Positions 1-64,000 of a DNA stretch of 64,000 nt are shown here, piece by piece. The DNA is taken from the NCBI RefSeq assembly GCF_006345805.1, contig NC_043001.1, forward strand, positions 27,218,001-27,282,000. The letters are read 5' to 3'. This stretch comes from Octopus sinensis. Taxonomy: Eukaryota. The notes beneath the pieces were generated by a model, which saw nothing but the letters and a program-made list of their open reading frames with translations, was not told where the DNA came from and ran no database searches. The position numbers were made by a program, and so were the translations under genes. Each line of letters opens with the position of its first letter. Positions within the stretch are counted from its first letter, which is position 1.

Positions 1-296
1 CATCTGAACGTGACCGATGCCAGCGCCGCCTTGACTGGCTTCTGTGCCGGTGACACGTAAAAAGCACCAACCGATCATGGCCGCTGCCAGGCTCCCCTGG
101 CACCTGTGCCGGTGGCACGTAAAAAGCACCCACTACACTCATGGAGTGGTTGGCGTTAGAAAGAGCATCCGGCTGTAGAAACTCTGCCAAATCAGACTGG
201 AGCCTGGTGCAGCCTCCTGGCTTCCCAGACCCCAGTCGAACCGTCTGACCCATGCTAGCACAGAAAACAGACGTTAATCGATGATGATGATGATGA
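1..296 (+). mobile_element. SINE/RTE-tail repeat, 3' part ending in (GAT)n; related copies at ~4075-4635, 8845-9250, 22385-22500, 24220-24430, 27620-27880, 30960-31680, 32750-32950, 36740-36990, 50750-50900
   Basis: Recurrent cacgtaaaaagcacc ... acccatgctagcatggaaa(g/a)cggacgttaaacgatgatg motifs in many diverged copies. Confidence 0.8.
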
Positions 297-658
297 AACA
301 TTCATTTAGTATACACCTGTTTCATATTTTGAAACCAAAACTGTTACCTAAGGTATCCTGATTATCAAAGTAGATTTTGATTGACTAAGACAGTGAAAAT
401 TAAATGTCTTGGTTATGAGTAATACAGTTTTAGTAACACAATGAAAAGGATTGGTTTTTTGGGCTTGTTGTATGGTTGGTAGTTTGGTAAATGTAATTAA
501 AACAAAAGCACACACACACAAGCAAACAAATAAGCAAAATAACACCAATAAATTTACAAGCATGCAGCCAAATGTTCACACATATATTTAATATATTAAA
601 GAATTTCTGAATTTTGGAGACCGGAATTCATTGCTAATTTCTTTTCTTATCATTCCAG

Positions 659-691
659 TGTAATAAAAGGGGTCCCGCTCCAAACACAACG
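659..691 (+). CDS. Mosaic gene, 33-nt micro-exon (CNKRGPAPNTT), phase 0-0; the gene continues upstream of the window
   Basis: CTAAT branch site, long polypyrimidine tract and ccag acceptor; ACG|gtaaga donor; joins in frame to exon 3407. Confidence 0.65.
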
Positions 692-1091
692 GTAAGAATA
701 AATATTAAACCCATTACATAAATGTTTTACATACTTTTAAGACTGGTGCATAGTCAATAATCCTGTCTAGAGTTTATGAAATATAAACTTCTATTCAACC
801 TTTTTTTAATTGGAAGTAAATCTCTTTACTAATACAATAATGAAATAAGCAAATGGAATACTAAATACATAAAATGGCAGACACAGAATGTATTCAGTAG
901 TATCAGGTCATACTGCTTGGTGTGTATGTATGTGCATATGTATATAGATATATATAGTTTGATAAGTGTCAATGCATGAAACTATGAAACTCTCAGACCT
1001 TGAGTTACTTTGCTACTTCTGCTAAATATTAATAAAATATACATATACTTATATTTTGAGTTCTATTTTCTTGTTCACATCACCATACCTG

Positions 1092-1149
<58 letters not shown>

Positions 1150-1151
1150 CA

Positions 1152-1216
<65 letters not shown>

Positions 1217-3043
1217 AAAAGCAATAAAGATTCAAGTTAATTTAAATGAATTTACTTGAATATGGTACCTAACTTAGATGCACCAAAACAAACTATACGG
1301 TTTTAACAATACAGTAATGTGGGGTGATTATAAGCGAGAAAAAAGCAACAAGAATGGATAGGTTTTTAGTACAATCGTTTCATACAAGGACAGGCTTTAT
1401 TAAAAGTTGCAAAAATTGCAGCATATAAACGTGTCCCGTACTCATCAGCTAAAATACATGTGAGTTCTCTAGACATCCTAGTGGTTGAGGCTATACTCAT
1501 GAAGTAATGTAGATAATTAAGTAACATAAACAGATTTCCAAAGTTCATTAAAGTTCTTTAAAGATGATGTACAGTCTTATCACAGAATTTTAAAAAAGTT
1601 TTAATAGCATCACAGAGAAGGTGACTTAATCCATAGTGTACATATGAACTTCCAGAGATATGAGGAGGGATTACATACTCACAGACGACAAATTTATCCA
1701 TTGCTAATCACAACGAGGTGGGTTTCAATTCCTGCTTATTAGTATTACAGAGAGGGTGAATTAATCCTTTGTATAGATGCACAATTTCCAATGGTGTAGA
1801 TGTAAATTTCCAGAGAAATGAAGAGGAATTTCATATTCACAGGCGATAAATTTATCAATGGTTGAACACAATGAGGTGGGTATCAATTCTTGCTATATGA
1901 TTAGGTATTTGCCACATTAATCATATTACTGCTATTTTCAAGAGACTGTAGCTATTTAACTTTTAAAGGCTGAAGGGCTTTCTGGAGAGGCAAAGAACAG
2001 AAAAGGGAAGGAAAGAGAAGAAAAGAGAGAAAATAAAGGGGGAGGGAGCAAAAGGGGGGGGCTAGAAGAGAAGAGAAAAGGAAAAAGAAAAAAAAGAAAA
2101 AGAGAATAAGAAGAAGAAAAAAAGAGAAAAGAGAAAGAAATAGGGAAAGAAGGGAAAAAAAGAAAAAGAAAAAAAGAGGGTTCTAGTTATACAGAAGAGT
2201 TAGTAGCCGGCAAGTCTGGTTTTAATTTACAGGCATCTAGGAACTAGAGGAGAATATTATTCTTTGACCAGTAAAACAGCTAATTTATTGCTGTCGAGAG
2301 CAGCTATGAATTTAAAGAGAATCTAAAGAGATAACACGGTCAGGGGTTTAGGGGTTTAGTGGTCAAAGGCTAAAATCAAAAGAAAATACATTAGGAAAAT
2401 CTAAGTATAATCTTATCAAAAAGTCATTAAAATTTATTTATTTATTTTATTCATTTTACTGTCTTAAGGAGTTGCCGTTATTATTCATACATTGACGGAC
2501 TACAGGTCAAATCTTAGAAGATCATTTACAAGGTGTTAGGGAATTGTCTATCATAATGAAGATAGTCATATTATCACCGAGGGAGTAGCCTTATTTATTT
2601 AATTTTGAAATAGAATTATGGGGCTTTAGTAACTCATTTTATTTTATTAAAGTTATGCTACTTAAATTAGATTAAGTTAAGAATTAAAATTAAAAATTAA
2701 AATTAAGATTTAAAATTAAGATTTAAAAATTAAAATTATGAGTTTGAAATTAAATAAAGCCTCAATTAAGCAGCGTATAAGTACTATTCATTTCCCTGTT
2801 CTCAAAAAAACTGATGCAGATATAAGGAAAAAGATAACTGTAGTGTGAGAACTCTTAGTTATCTACTTAAAGCAGTGCTATACTAGTAAAAATCAAGTAA
2901 TATCTATCTATCTAGTTACAAATATTCTAATCATTTAAAATATTTTAAAGTCTTCAATTTAGCGTGGACACAAACTTGACCTAGTTCGATATGGTTATTC
3001 AATAAGTTTCTATGTTTTCTATGCTTTAGAATTTCATACGTCT

Positions 3044-3078
<35 letters not shown>

Positions 3079-3079
<1 letters not shown>

Positions 3080-3287
3080 TAAGGCAGCTGCAGGAGAAAT
3101 ACCTAGCCAAAGATAAGCCCCTGGACCTGGCTTTCATTGACATGGAGAAAGCCTTTGACAAGGTCCCCCCCGATCCCTTATCTGGTGGTCAATGAGGAAA
3201 CTAGGGATAGATGAATGGTTAATGAGAGATGTGCGAGCCATGTACAGGGACGCCACTAGTAAGGTGAGGGTTGGCAACGAGTACAGT
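3079..3287 (+). mobile_element. RTE-type LINE reverse transcriptase fragment
   Basis: VRQLQEKYLAKDKPLDLAFIDMEKAFDKVP...MYRDATSKVRV; frameshifted. Confidence 0.8.
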
Positions 3288-3406
3288 GTGTGTGTGTGTG
3301 TGTGTCTGTGTGTGTGTGTGGTGTGTGTGTGTGTGTGTGTGCATGCGTGTGTGTGTGTGTGTGTGTGTAAAATATAAAAAATAATAAACTTTTCATTTTG
3401 TTTTAG

Positions 3407-3492
3407 CCTACACCTGAACCTGTCACTGAAGAAAATAATGTAACCTTTGCAAGAGCTGCCTTTTATGAACCTCTTGGCCACAGCAACATCCG
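3407..3492 (+). CDS. Mosaic gene exon: Pro/Thr linker ending at the start of the SRCR domain (PTPEPVTEENNVTFARAAFYEPLGHSNI-R), phase 0-2
   Basis: ttttag acceptor, CG|gtaaga donor; CG+G gives the Arg of the SRCR start motif IRLVG. Confidence 0.85.
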
Positions 3493-3552
3493 GTAAGATT
3501 GACAAAACATTCTCAGCCTTTTTACAGCTTTGAAAAGTTCACAAAATCATCA

Positions 3553-3700
3553 GGTGCATGGCTTAGTGGTTAGGGTGTCGGACTCACAATCATAAGATTG
3601 TGGTTTCCATTCTTGGACCGGGTGATGCGTTGTGTTCTTGAGCAAATCACTTCATTTCATGTTGCTCTAGTCCACTCAGCCAGTAACAATGATTTTAGCC
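3553..3700 (+). mobile_element. tRNA-derived SINE head
   Basis: A-box TGGCTTAGTGG and a degenerate B-box, followed by SINE body rather than a tRNA 3' end. Confidence 0.6.
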
Positions 3701-4180
3701 TGTAGAGGGATGAGCTCCACCAAGCTTTCATGCCCTAGATATGCTGCATGGTTGCAGTGCCCCAACAACTCAAGGGGTTGAGTGACTTGTCAATTGGCGA
3801 ATCATCAGGTATTTCTTTTGGGAAATTTGGACTCTCAATTCTTTTGCGTTTACCTTCTATTTTTGTTTTTAGATTGCCTTTTAATGAGTATTTGTTGAAG
3901 TACATCAATGTCACAGCAATGTAGCTGGATGAATGAGCATAAATTTTTCAAATTACAAAGATTTTTTTTAACACCTTTTAATTCTGGCTAATGTTGTTCA
4001 ATATACACAAATGCACACATACCTATCTATCTGTCTGTCTGTCTGTCTATCTATCTATTTATATATATATGCTAGCATGGAAAGCGGACGCTAAATGATG
4101 ATGATGATGATGATGATGATATGTGTGTGTATGTGTGTGTGAGTGTGTGTGTGTGTTCTGTGTGTGTGTGTGTGTGTGTG

Positions 4181-4212
<32 letters not shown>

Positions 4213-5616
4213 TCTGTGTGTGTGTGTGTGCTACTGGAGCACTAAGAGCACCATCTGAGCATGATGGTTGCCAGTCAGTTGCCAGAGCAGCTGACTGGCT
4301 TCCATGCTGGTGACACGTAAAAAGCACCATTTGAGCGTGATTGTTACCAGCGTCACCTTACTGGCATTTGTGCTGGTGGCATGTGAAAAAATATTCGAGG
4401 GAGGTCGTTGCCAGTGCTGTTGGACTGGCTCCTGTGCAGATGGCATGTAAAAAACACCATTTGAGTGTGGCCGTTGCCAGTACCGCCTGACTGGCCTTCA
4501 TGCCGGTGGCACGTAAAAGCATCCACTACACTCTTGGAGTGGTTGGCATTAAGAAGGGCATCCAGCAGTCAAATCGTCCAACCCATGCCAGCATGGAAAG
4601 CGGATGTTAAACAACGAGGATGATGATGATGATGATGATACACACACACACACACACACGCACATTTGAATACACATATGCATGCATACACAAGAACACA
4701 TATACTCAGTCATGTCCGTGCAGTTAAGCTCACTTTGCAGCCATGTAGTTTTAGGTTCAATCCTTCTGTGAGGTAACTTGAGCAAGCATCTTACATTGTA
4801 GCCCCAAGATGACCAATGCCTTGTAAGTGAATCTGATTGATGGAAACTGTGTGGAAAACCATTGTATGTATGAATCTGTGTATGAATGCATGTATGTATG
4901 TATGTATGTATGTATGTATGTATGTACGTATGTATGTATGTATGTACGTATGTATGTATGTATGAACATACATACATATGCATGTGTATATGTGTGTGCA
5001 CATGTGCATATGTGTGCGCTATGCTTGAGTGCTGCTTTGAAGAGTTTAATCAACCCCAATATTTATTTATTTAATAAAGAAGCCAACACTGGTTGTCAAG
5101 CAATGATAAGGGACAAGTATAAACACACACACACACATACACACATCCAAATTTGTGCAAAACATTGGTTGACTTGGAGCAGTAACAGAACACACTTGCC
5201 CAAAGTGCTGTGTAATGGTATTGAACCCAAAGCTACATGGTTACAATGCATACTTCTTAACCACAAAGTCATGCCTGTGGCCTGCATATTGTTATTATTT
5301 CAAGGCAACTGATGTTGCACTGTCAATTTACAATTTACAGGTTGGGACATTGAGAGCTATGTATATTGACCATGGGACCAGGTCCATATTAGTGACAGGA
5401 ACTACAGACAAGATCCACAACCTGCCAATTTAGTCATCACCCAACTAACTTGGCTAGCACCCTATCAACTTGCTCTTAGTACCCAACCAACTTAACCAGT
5501 ACTCTATTATCTTGTGTCCTTGCTCCCTGGTCCATTGTTATATTCATACAATGAGTTAAATACAACAAATAAAAACAGTTGATATTAATGTAAATCAAAC
5601 TAAATTTGTTTTGCAG

Positions 5617-5751
5617 GCTTGTTGGTAACACCTCTTTCTACAATGCTGGTCTGATAAGTATTTACCGTAACAACAGCTGGGGTTATGTCTGTGATGACAA
5701 CTGGGATATGAAGGATGCTAATGTAGCCTGCAAACAACTTGGATTTTCCAG
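5617..5751 (+). CDS. SRCR domain, first half (LVGNTSFYNAGLISIYRNNSWGYVCDDNWDMKDANVACKQLGFS), phase 2-2
   Basis: ttgcag/gtgag splice sites; SRCR signature WGxVCDDxWDxxDAxVxCxQLGF. Confidence 0.95.
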
Positions 5752-5884
5752 GTGAGAACTTGACATATTTTAATTGGACTTCACAATATTATTTTTTCAT
5801 TATTTCAATAGTCTTATTAACCTTGTACTTTCACTGTGTAACCAGATACAGTTCTATGTGCTTTAAGATGTATATATTAATATA

Positions 5885-5956
<72 letters not shown>

Positions 5957-5960
<4 letters not shown>

Positions 5961-6480
5961 ATCCAAACAAGAAAGCACAAAAAAACACAACAACGCGAGG
6001 CCGTGGAACAAATATAGTATTATTGGACGCTCAGGAAAGAAGGAAAGAAGGAGGGTTTAACATTTCGAGCGGAGCTCTTCGTCGGAAACATAGGAAAAAA
6101 AATCGCCAACGGTACACACGAGGTCACATATATATATATATATAGGTGAGAGAGTTGGTATGTGAAAGCACATGGTTGGATGTATAAAAGACAAAAAAGA
6201 GTGAAAAAACGACAGAAGGCTTGTATTACATGGTTAAAGAATATATTTAAATCATTATGTTAGAAAACTGTTATAAAATTTTGCATATAGTATCATAGTT
6301 TTTGGAGAAATAACCGGTTTCATATTTTCTTTTCAAATTTCTCAAATTTCTTTACCTAAATAGGTAAAACTATGTTACTATATACAAAATTTTATAACAT
6401 TTTTCTAACATAATGATTTAAATATATTCTTTAACCATATAACACAAGCCTTCTGTAGTTTATTTTACTCTTTTTTTATA
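5957..6480 (-). mobile_element. Penelope-like element terminal repeat (pLTR) remnant with an inverted partial copy
   Basis: 6199-6350 is the reverse complement of the Penelope 3' region at ~12265-12410; 6199-6302 and 6366-6471 are inverted arms. Confidence 0.75.
6055..6090 (-). ncRNA. Degenerate minimal hammerhead-ribozyme motif (Penelope type)
   Basis: GTTT-CCGACGA-A-GAGC/TCC/GCTC-GAAA-TGT-T-AAAC: stems I and II pair; core U4 changed to C and stem III ACGT changed to ATGT. Confidence 0.6.
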
Positions 6481-6794
6481 TATATTGAAATTCTAAACTC
6501 GTCTCATTTTCACATTTTATTATTTACAATTTTTACTATTTTACAAAATTATGATAATTGAATATTATATATTTATTGTGACAAAATTATTACCTTCATG
6601 CATTATGCAATCATCAGGTTTATGTAGTAGTAGAAACAGTCATGTTCCACAATTGTCAATAAAGCTATGCACTTTATAGATGTGAAACCATTGGCCACTC
6701 TATGATTGGTCTCTCTATGAACTGAATATAAATATGTTATTGCTCTATGCTTTAGAGTATGCTTCTCTTTTGGATATATGATAGACTAACGATC

Positions 6795-6825
<31 letters not shown>

Positions 6826-6829
6826 CATA

Positions 6830-7062
6830 TATTTCTTTACTACCCACTAGGGGCTAAACACAGAGGGGACAAACAAGGACAGACAAACGGATTAAGTTGA
6901 TTACATCGACCCCAGTGCATAACTGGTACTTAATTTATCGACCCCGAAAGGATGAAAAGCAAAGTCGACCTTGGCGGAATTTGAACTCAAAACGTAACGG
7001 CAGACGAAATACGGCTATGCATTTCGCTCGGCATGCTAACGTTTCTGCCAGCTTGCTGCCTT
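6830..7062 (-). mobile_element. tRNA-derived SINE of a second family; copies at ~20030-20240, 23750-23930, 26640-26840, 29590-29810, 30400-30910, 32270-32440, 34430-34640
   Basis: Shared gagttcaaattccgccgaggtcgactttgcctttcatcctttcggggtcgataaa...aagtaccagtt...ctggggtcgatgtaat core. Confidence 0.75.
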
Positions 7063-7072
7063 CATATATATA

Positions 7073-7131
<59 letters not shown>

Positions 7132-7559
7132 ACTTTCTTTAGGTTGAACATCCTGTTAATCCCCATATATTCTGCCATTATTTTGGTATACTGCTTCAGT
7201 ATATATTTAGCTAAATAATGATAATTATTATTATTAATATGCCAATAAAGTGAAAGTTAAATTTCTTGTGGTATTCAGTATTGTTAGTTTAGTTCCTCTA
7301 CTTAATGGATTCAAATCCTCAAAGGATCAACTTGGCTTTTCATTCTTCAAAATTCACAAAATATTTACCAGTAATTAGATTAATTGTATGCCAATCCTCA
7401 AAATTCAGATAATCAAGGAAAATCTGAGAAAGCAGTTAATGTTACTACTACTACTACTACTACTATGCTAGAGCATGGTAAGTTAGTTAGCAGGTGTTTT
7501 ATCTTGATGTCCTGAGCGATATATTAGATAGAGAGAAACTTCCTAGGAATGTAGGCAGT

Positions 7560-8500
7560 TGATGTCAGAACAACTTCTTGAGTCTCATAGATTCTTGGTT
7601 TCCCAGGATCTGGTCGAAAAATTTATCAGTACATTTTTTCATCATTCCCAGGGCACCTAGAATAACAGGGATGGTTTGTGTTTCTAATTGCCACTTCCTA
7701 GATATTTCAATCTCAAGGTCTTTATATTTCGACAGTTTTTCGAATTCCTTTGCTGAGATGTTTTTATGAGTAGGCACTCTCATATCAATTAACAGATATG
7801 TATTTCATCTTAAATCTTTGATGACGATGTCTGGTCTGTTATCATTTATTTGCCTATCTGTTTATATGTATCCTATAATACCATATGATGGTAACCTTCT
7901 CTCTCTCAGTGAATGGCTCTGAATGGTTTTCATACCAGTTCTTATGGTGTGGGATACCATAATGATGATATATTATCAGTGTAAGTATTGGCCAACTCGA
8001 TCATGCCTGGTTCTATATTTTTTAGGGGCAAGGACTGAGCAACTGACAACAATGTGGTCAATAATCTCAAGTTTGTCATAACAGACTACACTTTGTGTCT
8101 ACTTTGTGTGTGACATTAGCTTGATAGTTCCAGGTGAGGAGACTCTGATCTGCTAGGATAAATCCTTCTGTTTCAGCTTTCAAACCAACACTCTGCAGCC
8201 ACTGATGGGTTCTTTTTACATCTACCTAAGCTTCCCCAGCTTGTTTGGTGTATTTCCAATGCAGCAGTTTGTCTTACCACAGTCTTGATATTTCTTTCAA
8301 ACTTTTCTGTTTGGCTTTCATTTTACACGTTTTTATTGCCTTAATGGGTGATGTATCCTCCATATCATCATCATAATTAGGGAGGTCAAGCTCTGGTCTT
8401 TATTTATATGCCTCCTTTGAGAGTGAGTGCAGTTTCTTACTCTGTTCATGTTGCCTTCCCAGTTGTATCATCCAGTCGGTGTTACTTTGGATGTACACTT
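7560..8500 (-). mobile_element. Degenerate R4/Dong-clade LINE, C-terminal region with restriction-like endonuclease
   Basis: RPDIVIKD...IDMRVPTHKNISAKEFEKLSKYKDLEIEISRKWQLETQTIPVILGALG. Confidence 0.75.
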
Positions 8501-8526
8501 GGTGTCCTATCAAAGTCATTTTATAG

Positions 8527-10310
8527 CTGGGGCTGGCAAACCCTGGTCCACAGGTCGATTCCAGCTTGCTGAGTATTTTAATCCAGCTTATGGAGCATTT
8601 TTGGCAAGTCCTGAATAACTTTCATCACCATTTATTTTTCAACACCTTTGTTTTTGGATTTAATTGACAGTAATTGCACTGCGTAACCATGTGAAAACGC
8701 CCATAAAGATTCACGCTCAATACGTACTGAGATGTCAGACAGTAGCACTCCAACACAGGCCCTGATAGTACAAAAGACAAAAAAAATTATTTTCTGAAAT
8801 CAGTTTGTCCTCAAGAACAGTCACGTGAAGAATTGAAAAAATGGCAGTCGGTGTCAGGAGAAGTTTGGTAGGTGTGTTACAAAGTCTTGAATGTTTTTCC
8901 ATTGCTCAGTGCCGCCTTGACTGGCTTCCATGCCAGTGGCATGTAAAAAGCACCATCCAAACGTGGCCGATGCCAGCACCGCCTAGACTGGCTTCCATGC
9001 CGGTGGCACGTAAAAAGCACCAATCCAATTGTGGCCGTTGCCAGCCTCACCTGGCACTTGTGCTGGTGACACATAAAAAGCACCCACTACACTCACAGAG
9101 TGGTTGGTGTTAGGAAGGGCATCCAGCTGTAGAAACACTGCCAGATCAGACTGGAGCCTGGTGCAGCCATCTGGCTTCCTAGATCCCGGTCAAACCGTCC
9201 AACCCATGCAAGCATGAAAAACAGACGTTAAACGATGATGATGATGAAGATGACATTTCTGATATGACAGACACCTGCCAACTCGTGGTTTTTGCTTTTT
9301 TTGTTACTCCAACCTTTAACATTGTGGAAGAATTTGCACAAGTTATTTCTTTGAAAAATACAACTACCTGATCAGATTTATATGACAGCCTCATGAACAG
9401 GGTGATTCAATCTAACTTAGATTTATCAAAATTGGTTGGGGTGACCACCAATGGAACACCAGCAATGATTGGTGAGAAAAAAGGTGTGGTAGCTTTACTT
9501 CAAGAACAGACACTATTCAAGCTACATTGCATTATACATCAAGATGCTTTGTGTGTGAAGACACTCCAATTCAAGTTGTCAATTAGTGAATTTCATCCTA
9601 TCAAGAAGATTCAATCACTGCCAGTTCAGGAGTTCCTTAATCAGACAGAGGCTGAGTATAGTGACCTAACTTACTTCTGCAATATTCGTTGGCTAAGATA
9701 AAATGCTTGCACATTTTTATTCACTGAGAGAGGAGGTTGCTTTATTTTTGGAGAGCAAAGACTATGATACCTCTTTCTTAAGGAATCCACAATGGGTTGT
9801 TAAGCTAGCATTCCAAGCTGACATAACAATGCATATGAACTCACTGAATCTTGAACTGCAAGGATGGAATAAGGTCTTATTTCAAATGTTTGGATATGTT
9901 ACCGCATTTGAATGGGAACCAAAAATTTGAGAGTCACAACCAAAAACGGGAATTACTCTCATTTTATGTATCTCAACTAGCACATAAACATTGGTTCTGA
10001 TGTATTTGTCCACAGCATTCAGAAATTGAAGGCCGATTTTTTGACACATTTTGATGATTTTTGAAAATGTGAGAACCTACCTAAGGTATTTGACACTCCT
10101 TTTGATGTAGATATTGAGAATGTCCCTGAAAAGTTCCAACTTGAACTTATAGATTTTCAGTGTGATGATTTCTTAAGATCAAAATTTTCTTCATAATCAA
10201 TCGTTGATTTTTACAAGAAATGCATTTTTCCCACTGGAAAATTCCCAAATCTACTTGAAAATGCTAAAATTTTCACGTCTTGTTTGATCAAAGTTTCAGA
10301 ACACCAAACC
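8527..10310 (+). mobile_element. Decayed hAT (Charlie/SPIN-like) transposon, interrupted by a SINE at ~8845-9250
   Basis: GVTTNGTPAMIG, HCIIHQDALC, IRWL and WVVKLAFQADITMHMNSLNLELQG motifs; possible left end ctggggctggcaaac. Confidence 0.8.
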
Positions 10311-10582
10311 AAATCACTGTATGATCAAAATACATGATTATACTCTGAAGCAGCTTCTCCTTGAAACTGAGACAGATTTAATCGCATTAAGGCCATCTTT
10401 TATATTCAACAGATACTACTGCTATGAAGAAAATTGGCATCAAGTTACAGAAAAGGGCTCTCAAAAAAGCACACAAACACTCAAGGTGAAAAGAGTGCAT
10501 AAATAAAGAAATAAAGAGTTTCCAACAGGTATTATTGATCTTAGACGAACTCTCAAAAAGAAATAATGTAAAAATGAGAATG

Positions 10583-12555
<1,973 letters not shown>

Positions 12556-12587
12556 TATGGATATATGTCTATTTCATTATTTTTTAG

Positions 12588-12762
12588 GGGTGCTGAAGTA
12601 GCTACAGGAAATTCAAGATATGGTTGGCAGAATCAGAAGACTTTCTCATGGATAATACCGACTGTAAAGGAGATGAAAGTGCTTTGCAATATTGTTCATA
12701 TGATACTGAGCATGACTGTAAAAAGGATGAAGCTGCTGGAGTTATATGTAAACCGAACCCTG
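12588..12762 (+). CDS. SRCR domain, second half ([12 protein letters not shown] / [42 protein letters not shown]), with an apparent 1-nt deletion near 12624-12625
   Basis: tttag/gtaagt sites; motifs CxGxExxLxxC and HDCxxxEAAGVIC; exon is 175 nt where 176 is needed for phase 2-1. Confidence 0.9.
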
Positions 12763-13089
12763 GTAAGTCTCAGAAGAAAAATTAACGAAATCATTTTTAG
12801 AATAAGAATGTAAACGACCATGCAAAGTCAGTTGACGAGAATGGCTCCTTTGCACATCACATGGTCGATACAATAAATATGAAAAGAATAAATGCATATA
12901 TGTGCCAGAAGGAAAAGAGAGACACAATGGGTAGAATGTTTAAGAGAAGATTTTATTTATATGTTAACATGTGTGTGTGTGTCATATATGCATGATAATA
13001 GACAGGCCGTCATGAGAACAAAGTGTGTGTGTACAAACATGGATGTATGTGTGTGCGATAAGTACAGAGCATTGAAAGAGTCTATAATA

Positions 13090-13830
13090 TGACTTTAGAA
13101 GAATGTTCAGATACAAGGATGATAAATACCAGTTCGTAGTCAAGGTACACGATAGTTGAAATGCTGTATCAAGAAGTTGTGACAGTAATGCAGAGTCTGT
13201 TGAGGTACATGTCATACGTGAAGTTGTGACTATGATGCTGCTGCCGGTCACTTGGTACAGGAAGTTCTCGCAGGTTGTATTTGCTGTTAACCATGGTGAA
13301 GTGATTCACAAACAGTGCAGTGTTGGAACCTGTGAGAGCATTGCTTGTTGCTGTGTACGTAGAGGGATGATGTTGATGTTAGGGTGAATGGTAGTGACAG
13401 AGATAGAGGTCCTGAATGCTGCTGGACAAAATTGGTGAGTCTCCATGTGGCTGCTGTTGTGTTGTCGCTGGAACTGGCTGTGTCCTGTGTGGTCAGTGGC
13501 TAGACCTTAAAGGGTCTGGAACCGAAAGACCTCGACTCAATGTGAAGCTAGAGTTTTATAGGGTGCAGTCAGCTCACCAGAGGTTTAGAAGAGATTGTAT
13601 CACGTGGCCTTATCAGAAGGCTGCAATTGGTTGGGTTGCCAGTTGGCGCACAATAGAGCAAGAGACGAGTTGTGCCAATACTAACAAATCAGAGTAGTGG
13701 ACACAACAGGTTCCAAAAGGGCAGCTGAAGGCTAGCTGTTATCTACTACGTCCATATATAACAGGGAGAGAGGAATTTCCCTCAAGCGTACGCTACAGAT
13801 ATTAGCTGGTCATGGTGTGTTGCTGCTGCC
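13090..13830 (-). mobile_element. Possible decayed LTR-retrotransposon 3' pol region
   Basis: Stop-ridden minus frame with LTAPYKTL and a terminal YNLRELP, resembling Gypsy integrase C-termini. Confidence 0.35.
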
Positions 13831-13880
13831 ACTGTCCATTGTTCTTGTGTTGTACCAGCACTCTGGCCTGCAGCTGATTC

Positions 13881-14109
13881 TATTGGGTTGTCCGGAAAGC
13901 TCGTGCCGATTTTTAAAGGAAAGAAAAAGGTCAATAAATACTTGCCATTACATTTTTAATCAACCACATATGAACCATTTTGTTGCACAATGCGTCTCCA
14001 CCTTTCCTTTAACTTGAAAATACCCTCTTTCCAGAATTGAGGTGCCTGGGAGGATAAGTCAAAAGGTAAGCTACTATAAATTGGCACGAACTTCTGGAAC
14101 AACCCAATA
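13881..14109 (-). mobile_element. Mariner-derived MITE (229 bp including TA ends)
   Basis: TIRs TATTGGGTTGTCCGGAAAG...GTGCCGATTT and AAATTGGCACGAAC...ACAACCCAATA; internal FWKEGIFKLKERWRRIVQQNGSY transposase tail. Confidence 0.85.
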
Positions 14110-14640
14110 CTACTGCCTTTTTCTGGTTCTACTACTGCCTGCTGACTGCCATATGCTATGTGCATTCTGCTGTCTGCTTGCAGTGTCTAAAATGCACTGA
14201 ATATAAAGTGCCAAAGATGAAATTGTTGTTAGATACAGTTCCAAACGAAGTCTTGAAAGGTCAGATTTCTTTGATGACTTAGTAATAGATTGGCAAGTTA
14301 CAATCGTATTCTTAAGATGGTTTTTTTTTTGCATCAAATATAGTGATTTTGGTTTGATTGCTAAATATTTAAGCAGATAAATTCAAAAACTGAATATATC
14401 AAATGTATAACTTCAAGATAACAAGCTGATGTGTTTACAGTGTACAGATATCAGACAAATTGAGTGATTTGATTAGATATAGATGCTCAGTTGATTAATT
14501 GTAGATTATAGATGGTAATCAGATAGGATAGATATATAGTATATTATACAAGAGGCTATCAACTATAAAAATTCTAACAAATACAACACAGATTATAGAT
14601 GTTAGAATAAATCAGCTGCAGAGTGAATATGGATGAGATA

Positions 14641-14678
<38 letters not shown>

Positions 14679-14856
14679 TCATCATCATCATTATCACACT
14701 ACCATCATCACTGTCATCATCATCGTCGTTGTCATCACCACCACCACCACCACCACAACATCATCATCATTTTAGCATCTAACTATTCCATACTAGCATG
14801 AATTGAATGGAATTCATTGAGGTAGGTTTTCTATGGCACAACTTTTATTAAAATTA

Positions 14857-16142
14857 TTAGGCTGTCCACAAAGTTCTGAGCATTTTTTAAGCTAAATCTT
14901 TTAACGCTTCATTGAACACACCTGAAACATTACACAGTTGAAATTTTGGTGTTGCCTGAAGCGGTAGTGCATTTCTTTTTTGTTCCTGACTAAAGATAGA
15001 TTTATCTTTCATTCCAGTTACTCTTTATTGACATTTGAAATGGACAACCAAAAATTTCATATTTGCATTGTAATGCTTTTCTTTTGTAAAGAAGGAGAAA
15101 ATGTTGTAAAGACTTGCAAAATCATTTGTGAAGTTTATGGTGATGATGCTGTAGGTGAATCAACTGTTCGAAGGTGGTTTGCAAAATTTAAGGCTGGAAA
15201 GTTTAGCTTGGAAGATGACAGTTGCAGTGGTAGACCTTCAAAATTGGATGAAGATGTTTTGAAGGCAAAAATTAAAGAAAACTCAAATATCATGACTTGA
15301 GAACTTGCAAAGGAGTTGGGAGTTTCTAAAAGTACAGCTCATGAACACCTACTGAAACTAGGGTACATTTCTCGCTATAATGTATGGGTCACTCACAAAC
15401 ACTCAGAAAAGAATTGCTTGGACCAGTATTCTGTTTGTGATATGTTTTTGAAAAAGAATGAAAGCACGCCTATTTTGAAACAAATTGTGACTAGAGGTGA
15501 AAAATGGATTGTGTACGAAAATGTAGTGCAAAAAAGATCCTGGTGTTTGCATAAAGATCCCCAAAAACAGCAACCAAAGACAAATATCCATACCAAAAAA
15601 GCTATGCTTTGTGTTTGGTGGGATCATAAAGGCATTATTTATTATGAGCTTTTCCCACAACACCAGACCCTTAATTCTGATGTGTACTGTCGTCAGCTGG
15701 CCAATTTGAAGCAAAAATTCAAAGAATTGAGGCTGGAGATTCCCAACAAGAAAGTGGTAGTGTTCTAACAAGACAATGCCCGATCACATGTATCTTTGGC
15801 TACCTGAACAAAGTTACATGAACCTGGCTGAGATCTCTTACCTCATCCACCATATTCTCCTGATGTCATGCCACCCAACTACCATTTGTTTTTGTCTCTA
15901 CAAAACTCGTTTCAATGAAAAACATTTAACGATTTAGATGGAGTCAAAATGCATCTTGATAACTTTTTTCTTCAAAACCACTCAAATTTTATGCTGATGG
16001 AATATTTAAATTGCCTGAAAAATGGGCAATGGTCATTAATAATAATAGAAATTATTTCATTGAATAAAATCTATTGAAAGGTCAATTATTTTTATCACTT
16101 TTTGCATATTAAAAAACACTCAGAACTTTCCAGACAACCTAA
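14857..16142 (+). mobile_element. Full-length (1286 bp) inactive mariner element
   Basis: ~35-bp TIRs, TA target duplications (14855-56, 16143-44); HTH region, QDNA and HPPYSPD motifs; several stops, and the first and third catalytic Asp are changed. Confidence 0.93.
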
Positions 16143-17058
16143 TATCTCCACTTCTAAAGGATGTCTCACAATTACTAAATGAAAGTTGATACCAACACCA
16201 TATTAGAAAGGGAGATGATATTTTATCATATATCCATTGTCTGGAAATCTTTGACTTCTTCATTAACTCTTCCATCCCAAATGTATCCTTCTGTTCTGTT
16301 TAGTCCATTCTAGACTAAACGATACAGGAGATGATATCAAGATTTAAGAAGTCTCCAAAGTTGACATGCTATTAAAGATAAGAGGACAGATATGGACATT
16401 TGTTTTTGCCTCAATAAGTATTATTAGTATAATAATTGTTCTAACCTATCTCCAGCAGCCAAGGGTCATAGACATATAGAAAGGTTCGCATCATATTTAT
16501 AGCCAAGGTAATTTGTATAGATTAAACAAAATGAGCTAAGTGATGTAAAGGCAAAGAATTTCATCTATGGCTCTTATATATATGTGTATATATATATATA
16601 TCCACATACTTACACAATACAAATAGATGTTAATACTTAACTTCTAATGCATACATGCAGATATTATAAGATGCACTTACAGTTCTGTAAATGTATGCAC
16701 ATAAATGTTCCACCAAGCCTTTCTGCACAGTGACATAAGCATAGTCATATGCTAACATATACATATGTATGCACAAATAAAACATACTCATAAAAGCATA
16801 TAGCCAGTGATGGAAATGGTTGATTATGCAGTGGGGTAGCAGTCCTCTACTTTACAATTCACAGAGGTGAGTAGATTATAGCATCTTACCTCACCTTACT
16901 AACCCCAGCCTTTCAAACCTTAACATAACCCTAGGAACTAATATCCATTTCTGTCACTGTATTTACCTCACAAGGTATGTGAATGTATCTTTGAAATTTA
17001 TGTATGTAAAATAAACTTTTCCATATATAAACTTTTTTTATGTATTGTATTTTGACAG

Positions 17059-17229
17059 GCTGCAAACCTGGTTGGATTTCTGGTCCAAGTGGTTGCTATC
17101 GTTTGTTTATCGGCAATGCTCGAAGACTCAATGCCAAAGAAATGTGTTACACTAAAGATAGTCATTTAGTAATTATTGACAGTTTGGAAGAAAATGCGTT
17201 TCTTTCAGTTTTACTTCAGACCAATAATG
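17059..17229 (+). CDS. C-type lectin domain exon 1 (GCKPGWISGPSGCYRLF...AKEMC...HLVIIDSLEENAFL), phase 1-1
   Basis: gacag/gtaag sites; CTLD N-terminal pattern CxxGW-CY-A-C-HLVxIxSxEENxFL. Confidence 0.95.
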
Positions 17230-19237
17230 GTAAGAGCATAATTTTATAAATTTCTTTAATAATTGCTTTAAATGTCATCCTTGGTCATAAACTTTTGGAG
17301 TAATTTTTTCTTAAGCAATTTTTAACAGTTATGAAATGTATAAACATGACTTTTACTGGAGTAATTCTTATACATCTGGTACAGTACATTTATGATACAT
17401 ACACACATTCAGAAACGGATCCAAATAATTTTCTTTTGAATGTTATGTACTTTATTAAACAGGTTTCCTTTAACAAAATCTTGTGTCTAATCACCTACTC
17501 ACACCAGAATTTCCTTCCAAAGTATCTTTATTTTAAATTTTAATTAGTGACAATTCAAACTGAATATTAATCCTATCAGCTGAATATTATCCTCAATTTT
17601 AGTACATAATAATGAAATATAACTATTACAGAGTATTACTCTCATATTTGATGGCATTAAAGACACATGGGTATATCAGACATACCTTAATTACAATAGC
17701 ACATATACAGGAAAAAAGTCGTTGGTGCAGCGAAGTTTATGAGAGCCTAAACTTTGCTTGTAGGACCAGTGGGAGGGTATTTAATTATTAATTCATTTAT
17801 TTACTTATTGAAAAATGTATGTCTTATATGCCATCAAATATGGTCATTAAATATGCATGAACTCCTTGCCAGAATTTTTTTCCCATGTAAGGAATTGTTA
17901 TTCATCACCTGTACAGTGATGTATAAAAATTATAACTAATATAGTACTAAACTTTCAACCAAATACTTCATGATTATTATCCTGTCATTAACACGTCACT
18001 AACCCAAGACATTTCAATTTTGGTCTCTTATATCCTCTAGCCACAATTAACTAACTTTCATAAAAATAGATCACTGCTGTTGGAAGAAGTGTGAACACTG
18101 AATAAACAACTTGCCTTTCATTAGTCTATAGTGTTGAATACAATTGTTTATGAGGTCCCAGATTTGCTTCCATTGTCAAGTATCTTCTTTTCTACACAGT
18201 GAATCAGATTCATCCGAGCATTATGAGTTGGGCAGATGGCAACTGTGTAGAAGTCTGTTGGGTGGATATACCTGTAATGTAAAGGGTGATGCTGATTCTG
18301 TCCCAGGATTATGTTAAAGAAACGAAAGTCTGTGGAACATTCAGCCACCGACATTATAATACAAGGAGTAGGTAGTTCAGTTGATTAACCAATTAGTAAA
18401 CTCATTGTTGAAACTGACACAAGATTCATCATCATTATATATATATAAAGAGAGAGAGGGGGAGAAATAGATAGAGGGGGAGAAGGAGAGGTAACAATGC
18501 AAATTCACAAATAAACACATTTGGGCTTGATACATGTAGCTTAGTGGTAGATGCAGGCATGGCTTCCCAACCACATGGTTCTGAGTTCAGTCCTACTGCA
18601 TAGCACTTTGAGCAAGTGTGTTCTATTGTAGCTTTGGGCTGACCAAAGCGCTGTGAGTGAATTTTGAGACAAAAACTGAAAGAAGCCTGTTGCAGATGTG
18701 TGTGTGTATGTGTCTTTGTCTTTGTGTGTGTGTGTGTCTTTATGTGTCTCTCAAGGGGAGAGGGTATGGTATTTTGGGTCTGACAACTGTTCTGGCGGCT
18801 TGGAATTACATGATATCTGTAATGTTGATGGATGGAGTGTGTAAAAAGTAAAGGATATGCAGCCAGCAGCGGCTGCATATAAACATTGCTGTAAAACCAG
18901 CCTCTGTCTTCAGGGTGGAGAGATTGGCACACACACACACACATATACATATATATATATATATTATATATATATATATATATATAATATATATATATAT
19001 ACATATACATATACATATACATATACCAGACCCCGGTCGAACCATCCAACCGTGCTAGCGTGGAAAACGGACGTTAAACGATGATGATATATATATATAT
19101 AAGAAGTATTAGGGGTGATGTACAGATTTAATACATATGAAAGAAAAAAGGCGTTCAGAATGCTGGATGGTTGTAAAAATATATATTTATTTACATATCA
19201 CATATTATTGCTTCATATTCATTCTGAACACCTTTTT

Positions 19238-19296
<59 letters not shown>

Positions 19297-19458
19297 TACT
19301 AATATAGTTTGAAGTTTTTTTACAGAAAAAAATTCCATCAAAAAATGTGGCAGCATATTAAAATACCTTGTACTAATGAGCAAGGTTTGTATATATTAAC
19401 CTTAAGTATTGTTGTGTTCATGTCCCACTGATTATTTCCTTTTACCCATTTTTTGTAG

Positions 19459-19554
19459 ATAATCATGTCTGGTTGACAGATGGTTTCAGGTATGGAAGTA
19501 ATTGGGCATGGAGATATGAGAGAGAAGCTATATCTACTTTCTATTGGTTTCCTG
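19459..19554 (+). CDS. C-type lectin domain exon 2 (DNHVWLTDGFRYGSNWAWRYEREAISTFYWFP), phase 1-1
   Basis: ttttgtag/gtaaat sites; 96 nt, open frame, Trp pattern of the CTLD middle section. Confidence 0.85.
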
Positions 19555-20973
19555 GTAAATATAGTAATTTTAAAGCATAAAAGCATCTCAGAATTTAAGC
19601 CTTTTAACTTTTCAAACTGGAATAGACTAGAATAAACGTTTCTAAATTTAGTAATAATGAAGGTGAAACTACGACCAACTGCTTTGATAATGATTTTTGA
19701 AATAACCACATTTTGAATTATTTTCATAAACTATCAGCCCTGAGTCATGTATCTCAGCTTTTTCCAATTCTGCAACTGGATAAGAAATGTACAGGATGCT
19801 TAATGTAGTACTAATTTCTGAGAGCACAGAAGAATGATGCAACTCAGATGAGATACGAAATCACATCTCATCAATCACCATTATCCATTTTATTATTGTC
19901 ATTCGCTGAAATAAACCTGTATCAAATGGTATGTTTCACTTTTAGTTCTTATGATTACTCCGGATATCATTGAGTTGTTTATCAAAATTTGCACCTTAGG
20001 GTGTTCATTATTAATCTGGCCTGGGTAGCAAGCTGGCAGTGTTGTTAGCATGCTGGGCAAAAATGCTTAAGCAGCATTTCATCCAACCTGAAGTTCTGAG
20101 TTCAAATTCTGTCATGGTTGACTTTGCCTTTCATCTTTTGGAGATCAATAAAGTGAATACCAGTTGAGCCCTGGGGTCGATGTAATCAACTTAATCCCTC
20201 CCCTAAAACTGCTGGCTTTGTGCCAAAATTTAAGCCCATTATAAATCTGAATATTCTTTCAAACTTAAAGGAAAGGAAGCACTCAATATAACTTTTGTAA
20301 AAAGTTTAGCTCTGAATTCTATAATACTATAAAGAGAATGAGATATGAGTCTTTCTCTTGCCATTAAGCACTTATTGACTTGCCTTTATCATTTATTTAT
20401 GTATCTATTTATTTATGTATATATTTTGTTGTTTATGTATATATTGAGCTGTACAATTGACATTGATCTATTATGTGTGTTTTTACTCAAAATGTTTGTT
20501 ATTGAGTGAGCAAGATGGGAATATTACAGAATGTGATATGGTTTAACCCTTTAGCATTCAGATTACTCTGTCAAAGGTAATGCTTATTTATTCACTTTGT
20601 TTTAAATTAGTCATGCATTATCTCATAGCTTCAAGATTTCAATGTTTATTTTTAGAATAACATTGTAGGGTCAGTGTGAGAAAACTGAATCTGATCAGTT
20701 TGAACATAAGACAAGGAGAATATTTGGGTCAGATACAGCTGGTTTAAATGTTGAAGGGTTAAAATGGTAGTCTTTTATGATATTTATGAATAATGCTTTG
20801 ATGGACATTTTGATGCGCTCATGAAACTATGCTATAAATGTCTACATGTGAAGTGAGAAATGTTTTACAATTATGTCGAGTGTGATATGAAACGGTATGG
20901 TGCAGACTGCTCAGTGTGACAAGTCAACATTAAACCTAGAATTGAACAAGCCTGTACTACCATTTCTTTACAG

Positions 20974-21156
20974 GATGGATGCCTGATAAGAAGTCTGCAG
21001 AGCCAAGCAAAAGAGGGAGATGTATTAGTTTATCCAATATGTTTCAGCATGATGGAGAACTGTACATGACTAGTTACTTCTTCTGGAAGACATCTAACTG
21101 TAACTCAGTCACAGGTTTTATCTGTGAACGGAAAAAAACACCTGATTTCACAGAAG
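20974..21156 (+). CDS. C-type lectin domain exon 3 (GWMPDKKSAEPSKRGRCISL...FFWKTSNCNSVTGFICE), phase 1-1
   Basis: ttacag/gtaagt sites; C...W...C...FICE terminus of a CTLD. Confidence 0.92.
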
Positions 21157-21717
21157 GTAAGTATGCAAGCTGGTTCTCCACCTTGATTTTATTTTTAGCG
21201 GTCATTCTAAGAAGGAATAGTGTTTAGAAGAACATTCATGTTCTCTGAGATATCACTAAGGAACTAGGTTAAGTTTATATGATTGTTTGAACTTAAGCAT
21301 GATATTCATTGTAAGGAAAGAGTGAGATCTATAGGAAGACAGTTCTGAGGAGAAAAGATGGAATGAAGTCCTTTAATATAAGGGTCTAATTGGAGAAGAC
21401 AATAAAAGTATGCAAGTGTATCAAATGAATTAGTTAGGGATGACAAGAACTGGAAAATTCTGTAACTTTTTTGCTAATTTATTTTGTCCTTTTGTTTCCT
21501 CTCCTGGTGCTGTACGAACATTTAATGTGGTTTTAAAGTCAAGTTTTGACTGCTATTTCCAGCGTGGTGGTATCTCTTAGATACCCTAAATTATAATTTT
21601 AATAATAATTATTACCTTTGAAGGTTTTTATTACCATGCTGGCCACTTGATAAGATCGATATTTAAATTAACGATCTTATCCTTATTTATATAAATTTAT
21701 ATATATATATATATACA

Positions 21718-22086
21718 TATATTAATTATAATGAAGGGTTAATTGCAACAAGTTGCTCAAAACCACATTCCGAAAATATTAGAAATAGCAGCCAAATAGG
21801 TCACTATTTCTACTACTAGTAAAAAAGTCTCCACAAACAAACAGAATTTGTAACCCGTATATGGTAAAGAGAAAGAAGACAACAAAATCCCAGCCTATTA
21901 ATCCAATAGGCTGGGATTTCGTTGTCTTCTTTCTCTTCACCATATACGGGTTACAAATTCTGTTTGTTTGTGGAGACTTTTTTACTAGTAGTAGAAATAG
22001 TGACCTATTTGGCTGCTATTTCTAATATTTTCGGAATGTGGTTTTGAGCAACTTGTTGCAATTAACCCTTCATTATAATTAATATA
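21718..22086. repeat. Near-perfect palindrome: 182-bp arms, 5-nt loop (aatcc, 21900-21904), 2 mismatches
   Basis: 21718-21899 is the reverse complement of 21905-22086 except at 21866/21938 and 21884/21920. Confidence 0.95.
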
Positions 22087-22177
22087 ATCCTTACCAAATA
22101 TGGTCATTTCCATACCGAAAAAACTACTTGGTGAAATTTATTAATTTAATTAAATTAATTATATTTCACCCTTTATG

Positions 22178-22230
<53 letters not shown>

Positions 22231-23183
22231 TTTTAAACAAAATTTTATACATTAGGCTGCACATAACCAAATATACCTTAAAATACATTGTGTCATCATT
22301 CAACTGCATTATTTGTACATGATTGATGTTATAGAACCCTATCCTTAATTGGCTACAGGTCTAGGAGTATAGTGGGTCATCATGGCTAAGTCAACCTTTG
22401 GTTATATCATGCCTTTCTTCCCAGGATGAATTCTTGTCAATACCGTCCAACCCATGCTAGCATGGAAAGCGGAGGTTAAACGATGATGATGATGATGATG
22501 AAATGAATGGTGAGATGTTCCTTCAACTAACCAGTCACTTTTATTTGCAAAAATTTGCAGATTTTCTTCCAGGATAATCAGAATCAAAATCATGTAAAAC
22601 AATATGTAGTTTGTAATGGATTAGATTTATAAATTCCTCCAATAATTTTTTGGATGACTACATAGCTCTCTGTGCTGGCCGATCGACCCCTCTATGTAGT
22701 CTTACTGCAGTAATTATTACCATATTTGGTTGAGCCTGTGGCAGCAAAGACTTCTGGCATTCTTGGCCCCTAGACCATATCTTTGCTCATCGCTACAGGA
22801 GCAGTGACTGCTGTCCACAAGTGTAATCCCCATGACTCAGGGTTGCTGTTCCAGTGCATCTCCCTCACCATTCTCTGGAGCAACACCTTTTCTATTTTGT
22901 CTACTGGGGCCATGTGGCAGTCTGACTCGCAGGAAATTGTATACTCCGCTCCATAAATACTTACATTCATGCAATATTTCTTTTCATTACTTCCAATCCC
23001 ATCAGGATGGACTTTTCCCTTTTGTCTCTTGAGGGTTAATAAAAAACAATGATCTCTGCATGCAACAACAATTCTTCCGGAAAACCATATTGGTTTTGAA
23101 TCAAAGTAAGAAATACTTATAATTTTTACAATTATATATGTGGCTTTGTGTAAGTTGTTCATGTGACTCATTAATGCTTTCAG

Positions 23184-23302
23184 ATTGTTACAGTGGAAAT
23201 GGTGTGTCCTACAGAGGGTCTGTATCAGAAACAGTCAGAGGAACACCCTGCCTTAAATGGACAGAGAATTTTAAATATAACACAATAAACTCTCCCAATG
23301 CA
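23184..23302 (+). CDS. Kringle 1, first half (DCYSGNGVSYRGSVSETVRGTPCLKW...SPNA), phase 1-0
   Basis: tttcag/gtaagt sites; kringle motif CYxGNGxSYRGxxSxTxxGxxCxxW. Confidence 0.95.
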
Positions 23303-25789
23303 GTAAGTTTACTTTGAATTTTAATTGCTTATCTTGACAATGGTTTGAATACATAGTTAGATAATTGATACTGAGAATAAAAAAAACTGATATAAATAAA
23401 AACCATTCATATAATCCACCTTGAATATCCATAAATTAATTAGTGAGAGGAATACGATAAATAAACAAAGGTAATAACTTCTAGTTTATTGATAAACATT
23501 CTTATCATTTTTTATGGCATCAGGTAAAACTTTGTTAGCAGTGAGCAAAAACGCTATTAGCTAGTGACATTAATTATCTGAGATTTTAAATTAAACTGAA
23601 TGAATAGTAAATTTTTTATTTTTTGTTCAATTCAATCAAGAAAAAATTACATGTAACCATTGAAATGTGATGAGCTTACAGGTGATTCATGCCCTCCAGA
23701 TTCAGAACAGTAAAACTGTTTCAAATTTTAGCAAAAGCCACAAATTTTAGTGAGAACAGGTAAGTCAATTACATCGACTCTAGTGCCCAACTGGTACTTA
23801 TTCTATCAACCCTCAAGAAGATGAAAGACAAAGTCAACCTTAGCAGAATTTGAACTCAGAATATAGGACTGGAAGAAACGTTGCTAAGCATATCGTCCTG
23901 AATACTAATGATTCTGCCAGATCACAGCCTTTCAGCACAATGAAATTGACAACAAAACGTGTTTTAGGTTGCTATGATGAAAGAGAATATCCATTATTTT
24001 CATTGGATCCACTTTCCAATGAAGACTCTTCTCTAAATATTAAATATTCATTTTTCTAGCTAAGCTAAATAATACTCTCTTTTTCTGAATTTAACAAAAT
24101 TTGTCTATATTAAATTCTGAATTCTTACTTTGTAAGGTCCATAGTGGCTTTTATATTCGTTTTTTTTTTTTATAAGTACTTCTGGTTCCTATGCCAAGGT
24201 TATGAATTGTTTTCTAGATTCTCATCATCATCATCATTGTCATTTAACATTCGTTTTCCATGCTGTCATATGTTGGACAGCTTGATAAGAGCTAGCAAGG
24301 CCAGGGGCTGCAACAGGTTCCATTGTCTGTTTTGGATTGGTTTCTACTGCTGAATGCCCTTCCTAACATCAACCATTTTATAGAGTGTACTGAGTGCTTT
24401 TTTATGTGGCACCATCACTAGTAGTTTCTATGTAACAAGAATAGTTCTAGAATTTTCTAGTGATGCAAACTTTTAATACCATATCCTTTCCTTACCATAC
24501 ATGTCTAAGATAATGACACAGTATCCTGTGTAGAGAAATACACTTATAATAGAATTCTTTCTAAGCACTGTCATTCTAATTTTGACATTTAGTTTGTAAT
24601 TCTTTCAGGTTCTACTCAGTCATCAATCGAGAGCCAAGTAATAAATCTCTTTATATAAACAGTTAGGTGGTTATTATGTACATCTTTAATACTTTGAATG
24701 AATCTTACTCCCTACTTTTATTTGTCTTATAGAATATGGTTGTTGACATTTCTGCAAAGTAATGTATTAGGACAGACTTCAATATGTTACCATTAACATG
24801 GGTGTTATCCATTAGTACACAAGTTCATAGATCATGGTATTTTCTTTGACATGTATTTAAGTGCCACTAACAGGATTAGATGAGAATACTGAGACTATTA
24901 ACGCAGGTCATCCAGCACATTCATTGTGATATCAAATATGCCAAAGGAAATACCATTCTTTATGTCACTGCATCTTGCTTGGAAAACAGTTGAGTGTTGG
25001 CAACAGGAAAGGCATCTGGCCATAGAAAACCTACCTCAACAAACTCTGTTTAACCATGCAAACATAGAAAAGTGTAAATTATAATGATGATGATGGTATA
25101 TTAATCTGTATATACATATATATATAACTTGTCATTTATATTTTTTGTTTGCTTTTTAACCTCCACTTTTTCCCATGCTAGCACAGGCTAGACAGATATG
25201 CAGAATATCCAGGAATAGATGTATGGCAGGAAAGTTGCTTCCCAACCACATGATTCCTAGTTCAATCCCACTGTGTGAAACTTTTGGCACCCAAAGCTAG
25301 TGAATAGATTTGGTTGATAGAAACTTTAAAATGCTTGTCATGTGTGCGTGTATATGTCTCTGTCTCCTTATGCTGACATCAAATGATTGCTGCTTATTAA
25401 TTAGCTTAATTATTAAAGTCTACACTGCCGAAAATATTCTTAAAAATTCTAATTTTGATATATTTTTATCAAAATGTGGTTTTTGATTTTCTTTTGTTTC
25501 AACTACAAAAATTAATTTTAATTCACTGAGATATGTTTTTTAACACCATGAGATAATGTTCCCTCTTTGTCTTTTCTCTCTCTTTACACAAAGGGTTGTA
25601 AAATGAAATCTGTTGTATATTTCAACAACTGATTCCTTTGCTGAGATTATTGTTCATGTTATCATAGTTTATATGATGAATAGGAATAAGATAAATATAA
25701 TTCCATCTTTGTACATCTGAAATTGTGTGTTTATGTAGGTTATTAATGCTGAAATACATAAATATATATATCATAAATGTATATACATA

Positions 25790-26098
25790 TACGTATGTAT
25801 ATCATATCATGTGACTATCACTATCACGTGACCGACCAGTCCATCAGATGTAGTTACACATCGCTGGTCACAATGCATTCGCATTGTTTTAGCCTTCGAA
25901 TGAGCAGGCCAACAGAAGAAAGAGTTGAAGAAAGAGTGGTGAAAGAGTACAGCAGGGATCACCACCCCCTGCCGGAGCCTCGTGGAGCTTTTAGGTGTTT
26001 TCGCCCAATAAACACTCACAACGCCCGGTCTGGGAATCGAAACCACGATCCTACGACCGCGAGTCTGCTGCCCTAACCACTAGGCCATTGCGCCTCCA
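25790..26098 (-). mobile_element. tRNA-derived SINE found only in kringle cassette copy 1 (same family as 46945-47295)
   Basis: Reverse complement begins ggaggcgcaatggcctagtggttagggcagc...ggtttcgattcccagaccggg; absent at the matching site near 33880. Confidence 0.85.
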
Positions 26099-26984
26099 TA
26101 TGTATATACATAAATATGCACATATGTATAACAGAAAAGTAATGCAGAGCAATAAGTAAGTTCTGCAGTATGAACTTTCACAGTACATACTTGGAGTGCC
26201 TTCTAGTTCACTGTCTGGCAAAGTTGTAAAATCTGATATGCATATATATGGTGAACCAAGGATATTTATGTAGCTAAGTTATGTCAGCATATTACCAGAT
26301 TTCTTCATAAATTATAACACTATCTTTGAGTCCTTGCTATTATTCTGAATTTATTTATTGAATGAGGGAGTGTTGTTACATAAATATCAGATATGAAGAG
26401 AAATTAAATCTGACATATCAGAAAAACTATACGAATTGAGAATTAAATGTATAAATATGATTTTGTGACCAGCAAAAAAAAAAAAAGAAACCGTCCAGTG
26501 GGCAGTTTTCTGCCAGTGTGTAAAAATAACTGATCATAGTTCAATGTCAATTTACGTAACCAAGAATAAGATACTTGTTGACAACAGTCATTTAAGTAGG
26601 GATATTTTTTTTATTACTAGGAATCTTTCTGAAGTTCAAATAACGGACTGGCAGAATCAGTAGCACATTGAGCAAAGTGTTTAGTGGTGTTTCTTCTGAC
26701 TCTATAAGTTCTGAGTTCAAATGCTGGCAAAGTCAACTTTGCCTTTTAATTTCATCCTTTTCGAGTTGATGAAATAAGCACCAATTGAGCACTGGACCAG
26801 TACCCACCTCCTTACCACTAAAACAGGCCTTGTACCTATAGTAGAAAGAATTGTTATTACTATTACAAGAGGAATTTATTCTGAAAAAAATCTCCATCAA
26901 AATATATCTGACACATACCTCAAGCAACATATAAAAAAAAATATAAACATTTGTAACACCAAATTTCTCTTCACCTCTCTGTAG

Positions 26985-27168
26985 GGTCTTGGAAACCACA
27001 ATCATTGTCGAAATCCTGATAAAGATAAGCGTCCATGGTGTTGGGTAGCACCAGCTTTCAAAAATCAGTTTGGATACTGTAAAATTGATCAATGTAAAAA
27101 TGTTACAGAAAGCACAACAGTGGAATCAACTGTGACTACATACCCAACAACAGTGGCACCGACTACTA
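26985..27168 (+). CDS. Kringle 1, second half plus Thr-rich linker (GLGNHNHCRNPDKDKRPWCW...GYCKIDQC...), phase 0-1
   Basis: ctgtag/gtaagt sites; kringle signature NxCRNPDxDxxPWC. Confidence 0.95.
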
Positions 27169-27878
27169 GTAAGTATTTTAAAAACAATTTAAACACCAAA
27201 TGAAGGCAATAAGGCAATTATTAGTGTTTTAATGAAAACTTCAACAGTAACAGATCATTATAAGGGGAAATATAAATCAGTATGTAGTATAGATATTTCC
27301 TGCAAAACTTAATTTGACTGTAAAATTAATGAGCTAAAATAACAATGAGATTTAAAATCAGTTACAGAAGATTATAAATTCTTTGTAATTAAAAAACTAA
27401 ATTATGTAGGTTTGATTAAATCTTGTATTGTTTCCAGAAAATATGTCTATTTATACTTTGCAATATTTGTAAATTTGGATCTAAATGAAGTTTCTTAGTG
27501 CTAAACTCCTTCAAAAACAGATATTATTGTTTTCTGGTTTCTTTCTATCATTTTATGTTGCATTTTGGTGCACATAATTTCTTACTTTCTGGACATCAGA
27601 CTTAATAAATTAAGACATTTCTCTATGACTCTTGGTGCCATATAAAAAGCATTCATGCCAGTACCACATGACAGCAACCATGCTGGTTCTACATATAAAA
27701 CACCCATGCTGGTGTCACATAAAAAGCACCCAGGGCACTCTGTAAAGTGTTTGGCATTAGACAGGACATCCAAACATAGAGACCATGCCGAAACAGACAA
27801 GTGGAGCCTGGTGCAACTCCCTGGGTTGCCAGCTCCTGTCAAACTGTCCAACCCATGCTAACACGGAAGATATATGTT

Positions 27879-28602
27879 AAACTAGAAAAGCACTTGGAGA
27901 GCGCAGACCTCCACCAAGCAGCTCATTTCCACCCATATACATGCATGCTGAAAATCACCCAATTTCCCAAACCATTTCCGGCAAAAACACAATCTCCTTG
28001 GTGGGAGTAAAAAAAAATAACACATCCATATGATTAAAAAAAAAACCCTGTAAAAACAGGAATCATCTGAAGCAGTTATAATACATCAATGACAACAGCA
28101 AGTTGGTTTCACCATACAACTAAAAAGAAACAACAATTATCTAAAACTTGAGTGATACACATACAACATCATGGTCGGAAAAGTAGCAGTGAGTTACGGT
28201 GACTTATGGATGACGATCCTGGTTCATGTAGACATGATCTAGTAGGCTTCCATAGTTGGTGGTGGGTTTTGGGAGTAGTTGGTCGAACCCAAACTGGCTC
28301 ATAGCTGTCAAGATCTCATGGTTAGGGGTTTCAAGGAGATCCATGTTGAAATCACCACAAACAATGGCCATATAAGGTAAATATAACATATGAAAAATCC
28401 TTCAAGAATCCATAAAAATTCCTGAATCACTACCAAAATTTCATCATCTGTTCCTTGTGTCATTACCAACTTTTTCTGCAAGTTTCATCAAATACCATTC
28501 ACAACTTTTTTGAGTAATTTTGCACACAGAGAGACAGACAGAAGGATAGACACAGAAACCAACGCTGATGAAAACATAACCTCCTTCCTTGGCGGAGGTA
28601 AT
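27879..28602. mobile_element. Non-autonomous Helentron/HINE-like element carrying an AP-endonuclease fragment (minus strand, ~28200-28370)
   Basis: Subterminal inverted repeats ACCTCCACCAAG (27907) and CTTGGCGGAGGT (~28588) with a terminal hairpin; IVCGDFNMDLL...PTTNYGSLLDHVY. Confidence 0.6.
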
Positions 28603-28783
28603 GATGATAATGATGATGAGGAGGAGGAGGAGGAGGAGGAAGTTCTCTTATTTTCTATGTACCTCTAGAATGATAAATCTCTCCTGAAAATGGAATAAAC
28701 AGAAAAATTAAATGCTTATTTAATAAATGTCAAATACAGCTTTCATCAACCACAATATGTTTGAAGTTATTTTAATTTTACAG

Positions 28784-28844
28784 CTACAACTAAACCTAAA
28801 CCAACATGTTCTCCTGTCCAGATGCGATGTAAAGGAACAAATGT
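28784..28844 (+). CDS. LDLa 1, first half (TTKPKPTCSPVQMRCKGTNV), phase 1-2
   Basis: ttacag/gtaaga sites; two Cys spaced as LDLa C1-C2; in frame with 29456. Confidence 0.85.
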
Positions 28845-29455
28845 GTAAGATTTTTTACCTTTTTTTTGTAACGATACTTAAGAAATATTGAAAATTTCCA
28901 AAATTTTTTTTTTAAATTCTACTTTTTACTCTGTCATGTTATTTTACTTTTTACTATGTCATGTTATTTTAATTTTAAAAAGAAATATCTAGAATACAAA
29001 TTTGGTTAATAAGCATTACCTTTTGAGTCAACAGATGAGCCTCTGCCTAGCCACTCAGCCTTACAAGAAATAGCAGCCAAATTTCCTTCAGTTCACGCTA
29101 TAACATCTTACACAAGGAAGGAAATTCTGGAAAATGTGATTTTAGACTCACTATACCTGAAAATAAAATAGTATGGTTATGACTAGAATTCCTTGGAACA
29201 GAGGTCTGTTTGGTCAAGGCTCATTAGTAATTAAACAACAATGACATTGTTTCTTTTTTTTGAATGGCTAATTTTCAGTTTGTATTTATTCATATTAATA
29301 TTGCTAACAGTGAAATAAAATATCTAGCTTTACTGAGCAAGAAGAAAATAAATGAAGGTATATATATATATATATATATGCTCCAGGATTGCTCAATCAA
29401 AACAAATGTATACATTAAAGTCAACACTAAAAACTGCATATTTTTATCATAAAAG

Positions 29456-29526
29456 GTGCATTCCACTCACTTGGAGATGTGATGGAGAAAGAGACTGCAG
29501 AAAAGGTGATGATGAAGAGAACTGTC
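29456..29526 (+). CDS. LDLa 1, second half ([23 protein letters not shown]), phase 2-1
   Basis: aaag/gtaagt sites; LDLa motif CIxxxWxCDGxxDCxxxxDExxC. Confidence 0.95.
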
Positions 29527-31703
29527 GTAAGTATATTGGTATCAAGATATTGTACATAAAATTGAGATGGTATCATTAAATGCTTGGTAAATATTGGTTT
29601 CAAATTTTAGCACAAGGCCAGCAATTTCGGGAGAGAAAAGTTGACTACGTCAACTCCAGTGCTCAACTGGTAATTTTATCAACCCTGAAAAAAATGAAAG
29701 GCAAAGTCAGCCCCGGCAGAATTTGAACTCAGGATGTAAAGCTGGATGAAATGCTGCTAAACATTTTGCCCAGCATGCTAATGATTCTGCCATCTTGCTG
29801 CCTTATGTTTGGTAAACATCATAACAAAATGACAATAGGTGTAAGTAATGGTGGTTTAGGAAGGAACTTATAAAATATTGTTAAGAGGGACACTAGAAAT
29901 GACAGAGTGTCAGACAAGACAGAATGTCGACAATCTACAGATAATAAAGCATTTTTTCCTTCTCCCAAATTTTTAGTTTTCTGAATATGTTAATCCTCTA
30001 CCATTCAGATTACCCAGTCAAATGTAATGCTTATTTATTCACTTTGTTTTGAATTAATCCTTCATTATGTCATATATTCAAGATTTCGATGACATGATTA
30101 TTTATTTTAGGAAGGACATCAAAGTGCAGGTATGAGAGGCTGAATCTAGTCAGTTTGACCATAAAATAGGTAGAATATTTGGGCCAGATATAGTTGGCTT
30201 AAATGCATTGACTGCATTTCATCCTGGTTGATAAAATAAATATCAATCAAATACTGCTGTTGATATAAACAACTGTTATCACCCATCAAACATGTGATCT
30301 TTTGACAAAGAAAGAAATCATTATTTGAATTACAGAATTAGTAATATGCCAAATAAAATACTGTTTTCCATATTTAGTTCTAGCTTTTTAGGTGACAAAC
30401 AGGCAGAATCATTAGAATGCCAGGCAAAATGTTTAGTGGCGAGCTGGCAGAAATGCCTAGCAGTATTTTGTCAGCCGCTACGTTCGGAGTTCAAATTCCG
30501 CCGAGGTCGACTTTGCCTTTCATCCTTTCGGGGTCAATTAAATAAGTACCAGTTACGCACTGGGGTCGATTAAATAAGTACCAGTTACGCACTGGGGTCG
30601 ATATAATTGACAATCCATTTGTCTGTCCTTGTTTGTCCTCTCTGTGGGTAGTAAAGAAATAGGTATTTCATCCATCTTTATATACTGAGTTCAAACTCTG
30701 CCAAGGTTAACTTTACCTTTGATCCTTCCAGTGGCAATAAAAATAAGTACCAGTTGAATACTGGGGTTGATGTAATTGACTTATTCCATCCCCAAAATTG
30801 CTGGCCTTGTGCCAGAAATTTGAAATCAATATTCAGTTTCTTCCCTTTACATTCTAAATTCAGATTAATTCAGATTATCTTTGCCTTTTATCCTACCAGG
30901 GTTGAATAGGTACCAGTCATGTAGTGGAGTTGATTTAATCAATTGTGTTCCTATTTCAAATTTATGATCTTTTACTCATCATCATCATCATTATCGTTTA
31001 ACGTCCGTTTTCAATGCTGGCATGAGTTAGACGGTTTGACTGAGATCTGGAGAGCCAGTGGCTGCACCATGCTCCATTCTGATTTGGCAATGTTTCTACA
31101 GCTGGATGCTCTTCCTAACACCAATCACTCCAAGAGTGTAGTGGGTGCTTTTTACATGACACCAGCACAGGAGCCAGTCAGGCAGGCTTGGCATCGATCA
31201 CATTTGGATAGTGCTTTTTACATGCCACCTGCACTGGAGCCAGTCAGGTGGCTCTGGCATTGATCATGTTTGCATAGTGCTTTTTATGTGCCATCAGTAC
31301 ACAAGCCAGTCAGGGGGTACTGGCATTGGCCATGTTCATATCATGCTTTTTATGTGCCACCAGCAAAGAAGCCAGACATGGGGCACTGGCCACAGCTACG
31401 ATCTTGGTTTTATTTGATGCAACAGGTCTTCCCAAGCATATCATATCGCCTGACGCATCAAGGGTACTCTTAAATGGACCAGACATGCAACACTGACATC
31501 AGCCAATGCTGCAATCTCACTTTAGTTGCTGGGTCTTCTCAATCACTGCATATTTCCAAAGGTCTCAGTCTCCTGTCATTGCCTCTGTGAGGCCCAATGT
31601 TCGTAGGTTATGCTTCACCACCTCATCATGCTTCACCACGTGAATCATGACCTTCAAATATTGGGCCTCACATGTTCTTCATGTGATTCATTAATGCTTT
31701 CAG

Positions 31704-31822
31704 ATTGTTACAGTGGAAATGGTGTGTCCTACAGAGGGTCTGTATCAGAAACAGACGGAGGAACACCTTGCCTTAAATGGACAGAGAATCCTAAATATAA
31801 CACAATAAACTCTCCCAATGTA
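31704..31822 (+). CDS. Kringle 2, first half (DCYSGNGVSYRGSVSETDGGTPCLKW...SPNV)
   Basis: Paralog of 23184-23302 with 6 substitutions; splice sites intact. Confidence 0.95.
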
Positions 31823-34800
31823 GTAAGTTTACTTTGAATTTTAATTGCTTATCTTGACAATGGTTTGAATACATAGTTAGATAATTGATACTGACAATAA
31901 AAAAAAAACTGATATAAATAACAACCATTTAGATAATCCACCTCGAATAGCCATAAATTAATTATTGAGAGGAATACGATAAACAAAGGTAATAACTAGT
32001 TTATTGATAAACATTCTTATCGTTTTCTATAGCATCAGGTAAAACTGTTAGCAATGACCAAGCACTATTAGTTAGTGACATTAGTTATCTGAGATTTTTA
32101 ATTAAACTGAATCAGTAGCAGAATTTTATATATTTTGCTCAATCCAATCAAACAAAAATTACAGGTACTCATCAAAATGTGATGAGCTTACAGGTGATTC
32201 ATGCCCTCCAGATTCAGAACAGTAAAAGTGTTTAAAAACTTTAGCAAAAGCCACAAATTTTAGTGAGAACAGGTAAGTCAATTACATCGACGCTAGTGCC
32301 CAACTGGTATTTATCTTATCAACCACCAAGAAGGCAAAGTTGACCTTTGAAGAATTTGAACTCAGAACACAAATCTGGAAGAAATATTGCTGAGCATTTT
32401 GTCCAGAGTGCTAATGATTCTGGCAGATCACAGCCTTTCAGCTCAGTGCAATCAAAAAGAATACATAAGTATTTTAGGTTGCTATGATGAAAGAGAAAAT
32501 CCATTAGTTTGATTGGATCCACTTTTCAATGAAGACTCTTCTCTAAATATTAAATATTCACTTTTTTCTAGCTAAGCTAAATAATGCTCCCTTTTTCTGA
32601 ATTTAACAAAATTTGTCTATATTAAATTCTGAATTCTTACTTCGTAAGGTCCATAGTGGCTTTTATATTCGTTTTTTTTTTTATAAGTACTTCTGGTTTC
32701 TATGCCAAGGTTATGAATTGTTTTCTAGATTTTCATCATCATCATTGTCATCTAACATTCATTTTCCATGCTGGCATACGTTCATAGGAGTTGGCAAGGC
32801 CAGGGGCTGCATCAGGTTCCATTCTCTGTTTTGGATTGGTTTCTACTGCTGAATGTCCTTCCTAACATCAACCATTTTATAGAGTGTACTTTTTACATGG
32901 TGCTTTTTACATGGTACCATCACCAATGCTTTTTTATGTAGCACCATAACCAATAGTTTCTATGCAGTAAAAATAGTTCTAGAATTTTCTAGTAATGTAA
33001 ATTTTTAATAGCATATCCTTTCCATATCGTCCATGTCTAAGATAATAATGCATTAGCCTCAGCAGAGAGATACAGATATGATAGAATTCTTTCTTAGCAC
33101 TACCATTCTGATTTTGATAATTTAATGTAATTCTTACAGGTTCTACTTATTCATCATCAATTGAAAACCAAATAACAAATGATTATGATGGTGATGATGA
33201 TGATGATGATATTGTAATTTAATTATACATATATAAAATATATCATATATAATTCTTTGTTTACTTTTAACATCCACTTTTTACCATGCTTGCATTGGGC
33301 TGGATGGATATGTATAATATCCAGGCATGAATGTGTGGCAGGAAATTTGCTTCCAACCAATGTTTCCAGGTTCAATTCCACAGTGTGGTACTTTTGGTCA
33401 AGTGTCTTCTATTATATCCTTGGCCACCTAAAGACTTGTGAATGGATTTGGCTAACAGAAACTGAAAAAAGCCTATCATATATGAGGCAGGGGTGCCACA
33501 ATCACCTTACCTTGACATCACATGATTAGTGTAATTAGTGTAATTATGAAAGTTTACACCAGCGAGAAAATTCTTTAAAATTCTAAATTTAACATATTTT
33601 TATCAAAATGTGGTTTTTGTTTCAACTACAGAAACATAATTTTAATTTACTGCGAGGTATCATTTTTTTAAAACCATGAGATAGTGTTCCCCCTTTGTCA
33701 TTTCTCTCTCTCTTTACACTTAGGACTGTAAAATGAAATGTTATATATTTTAACAATTGACCCCTTTGCTGAGATTATTGTTCACTTTGTCATATGATTT
33801 ACAGGAATAAAAAGAAAAATACAATTTCCTATCTCTGTACATCTGAAATTGTGTGTTTATGAAGGTTATTAATACTGATATATGCAAATATGTATATTGA
33901 CAGAAAAATAATGCAGAGCATTACAAGTGTTCAAATCTACAGTAAGTTCTGCATTATGAACTTTCACAGTACATACTTGGAGTGCTTCTAGTTCACTGTC
34001 AGGCAAAGTTGTAAAATCTGATATGCATATATATGGTGAACCAAGGATATTTATGTAGCTAAGTTATGTCAGCATATTACCAGATTTCTTCATAAATTCT
34101 GACACTATCTTTGAGTCCTTGCTATTATTCTAAATTTATTTATTGAATGAGAGAGTGTTGTTACATAAATATCAGATATGAAGAGAAATTAAATCTGACA
34201 TATCAGAAAAACTATACGAATTGAGAATTAAATGTATAAACATGATTTTGTGACCAGCAAAAAAAAAATAAATAAACCATCCAGTGGGCAGTTTTCTGCC
34301 AGTGTGTAAAAATAACTGATCATAGTTCAGTGTCAATTTACATAACCAAGAATAAGATACTTGTTGACAACAGTCATTTAAGTAGGGATATTTTTTTTTA
34401 TTACTAGGAATCTCTCTGAAGTTCAAATAATGGACTGGCAGAATCAGTAGCACATTGTGCAAAGTGTTTAGTGATGTTTTTTCTGACAATCTAAGTTCTG
34501 AGTTTAAATACTGGGAGGTCAACTTTGTCTTTTTTATTTTAACCTTATGGGCTTGATGAAATAAATACCATTTAAGCACTGAAATCGCTGGAATTGACTC
34601 GTACCCACATCCTTGAAACTAAAATTTCAGGCCTTGTACCTATAAGAGAAAGAATTATTATTATTATTATTATTATTGTTGTTGTTGTTATCGTCGTCGT
34701 CGTCATTGTTGTTGTTGTTGTTCTTGTTGTTGTTGAGTGAGAGAGCAGGACATGCCATCAAAGTGACACTGGGGTACCAATATACAAAGCCCAATATACC

Positions 34801-35516
34801 CATCATCACTACTTGTCTGTAAGGAGACACCAGTCACATGCATCACCACCATGACTTTGCAGGTGGGGTTCAGAATTTTCATCGTGTCAAGTAGCCCATT
34901 CTGCTCAAAATTTCTCTGAATAAGATTTGTTTAAGGATGATGAATGCAATACCCATGTTTCCAGAGGTGAATTATTCAAACCCCAAAGAATTACCCTCAA
35001 CATTTGGCTTTTCTGCTCCCCAACTACTTCTGCTCATGATCAAATATGCACATATCATCAGCCTCTAAGGGACATGCTCAACTGGTTAAGGTCAAACAAC
35101 TGACAAGCAAATCTGTGGTAGTGAGCAGAATATGTGCTGTGGCCCATTTTAATACCAAGACAAAACAATGTACATGATAACACTTCCAATCAGTTAAAAT
35201 CAAAAGCCATTATTGTTGAGAGAGTAGTGCATGCCATCAAAGTGAAACTGGGTTAAAATATACGAAGCCTAGTATACCTATCATGACTACCCATCAGATA
35301 AGGGTAAACCAGGCAAATGCATCACAACCATATGTGTGCAACATGGTGATCTTATATCAAGATAAACAATGCATGATCTTGCATGTACATGATAACACTT
35401 CCAAGCAGTTAAGATCAGAACCCATGAGAGCCACTACTGGTACTGCATCAGAGCATTCATTATTATTATTGTTATTGTTGTTGTTATTTTTGTTATTGTT
35501 GTTGTTGTTATTATTA

Positions 35517-35578
<62 letters not shown>

Positions 35579-35579
35579 T

Positions 35580-36025
35580 AGTTTTATTTTTATAGCGTGC
35601 TTTCACTTCACTACCGAGCACAGCTCTGTGTGCCTTAGGTATGTGCTGTGATTTGTTGTGATGCTCTGATGGTTATTGTATGGAAAGTGTTCTGCGTAGG
35701 ATGTGTGCAGTGCCTAGTAGTGCAATTTTCTGTATGTTATATGTGTTTGTAAGTCCTGGTGTTTTTGTTATATATTTGTCTGAATATTTTTTTATCATGC
35801 CTAATGCACCTACTATGATAGGAATTGTTTCTGTTTTTAGATTCCGCATTCTGGTTACCTCTATTTTCAGGTCTTTGTATTTTGAAAGTTTCTCCATTTC
35901 TTTTAGAGACACGTTGTCATCTGCCGGTATTGATACATCAATTAGAAAGCATTTTTTTTCTTCATGATCTCTGACAATTATATCTGGTCTGTTGGCCTTA
36001 ATTTCTCTATCTGTGTGTATCGGCA
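35580..36025 (-). mobile_element. 3' end of an R4/Dong-clade LINE embedded in (TAA)n tracts
   Basis: ANRPDIIVRD...CFLIDVSIP...KEMEKLSKYKDL...PIIVGALG...LQ/IQKIALLGTAHILRRTLS; (ATT)n on both sides. Confidence 0.85.
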
Positions 36026-36028
36026 TTA

Positions 36029-36075
<47 letters not shown>

Positions 36076-36164
36076 GCCAAAATATATCTAACACATATCT
36101 CAAGCAACATATAAATGAAAATATAAACATTTGTAACTTTAAATTTCATTCCTACTTCCTCTAG

Positions 36165-36348
36165 GGTATCGGAGACCACAATTTTTGTCGAAACCCTGAT
36201 GATGATAAGCGTCCATGGTGTTGGGTAGCACCAGCTTTCCAAAATAAGTTTGGATACTGTAAAATTGATCAATGTAAAAATGTTACAGAAAGCACAACAG
36301 TGGAATCAACTGTGACTACATTCCCTACAACAGTGGCATCAACTACTC
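36165..36348 (+). CDS. Kringle 2, second half plus Thr linker (GIGDHNFCRNPDDDKRPWCW...KFGYCKIDQC...)
   Basis: Paralog of 26985-27168 with 15 substitutions; ctctag/gtaagt sites. Confidence 0.95.
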
Positions 36349-37206
36349 GTAAGTATTTTAAAAACAATTTAAACACCAAATGAAGAAAATCAGGCAATTA
36401 TTAGTGTTTAAATGAAAACTTCAACAGTAACAGATCATTATAAGGTGAAATATAAATCAGTTTGTAGTGTAAATATTTCCTGCAAAACTTAATTTGACTG
36501 TAAAATTAATGAGCTAAAATAAAGGACAGATTTTACATGTGGGACTTGATTTAAAATCAGCTACAGAAGATTATAAATTCTTTGAAATTAAATTTGGATT
36601 TAGATGAAGTTTCTTACTGCTAAACTGCTTCAAAAACAGATATTATTGTTTTCTGGTTTCTTTCTATCACTTTATGTTGCATTTTGTGCACATAATTTCT
36701 TACTTTCTGGACATCAGACTTACTAAATTAAGACATTTCTCTATGACTCCTGGTGCCACATAAAAAGCACCCATGCCAGTACCAAATGACAGCAACCATG
36801 CTGGTTCTACATATAAAACACCCAGGTCACTCTGTAAAGTGGTTGGCATTAGACAGGACATCCAACCATAGAAACTATGCTGAAACAGACAAGTGGAGCC
36901 TGGTGCAGCTCCCTGGGTGGCCAGCTCCTGTCAAACTGTGCAACCCATGCTAACACGGAAGACAGACGTTAAATGATGATAATGATGATGATGGTGGTGG
37001 TGGTGGTGGTGGTGATGGTGGTGGTGTTGGTGGTGTTGGTGGTGGTGGTTGTGGTGGTGGTGGTGGTGGTGGTGTTGGTGGTGGTTGTGATGAAGATTAT
37101 GTTTTAATACAGAATTATTAACTTGGATTACATTACTCAAATTCAAGGTAATAATGGGAGTCAATATGTGAGCAAATACAACGCAATATATACTCAAGAA
37201 ATACAT

Positions 37207-40160
37207 GCTGATTAAAAAAAAAAGCAAAACCTAAAGATCCACGTACAAAAAATATCATGCCACTTACGAAACAAACCAGTATGCAAATTAGAAGGCAGTC
37301 AAAAGTTGAATTTAAAAGGACACGAGGGGAACACACAAAATAAAGTCGTTAAACTTAGTTCAATACTTAGCCAGAACATGGAAATATTAGAATTAAATTA
37401 GAGCAATATAACAATGATGATACTGGATAATGATGATGATGATGATGATGACGATGACGATGATGACGATGATGACGATGATGATAATTATGATGATGAT
37501 GATGATGACGACATTGCCGACGACGACGATGATGATGATGTTGATGACAACGACAATGATGATGATGATGGTGACGATGATGATGTCAATGACGATGATG
37601 ATGATGACGATGATGTTGATGATGATGATGATGATGATGACGATGATGATGATGATGATGACGATGACGGTGATGATGATGACGACGATGATGATGATGA
37701 TGATGATGACGATGATGACGATGATGATGATGATGATGACGATGACGGTGATGATGATGACGACAATGATGATGACGATGATGGCGATGATGATGGTGAT
37801 GATGATGATGATGATGACGATGACGATGATGACGATGATGTTGATGATGATGATGTTGATGATGATGATGATGATGATGACGACGATGATGATGATGATG
37901 ATGATAGTGATGGTGATGATGATGATGATGATGATGGGGTAGAGGAACATCACAAAGCTGTTATTATAGATTCTAATGGCTTCTGCAGTGCATGCTGTTG
38001 TAGTTACTGATACTGTCCTTATTCCTGGTCTTGCCATTGTTGTTTTAACTATTGTTGCTGCTAATGTCATTGTTCTTAATTTGTATAAAAGGCTAATGTC
38101 ATATGTACAGCTATTGTTGCTGCAAGCGTTGTTGCCTTGCTGTTGCTATTGTCATTGTTTTCCTTATTAAATGCAACTTGTGATTATTCATGATTGTCCA
38201 GATGCTTCTTCTTCTTCAAGGCAAAAATTTGAACTCGTTTAATATTGCTATTGTAATACTTAATAGATGAAAGCAAAGCAGGAATCTTACTGCGCAGGAA
38301 ATCAGTTTAATCATATTTTCCTCAATACAAAAGAGGAGATAAATTAGATATTAAGACATTTTATCCTTTTATCTGTTATTTGCTTCCGTCATTAGACTGC
38401 GACCAGGCTGGGGCACCACTTTAAACAATTTTTACTTGAATGAATCAATACCAGTTTTTTTTTAAAAGCCAGGTACTTATTCTATTGGTCACTTTTGCCA
38501 AACCACTAAGTTACACACCAACACTAATTGTCAAGTTGTGATGGGGGACAAACACGGGCACAAAGACATGCACACGCACACACACATGCACACACGCACA
38601 CACACACGCACACACACACACACACATACACACTCTCACATGTATATGACAGGCTTCTTTCAGATTACATCAACCAAGGCTGATTAAAAAAAAAAGCAAA
38701 ACCTAAAGATCCACGTACAAAAAATATCATGCCACTTACGAAACAAACCAGTATGCAAATTAGAAGGCAGTCAAAAGTTGAATTTAAAAGGACACGAGGG
38801 GAACACACAAAATAAAGTCGTTAAACTTAGTTCAATACTTAGCCAGAACATGGAAATATTAGAATTAAATTAGAGCAATATAACAATGATGATACTGGAT
38901 AATGATGATGATGATGATGATGACGATGACGATGATGACGATGATGACGATGATGATAATTATGATGATGATGATGATGACGACATTGCCGACGACGACG
39001 ATGATGATGATGTTGATGACAACGACAATGATGATGATGATGGTGACGATGATGATGTCAATGACGATGATGATGATGACGATGATGTTGATGATGATGA
39101 TGATGATGATGACGATGATGATGATGATGATGATGATGACGGTGATGATGATGACAACGATGATGATGATGATGATGACGATGATGACGATGATGATGAT
39201 GATGATGACGATGACGGTGATGATGATGACGACAATGATGATGACGATGATGATGATGATGATAGTGATGGTGATGATGATGATGATGATGACGATGACG
39301 ATGATGACGATGATGTTGATGATGATGATGTTGATGATGATGATGATGATGATGATGACGACGATGATGATGATGATGATGATAGTGATGGTGATGATGA
39401 TGATGATGATGATGGGGTAGAGGAACATCACAAAGCTGTTATTATAGATTCTAATGGCTTCTGCAGTGCATGCTGTTGTAGTTACTGATACTGTCCTTAT
39501 TCCTGGTCTTGCCATTGTTGTTTTAACTATTGTTGCTGCTAATGTCATTGTTCTTAATTTGTATAAAAGGCTAATGTCATATGTACAGCTATTGTTGCTG
39601 CAAGCGTTGTTGCCTTGCTGTTGCTATTGTCATTGTTTTCCTTATTAAATGCAACTTGTGATTATTCATGATTGTCCAGATGCTTCTTCTTCTTCAAGGC
39701 AAAAATTTGAACTCGTTTAATATTGCTATTGTAATACTTAATAGATGAAAGCAAAGCAGGAATCTTACTGCGCAGGAAATCAGTTTAATCATATTTTCCT
39801 CAATACAAAAGAGGAGATAAATTAGATATTAAGACATTTTATCCTTTTATCTGTTATTTGCTTCCGTCATTAGACTGCGACCAGGCTGGGGCACCACTTT
39901 AAACAATTTTTACTTGAATGAATCAATACCAGTTTTTTTTTTAAAAGCCAGGTACTTATTCTATTGGTCACTTTTGCCAAACCACTAAGTTACACACCAA
40001 CACTAATTGTCAAGTTGTGATGGGGGACAAACACGGGCACAAAGACATGCACACGCACACACACATGCACACACGCACACACACACGCACACACACACAC
40101 ACACATACACACTCTCACATGTATATGACAGGCTTCTTTCAGATTACATCAACCAAGGCT
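37207..40160 (+). repeat. Tandem duplication of a ~1.47-kb intronic unit (37207-38678 / 38679-40160), each copy with a ~520-bp (GAT/GAC)n tract (37414-37936, 38886-39414)
   Basis: Unique flanks essentially identical; GCT microhomology at the junction. Confidence 0.92.
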
Positions 40161-40241
40161 TTGGTTGGCCCAAGGCTAGAGTAAAAGACACTTGCCCTAG
40201 GTGCCATGCAGTGGGACTGAAGAAAGAACCACGTGGTTAGA

Positions 40242-40699
40242 GTTCTCATTCCTAAGGTATTTTTCGATGTTGTTGTTATTCAGGTCACTGCCTGGAATCG
40301 AACTTGCAATCTTTGGGTAGAGCAACATCACAAAGCTGTGACACGAGGAGATATTGATAAATCGGTTTAGCTGATCATGTATGGAAAAATGAAGACCACC
40401 TCCCCCTGTGGGATGAAGTTAAAATAATAGACAGAGAACACCACTGGAAAATACGAAAACTAAAAGAAGCAGCACATATGCTAGGACACAACAACCTCCT
40501 AATCAGACCAAGTGCAGATATGAATAGCATATAGGAACCAGTATTAAGGAAAGATAGAAAAAGATTAGATTTATAAGCCCTAAAATTCATTCACTCCATA
40601 ATTGCCCATGGGCATGTGGCATAGTGGTTAAGAGCATGGCCTACTAACCCCATGATTGCGAGTTCGATTCCAGGCAGTGACCTGAATAATAATGATAAA

Positions 40700-40732
<33 letters not shown>

Positions 40733-40890
40733 AAGAATAACAACAACAACATTGAAAAATACCAATGGAATGAGAACCCAGGTTTGAAATTTTCCCAAGA
40801 CACCTGATGTAGCCTGGAGGGTATATCAGCCGAAATGTTGTAGTAACAACAAACAAGATGAGGACAAATATCTGTCAAATGTAAATAATA
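40242..40890 (+). mobile_element. Compact Penelope-like remnant: inverted partial pLTR, GIY-YIG C-terminus, then a pLTR with tRNA-like head and hammerhead-like motif
   Basis: LADHVWKNEDHLPLWDEVKIIDREHHWKIRKLKEAAHM at ~40370-40490; 40242-40320 is an inverted copy of 40641-40777. Confidence 0.75.
40799..40844 (+). ncRNA. Degenerate minimal hammerhead-ribozyme motif
   Basis: ACAC-CTGATGT-A-GCCTG/GAGGGTATAT/CAGCC-GAAA-TGT-T-GT: A9 changed to T, one stem II mismatch, stem III ACGT changed to ATGT. Confidence 0.55.
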
Positions 40891-41384
40891 TAAATAATGT
40901 AAATACTGTAAAAACTTTGGTATTTATGTTGGCAGTTAAACCATTTCTTCCACAAATTCTGCAGTGTCAACCAGTTCATAATTGTTGGGAAGTTCCAAAG
41001 GACAACCAATTCTGAACACTAAATATTATTGCCTCAAAAACTATGGAAGGTGATTGAGGATAAAGTCATACTCTTTACATGTTCAAACATTTCACACAGG
41101 GTTAAATAAAATACAACTGATTAAATCCATTTTAGTGAAATCTCCATAACTGATATATTGAAAAAATTCTTACCTTATCTGTTTTTCTTCCATAGTCATT
41201 GAATTCATAGTCACGTTGATATTTAGTTGTCTTTTTAATGTTCTGAGTTCAAATTTCACTGGTATCATTTTTATCTTTCTTTCATCTGGGTTCAGGAATA
41301 GCTTGATGTATAGGTGAACTGTCAACAGCACTGGAGAGCAAAAAGATTAAAGCTGTAACTGAGAAAAAGTTAGCTGACATTATT

Positions 41385-42530
41385 GGAAAATTCGAAAAGA
41401 GTTACCTGTATCATGACAATTCATGCCAGTTATCAAAATTCTGGCATCATGGTTGCTGCTCAATACTCTGTGAACACTGTAAAAGCTGGAAGGTGTATCA
41501 TTGACAGCTGCTATGGAGACTACGAAGCTGTGGCCAGCAGGAAGGGATATAGTAGACAGTTTGTGACTGCATGCAGGAATTCATTCAAAAACTGCATCAC
41601 AAGGGAATCCAGCTTTTGGCTGGAGAGGTGGGTGTTGGAATAACCACCATGAAGCTGGCTCTGAAAGAGGATCTTCACTACTACTTGTATAACAAGTACA
41701 ATAGACAGATTCTGATTGCCAAAGACAAGGAGAACTGCTTGATAAGAGCAATAAAGATCCTAAACAAGCTGAGGCATCCTGGTGAGCTGGAGAAGATCTG
41801 GTTTTTCTCAGATGAAAAGAACCTCTGCCAGATGAAAAGAACCTCTGCCAAGATGAAAAGAACCTCTGCCAAGATGAAAAGAACCTCTGCCAGATGAAAA
41901 GAACCTCTGCCAGATGAAAAGAACCTTTGCCAAGACCTCTGCCAAGATGAAAAGAACCTCTGCCAAGATGAAAAGAACCTCTGCCAGATGAAAAGAACCT
42001 CTGCCAAGATGAAAAGAACCTCTGCCAAGATGAAAAGAACCTCTGCCAGATGAAAAGAACCTCTGCCAAGACCAGTTACACAACATCCATAAAAAGATGT
42101 GTCTCCAGTGAGGGTGATGCCATGCTACTTCACATCTTTGAAAAGGAATCTAAGCTCAATTCAGACTGAAGTCAAACTCTGGTTGAAGAGGGAGGCTACC
42201 GGAAGGCCATGTGTGTGGTAGCAGGATTTATCTCCTTGCCATACACTCTGAAGATTCATGAGTAGTTGTCCAATAATTTCTACATCTTCACCAGCCCCAA
42301 TTCCTGGCCTCTCAATTCCCCATGATTGTAATCCCATGGGTTACTATATGTGGGATGCAGTTGAGAAAGCTACCAGCCACTCTGCCTGCAACACCAAGTC
42401 TGAGCTGGTAGCCAAGATCAAGGAGGTGTTCAAAGATCTTCACAGGGACATAGTAAGGAATGCATACACCAGGTTCTGTAGCTGTGAGGCTGTGATAAAA
42501 GTTGAGGCTGGCTATTTTAAGTTAATTACT
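41385..42530 (+). mobile_element. Decayed Tc1/mariner-superfamily transposase, DD37D (maT)-like
   Basis: IWFFSDEKN, SSEGDAM, QD, and SPNSWPLNSP-DCNPMGYYMWDAVE motifs, broken by frameshifts. Confidence 0.75.
41811..42069 (+). repeat. Minisatellite: 12 full and 1 partial copy of GATGAAAAGAACCTCTGCCA(A) (20/21 bp)
   Basis: Counted directly; no spacers between units. Confidence 0.95.
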
Positions 42531-42849
42531 ATCACCCAGCCATAATGTAGTTGATGTTTTTAGAGTTTTTAAAATACTTGTATTTTTGGATGAGATATCG
42601 TATCTTTTACCTTTGATGCAAACTGTCAAATTTAGCCCAAACACCTTGTACTTTCTGGTGTTCAGTTTTACATCACTGCATTCTGAGTTCAAATTTGTTT
42701 TAGACATAACTTTGATTTCCATCACTATGAAATTAATAAAAAGTGATAGATTTATTCAGAGGTGGATTTGACTTTTTACAGCCTTCATCCCTAAAAAAAA
42801 GTATGAATGACAGTAAATTCAAATAATTTTCATATATTTTCTTTTCCAG

Positions 42850-42901
42850 GTAATATCAGTTGTAATAGTGACAAAATGCTTTGTTCAGTATCATCACGAA
42901 A
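42850..42901 (+). CDS. LDLa 2, first half (RNISCNSDKMLCSVSSRK), phase 1-2
   Basis: ttccag/gtaaga sites; 52 nt; in frame with 36348 and 44536. Confidence 0.85.
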
Positions 42902-43149
42902 GTAAGATTGCTTCTGATTTCTATATTTTCATTATTTAAGATTCATAACCTACCAGTTTTTTTTTTATAATATCATTTATAAAGCAGAAGAAAATGAGAG
43001 TGAATTAGGTGAAAAGTTCAACTAATACCTCATATACGATGTTACTTCTCTCACCTGACCATCTTGCCAGCTGGGATGACTAGGTCAAGTACCAAGTACA
43101 TATACTAGATCTTCCCACATGTACTTTAGTATACCAGTTATTTTTGATG

Positions 43150-43530
43150 AATGTTTTGCATTTCTAGGTTTCATCATATTTCTGCAGATGACTCGCTCCC
43201 AGGCACAACAGAATTTGTTGATATTCTGTGGTTCATTAACAAAACTGTTGCAAATCCTCTTCTAACTTACTACTCCCCTCAATTTTGAGTAATGAAAACT
43301 TAAGGGTATTCATGAACCTCCCTGCTAATCCATTGGATCGAGGATGATATGAAGGAGTCCTTACATGATTGATACCATTTTTCTTACAAAATGTGAATTC
43401 CAGAGAAGTGAATTGTGGGCTGTTATTTGATACTAAGACATCTGGTAACCCAAATCTTGGAAAACTTGATGTAGCTTTTGTATTGTGTAGGAAGTTCCAA
43501 AACCGAAACTTGGTTCCAAAACAACACACT
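43150..43530 (-). mobile_element. Ty3/Gypsy integrase core fragment
   Basis: FGLPDVLVSNNSPQFTSLEF...NGINHVRTPSYHPRSNGLAGRF. Confidence 0.85.
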
Positions 43531-44535
43531 TAAAGTTCACCTACCAAATTCACCACCTTCATTCCTTTCAGCAATAAGATTTGGTTTTGTCCTACATTTC
43601 TTACTTTTGCAAATTAATAAACTATTTGTTATTACCTCTCACTAAATACGCTCCTATGCAAGCTCCCTCAGCATCCTGCATATGGATGCCAATCACATCC
43701 ATCATAGACACACGTGCGTGTATTATTTAAAGAAACAGAAACTGCAAATGCATCAGTAGAGACATGATGACTCAGTCTCCTTCAACTATACCAGGACATA
43801 ATCCTTACACATATCACTAAAAGGGGAAAATGTCATCTCATGTAACACCTTTCTGTATTCATGTATGACACATCACTAAAAATCTCAGTCATTACAAATT
43901 ATTAATCTATAATGTTAACAAAACTGTATCTCAAAGACTGGGATACTCATCTGAAGCAACAAAATACCTCCACTGTGAAAGGGTTTTGACTCATAACAAA
44001 GCTCAGATGTAACTTACAGCAGAATATTGTTCACTGATTTGGGACATTGTTGCTGCTACACTCTCAACATCTTAGGCTGCATCCAATGAAAAAGATCACC
44101 TGCTAATTAGTAAAAATTAACCACCACCACCACCATTACGCTATAATCACAGGTAATAGAGAGTGGTTTCCTCTCTTCCTTTATTTACTTCGACCACTGA
44201 TACAGCTACTTATCCTCAGAAATCAAGCTGAGTACCATTCTTAACAAATCCTTATATATGCACCTGCCTCTTTTTCATTCATTGTATCTACTGTATTTAA
44301 CACCTCTCAAACTATTCACTAAAATGCAGTTCTTCACAATTTCCTATCTGCATACAGTTTTAATACTAGCACCAATAGTACAACTTATACAAATACATTA
44401 TTTACATCACCATTCTTGGAGGACCTGAAAATTCACAAGTGCTGTAAATTCAGAATTCCTTTCACTAAATACAAAAGAAAATGTGCATTGTTAAAGTTAA
44501 TTTCTAATATATACATGTAAAAAATATTATAATAG

Positions 44536-44606
44536 ATGCATCCCAATTTCTTGGAAATGTGATGGAGAAGCTGACTGCCCTGATTCAGAAGATGAAAAAA
44601 ATTGTG
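44536..44606 (+). CDS. LDLa 2, second half ([23 protein letters not shown])
   Basis: aatag/gtaagt sites; 71 nt; LDLa motif. Confidence 0.95.
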
Positions 44607-45391
44607 GTAAGTGCATTCATATAAAATTTAAAGTGACATTTATTGTAGAAAAATATGATCAGAGAAAATTTATCATAATTACAGGCATCATGAAAGAAAT
44701 TGATTTCAGTTATATAACAAGTGGATGCATCAACAAAAGCATTTAGTATTGTGGCAGAGAATAGCAGAAACATTTGGGAGCTAAACAAATGGTTTTAGAA
44801 ATGTACTTTTACATTCTAGGGGTCACTTTTGAAGTTTATAAAAAATACGTTTTTCATATATTCAAGGGACATTTTTATTCTATCACTAAATAAATAAACC
44901 CAAATAAATTAAAATTATGTGCTACGGAAATGCTAATTACCATATTGGTCTAAATTTGTGTTCCTGAGATGGTATACATATGATTGTAGATCTTGGGTCA
45001 GCAACTCACATATTTTGGTTTTATTTCAATGATTTTTTATTCACTTTTGGTGATTTAGTTTCAAAATAATCAGTTTGTCTATGAGCTTCCAAAGAATCAT
45101 CACTTAAAATCGTTACTTGTTACAGTATTAACAGGTTATATTGAGGTATTTTCATTAAATATAACTTTCCTTTGTTGATCTTATTTCTTCTTTTCTCATT
45201 TTCTTATAATTTGAAACTATTAGTCAAATTGTTGCTGGTCAAAATAAAAATGAAAGCTTATCCATTCCATTGGAGTCACAAGAACCAAATACCTCCTTTA
45301 TTTGTATCATTTATGCCAAAAGTTTAAGGTGTAGAACCATGTCATTTTAGTTTCAGTTCCACTTTGTGGGACTAAGGATGCACATCTCTTG

Positions 45392-46410
45392 TACAAGGGG
45401 TGTTCATTAAAGATTTCCTCCGACCCACTTCTGTTTATAGCAGGAAATGGAACTTGTACAGAAATAATCATACATGTCTCTACATGTCACATTGTAATTT
45501 GCAGCTTTGCACTAGTATTCGCTGGTCTTTTACGGCTGCTGAAGTGGACTGAGGTGTTATAATGGAGGCAGTTGAATGCAGATCAGTGATCAGGTTCTTA
45601 TAATTGAAAGATTGTACACCAAAAGAAATTTTTGATGAGATGAAAGAAGTATATGGTGATGATGCACCATCATACGATGTAGTCAAGCACTGGCATCACC
45701 AGTTCAAATGTAGTTGGACATCAGTGGAAACTGCTCCCATTCCTAGATGACCACATCCTGCCATTGATGACAACACCATCCATAAAGTGGAAGCTACCAT
45801 TTTAGAGGATCGCTTTATAACTATTCAGCAACCAGCCCAAGAAGTGAAGATATGTGTAGGGTCCATGGAAAAATCATTCACAACCATTTGCACATGTAGA
45901 AGTTGTCTGCTCGATGGATTCCCTGAATGCTCATGTCTTTTCAGAAGCAGGAACAAGTCAATTGCTCCCAGGCTCTTTTGGCAATGTGCCAAGAAAATAT
46001 GAAGGACTTTTTCAGCAGACTTACCACAGAGGATGAAACATGGGTCCATCACTATGATCCTGAGACTAAAGTCCAGTCAAAGCAATGGAAACATGATAAC
46101 TCACCACCTCCAAAGAAGACTCGTGTCCAACCCTCAACAGGCAAGTTAACACTCACAGTCTTTTGGGACCAGTGCAGAGTAATAATGATGGATTTCCTGG
46201 CAAAGGGCACCACAATTAAAAGGGCATATTATGCTTTCCTGCAGCAGAAATTGCAGGATGCCATCAAAGCAAAGTGTGGCATGCTGACCAAAGGAATCCT
46301 CTCCTCCAAAACAACACCCCAGGTCACAATGTTCATGTTGTCCAGATGAAAACACACACCAGCAGCTATGAAATATGTAAAGAACTTAGCGTGTATCCTC
46401 GTGCACTTTT
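45392..46410 (+). mobile_element. 3'-truncated mariner (irritans-like) element
   Basis: Left end TACAAGGGGTGTTCA; TTEDETWVHHYDPETKVQSKQW, TVFWD; stops and frameshifts; no right TIR found. Confidence 0.85.
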
Positions 46411-46564
46411 GGGGTGCACAAAGCAATCACTAGCCGTTGCTTTAATAATCCAGAATTCTACCAGTCAGAAACAACAAGACGCAGACGTAAAAGATATATA
46501 TACTACTTTATTCTCTGATGTTGTAACAGTAACAATAAGTGGTTATCTGATGTCCTTGGTTCTG

Positions 46565-46950
46565 GGCGCGCAAGGCTGAAAGTTAATCGATTGTAATATT
46601 TACAATGTTCAGCCGCTAAAAACAGAACGGGTTAAAGATGGCGTCCGGAACAGGGAAGATGAATGTGGTCGGCAACAATTTGGTGAAAACCTTCGGCCGA
46701 CTGCTATCAAATACGGACAGAGAGAATATACGTGTAGTACCTTCGATAGCCATGTCCCAAGTCGTTGGCTGCTGCTGCTAGCGGTCAAACGTTCTACGAC
46801 CCCCTTGCCTTGGCTAACTACCACGTAGGCAAAAGGGTTGTGCTTCCGGTGGTTCGCGCATGCGCGAGAGGGCCCTTCCTTTCTGTGCCTTGGTGAAGGC
46901 ACTAACACTCGCACGCGCGAAATAGAAAATGGACGGTGCGCGCGCGGATT
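46565..46950. promoter_or_regulatory. CpG-rich promoter-like island with YY1-, ETS- and NRF1-type motifs
   Basis: AAGATGGCG (46635-46643), CTTCCGG (46843-46849), CGCGCATGCGCG (46855-46866); dense CpG in otherwise CpG-poor DNA. Confidence 0.5.
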
Positions 46951-47295
46951 CGCGGTCGTAGGATCGCGGATTCGATTCCCAGACCGGGCGTTGTGAGTGT
47001 TTATTGAGCGAAAACACCTAAAAGCTCCACGAGGCTCCGGCAGGGATGGTGGTGATCCCTGCTGTACTCTTTCACCACAACTTTCTCTCACTCTTACTTC
47101 CTGTTTCTGTTGTACCTGTATTTCAAAGGGCCGGCCTTGTCACTCTCTGTGTCACGCTGAATATCCCCGAGAACTACGTTAAGGGTGCATGTGTCTGTGG
47201 AGTGCTCAGCCACTTACACGTTAATTTCACGAGCAGGCTGTTCCGTTGATTCGGATCAACCGGAACCCTCGTCGTTGTAACCGACGGAGTGCTTC
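46945..47295 (+). mobile_element. 5'-truncated tRNA-derived SINE
   Basis: B-box GATTCGATTCC; homologous to 25790-26098. Confidence 0.8.
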
Positions 47296-48886
47296 AAGAA
47301 TATCCTGTGAGTGAATTTGGTAGATGGAAACTGTGTAGAACCCCTTGCATGTGTGTGTGTGCCTTTGTGTTTGTGTTTCTCCATCCCTAGCTGGCAGTTT
47401 AGCAAAAGAGACCAGACTTAGAATAAGTACAGAGGAAACAAACGAAAAAAAAAACTTCAAAATCTATTTCTAAATGAAATATACCAGAGCTTCAAAATAC
47501 TTATCTGATTATTATCAAATAATAATTGTTTCTAACATAAGTATATAATCAGAATTTTTCTTTTCAAAGAGAGATGGGGTGATACACAGTTGATTGCCTT
47601 GACCCCAGTTCTTTATTTCATTAACCAAGAAAAATCGAAGTCGATCTTGGGGTGATTTGAACTTAGAAATTCATAACATTTTGTCCAATCTGCTAATGAT
47701 TTTGCCTCTCTACTTGCAAGACTGACCCATCCATTCAACACAACATGTTACAAAAGGGATTACAAGAAATTTAGTGATATACACACTTAGATCAAAATGA
47801 GGGGTGAGGTAAAACGTCCTATTAATACATATTAAAAACATTATGACTATCAGATAAATTAAAAACACAAAATATACAAATGCATGTCATCATCTATATC
47901 ATCATCATTGTGTCCTCTTTCCTCTTATATTCTGGGTCAGGAGAAATATTTTGAGACGGATTTTCTAAAACCAGATGCTCTTTATAGTTGCCACTCCTTA
48001 ACTGTTTCCAAGCAAGGTCTTAGTCCTTCTTGGCAAACATGTTTTCATGGCAGATTGAAAATGATGGCCACTGCTTATATGATGATGACACTCATTTATC
48101 AATACATCTATAACATGATGCCAAGACAAGGAGCCACAAACACCACCCTCCACACACACACACACACACACATTCACACACACACACATTCACTCACACA
48201 TACATATTCACTCACACACACACATATTTATACATATAATAGTTGTTTCAGTTTCCATTTTCAAAATCCATTCACAAGGCATTGGTTAACCCTGGGCCAT
48301 AATAAAAGATACTAATTTAGGGTGCCACACAGTGGAACTGAATCCAAAACCACATGGTTAGTAAGTAAATTTTGCAACCGCTCAGCCATACCAACATATA
48401 AATGAATATAAGTATAAGAAGGGCAATCCTCCCACATGTGAGTGAAAAGCCAATGGAATTAATAGATAAACAGAAAAATCCCTTTTGGCCATTTATCTAT
48501 GTCGTTTTATGTTCTGAGTTCTAATTTCACTGGGATCAAATTTATCTTCTCTTATCTGAGGTCTATAAAATCAGTACAGACAAAACACTGGGCTAGGTTA
48601 ATTTATACCATTCCCTAAATGATGGGGTTCTCTGGTTATATTGAAAATCAATATTTTCCTTAATTAGTACATCAAAGTATCAGACTGAGTGGTTCACAAC
48701 ATTCGGTTTATAGCCCTGTATTCTGATTTCAAATCTGTTTCAAATTGACTTCGATTTTTCTCACTTTGAGATTGCCAAAATGTGACAGACATATTCTGAG
48801 ATAGATTGAATCCACTTTTTTTTCCCCTCCTAAATGAGGCTAATTTTCAAAAAATTAATTTTACATGCATACAACTTCTTTTCCAG

Positions 48887-48938
48887 AGCTAGAAGTGAGT
48901 TGTGCTTCTAATTCAATGATGTGTCCAAGCAGAAAGAT
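48887..48938 (+). CDS. LDLa 3, first half (ELEVSCASNSMMCPSRKI)
   Basis: ttccag/gtaaga sites; 52 nt; flanking intron resembles that of LDLa 2. Confidence 0.85.
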
Positions 48939-49978
48939 GTAAGATTGCTTCTCATTTCTATATTTTTAATTTTCATAATCATTTAAAGATCTTTTTTCAT
49001 ATCTTTTAAGACGTTGAAGAAAATGTGAGTGTATTAGGCAAATATTTATGATTGTTTAGTAAATATCAATTAAAATACTCTTTCTTTCATTTTACCCATT
49101 GCTGTTCATCTCTTGTTTCCATAGCATGATTCTGTTATATTTGATACATATGGCTTTAGGTTTGTTCCCATTAACTAACGTCAACTTTCTAGAATGAATT
49201 AAGTATACTGGAGTTATTTTGAATTATTTTTTCCCCTACACATATCTTTCTAGCTCCCTTTTTTACCTCTTTCTATCTCTTTATATAAATAGTATTCCAT
49301 AAGTAATCAGTGATCACTCATTCTTGTCCTTAGAATTACTCATATCAATATTTTTCTTTTAACTGAAGGTCAAAGAGTTATGCTATGTTATATACAACAG
49401 TAATTCATCAATGGAATTCCCTCCGATAGTATTTATTTATAGATAGGAAGCCACATTACACAAAGATTACAGTTAGACCCCTAAGTTTGTTGGGGTGAGG
49501 GCTAGGCAACTATCTACTATGCCAGTGCATTAAAATGGCACTGTGTCTAAGATGTATAATTGGATTACAACATAAATATACACAACCTCTCAACACACTC
49601 ACAAAACACACACAGGTTCATATGTAGATGATGTCCACAGTAATTACAATAATAGCTTCTGCTTTCCTGAAAATAAGCTGTGTATCCTTCCAACCCGTCT
49701 TACCTATGCACTCATCTCTTTTCCTCTCATAATCTCTACTGTATTTACTTTCCTACAAACCACCCAATAATCACTTTGATCAATCCTTCTCACTCTAAAC
49801 GTTGTCCTTTAAAATTCCCTTTATCCCTATAATTTTCTTATTGATATTATTTTATAGTTCAACTAATACAGCTTTAACCTCACCATTTTGAGAGAAGCTG
49901 GAAAATCATGGGTTTTTCCTCTCAATATTTCACTGTTTAAAAAACAATTTTTTGTCTACTGTTTAAGTTTATTTCTAA

Positions 49979-50083
<105 letters not shown>

Positions 50084-51129
50084 TGACTAGACTCTCATAT
50101 AATTCAAAGTAATATTTGTAGTAGAAACGTTTGATATCAGAAAAACTATCATAATTATAGAGATTAGGAGATTAGGAGAGAAATTATCTATGATAGTCTG
50201 AGAAGTTGAAGATTTGACATGTTGGTGATGTATCTGTTACTAGGACAGTTGATAGTTGAAATCTTAGAAAGTCAGACATTACCTTAGTTACATCTTTTTA
50301 TTACTGAGAATCAACTTTGCTTTTGTAACTTTGAGGTGGGTAAAGTATGTATTTCCTGTACTTACGAAATACTAAATGAACGATTCTAAATAAAGTAAAG
50401 TTTATATATTATGGCAGTGCTAATTGTCATATTTGTCTAAAAGCATTTCCACTGCCTACAATGTCACATCAAAAATGACATTATGGCTGTGATAATAGAA
50501 ACTGGAGCTCTTCAAATGGTATATACATGATTGTAGAACTTGGGTCTACACACTTATTAATAAGCAACACACTTATTTTCGTTTCAGTGATTTTGACTCC
50601 CTTTTGTAGATTCAGTTTCAAAATAGTTGTCTTTGAGCTTCCAAGGAATTACCACTTAAAATTGCTGCTTCTTACAGTATTAACAGATTATATTGAGATA
50701 CTTTCATTAGATATAACATCCTCAATTGATTTCATTTCTTCTTTTCTCATCATCATCATCATTATCATCGTTTAACGTCCGTTTTCCATGCTAGCATGGG
50801 TTGGACGGTTCAACTGGGGTCTGGGAAGCCAGAAGGCTGCGCCAGGCCCAGTCTGATCTGAGAGTGTTTCTACAGCTGGATGCCCTTCCTAACACCAACA
50901 TTTTCTTATTATTTGATGCTATTACTTGAGTTGTTATTGGTCAAAATGAAAATGAAAGTTTATTCCATTGAAGTCACATGAACCATTACCTTCTTTGATT
51001 GTCTCATTTATACCAAAATTTTAAATATATACTTCAGAACTAATTTCCACAAAAAAAAGTTACGGAAATTATAAACTTTAACAAGAGCAACAATGAGAGA
51101 AAGAGAGAGGAAGCAGAGCTGGAGGAGAA

Positions 51130-51955
51130 CAACAACAACAAGAGGTGTTGCCAAAGCTCAAATGGCTTTAAAGGTCAGTTATTGACCAATGAAGCCATAT
51201 TTGAAAACTGTTGAAGAAAAAGGAAGGAATTGGAAATGGCATAAATTGCTCACTGGAAGGCTTTTAACAGTATTCCCTTCACATGGATCCTGAAAACATG
51301 GACCATGAGTAAGGTAGCATCAGTAACAATAGAATATATAAAACCTGCCATGAGTAAATAGCAAACAGTTCTGCGACTAGAGATAAAAGAGGGAATTGTA
51401 AAACTAGATCCATCCCTATTAGAAGAGGAAATTTCCAAGGAGAGTCGTTCTCTCCACATTTTTCTGGCTTAACATTGTTAGCTTTAACTGACATGCTAAA
51501 CAGAACTGAATGTGAATACAACTGCTGCGGTAAAACAATCAACCATTTCTTACTTATCGACGATCTCAAGTCTTATGCTGCAAATGATAAGCAACTGACA
51601 ACACCATTACAGACAGAGATTTACCAAAGTAATGAATATGAGACTCAGCTTTAAAAAAATTTAACAAAACAGCCTTGAAGAGAGGAAAACTAATTAGGAT
51701 CAATAATATCATATTTGATAACAAAACCGAAATTAGAGAACTACACCAAATCCAGATATACAAATACTTAAGAATCAATAAACTATACAAAGTACAAGCT
51801 CAAATGAAAGAACATTTATGGAAGGAGTATTTTTGAATTAAAGTAATGCTTAAAATTGAGCTAAATGCAAAAAGGTAACAGGCATCAATGTTCTAGCTGT
51901 CTCAGGTATATGTCATGGTTATAATATTCATAACTGGACACTAAATGAACTAGCA
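51130..51955 (+). mobile_element. Degenerate R4/Dong-type LINE RT fragment
   Basis: KAFNSIPFTWILKT; IRRGNFQGESFSP; INHFLLIDDLKSYA (RT motifs). Confidence 0.7.
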
Positions 51956-52084
51956 AGAAGAAGAAGAAGAAGAAGAAGAAGAAGAAGAAGAAGAAGAAGA
52001 AGAAGAAGAAGAAGAAGAAGAAGAAGAAGAAGAAGAAGAAGAAGAAGAAGAAGAAGAAGAAGAAGAAGAAGAAGAAGAAGAAGA
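51955..52084 (+). repeat. (AAG)n microsatellite, ~43 units
   Basis: Seen directly. Confidence 0.95.
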
Positions 52085-52368
52085 ATGTATAATAATTGAG
52101 ATGATTTTAATTCAATGCAAGTGGCTTTACTTGAATTTGTAAATATAATTATAACAAGCTTGTCACAATCCTGTAACTATGTAAAATAAATTATTCTGTA
52201 TTATTTGTATGCATGTGTACATGTGTGCATGCATGGATGATTGGTGTAACATTCGATGTATGGAAGCAGTACTCTAATGATGTGCGGTCATTGTATGCCT
52301 GAAGGATTTAGTCAAATGACTGAAGCAAGTAAATGATACAAGTTAAAAGATTTGTTTGACTATTTCAG

Positions 52369-52538
52369 ATATAGTTACAACTACAAAAGCTACCGTTACA
52401 ACTACAAAAGCTACAGTTACAACTACACAAGCTCCAGTTACAACAACTCTTTCCCTGGACTGTCCAGATAATGAAATGTATTGTGCAGCCACAAACCCTG
52501 ACTTTAAAAACCAGTCTCTCAGATACCCTTATTTTTAG
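52369..52538 (+). pseudogene. Truncated duplicate of the LDLa 4 first-half exon: acceptor intact, donor lost at 52496, reads through to TAG (…MYCAATN-PDFKNQSLRYPYF*)
   Basis: 52353-52496 matches 56015-56158 at 143/144 nt, then switches to inverted sequence. Confidence 0.9.
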
Positions 52539-52933
52539 TTGTAAAAAATTATTACCTTTGTACGGTATTTTTCCCATGCTGGCCACTTGATAATATCGAT
52601 ATTCAAATATTGATATTATCCTTATTTATGACTTTATATATATATATAAATCATCATCATCATCATGTCTGAATACACAAGCTATCAATCATTAGCAATA
52701 GAATGAAAATGTGAAACAATTCAAGCATACTTTATTAGTCATAATTACATATCATTAAAGCTTGACCAGAACTGGGAGAAAAGTTTTCTATCATTTGTAA
52801 GTTACCTTCCCAAATAATACATAATAATTGATTTTACAGTTACAGAATTGTGACAACCTTGTTATAATCATATTTATAAATTCAAATATAGCAACTTGCA
52901 TTGAATTAAAATCATTTCAATTATTATACATAC

Positions 52934-53004
52934 CACAATCTTTCTCATCTTCACCATCAGAACAGTCATTTTCTCCATCACATTTCCAACTCAGTGAAAT
53001 GCAG
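52934..53004 (-). pseudogene. Antisense LDLa second-half exon ([23 protein letters not shown]) inside the inverted insert
   Basis: On the minus strand: aacag acceptor, 71-nt open frame, gtatgt donor. Confidence 0.9.
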
Positions 53005-53335
53005 CTGTTATAATGAAATTTTGTTCATATAGAAATCAACTCAAGCAATACTTATGTGTGTATTTTAATTTATGGCTTTTGAGAAGAAAATATTTTTTGT
53101 CTAGGTGATGAAAGAAAATATTTATTCTAGTATGTGATCAAGAGCAAAATTCATTGCATGAGAAGCCAGACACACTTTCACATATAGGTAAGAGAAAGAT
53201 GTGTTCACCTTTCATAAAATTATAACCAGATTTGCTTTTCCTTCCCCTAGTTTATAACGTACTTTAGAAACATATTCATTGCTTATGAATATTAAGATGG
53301 TTAATAGGATGAGAAAGAAAAATGAGTTATCTTAC

Positions 53336-53444
53336 GTGTTTGTGTATGTACAATACATTTCATTAACTTGACAGTCCAGGGAAAGAGATGTTGTAACTGG
53401 AGCTTGTGTAGTTGTAACTAGAGCTCGTGTAGTTGTAACTATAT
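53336..53444 (-). pseudogene. Antisense Thr-rich LDLa first-half exon (IVTTTRALVTTTQAPVTTSLSLDCQVNEMYCTYTNT) inside the inverted insert
   Basis: On the minus strand: tttcag acceptor, 109-nt open frame, gtaaga donor; paralog of 62005-62113. Confidence 0.9.
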
Positions 53445-54306
53445 CTGAAATAGTAAAACAAATCTTTTAACTTTTTATCATTCACTTGCTTCAGTCATTT
53501 GATTAAATCCTTCAAGCAGTGACCCAGTCATGGTGGCATGATATTTGAAGGGCTTAGTCAAATAAATTGGCTCCGGTTCTTATTTTTAAGATCTCATACT
53601 ATTTCTATCAGTTGATTGTGCTGTGCCACTAAATTCCAGGGACATTAACAAACCAACACTGGTTATCAAATGTCAGTGGAGAGGGAATCACAAACACAAA
53701 TTCACATAAACACACATATTATAACGCAATGAGCTTCTACCCACCAAGCAAATCCACTCACAAGGCACTAGTTGGGTTAGGGCTATTGTGGAAGACACTT
53801 GCTCAATGTGTCCTGTAATGGGACTGAACCTAAACCATGTGATAGACATGAAATTGAAAAATGAAAAGAAAAATATTTGTAAACATCACAATATCATTGG
53901 CTTTTGAGAATTGATTGGTTACTTAAAAACTGATACTTATTTTTGCTTGTACTGTGTCAGGTTTCTTTCTTACTGTAAATTATTTCATTAATCAGGAATC
54001 AGTAATCAGCAACATGAAAGTGAGAGTTGCAATTGATCATCATTTTCATTTTAAAGTCCATTTTTTTCTCTTTTGCATGGATCAGACAAGATTCTTAGAG
54101 AGAGATTTTTCCATAGCTTAATGCCCTTCCTGTTGTTAACCCTCACCTTTTTCCAAGCAAGTTTTTAAACTCCTAGTTTGTTAAACAATGAACAGCCCAG
54201 ATATGATTTTGTGACTGACTGCAAGCATGAGACATCACCTGTGATGTTTGCAGTTGGTGAGGATGATGAGAGAAAGAAACTCACTGAGACAAACACATAC
54301 ATGCAA

Positions 54307-54342
<36 letters not shown>

Positions 54343-56030
54343 GTATATGCATACATACAATGACTGCACATCATTAGAGTACTGCTTCCATACATCGAAT
54401 GTTACACCAATAATCTATGCATGCACACATGTACTCATGCATACATACATACAAATTTAGACACATCCATTTATATACATAAATGTGTAATGGTGTCAGT
54501 GTTTGTGTGTGTGTTTGTGTCTGTTTGGGATTACAGTTACTCCTCCCACACCGTCCAACTAATTTTAATGATATTTGGTATATAGGTAGATCACAAGTCC
54601 TCAAGTTCAAATAAAGCCGGAATTTTTCGAAAATTCCATAATGATCAGTTGGCATCGATTTTTGTGAGCTCTATCGAAAATTCCCATAATGATGCTATTT
54701 ATTCTGCAGCTTTTGCACTTTTTCACATGTAAGATTTCAACAAAGTCGAGAGAATAGTCTCTTAGAAAATGCTTATTCAATACAAGTGGGCTTAACAATA
54801 CAGGTGACTTAACCTCAACGTGAAAACATGAGCAATGCTGGGTCCAATATCTAGTACATACATACATATACACATGCTTGCATACATACATACATACATA
54901 CATACATGGTGGCTGCCCCCTCGTTATCGAGTATGGCCATTGCACGAAGCTTAATCAATGTTGTTATCATGCAATGCCTGTGCAAGAAGATATTTTCTAA
55001 AGTGAGGAAAGGCTGTGCACTGAGTCAATCCCACTCACTTAATAACAGTAGCCTTAATCCGAAAAGAAGAACAAGTCAACATCATCGGTAACCACTGAGC
55101 CGCAGATTTTATGTCAGAGTTATCCCAGTTACCTGAGTTACCTTCTCCTGGAAGGATGCCCTAACAAAGGCTAGGAGTCCTTCACTCCCAATGGTTTAAC
55201 CGCGTGATCAGGTATTCAGTCCCATTATTTCTATGTCCCCGCGCATGATACATCCTTAAGACATTTATTGGATGGCCGTTGACTCTCAAGAGTTCCTCCA
55301 CTCTTTGACGGGTTTTGTTTTTCATCCCACAGGGTGTCCAATAAACACCCTCCTCACCAAGCAAGCTTGGTGGGGTGGCCGGTTTAGTCGCTGACAACCC
55401 TGCAACAGGTTGTACTGGGTTACATATTACCTGTAGCACTCGAAAGTGACCTGACATAGATACATACATACATACATACATACATACATACATACATACA
55501 TACATACATACATGGCAGCTGCAACCAAGTTTTGAGTAATGATATTGTTTGAGCTTGATTGTTCTCTTAAACATGAGCAGCACAAAGGTGGAGTTTCAGT
55601 CCTGCCTGAGACTTACACTCATTTGTACAGAGTTGGCAATGATGCGTGCCTATAACAGTAGGTGTTACAATATTGTTTTGATGAACCTTCATGTAATGTT
55701 TTAGTCTGTGTCCTGACACATATCCCTTTACACACTCTCTGCAAAAAGAGATGCTGTATATTGTGTATTTAACAAATTCTCTGTGCATATGGCTTCTTTG
55801 ATGATTTGTAAATCTGTTTTACTGAGGTAAACACACCCTTATTTGTTACATGTTAATCTGGGTTTTCTGCGAAAATTCTCATTGAAAGTCACATGAAGAT
55901 TCTCAGTAACATCTCCCTTGAGTTTTTCCTACATTATATGATTTTATTTTAATTCTCTCCTGCACTACCATGATCCACAATATATATATATATATATATA
56001 ACTAAAAATGAGGGTGTTTGACTATTTCAG

Positions 56031-56160
56031 ATATAGTTACAACTACAAAAGCTACCGTTACAACTACAAAAGCTACAGTTGCAACTACACAAGCTCCAGT
56101 TACAACAACTCTTTCCCTGGACTGTCCAGATAATGAAATGTATTGTGCAGCCACAAACAC
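56031..56160 (+). CDS. Thr-rich linker plus LDLa 4 first half (DIVTTTKATVTTTKATVATTQAPVTTTLSLDCPDNEMYCAATNT), phase 1-2
   Basis: tttcag/gtaaga sites; 130 nt, open frame. Confidence 0.9.
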
Positions 56161-56493
56161 GTAAGATAACTCATTTTTTTCTTTCTCATCCTATTAACCA
56201 TCTTAATATTCATAAGCAATGAATATGTTTCTAAAGTACGTTATAAACTAGGGGAAGAAAAAGCAAATCTGGTTATAATTTTTTGAAAGGTGAACACATC
56301 TTTCTCTTACCTATATGTGAAAGTGTGTCTGGCTTCTCATGCAATGAATTTTTCTCTTGATCACATACTAGAATAAATATTTTCTTTCATCACCTAGACA
56401 AAAAATATTTTCTTCTCAAAAGCCATAAATTAAAATACACACATAAGTATTGCTTGAGTTGATTTCTATATGAACAAAATTTCATTATAACAG

Positions 56494-56564
56494 CTGCATT
56501 TTACTGAGTTGGAAATGTGATGGAGAAAATGACTGTCCAAATGGGGAAGATGAGAAAGATTGTG
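56494..56564 (+). CDS. LDLa 4, second half ([23 protein letters not shown])
   Basis: aacag/gtatgt sites; 71 nt. Confidence 0.93.
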
Positions 56565-57851
56565 GTATGTATAATAATTAAAATGATTTTAATTCAATGC
56601 AAGTTGCTATATTTGAATTTATAAATATGATTATAACAAGGTTGTCACAATTCTGTAACTGTAAAATCAATTATTATGTATTATTTGGGAAGGTAACTTA
56701 CAAATGATAGAAAACTTTTCTCCCAGTTCTGGTCAAGCTTCAATGATATGTAATTATGACTGATAAAGTATGCTTGAATTGTTTCACATTTTCATTCTAT
56801 TGCTAATGATTGACAGCTTGTTTATTCAGACGTTTCTAAAGCATAAATATTTCATATTTTTCTTTTCTCCTTAAACACTTTATTTCAATGTCTTTCCTAT
56901 ATGTGATGTTTGCATAATACATAAAACCTTCTCTTCCTATCCTTCATTTCAAGCACATGGATTTCAGTAACAAAAATTTCCAGTTAGACTGGAAATCTCT
57001 TTTCCATAAGTGATATGCTTTAAATTGTTTTCCCATTTCATCTCAATAGTTTGCTGTAGATTGCTTAATAGTCTAAATGCGTGTCTGGGTGTGTGCATGT
57101 GAATCCATATCTATATATCTATTGTTCTGTCTTTTCCTGTTTTTTCTTTTTTATTTTTTTACTGTTTTGTTCTCACAGTTCTGTTCTTGTTACCACTTTC
57201 ACCCTCCGCAAAAAATCCCAAATTTTATTTAAGTACTTGTAATAATGGGCAATCATTATCAAAAATGAGAAATTTACTTAAACAACAGGAATTTAATTCG
57301 GTGAAAGAAAAAGCAAGAAGACTCTCAGGCTGCAAGTACACAAAACATAAACGCCACTTCATAGAAAGTTAAATATGGCCAATTTTATTTAAAATTACAA
57401 AAATAATCCTTGTAATTTTTCCTTTTTATGTCTACTGCAAGAAGCTGGCTTTGCACCCACATGGTTTCAGGTTCCATCTCACTACAGGGCATCTTGGGAA
57501 AGTGTCTTCCACTATAGCCCCAGCCCATCCATTGCCTTTGTGAGTGGATTTCATTAATGGTTGGAAGCTAATTGTGTATAATATATATACGTGTGTTTAT
57601 GTGTCTTTATGTTTGTCCCTCCATCAACATTTGACAATCGGTGTTGGTATATCAAAGTCCCTGTAACTTAGTAGTACAACACAAGTAACTGATAGAATAA
57701 GTGAGGCTTTAAAAAAAGAACTGAGGCCAATTTATTTCACTAAACTCATCAAGCAGTGTCCCTACTTGACTGGGACACTACTTGACAGGTTTAGTCAAAT
57801 GACTGAAACAAGTAAATGATAAAAGTTAAAAGATTTGTTTGACTATTTCAG

Positions 57852-57936
57852 TTATAGTTACCACTACACAAGCACCAGTAACAATTTTCCCTCTGGGCTG
57901 TTCAGCTAATGAAATGTACTGTTCAGCATCAAAGAC
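57852..57936 (+). CDS. LDLa 5, first half (IVTTTQAPVTIFPLGCSANEMYCSASKT)
   Basis: tttcag/gtaaga sites; 85 nt. Confidence 0.9.
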
Positions 57937-58086
57937 GTAAGATAACTCATTTTTCTTTCTCATCCTATTAACTATTTTAATATTCATAAGCATTGAATAC
58001 GTTTCAATAGAATGTTATAAAGTAGTAGAACGAAAAGCAAATCTTGCTATAACTTTATGAAAGTTGAACACAACTTTCTGTTACAT

Positions 58087-58482
58087 ATTACTAGCGGCAT
58101 TGCCCAGCGTTGCTCGGGTTTGTTTTGACCCTTTAGAATTGAAATTTTTGAAAACTAAACATTTGGCATTATGTAGCTTGTTATTCTCTTTAAGTGAACA
58201 TCTTTCTAGTTGAAATACACCAACAAATGGCAACACAGCAGTCAAAAAATCGTAAAAAATAGGGATTTTCATAGAGAAAAAGCACCTTTTTGATCTAAAT
58301 GATTTTTGGTCTTAACTTGGTCCAATTTGAATTTTATCTTCTATGGAATGAAGAGCAAACCTTCTTCTATCAGACTCTCAATTTTAGTTAACTTGCGCCG
58401 CAGGATCTCAGAGGAGATAATGTTAGTTGAAGGCTACCAAACCTGCCACACACAGACAACTTCAGCTTTATATATATATAGA
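58087..58482 (+). mobile_element. Non-autonomous Helitron/HINE-like insertion in the LDLa 5 internal intron
   Basis: Starts actagcggcattgcccagcgttgctcggg and ends ctttatatatatagat; absent from the paralogous introns. Confidence 0.55.
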
Positions 58483-58668
58483 TTAGATGTGACTATAACA
58501 GTATCTCTGGTTTCTCATGCAAGGAATTTTTCTCTTTATCACATACTAGAATGAATATTTTCTTTCATCAACTAGACAAAAAATATTTTCTTCTCAAAAA
58601 CAATAAATCAAAATACACACACATGTATTGCTTCAGTTGATTTCTAAATAAACAAAATTTCCTCATAG

Positions 58669-58742
58669 CAACTGCATTCCACTGGCTTGGAAATGTGACG
58701 GACAAAATGACTGCCCTGATGGAGAAGATGAGGAAGATTGTG
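58669..58742 (+). CDS. LDLa 5, second half ([24 protein letters not shown]), acceptor shifted 3 nt upstream
   Basis: catag acceptor, 74 nt, gtatgt donor; frame preserved. Confidence 0.85.
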
Positions 58743-59466
58743 GTATGTATAATAATTAAAATGATTTTTTATTCAATGCAATTGGCTATATTTGAATTTG
58801 TAAATATAATTATAACAAGCTTGTCACAATCCAGTAACTGAGTAAAATAAATTATTTTGCATTATTTGTATACATGTGTACATGTGTGCATGCATGGATG
58901 ATTGGTGTAACATTCGATGTATGGAAGCAGTACTCTAATGATGTGTGGTCGTTGTATGTATATATGTATGTATGTATGTAGACATATACATGGGTGTGTG
59001 CATGTGTGTGTGCATGTGCTATATTTGAATTTATAAATATGATTATAACAAGGTTGTCACAATTCTGTAACTGTAAAATCAATTATTATGTATTATTTGG
59101 GAAGGTAACTTACAAATGATAGAAAACTTTTCTCCCAGTTCTGATCAAGCTTTAATGATATGTAATTATGACTAATAAAGTATGCTTGAATTGTTTCACA
59201 TTTTCATTCAATTGCTAATGATTGATAGCTTGTGTATTCAGACATGATGATGATGATGATTTATATATATATATAAAGTCATAAATAAGGATAATATCAA
59301 TATTTGAATATCGATATTATCAAGTGGCCAGCATGGGAAAAATACCGTACAAAGGTAATAATTTTTTACAACTAAAAATAAGGGTATCTGAGAGACTGGT
59401 TTTTAAAGTCAGGGTTTTGACTGCTATTTCGGCATGGTGGTGTCTCTCAGACACCCTCATTTTTAG

Positions 59467-59497
<31 letters not shown>

Positions 59498-59559
59498 GGA
59501 TCATGGTAGTGCAGGAGAGAATTAAAATAAAATCATATAATGTAGGAAAAACTCAAGGG

Positions 59560-59920
59560 AGATGTTACTGAGAATCTTCATGTGACTTTCAATGAGAATT
59601 TTCGCAGAAAACCCAGATTAACATGTAACAAATAAGGGTGTGTTTACCTCAGTAAAACAGATTTACAAATCATCAAAGAAGCCATATGCACAGAGAATTT
59701 GTTAAATACACAATATACAGCATCTCTTTTTGCAGAGAGTGTGTAAAGGGATATGTGTCAGGACACAGACTAAAACATTACATGAAGGTTCATCAAAACA
59801 ATATTGTAACACCTACTGTTATAGGCACGCATCATTGCCAACTCTGTACAAATGAGTGTAAGTCTCAGGCAGGACTGAAACTCCACCTTTGTGCTGCTCA
59901 TGTTTAAGAGAACAATCAAG
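59560..59920 (+). mobile_element. RTE-type LINE 3' end with a zinc-finger-like tail (inverted copy at ~55555-55900)
   Basis: CQLCTNECKSQAGLKLH motif resembling RTE C-termini. Confidence 0.5.
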
Positions 59921-61112
59921 CTCAAACAATATCATTACTCAAAACTTGGTTGCAGCTGCCATGTATGTATGCATGTATGTATGTATGTATCTATGTCAGG
60001 TCACTTTCGAGTGCTACAGGTAATATGTAACCCAGTACAACCTGTTGCAGGGTTGTCAGTGACTAAACCGGCCACCCCACCAAGCTTGCTTGGTGAGGAG
60101 GGTGTTTATTGGACACCCTGTGGGATGAAAAACAAAACCCGTCAAAGAGTGGAGGAACTCTTGAGAGTCAACTGCCATCCAATAAATGTCTTAAGGATGT
60201 ATCATGCGCGGGGACATAGAAATAATGGGACTGAATACCTGATCACGCGGTTAAACCATTGGGAGTGAAGGACTCCTAGCCTTTGTTAGGGCATCCTTCC
60301 AGGAGAAGGTAACTCAGGTAACTAGGATAACTCCGACATAAAATCTGCGGCTCAGTGGTTACCGATGATGTTGACTTGTTCTTCTTTTCGGATTAAGGCT
60401 ACTGTTATTAAGTGAGTGGGATTGACTCAGTGCACAGCCTTTCCTCACTTTAGAAAATATCTTCTTGCACAGGCATTGCATGATAACAACATTGATTAAG
60501 CTTCGTGCAATGGCCATACTCGATAACGAGGGGGCAGCCACCATGTATGTATGTATGTATGTATGTATGCAAGCATGCGTATATGTATGTATGTACTAGA
60601 TATTGGACCCAGCATTGCTCATGTTTTCACGTTGAGGTTAAGTCACCTGTATTGTTAAGCCCACTTGTATTGAATAAGCATTTTCTAAGAGACTATTCTC
60701 TCGACTTTGTTGAAATCTTACATGTGAAAAAGTGCAAAAGCTGCAGAATAAATAGCATCATTATGGGAATTTTCGATAGAGCTCACAAAAATCGATGCCA
60801 ACTGATCATTATGGAATTTTCGAAAAATTCCGGCTTTATTTGAACTTGAGGACTTGTGATCTACCTATATACCAAATATCATTAAAATTAGTTGGACGGT
60901 GTGGGAGGAGTAACTGTAATCCCAAACAGACACAAACACACACACAAACACTGACACCATTATACATTTATGTATATAAATGGATGTGTCTAAATTTGTA
61001 TGTATGTATGCATGAGTACATGTGTGCATGCATAGATTATTGGTGTAACATTCGATGTATGGAAGCAGTACTCTAATGATGTGCAGTCATTGTATGTATG
61101 TATGCATATACT

Positions 61113-61143
<31 letters not shown>

Positions 61144-62004
61144 TTGCATGTATGTGTTTGTCTCAGTGAGTTTCTTTCTCTCATCATCCTCACCAACTGC
61201 AAACATCACAGGTGATGTCTCATGCTTGCAGTCAGTCACAAAATCATATCTGGGCTGTTCATTGTTTAACAAACTAGGAGTTTAAAAACTTGCTTGGAAA
61301 AAGGTGAGGGTTAACAACAGGAAAGGCATCAGGCTATGGAAAAATCTCTCTCAAAGAATCCTGTCTGATCCATGCAAAAAAGAAAAAAATGGACTTTAAA
61401 ATGAAAATGATGATCAATTGCAACTCTCACTTTCATGTTGCTGATTACTGATTCCTGATTAATGAAATAATTTACAGTAAGAAAGAAACCTGACACAGTA
61501 CAAGCAAAAATAAGTATCAGTTTTTAAGTAACCAATCAATTCTCAAAAGCCAATGATATTGTGATGTTTACAAATATTTTTCTTTTCATTTTTCAATTTC
61601 ATGTCTATCACATGGTTTAGGTTCAGTCCCATTACAGGACACATTGAGCAAGTGTCTTCCACAATAGCCCTAACCCAACTAGTGCCTTGTGAGTGGATTT
61701 GCTTGGTGGGTAGAAGCTCATTGCGTTATAATATGTGTGTTTATGTGAATTTGTGTTTGTGATTCCCTCTCCACTGACATTTGATAACCAGTGTTTGTTT
61801 GTTAATGTCCCTGGAATTTAGTGGCACAGCACAATCAACTGATAGAAATAGTATGAGATCTTAAAAATAAGAACCGGAGCCAATTTATTTGACTAAGCCC
61901 TTCAAATATCATGCCACCATGACTGGGTCACTGCTTGAAGGATTTAATCAAATGACTGAAGCAAGTAAATGATAAAAGTTAAAAGATTTGTTTTACTATT
62001 TCAG

Positions 62005-62113
62005 ATATAGTTACAACTACACGAGCTCCAGTTACAACTACACAAGCTCCAGTTACAACAACTCTTTCCCTGGACTGTTCAGATAATGAAATGTATTGTA
62101 CATCCACAAACAC
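62005..62113 (+). CDS. Thr-rich linker plus LDLa 6 first half (IVTTTRAPVTTTQAPVTTTLSLDCSDNEMYCTSTNT)
   Basis: tttcag acceptor; variant donor gtacga; 109 nt. Confidence 0.85.
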
Positions 62114-62445
62114 GTACGATAACTCTTTTTTTCTTTCTCATCCTATTAACCATCTTAATATTCATAAGCAATGAATATGTTTCTAAAGTACGTTATAAAC
62201 TAGGGGAAGAAAAAGCAAATCTGGTTATAATTTTATGAAAGGTGAACACATCTTTCTCTTACCTATATGTGAAAGTGTGTCTGGCTTCTCATGCAATGAA
62301 TTTTGCTCTTGATCACATACTAGAATAAATATTTTCTTTCATCACCTAGACAAAAAATATTTTCTTCTCAAAAGCCATAAATTAAAATACACACATAAGT
62401 ATTGCTTGAGTTGATTTCTATATGAACAAAATTTCATTATAACAG

Positions 62446-62516
62446 CTGCATTTTACTGAGTTGGAAATGTGATGGAGAAAATGACTGTCCAAATGGGGAA
62501 GATGAGAAAGATTGTG
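62446..62516 (+). CDS. LDLa 6, second half, identical to 56494-56564
   Basis: aacag/gtatgt sites; 71 nt. Confidence 0.9.
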
Positions 62517-63804
62517 GTATGTATAATAATTGAAATGATTTTAATTCATTATAAGTGGCTATATTTGAATTTATAAATATGATTATAACAAGGTTGTCAC
62601 AATTCTGTAACTGTAAAATCAATTATTATGTATTATTTGGGAAGGTAACTTACAAATGATAGAAAACTTTTCTCCCAGTTCTGGTCAAGCTTCAATGATA
62701 TGTAATTATGACTGATAAAGTATGCTTGAATTGTTTCACATTTTCATTCTATTGCTAATGATTGACAGCTTGTTTATTCAGACGTTTCTAAAGCATAAAT
62801 ATTTCATATTTTTCTTTTCTCCTTAAACACTTTATTTCAATGTCTTTCCTATATGTGATGTTTGCATAATACATAAAACCTTCTCTTCCTATCCTTCATT
62901 TCAAGCACATGGATTTCAGTAACAAAAATTTCCAGTTAGACTGGAAATCTCTTTTCCATAAGTGATATGCTTTAAATTGTTTTCCCATTTCATCTCAATA
63001 GTTTGCTGTAGATTGCTTAATAGTCTAAATGCGTGTCTGGGTGTGTGCATGTGAATCCATATCTATATATCTATTGTTCTGTCTTTTCCTGTTTTTTCTT
63101 TTTTATTTTTTTACTGTTTTGTTCTCACAGTTCTGTTCTTGTTACCACTTTCACCCTCCGCAAAAAATCCCAAATTTTATTTAAGTACTTGTAATAATGG
63201 GCAATCATTATCAAAAATGAGAAATTTACTTAAACAACAGGAATTTAATTCGGTGAAAGAAAAAGCAAGAAGACTCTCAGGCTGCAGAGACACAAAACAT
63301 AAACGCCACTTCATAGAAAGTTAAATATGGCCAATTTTATTTAAAATTACAAAAATAATCCTTGTAATTTTTCCTTTTTATGTCTACTGCAAGAAGCTGG
63401 CTTTGCACCCACATGGTTTCAGGTTCCATCTCACTACAGGGCATCTTGGGAAAGTGTCTTCCACTATAGCCCCAGCCCATCCATTGCCTTTGTGAGTGGA
63501 TTTCATTAATGGTTGGAAGCTAATTGTGTATAATATATATATGTGTGTTTATGTGTCTTTATGTTTGTCCCTCCATCAACATTTGACAATCGGTGTTGGT
63601 ATATCAAAGTCCCTGTAACTTAGTAGTACAACACAAGTAACTGATAGAATAAGTGAGGCTTTAAAAAAAAGAACTGAGGCCAATTTATTTCACTAAACTC
63701 ATCAAGCAGTGTCCCTACTTGACTGGGACACTACTTGACAGGTTTAGTCAAATGACTGAAACAAGTAAATGATAAAAGTTAAAAGATTTGTTTGACTATT
63801 TCAG

Positions 63805-63889
63805 TTATAGTTACCACTACACAAGCACCAGTAACAATTTTCCCTCTGGGCTGTTCAGCTAATGAAATGTACTGTTCAGCATCAAAGAT
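63805..63889 (+). CDS. LDLa 7, first half (copy of 57852-57936); the gene continues past the window
   Basis: tttcag/gtaaga sites; one substitution (AC to AT at the exon end) versus 57852. Confidence 0.9.
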
Positions 63890-64000
63890 GTAAGATAACT
63901 CATTTTTCTTTCTCATCCTATTAACTATTTTAATATTCATAAGCATTGAATACGTTTCAATAGAATGTTATAAAGTAGTAGAACGAAAAGCAAATCTTGC

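What the first reader, a model, noticed from the sequence alone, without database searches (positions are those of the whole stretch)
52353..56158. 3.5-kb repeat unit inserted inverted and circularly permuted, between 144-bp target duplications
Seen: 52353-52496 and 56015-56158 are direct repeats (143/144). The insert between them begins at the equivalent of 59417 (AAAC microhomology) and ends at the equivalent of 59451 (TGT microhomology), so its two ends are only 33 bp apart in the donor. The donor region is itself bracketed by direct repeats (59017-59243 and ~62560-62785), and the break lies in the loop of a 27-bp inverted repeat (59370-59396 / 59442-59468). Inference: one array unit looped out as a circle, was opened at the hairpin and reinserted backwards, or was copied by replication template switching. 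This would be exon shuffling through a circular intermediate.
Basis: partly seen in the sequence, partly recalled or inferred. Interest (0 to 1): 0.85.

Follow-up and report, generated by a model that had tools for sequence, protein, structure and literature searches.

The report
Inverted repeat-unit copy in octopus gene
In an Octopus sinensis protease gene built from repeated LDL-receptor-type exons, one 3.5-kb repeat period was copied backwards into a neighbouring exon, most likely by a replication template-switching accident at a DNA hairpin. The feature looks real, but it is a known kind of structural mutation and adds nothing to the protein.

Summary
52353-52496 and 56015-56158 are 143/144 identical. 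The 3518 bp between them are the reverse complement of one 3540-bp period of the downstream array (59451..62783, joined through the 227-bp repeat R to 59244..59417), lacking 33 bp. Junctions carry AAAC and TGT microhomology plus longer imperfect homology. One break lies in the loop and the other in the stem of a 27-bp hairpin.

The window is Octopus sinensis, inside a mosaic serine-protease gene whose LDLa modules are each split into two exons. The target duplication is almost a whole exon. Annotated mRNAs use the right-hand copy, so the insert behaves as intron and its two exon copies are antisense. This is not exon shuffling.

The inverted copy carries exon variants absent from its present donor but found as forward exons in O. 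vulgaris and O. bimaculoides. It is therefore real sequence with its own history.

A circle is not needed, because any one-period copy of a tandem array looks circularly permuted. The recombinant R fits a circle, an unequal crossover or a homologous template switch equally well. The 144-bp target duplication and the junction homology favour FoSTeS/MMBIR-type template switching.

This is a known kind of event, of moderate interest.

The parts
51955..52085 (+). (GAA)43 microsatellite, 411 bp upstream of the acceptor break. It abuts the relic of an E2-type 5' splice-site region (tgtataataatt...). It is a possible replication-fork barrier; that role is inferred.
   Evidence: role inferred from general knowledge of GAA tracts
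52353..52496 (+). Left copy of the target duplication (T_L). It holds 16 nt of intron with the splice acceptor, then exon 52369-52496, cut 2 nt before its GT donor. Read-through gives a stop after 13 codons.
52497..56014 (-). Inverted insert of 3518 bp, one array period minus 33 bp. Read on the minus strand it is donor 59454..62556, then the recombinant R, then 59244..59413.
52667..52893 (-). Recombinant copy of the 227-bp repeat R inside the insert. It is R1/R3-type as far as 52766 and R2-type from 52757 on. This is the joint that creates the permuted order.
52934..53004 (-). Antisense copy of the second-half LDLa exon (E2_i), encoding [23 protein letters not shown]. This variant is not present in the forward exons of the window. 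It is identical to an O. bimaculoides exon.
53336..53444 (-). Antisense copy of the linker/first-half LDLa exon (T_i), ending ...LSLDCQVNEMYCTYTNT. This variant is found as a forward exon in the O. vulgaris orthologue.
56015..56158 (+). Right copy of the target duplication (T_R). The intact exon is 56031-56160, with acceptor and GTAAGA donor. This is the copy used in the annotated O. sinensis mRNAs (VATTQ variant).
56605..56831 (+). R1, a copy of the 227-bp intronic repeat R downstream of exon E2a. It contains a cryptic exon that the O. vulgaris annotation uses.
59017..59243 (+). R2, the left bracket of the donor period.
59244..62556 (+). Donor body X, a long intron with microsatellites and SINE-like pieces, plus exons T'' (62005-62113) and E2c (62446-62516). 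No protein domain was found in its ORFs.
59370..59468 (.). Hairpin-forming inverted repeat, with arms 59370-59396 and 59442-59468 and a 45-nt loop. Both ends of the copied segment map here: 59417 in the loop and 59451-59454 in the right arm. It belongs to a dispersed repeat with another copy at 21528-21718.
62557..62783 (+). R3, the right bracket of the donor period.
56057..58047 (+). First copy of a 5953-bp-period tandem duplication. It matches 62010-64000 at 98.9% and runs off the window end. Its left boundary lies inside the T exon. R1-to-R2 is 2412 bp and R2-to-R3 is 3540 bp, which together make one 5953-bp period.

Best explanation
One period of the LDLa exon array of an Octopus sinensis mosaic serine-protease gene was copied, not moved, in inverted orientation into the last codons of a neighbouring 'T' exon. 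The mechanism I favour is a microhomology-driven replicative template-switching event of the FoSTeS/MMBIR type.

Inferred steps:
1. A nascent strand ending ...GCAGCCACAAAC left the T exon. A (GAA)43 tract lies 411 bp upstream and may have stalled the fork.
2. The strand annealed to the exposed loop of a repeat-derived hairpin in the + strand, 3.3 kb downstream (GCAGTCA-AAAC).
3. It copied that strand backwards through X1 and R.
4. It continued into exon E2, intron a, exon T and intron X2'. Either these were contiguous in the array as it then stood (a single-module 3.54-kb unit), or the strand made a homologous switch inside R.
5. It stalled 15-18 nt into the stem of the same hairpin one period away.
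6. It returned to the original template 144 bp behind its point of departure (TGT / TGTYTGA homology).

Returning upstream produces the 144-bp 'target duplication'. Entering and leaving at the same hairpin in successive periods produces a copy that is one period minus 33 bp long and looks circularly permuted.

Shown: the structure, the junction homologies, the recombinant R, the retained donor, the antisense exons, and the use of the right-hand exon copy in mRNA models.

Inferred: replication as the process, the role of the hairpin and of the GAA tract, and the order of steps.

Consequence: the insert is intronic and contributes no coding sequence. It does create 3.36-kb inverted arms around four exons.
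For: - Structure and coordinates.
- The donor is retained, so this is a copy-number gain.
- Junction microhomology is AAAC and TGT, with longer imperfect homology, P about 0.003 and 0.017.
- The 144-bp direct duplication of the target is what returning upstream on the original template gives.
- Both ends map to one hairpin with fold z = -6.7.
- R in the insert is recombinant.
- The inverted copy is real, older sequence.
  - Its non-exonic divergence from the donor is about 0.65-0.75%.
  - Its exon differences (11 in 180 bp against 22 in 2919 bp, p = 1e-6) are variants seen as forward exons in O. vulgaris, in O. bimaculoides and in the svh-1-like paralogue.
- An uninterrupted upstream-intron / T exon / intron-a stretch exists in O. 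bimaculoides.
- O. vulgaris mRNA has consecutive single-module units.
- Inverted insertions with 1-5 bp microhomology, and a duplication at the insertion site, are described for replicative complex insertions: PMC5120786.
Against: - No reads, no second assembly of this locus and no O. vulgaris DNA could be obtained. Neither the reality of the junctions nor the ancestral array order is directly shown.
- Microhomology of 3-4 bp also fits alt-EJ capture of a fragment.
- In the present assembly the permuted order is not contiguous in the forward array. An extra step is therefore needed: a switch within R, or a lost short unit.
- The hairpin and GAA roles are circumstantial.
Confidence: 0.55

Rival explanations
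1. Extrachromosomal intermediate. One 3.54-kb unit was excised as a circle by recombination between R2 and R3, or was released as a unit-length linear fragment by cuts at the hairpins of two adjacent units. It was then either opened at the hairpin and captured at a break in the T exon by microhomology end joining, or used as a template for copying around the circle.
For: - The block order is permuted and the recombinant R has the polarity expected for a circle.
- Both ends lie at one hairpin, so a single opening explains both, with 33 bp lost.
- In the present forward array the permuted order is not contiguous.
- Order reversal plus microhomology is the published signature of circular-intermediate duplications: PMC7450558.
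Against: - The donor lies in a tandem array, where the same permutation arises without a circle.
- The recombinant R is equally predicted by unequal crossover or by a homologous template switch.
- Simple ligation of an opened circle does not produce a 144-bp target duplication.
- The 'copying from a circle' version is itself template switching, differing only in the template.
- No circle can be observed with these data.
Confidence: 0.2
2. Two-step origin. A longer inverted copy, one 5953-bp period running from 59451 through the next unit to the equivalent of 59417, was inserted first. Later it lost 2412 bp by recombination between its two R copies.
For: - 5953 - 2412 = 3541, which matches the observed unit (spacings).
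- The 5953-bp tandem duplication exists at 98.9% identity.
- The recombinant R fits such a deletion.
Against: - It needs an additional event.
- It still requires both ends at the same hairpin one period apart, so it changes nothing about the insertion mechanism.
- It cannot be checked, because the second unit runs off the window.
Confidence: 0.1
3. Assembly artefact of the PacBio-based O. sinensis reference: a chimeric or palindromic read, or a mis-join inside a repeat array.
For: - The region is a dense tandem array.
- Gene models here are chimeric between two paralogues.
- A 28-kb stretch of the window is 99.4% identical to an unplaced scaffold of the same assembly, so local assembly quality is uncertain.
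- No independent sequence spanning the junctions was found.
Against: - The inverted copy is not a duplicate of the donor. It differs by about 1%, and in its exons it carries variants present in other species.
- The junctions are not at shared repeats but at 3-4 bp microhomologies with non-random extended homology.
- There is no N gap in the window.
- Foldback read artefacts give spacer-less palindromes, not a copy 3.4 kb from its donor with a 144-bp direct duplication.
Confidence: 0.07
4. Transposable-element-mediated capture and insertion.
For: The break region belongs to a dispersed repeat, and the intron holds SINE-like pieces.
Against: - The 144-bp duplication is far outside TE target-site sizes.
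- The insert ends are not terminal repeats.
- The ORFs of X have no Pfam domain.
- The insert is simply one period of the host array.
Confidence: 0.02

Closest known systems
FoSTeS/MMBIR complex insertions and inverted duplications (Lee 2007 and Hastings 2009, as cited in PMC5120786; Gu et al. 2016, PMC5120786)
   Same: The donor is retained and the copy is inserted nearby in inverted orientation. Junctions show 3-4 bp microhomology. There is a duplication at the insertion site and more than one template switch.
   Different: This case is fixed in a reference genome of a cephalopod rather than being a de novo human CNV. The copied length equals one period of a tandem exon array, and both switch points lie on one hairpin. 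Replication dependence is inferred, not shown.
Duplications through circular DNA intermediates (human segmental duplications, Chicote et al. 2020, PMC7450558; cattle KIT 'colour sidedness' translocations, Durkin et al. 2012, from my own knowledge)
   Same: The block order is reversed (A-B becomes B-A) between donor and copy, with only microhomology at the junctions.
   Different: In those cases the donors are single-copy, so a circle is the simplest source of the permutation. Here the donor is a tandem array bracketed by 227-bp repeats, which gives the permutation without a circle. The scale is also 3.5 kb rather than tens to hundreds of kb.
Quasi-palindrome / hairpin-templated template switching (Ripley-type, known from bacteria and yeast; my own knowledge)
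   Same: Switch points lie at an imperfect inverted repeat able to fold in single-stranded DNA.
   Different: Classical cases change a few bases within the hairpin. Here the hairpin only marks the entry and exit of a 3.5-kb copy.
Exon-array expansion by unequal crossing-over in LDL-receptor-type genes
   Same: This is the same gene architecture, with repeated LDLa modules and intronic repeats. The same locus shows a 5953-bp tandem duplication whose boundary lies inside the T exon.
   Different: Unequal crossing-over gives direct, in-frame module gain or loss. The feature here is inverted and non-coding.

Membership tests
FoSTeS/MMBIR-type replicative complex insertion | Copy-number gain: the donor is retained and the copy lies elsewhere. 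| tested here: met
   Donor 59017-62783 is intact. The copy lies at 52497-56014.
FoSTeS/MMBIR-type replicative complex insertion | Microhomology or microhomeology at the breakpoint junctions, with no long homology. | tested here: met
   AAAC and TGT microhomology. Extended imperfect homology of 10/12 and 6/7, P = 0.003 and 0.017.
FoSTeS/MMBIR-type replicative complex insertion | Two or more template switches, including a change of strand and a return to the original template. | tested here: met
   Inverted orientation, plus a return 144 bp upstream that gives the direct duplication. A possible third switch lies inside R. The structure is compatible; the process itself was not observed.
FoSTeS/MMBIR-type replicative complex insertion | Arises during DNA replication or break-induced replication. 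| not testable with these tools
   Needs experimental or pedigree data.
Circular-intermediate duplication | Block order in the copy is circularly permuted relative to the donor. | tested here: met
   The copy is 59451..62783 followed by 59244..59417.
Circular-intermediate duplication | The permutation cannot be obtained from a contiguous stretch of the genome, meaning the donor is not tandemly repeated. | tested here: inconclusive
   The order is not contiguous in the forward array of this window. But the donor is part of a tandem array bracketed by R repeats. A short unit of 5953 - 2412 = 3541 bp would make the order contiguous. O. vulgaris mRNA shows consecutive single-module units. O. vulgaris DNA was not obtainable.
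Circular-intermediate duplication | The circle itself, or its junction, detected independently of the insertion. | not testable with these tools
   The recombinant R is the expected circle junction, but it is equally the product of unequal crossover or template switching.
Transposable element insertion | Short target-site duplication of fixed size, defined termini, and element-encoded or family-typical sequences. | tested here: not met
   The duplication is 144 bp and there are no terminal repeats at the insert ends. The ORFs of X have no Pfam domain.
Exon shuffling / module gain | Inserted exons are in sense orientation, flanked by usable splice sites, in phase, and present in mRNA. | tested here: not met
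   E2_i and T_i lie on the minus strand. The O. sinensis mRNA models use T_R and skip the insert.
Assembly artefact (foldback or chimeric read) | The copy is identical to the donor, with junctions at shared repeats or a spacer-less palindrome. | tested here: not met
   Divergence is about 1%, with exon variants shared with other species. There is a 3.4-kb spacer, and the junctions are microhomology junctions. Read-level proof was not available.

The most novel reading that the evidence does not exclude
A unit-length extrachromosomal circle, excised from a tandem exon array by recombination between the 227-bp R repeats, served as the template or substrate for reinsertion into a neighbouring exon. 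That would be a germline-fixed, base-resolved example of eccDNA remodelling an exon array. A second consequence would be a 3.4-kb intronic inverted repeat bracketing four in-frame exons in an animal with very active RNA editing.
Probability: 0.15. Interest if true: 0.6.

Novelty: new member of a known kind. Interest (0 to 1): 0.3.

Why it matters
It is a clean example, resolved to the base, of how a tandem exon array is remodelled by something other than unequal crossing-over. One whole period was copied backwards, with both breakpoints on a single hairpin.

It is also a caution. 'Circular permutation' is not evidence for a circle when the donor is a tandem repeat.

Because it is inverted, the copy seems to have escaped the homogenisation that altered the forward exons. 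It preserves older exon variants and so acts as a useful internal fossil for dating conversion in the array.

Possible consequences follow from general knowledge and were not tested here. The 3.36-kb arms (52667-56021 and 59447-62783) flank exons T_R, E2a, T_b and E2b, which total 360 nt and are in frame. The pre-mRNA could therefore form a long duplex. That duplex would be a substrate for ADAR editing and could drive exon skipping or back-splicing. The arms are also a substrate for inversion of the four exons by recombination.

Tried and rejected
- **DNA of the same locus elsewhere.** I tried O. vulgaris (P0184, P0287) and the rest of the O. sinensis gene (P0185, P0289, P0291). The product was either not on record or the gene range exceeded 100 kb, so no DNA came back.
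- **Independent contigs spanning the left junction.** I searched the protein collection with the 86-aa ORF that crosses the junction and found no candidate.
- **O. bimaculoides locus L001.** It is 53% N and has no homologue of the long intron X. It was useful only for showing an uninterrupted T-exon site.
- **Unplaced O. sinensis scaffold L002.** It turned out to be the svh-1-like paralogue. Its single T/E2 unit is only 80-83% identical, so it cannot serve as an empty-site allele.
- **Simple inversion of a resident unit.** Rejected, because flipping the insert does not restore a natural array order. T_i sits in the middle and X1/X2' are permuted.
- **Staggered-break inversion model.** Rejected, because that model gives inverted flanking duplications, whereas these are direct.
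- **TE origin.** Rejected (and the 144-bp duplication).
- **Phylogeny of the three T-a-E2-R copies.** It is star-like and mosaic. It therefore cannot order the inverted insertion relative to the 5953-bp duplication.
Full report
**What the sequence is.** The window is animal DNA, with GC about 0.34, many microsatellites and no N.
- Six-frame scans show half-modules of LDL-receptor class A (LDLa) domains on the + strand and one on the - strand.
- A spliced conceptual protein found cephalopod relatives.
- The window's exons then matched Octopus sinensis models XP_036359156/157/159 at 100%. These are LOC115211766/7, named 'atrial natriuretic peptide-converting enzyme-like', from assembly GCA_006345805.1.
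- The gene encodes a mosaic serine protease with SRCR, C-lectin, kringle, an LDLa array, SRCR and trypsin domains (Pfam lists).
- Each LDLa module is split into two exons. The 'T' exon holds the Thr-rich linker plus the first two Cys. The 'E2' exon holds CIxLxWKCDGxxDCxxGEDExxC.
- All the exons I delimited have AG/GT boundaries and compatible phases: E2 50002-50072, T_R 56031-56160, E2a 56494-56564, T_b 57852-57936, E2b 58669-58742, T'' 62005-62113, E2c 62446-62516, T_b' 63805-63889.

**The observation.**
- 52353-52496 equals 56015-56158 at 143/144.
- The 3518 bp between them are the reverse complement of donor 59454..62556, then a copy of the 227-bp repeat R, then 59244..59413.
- The left junction shares AAAC with donor 59414-59417. 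The right junction shares TGT with donor 59451-59453. So 33 bp of a 3540-bp period are absent.
- R occurs three times in direct orientation: R1 56605-56831, R2 59017-59243 and R3 62557-62783.
- The inverted repeat 59370-59396 / 59442-59468 is 25/27 complementary and folds far better than shuffles, z = -6.7.
- One correction: the left break lies in the loop, but the right break lies 15-18 nt inside the right arm.

**What the duplicated target is.** The 144 bp consist of the last 16 nt of an intron, with its acceptor, plus all but the last 2 nt of a T exon.
- The left copy (T_L) has lost its GT donor and reads into a stop after 13 codons.
- The right copy (T_R) is intact. It is the copy used in the annotated O. 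sinensis mRNAs, as shown by its private VATTQ variant.
- The two exon copies inside the insert, E2_i 52934-53004 and T_i 53336-53444, are antisense.
- The insert therefore behaves as intron and adds nothing to the protein. 'Exon shuffling' is not supported.

**Is it real?** I could not obtain reads or a second assembly, but internal evidence argues against an artefact.
- Insert and donor differ at 33 substitutions in about 3.1 kb plus microsatellite length changes.
- The differences are strongly concentrated in the two exons: 11 in 180 bp against 22 in 2919 bp, p = 1e-6. Nearly all of them change the amino acid.
- The variants carried by the inverted copy are real exon variants elsewhere. ...LSLDCQVNEMYCTYTNT is a forward exon in the O. 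vulgaris orthologue. [23 protein letters not shown] is identical to an exon of O. bimaculoides XP_052823984 and nearly identical to one in the svh-1-like paralogue.
- The simplest reading is that the inverted copy preserves older states. The forward exons T'' and E2c were later homogenised with their neighbours. E2a and E2c are now identical, and T'' has acquired the 'D' of T_R.
- In O. bimaculoides the upstream intron, T exon and following intron are contiguous, which corresponds to the uninterrupted site.
- The junction homologies are also non-random.

**The circular permutation.** The joint that creates the permuted order lies inside R. The insert's R is R1/R3-type up to alignment column 142 (52766) and R2-type from column 151 (52757). 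This places a homologous exchange between donor positions 59144 and 59153.
- Three processes predict exactly this hybrid: excision of a circle by R2 x R3 recombination, an unequal crossover giving a 'short' array unit, and a homology-guided template switch during copying.
- The spacings matter. R1-to-R2 is 2412 bp and R2-to-R3 is 3540 bp. Together they make the 5953-bp period of a tandem duplication that also lies here: 56057-58047 = 62010-64000 at 98.9%, running off the window.
- A unit that lost the 2412 bp between R1 and R2 would be 3541 bp long and would contain one module (T, E2) instead of two. Two such units in a row would contain the insert's order contiguously.
- The O. vulgaris mRNA does have consecutive single-module units, T-E2, T-E2, including the QV...TYTNT exon. 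The ancestral array may therefore well have had this arrangement.
- In a tandem array, a circularly permuted copy is not evidence for a circle.

**Mechanism.** Several features point to replicative template switching of the FoSTeS/MMBIR type:
- the retained donor;
- the inverted orientation;
- the microhomology and longer imperfect homology at both junctions (left GCAGCCACAAAC against GCAGTCA-AAAC, right TGTTTGA against TGTCTGA);
- above all, the 144-bp direct duplication of the target.

Leaving the template at the exon's end and returning 144 bp upstream gives the duplication for free. Ligation of an opened circle or fragment into a break does not. [quoted passage not shown]

The near-exact one-period length has a chance probability of about 2%. 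It is explained if the hairpin sets both switch points. The invading end anneals in the single-stranded loop, and the polymerase stalls in the stem of the same element one period later. A (GAA)43 tract 411 bp upstream of the departure point is a plausible fork barrier; that rests on my own knowledge of GAA tracts and was not tested.

The circle reading (PMC7450558) remains possible, at about 0.2. If the circle served only as a template, it differs from my preferred reading in a single step.

**Timing.** These divergences are all similar:
- T_L against T_R: 1 in 144;
- insert against donor: about 0.65-0.75% outside the exons;
- the 5953-bp duplicates: 0.85%.

The events are therefore of similar age and could even be one complex event, but the mosaic pattern prevents ordering them. 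O. sinensis and O. vulgaris are reported to have split about 2.5 My ago (10.1101/2023.05.16.540928). Whether O. vulgaris shares the insertion is unknown.

**Verdict.**
The template-switching alternative is favoured. The circle is unproven and unnecessary. Exon shuffling is rejected.
- The feature is a new instance of a known kind of structural mutation. It has instructive anatomy and some testable side-effects: a long intronic inverted repeat around four in-frame exons.

Noticed in passing
window 51955-52085: A pure (GAA)43 tract directly abuts 'tgtataataatt...', the sequence that follows the 5' splice site of E2 exons. It looks like a dead E2 exon whose GAA-rich 3' end expanded into a microsatellite. 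The intron 52085-52352 looks like a heavily deleted copy of R plus X.
   Followed up: partly
window 21718-22086: A 370-bp near-perfect palindrome (97.8% self-complementary, centre about 21902) that looks like a foldback or MITE-type element. It lies immediately next to the only other copy of the hairpin-region repeat, at 21528-21718.
   Followed up: partly
window 59256-59468 vs 21528-21718: The donor hairpin may itself be the product of an older local inversion or inverted duplication. The 21.5-kb copy is ordered L-A-B with no inverted repeat. The donor is ordered rc(B)-rc(A)-L-A. With only two copies available, the polarity is unknown.
   Followed up: partly
window 52667-56021 and 59447-62783: The insertion creates 3.36-kb inverted arms, 97.7% identical, that flank exons T_R, E2a, T_b and E2b (360 nt, in frame). 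This could form long intronic dsRNA, giving RNA editing, exon skipping or back-splicing. It could also allow recombinational inversion of the four exons. I did not test either.
   Followed up: no
window 62005-62113, 62446-62516 vs 53336-53444, 52934-53004: Differences between the forward exons and their inverted copies are about 8-fold denser than in introns and are almost all nonsynonymous. Forward E2a and E2c are identical to each other. This suggests gene conversion among forward exons, or diversifying selection, with the inverted copy as the unconverted relic.
   Followed up: partly
window 56629-56683 (also 59041-59095, 62581-62635; antisense 52815-52869): The repeat R contains a cryptic exon, AG...GT, encoding GCHNSVTVKSIIMYYLG. 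The O. vulgaris annotation splices it between two E2 exons with no T exon in between. That hints at an irregularity at the corresponding place in O. vulgaris.
   Followed up: partly
window 2637-30976 vs L002 1-28334: The 5' 28 kb of the window is 99.43% identical to the unplaced O. sinensis scaffold VCDQ01000993.1, which carries the svh-1-like paralogue followed by a CDC27-domain (PF09507) gene. Downstream, identity drops to 97%, then 94%, then about 81%. NCBI models LOC115211766 and LOC115211767 overlap and share the array exons. This is either a very recent conversion or duplication between tandem paralogues, or a haplotig or assembly problem.
   Followed up: partly
window 37207-38681 / 38679-40160: A 1.47-kb exact-tandem duplication at 98.9% identity.
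   Followed up: no
window 23154-27881 vs 31674-36973: An older duplication of about 9 kb period, 81-92% identical, carrying the kringle and Thr-rich linker exons. It corresponds to the two kringle-linker blocks of the protein.
   Followed up: no
window 57466-57577, 61616-61726, 63418-63529; inverted 53762-53834: SINE-like segments (GGTTC...CAGGGCATCTTGGGAAAGTGTCTTCCACTATAGCC...TTGTGAGTGGATTT) recur in the introns upstream of T exons. The T-exon acceptor region (tttgactatttcag) resembles part of the hairpin loop (ttttgactgctatttc). I did not classify them.
   Followed up: no

What the first reader, a model, noticed from the sequence alone, without database searches (positions are those of the whole stretch)
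52493..62785. Multi-kb inverted repeat loops out four exons totalling 360 nt in frame: predicted dsRNA, editing and circRNA hotspot
Seen: the antisense insert can pair with 59451-62785 of the same pre-mRNA, including both LDLa 6 exons. The loop holds exons of 130+71+85+74 = 360 nt, phase 1-1. Back-splicing 58742 to 56031 gives GAT with no stop and in-frame Met codons. Known: flanking inverted repeats promote back-splicing and exon skipping, and long dsRNA is hyper-edited by ADAR, which is very active in coleoids. Inference: possible circRNA with an endless LDLa ORF, in-frame skipping of LDLa 4-5, masking of LDLa 6, and recoding.
Basis: partly seen in the sequence, partly recalled or inferred. 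Interest (0 to 1): 0.7.

Follow-up and report, generated by a model that had tools for sequence, protein, structure and literature searches.

The report
Inverted LDLa exon-cassette copy inside octopus gene
An octopus protease gene carries, inside one intron, a 3.5-kb backwards copy of its own downstream exons and intron; it could fold the pre-mRNA into a very long double strand, but whether that causes RNA editing, exon skipping or circular RNA is untested.

Summary
Window 52493-56017 is the reverse complement of 59451-62783 (98.6%, 46 substitutions, 4 indels). Its left end also matches 59017-59417 perfectly. The four exons (130+71+85+74 nt) have AG/GT sites, and the 360-nt circle has no stop codon.

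The window is Octopus sinensis. The exons are RefSeq coding exons (LDLa4 and LDLa5) of LOC115211767/LOC115211766, a mosaic SRCR-lectin-Kringle-LDLa-PAN-trypsin protease.

- The insert is one full 3541-nt period of the LDLa cassette array, circularly permuted and lacking 33 nt. Both ends lie in a small palindrome.
- It interrupts an upstream copy of the 130-nt exon. The junctions share only 4 and 3 nt, and a 144-nt duplication flanks the insert. This points to template switching or re-insertion of a DNA circle, not transposition.
- It also pairs with the LDLa4 exons inside the supposed loop, so three mutually exclusive duplexes compete.
- The branch-point region of the 56031 acceptor lies inside the arm.

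The dsRNA potential is real. Editing is plausible. CircRNA is possible but unsupported, because circRNAs are scarce in octopus. An endless translated LDLa ORF is very unlikely. Misassembly is not excluded (about 0.2).

The parts
51955..52086 (+). (GAA)n microsatellite that sits where an LDLa exon 2 should be. It is followed by the usual intron downstream of exon 2 (52087-52297). A relic of a degenerate upstream cassette.
   Evidence: Sequence read. 52064-52297 is 90.7% identical to 58723-58958.
52353..52496 (+). Left copy of the 144-nt flanking direct duplication. It holds an intact acceptor and the first 128 nt of the 130-nt exon (52369-52496), cut off by the insert. There is no donor. Read-through meets an in-frame stop at 52536-52538.
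   Evidence: 99.3% identical to 56015-56158. Junction alignment. No donor-like GT scoring at least 7/9 up to 52800, and the stop position.
52493..56017 (-). The inverted insert (INV). It is one array period in antisense orientation. Unambiguous insert 52497-56014, plus junction microhomologies AAAC (52493-52496) and TGT (56015-56017).
52934..53004 (-). Antisense copy of an LDLa exon 2 ([23 protein letters not shown]). The ORF and the splice sites are intact on the minus strand.
53336..53444 (-). Antisense copy of an LDLa exon 1 (…LDCQVNEMYCTYTNT). The ORF and the splice sites are intact on the minus strand.
   Evidence: The same CQVNEMYCTYTNT variant is a forward coding exon in O. vulgaris CAI9722758/59.
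56031..56160 (+). LDLa4 exon 1 (130 nt), an annotated coding exon. Its acceptor lies 13 nt after the end of the insert.
56494..56564 (+). LDLa4 exon 2 (71 nt).
56057..56831 (+). Nearest alternative pairing partner of the insert's left part (52667-53439). 775 nt at 96.6%. It contains most of LDLa4 exon 1 and all of exon 2.
   Evidence: Duplex energies of -191 and -143 kcal/mol against about -41 and -28 for shuffled sequence.
57852..57936 (+). LDLa5 exon 1 (85 nt).
58669..58742 (+). LDLa5 exon 2 (74 nt). This is the donor of the proposed back-splice.
59017..59417 (+). Second alternative partner: a 401-nt perfect complement of 52493-52893.
   Evidence: (I5).
59358..59480 (.). Small palindrome with 39-nt arms (82% complementary) and a 45-nt spacer, built from two partial copies of a low-copy element also seen at 21535-21714. 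Both ends of the copied segment (59417 and 59451) fall inside it. The 33 nt 59418-59450 are missing from the insert.
59451..62783 (+). Main downstream arm (3.3 kb). It comprises about 2.5 kb of intron and both LDLa6 exons with their intron and downstream flank.
62005..62113 (+). LDLa6 exon 1 (109 nt), inside the downstream arm.
62446..62516 (+). LDLa6 exon 2 (71 nt), inside the downstream arm.
62010..64000 (+). Second unit of a direct tandem duplication (period 5953 nt) of 56057-58047, 98.9% identical. It runs off the end of the window and contains LDLa6 and LDLa7 exon 1 (63804-63888).

Best explanation
The feature is a young, lineage-specific, non-coding inverted copy of one period of the tandem LDLa-cassette exon array. 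The period holds exon 1, exon 2, the downstream flank, a small palindromic element and about 2.5 kb of intron. The gene is Octopus sinensis LOC115211767/LOC115211766, a secreted-type mosaic serine protease (SRCR, C-type lectin, Kringle, LDLa repeats, PAN, SRCR, trypsin).

Origin (inferred). The copy was made from a tandem or circular template and inserted backwards into the first copy of the 130-nt exon. The likely route is replication template switching (FoSTeS/MMBIR) or microhomology-mediated re-integration of a one-period DNA circle opened at the palindrome. The event left 4-nt and 3-nt microhomologies and a 144-nt flanking duplication.

Present state (shown). The insert sits in the 5958-nt intron between LDLa3 (donor after 50072) and LDLa4 (acceptor at 56031).

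Expected behaviour (inferred). In the pre-mRNA the insert is a single 5' arm that can pair with one of three partners at a time. These are the LDLa4 exon region (775 bp, made first), 59017-59417 (401 bp, perfect) and 59451-62783 (3.3 kb, containing the LDLa6 exons). My ranking of consequences if the gene is expressed and the insert is real:
- ADAR hyper-editing of the arms: about 0.5.
- Some influence on which LDLa cassettes are included: about 0.3.
- A detectable 360-nt circRNA: about 0.15-0.2.
- Translation of an endless LDLa ORF: below 0.03.
For: Structure. See for the 98.6% identity over 3.3 kb and the 401 nt at 100%.

One-period circular permutation. The direct copies of the exon-2 downstream flank at 59017 and 62558 are 3541 nt apart. 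The insert runs from 59451 to 62783 and then, through that shared flank, continues from the equivalent of 59243 to 59417.

Junctions. The microhomologies are AAAC and TGT, and the 144-nt flanking duplication is 99.3% identical.

The insert is a distinct sequence, not a trivial duplicate. Its exons differ from LDLa6 at 11 of 180 sites (10 non-synonymous, 1 synonymous), against 34 of 3146 elsewhere (Fisher p = 1.7e-5). They encode variants seen as forward coding exons in relatives: CISLSW…[10 protein letters not shown] in O. bimaculoides and CQVNEMYCTYTNT in O. vulgaris.

Flipping does not help. Reversing the insert in place does not restore a canonical unit, because both junctions would still be non-homologous joins. 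A simple misorientation therefore cannot explain it.

Youth. In a tree, the insert groups with the two forward O. sinensis units at 100/99 support against all O. bimaculoides units. The readable part of the O. bimaculoides locus has only forward units and none of the 2.1-kb intron core.

Gene context. XP_036359159.1 maps at 100% to the window exons.

Cassette variability. Isoforms X1, X2 and X3 differ by whole LDLa cassettes.

Literature. Octopus editing is concentrated in intronic and 3'UTR hairpins (PMC9699675).
Against: No reads were available, so both junctions rest on a single assembly of a highly repetitive array. The region is visibly difficult. Two RefSeq genes share exons, and an unplaced scaffold matches 21 kb of the window at 99.4%.

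DNA for the O. vulgaris locus and for the rest of the O. sinensis gene could not be fetched, so presence in an independent assembly is untested.

No RNA data were available for editing, circRNA or small RNAs.

All annotated isoforms include LDLa4, although its exons can be buried in a 775-bp duplex. The pairing therefore may have little effect in vivo.

The exact source unit (exon pair followed directly by the flank, the palindrome and the intron core) is not present as such in the window.
Confidence: 0.6

Rival explanations
1. Assembly artefact. The inverted unit, or its junctions, comes from chimeric long reads or a tangled assembly graph in a near-identical tandem array. In the real genome this unit would be forward or elsewhere.
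For: The copies are 98.6-98.9% identical, which is in the range of haplotype divergence; an unplaced scaffold matches the window at 99.4% over 21 kb. Two RefSeq gene models share the same exons. The insert's exons and splice sites are fully intact, and a related exon variant is forward and coding in O. vulgaris.
Against: False joins normally arise inside long repeats, not at 3-4 nt of microhomology inside an exon. Two independent odd junctions bound exactly one period. Flipping the segment does not give a canonical array. The window contains no N gaps. The insert is not a copy of any forward unit in the window, since it has private coding variants.
Confidence: 0.2
2. The inverted repeat drives back-splicing from 58742 to 56031 to give a 360-nt circRNA with an endless LDLa ORF, together with in-frame skipping of LDLa4-5, masking of LDLa6 and ADAR recoding.
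For: The geometry and the stop-free circle are correct. The arms lie within 13 nt of the acceptor and 275 nt of the donor. An annotated isoform lacks LDLa6 (X3) and another lacks LDLa5 (X2).
Against: Competing pairings exist, including one with the LDLa4 exons themselves. The likely branch-point region of the 56031 acceptor lies in the arm. CircRNAs are few and of low abundance in octopus, which the authors attribute to ADAR antagonism (PMC9699675). No annotated isoform skips LDLa4 and LDLa5 together. A circular ORF would have no signal peptide for a disulfide-rich extracellular domain (inference).
Confidence: 0.15
3. Competing-pairing cassette selector. The insert acts as a shared docking arm whose mutually exclusive pairing with different downstream units decides which LDLa cassettes are spliced in, analogous to the Dscam1 docking and selector sites.
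For: One arm has three mutually exclusive partners in successive units. Annotated isoforms differ by whole cassettes.
Against: The insert is young and absent from the readable O. bimaculoides locus, so it is not conserved. The arms are kilobases long and carry neutral-looking divergence, unlike short selected selector sites. The isoform calls in near-identical repeats may themselves be mapping artefacts.
Confidence: 0.07
4. Transposon-mediated capture: a Helitron, Pack-type or other element carried host exons and inserted here.
For: The ends of the copied segment lie in a small palindromic repeat element that has another copy at 21535-21714.
Against: The insert has no terminal inverted repeats at its ends, no short target-site duplication (the duplication is 144 nt) and no 5'-TC…CTRR-3' ends. 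It has no transposase or Rep/helicase ORF, and its ORF fragments have no Pfam hit. The rest of the segment occurs only at this locus.
Confidence: 0.03

Closest known systems
Mouse Sry circular transcript flanked by long inverted repeats, and circRNAs driven by complementary intronic repeats such as inverted Alus (own knowledge: Capel 1993; Dubin 1995; Jeck 2013; Zhang 2014. Ivanov 2015 is cited in PMC9699675.)
   Same: Long reverse-complementary sequences lie upstream and downstream of internal exons that have canonical splice sites, in one transcription unit.
   Different: Here the downstream arm is not purely intronic, because it contains two coding exons. The upstream arm also pairs with exons inside the would-be circle, and it overlaps the likely branch-point region. 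No back-splice evidence exists.
ADAR hyper-editing of long intramolecular dsRNA formed by inverted repeats; in octopus, editing is concentrated in intronic and 3'UTR hairpins (PMC9699675)
   Same: A near-perfect duplex is possible, with perfect runs up to 487 bp within 3.3 kb, which is far beyond what promiscuous editing needs.
   Different: The arms are a gene's own exon cassette rather than dispersed transposon copies. Editing was not observed here.
Microhomology-mediated template-switch rearrangements (FoSTeS/MMBIR, DUP-TRP/INV-DUP type) and templated insertions (own knowledge: Lee 2007; Hastings 2009; Carvalho 2011)
   Same: An inverted copy of nearby cis sequence, 3-4 nt of microhomology at both junctions, a small flanking duplication, and breakpoints at a palindrome.
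   Different: The copied segment is almost exactly one repeat period, circularly permuted. This additionally suggests a circular (eccDNA-like) or tandem template. No read-level validation is available.
Hairpin-RNA (endo-siRNA) loci and proto-miRNA genes born from inverted duplication of gene fragments (own knowledge: Drosophila hpRNA loci; Allen 2004 in plants)
   Same: An inverted duplicate of coding exons yields a long hairpin that is complementary to the parent gene.
   Different: The hairpin lies inside the parent gene's own intron rather than at a separate locus. No small-RNA data were examined.
Dscam1-type competing RNA pairing for cassette choice (own knowledge)
   Same: One upstream arm is complementary to several downstream tandem units, and the pairings exclude each other.
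   Different: The arms are kilobases long, young and not conserved. The cassettes are not mutually exclusive in the annotated mRNAs.

Membership tests
Complementary-intron (inverted-repeat-flanked) circRNA locus | Reverse-complementary sequences on both sides of the circularised exons | tested here: met
   52493-56017 lies upstream. 59017-59417 and 59451-62783 lie downstream of exons 56031-58742.
Complementary-intron (inverted-repeat-flanked) circRNA locus | Canonical AG acceptor and GT donor at the back-splice sites | tested here: met
   TTTCAG|ATATAG at 56031 and ATTGTG|GTATGT after 58742.
Complementary-intron (inverted-repeat-flanked) circRNA locus | Pairing across the flanking introns is favoured over competing pairings | tested here: inconclusive
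   The same arm pairs over 775 bp (96.6%) with the LDLa4 exons inside the circle, and those are transcribed first. The 3.3-kb duplex is thermodynamically stronger. The kinetics are unknown.
Complementary-intron (inverted-repeat-flanked) circRNA locus | Back-splice junction reads or RNase R resistance | not testable with these tools
   No RNA reads were available. The gene is absent from the held supplements of the octopus circRNA survey.
ADAR hyper-edited dsRNA region | Long near-perfect intramolecular duplex within one transcript | tested here: met
   98.6% over 3.3 kb, with perfect runs up to 487 bp. Both arms lie within the annotated gene.
ADAR hyper-edited dsRNA region | Clusters of A-to-G mismatches in RNA relative to DNA | not testable with these tools
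   No transcript reads were available.
Microhomology-mediated template-switch or templated inverted insertion | Inverted copy of nearby cis sequence, with 2-5 nt of microhomology and no long homology at both junctions | tested here: met
   AAAC on the left and TGT on the right. The source lies 3.4 kb downstream.
Microhomology-mediated template-switch or templated inverted insertion | Junctions confirmed in independent reads or an independent assembly | not testable with these tools
   O. vulgaris and O. sinensis gene DNA was not retrievable because the gene ranges exceed 100 kb. Exact-ORF look-ups found nothing.
Transposable element carrying host exons | Terminal repeats or Helitron ends, a short target-site duplication, a coding capacity or other copies | tested here: not met
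   No TIRs at the ends, a 144-nt duplication, no TC…CTRR ends, no transposase ORF or Pfam hit, and the core is unique to this locus.
LDL-receptor class A domain (Pfam PF00057) | Profile match above the gathering score, with six cysteines and an acidic calcium-binding cluster | tested here: met
   77.8 bits against a cut-off of 24.1, two domains in the 120-aa peptide. The C-x6-C-x5-C-x6-C-x5-C-x8-C pattern is read directly.
Dscam-type competing-pairing exon selector | Docking and selector complementarity conserved across related species | tested here: not met
   No inverted unit in the readable part of the O. bimaculoides locus. The insert is a young O. sinensis-lineage copy.

The most novel reading that the evidence does not exclude
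The inverted cassette was generated from a one-period extrachromosomal DNA circle opened at a palindrome. It now serves as a shared docking arm whose mutually exclusive kilobase-scale pairings with successive units bias which hypervariable LDLa cassettes enter the mRNA. That would be an incipient Dscam-like selector caught at birth in an octopus protease gene whose LDLa loops are under diversifying selection.
Probability: 0.07. Interest if true: 0.7.

Novelty: new member of a known kind. Interest (0 to 1): 0.33.

Why it matters
If the insert is real, the locus is a clean natural test case. It would show how a very long, near-perfect intragenic inverted repeat that contains coding exons is handled in an animal with exceptionally active ADAR. 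The possible outcomes are editing, circularisation, exon masking and small-RNA production.

The locus also documents a recent exon-cassette rearrangement with readable junctions. The array's LDLa loops change mostly by amino-acid replacements.

There is a practical point too. This region of the O. sinensis assembly and annotation needs care: two gene models share exons, the cassettes are near-identical, and an unplaced scaffold is a near-duplicate of part of the window. Otherwise this is one more intronic inverted repeat whose consequences are predicted from well-known rules.

Tried and rejected
- Exact look-up of eight ORFs from the region, three of them spanning a junction, in the 15-billion-protein collection. 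None was found, including the positive controls, so the result is uninformative.
- Fetching the O. vulgaris and O. sinensis loci through their proteins. P0008, P0027 and P0151 are not on record. P0256 and P0252 were found, but the gene ranges exceed 100 kb and no DNA was returned.
- A second homology search for transcript-derived fragments carrying a b-to-a (back-splice-like) junction. It returned only O. bimaculoides gene models.
- Rfam on 50-64 kb: no family reached its threshold.
- Pfam on the ORF fragments of the 2.5-kb intron core: no hit.
- Literature. No paper mentions LOC115211766, LOC115211767 or their proteins. The held supplements of the octopus circRNA survey do not list the gene. 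A search for the O. sinensis assembly paper did not return it, so I make no statement about the sequencing technology.
- Simple in-place inversion. Rejected because the order of parts does not fit: the exon pair is intact on the minus strand and the intron core lies on the right, and flipping leaves both junctions non-canonical.
- A-to-G bias between the arms as a footprint of editing. Rejected: 30 of 46 differences are transitions of both kinds, which is an ordinary ratio.

Full report

Yes. The repeat finder and a self-BLAST of the window show that 52667-56021 is the reverse complement of 59447-62783 (3366 columns, 97.7% with gaps). They also show that 52493-52893 is a perfect complement of 59017-59417.

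A MAFFT alignment gives 3284 matches, 46 substitutions (30 transitions) and four indels. Three of the indels lie in microsatellites. Identity is 98.6%, and perfect runs reach 487 bp. Nothing else in the 64-kb window comes close; the next unrelated inverted match is 359 nt at 81%.

The four exons are exactly as described:
- 56031-56160 (130 nt)
- 56494-56564 (71 nt)
- 57852-57936 (85 nt)
- 58669-58742 (74 nt)

All four have AG acceptors and GTAAGA or GTATGT donors. Joining 58742 to 56031 gives GAT, and the 360-nt circle has no stop and two in-frame Met codons. The 120-aa product holds two LDLa domains (PF00057, E = 7e-22). Both LDLa6 exons (62005-62113 and 62446-62516) lie in the downstream arm.

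**2. What gene is this?**

A profile-free search of 1.8 billion representatives found close relatives. A word-index search and cluster look-ups then named them.

XP_036359159.1 (LOC115211767, Octopus sinensis, 1445 aa) maps to the window exons at 100%. The window is therefore O. sinensis assembly GCA_006345805.1.

LOC115211766 isoforms X1, X2 and X3 use the same exons from the second Kringle onward.

The protein is a mosaic serine protease: SRCR, C-type lectin, Kringle, LDLa repeats, PAN, SRCR and trypsin. RefSeq names it "atrial natriuretic peptide-converting enzyme-like", and its neighbour "svh-1-like". These are automatic names.

The annotated array is a, b, a', b', last. The isoforms differ by whole cassettes:
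- X1 has a, b, a', last.
- X2 has a, a', last, so LDLa5 is skipped.
- X3 has a, b, last, so LDLa6 is skipped.

None skips LDLa4 and LDLa5 together, and all keep LDLa4.

**3.

(a) *Tandem duplication.* 56057-58047 equals 62010-64000 at 98.9%, a tandem duplication with a 5953-nt period that runs off the window.

(b) *Flanking duplication.* The insert is flanked by a 144-nt direct duplication, 52353-52496 = 56015-56158 at 99.3%. The left copy has an intact acceptor and the first 128 nt of the 130-nt exon, then runs into the insert. It has no usable donor, and an in-frame stop follows at 52536-52538. It is therefore a decoy 3' splice site.

(c) *Relic upstream.* Upstream of that lies a (GAA)n run at 51955-52086, where an LDLa exon 2 should be.

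(d) *Circular permutation.* Read on the minus strand, the insert is the intron core, then exon 1, exon 2, the downstream flank and a small repeat element.
- This corresponds to 59451→62783 joined, through the shared flank, to 59244→59417.
- The two direct copies of that flank (59017 and 62558) are 3541 nt apart.
- The insert is thus one period, circularly permuted, lacking only 59418-59450 (33 nt).
- Both ends fall inside a palindrome with 39-nt arms at 59358-59480.

(e) *Junctions.* They share only AAAC (left) and TGT (right) with the flanks.

**4. Real rearrangement or misassembly?**

For a real event:
- The joins are at microhomology inside an exon, not inside long repeats.
- Two odd junctions bound exactly one period.
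- Flipping the segment does not restore a canonical unit.
- The window has no gaps.
- The insert is not a copy of any forward unit in the window.

On the last point, the insert's exons differ from LDLa6 at 11 of 180 sites (10 non-synonymous, 1 synonymous). Elsewhere it differs at 34 of 3146 sites (Fisher p = 1.7e-5). Its ORF and splice sites are intact on the minus strand. Its exon 2 encodes [23 protein letters not shown], identical to an O. bimaculoides unit. Its exon 1 carries CQVNEMYCTYTNT, which is a forward coding exon in O. vulgaris.

For an artefact:
- The copies differ by about 1%, similar to the 0.6% between the window and an unplaced O. sinensis scaffold over 21 kb.
- Two gene models share exons.
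- I could not reach reads or the O. vulgaris DNA.

I put the artefact at about 0.2.

**5. Age and origin**

In a maximum-likelihood tree of the roughly 800-nt units, the insert and the two forward O. sinensis units form a clade (100/99) against all O. bimaculoides units. The insert branches first, with weak support of 80/76.

The readable half of the O. bimaculoides locus has three or four forward units. It has no inverted unit and none of the 2.1-kb intron core.

Non-exon divergence between the insert and its partner is about 1%. The event is therefore recent and specific to the O. sinensis/O. vulgaris lineage or to O. sinensis alone.

The combination of features fits replication template switching (FoSTeS/MMBIR) stalled at the palindrome. 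Those features are an inverted orientation, a cis source, microhomology, a 144-nt flanking duplication and breakpoints in a palindrome. It also fits microhomology-mediated re-insertion of a one-period DNA circle opened at the palindrome. The near-exact one-period length favours a circular or tandem template. This is inference.

Transposon capture is unlikely: there are no terminal repeats, no short target duplication, no Helitron ends and no transposase.

**6. What the RNA would do (inferred)**

The insert lies in the annotated 5958-nt intron between LDLa3 and LDLa4, so it is transcribed with its partners. Three pairings are possible:
- A: 52667-56017 with 59451-62783 (3.3 kb). The loop is 56018-59450 and holds the four exons.
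- B: 52493-52893 with 59017-59417 (401 bp, perfect).
- C: 52667-53439 with 56057-56831 (775 bp, 96.6%). This buries both LDLa4 exons and loops out no exon.

Any two of these would cross each other (a pseudoknot of long helices), so they are alternatives.

- C's partner is transcribed first.
- A is far more stable.
- Local duplex energies around the exons are -143 to -207 kcal/mol, against about -28 to -41 for shuffled partners.
- The arm ends 13 nt before the 56031 acceptor and includes …AACTAAAAAT…, the likely branch-point region. Pairing could therefore block the very acceptor that back-splicing needs.

Zolotarov et al. found only 296 high-confidence circRNAs in 18 O. vulgaris tissues, at low levels. 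They relate this to ADAR repressing circRNA biogenesis. They found most editing in intronic and 3'UTR hairpins (PMC9699675).

My ranking is therefore: hyper-editing of the arms is plausible, some effect on cassette choice is possible, a circRNA is possible but unsupported, and rolling translation is very unlikely. On the last point, the circle encodes no signal peptide for a disulfide-rich extracellular module.

**7. Comparison with known systems**

In mechanism the locus resembles circRNA loci flanked by inverted repeats (Sry, inverted Alus). It also resembles ADAR-edited long hairpins and hairpin-RNA loci born from inverted gene-fragment duplications. Its origin resembles microhomology-mediated template-switch rearrangements.

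The tested defining features of these classes are met for the complementarity, the splice sites, the microhomology and the cis source. All RNA-level features, and the confirmation of the junctions in reads, remain untested.

A Dscam-like selector reading fails the conservation test.

**8. Verdict**

The feature is a new instance of a known kind. Interest is modest (0.33). The locus is a good test case, and the junction anatomy and the excess of amino-acid changes in the LDLa loops are of interest. The headline claims (circRNA, endless ORF, recoding) are unverified predictions, and an assembly error is not excluded.

Noticed in passing
window 56031-56564, 62005-62516 and 52934-53444: Among the three near-identical LDLa 'a' units, exon differences are almost all non-synonymous (10:1 and 10:0), while the intron between the exons differs by only about 0.9%. 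The changes concentrate in the loops between Cys1 and Cys3 and in the CxxGEDE stretch. This suggests diversifying selection, or patchy conversion, on the LDLa cassettes.
   Followed up: partly
window 9648-30998 versus L002 1-21359 (O. sinensis unplaced scaffold VCDQ01000993.1, svh-1-like gene): 21.4 kb at 99.4% identity, then 95-97% up to window 50194. After about window 50688 the two sequences diverge. This is either a haplotig or a very recent segmental duplicate. Two RefSeq genes (LOC115211766 and LOC115211767) share the window's exons from the second Kringle onward.
   Followed up: partly
window 23154-27881 versus 31674-36973: A duplicated Kringle exon pair with its introns (75-88% identity). 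Both Kringles are in the annotated protein. An O. vulgaris model has three.
   Followed up: partly
window 21718-22086: A near-perfect 182-nt-arm palindrome (99%, 5-nt spacer), next to a copy (21535-21714) of the small element that forms the palindrome at 59358-59480.
   Followed up: partly
window 37207-38681 and 38679-40160: A 1.5-kb tandem duplication (98.1%) made largely of trinucleotide-type low-complexity sequence, which gives long poly-Asp, poly-Ile and poly-Ser frames.
   Followed up: no
window 10567-12138, 14968-15765 and 45751-46346: Transposon remnants in introns: a long ORF resembling a reverse transcriptase with a C-terminal cysteine-rich part, and two mariner-like transposase fragments. 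These were judged by eye only.
   Followed up: no
window 56641-56692 (and the equivalent stretch in each copy of the exon-2 downstream flank): The O. vulgaris models contain an odd 17-residue segment, CHNSVTVKSIIMYYLGS. By eye it is the translation of a 52-nt stretch of this flank, bounded by AG and GT. This suggests a cryptic exon used where a unit lacks a normal exon 1, or an annotation artefact.
   Followed up: partly
window 50073-56030: The LDLa domain CPPGKMKC…CDGSPDCPDSSDEINC lies between LDLa3 and the T-linker LDLa in the svh-1-like proteins of O. vulgaris and, as a close variant, O. bimaculoides. It has no counterpart in the window.
   Followed up: partly
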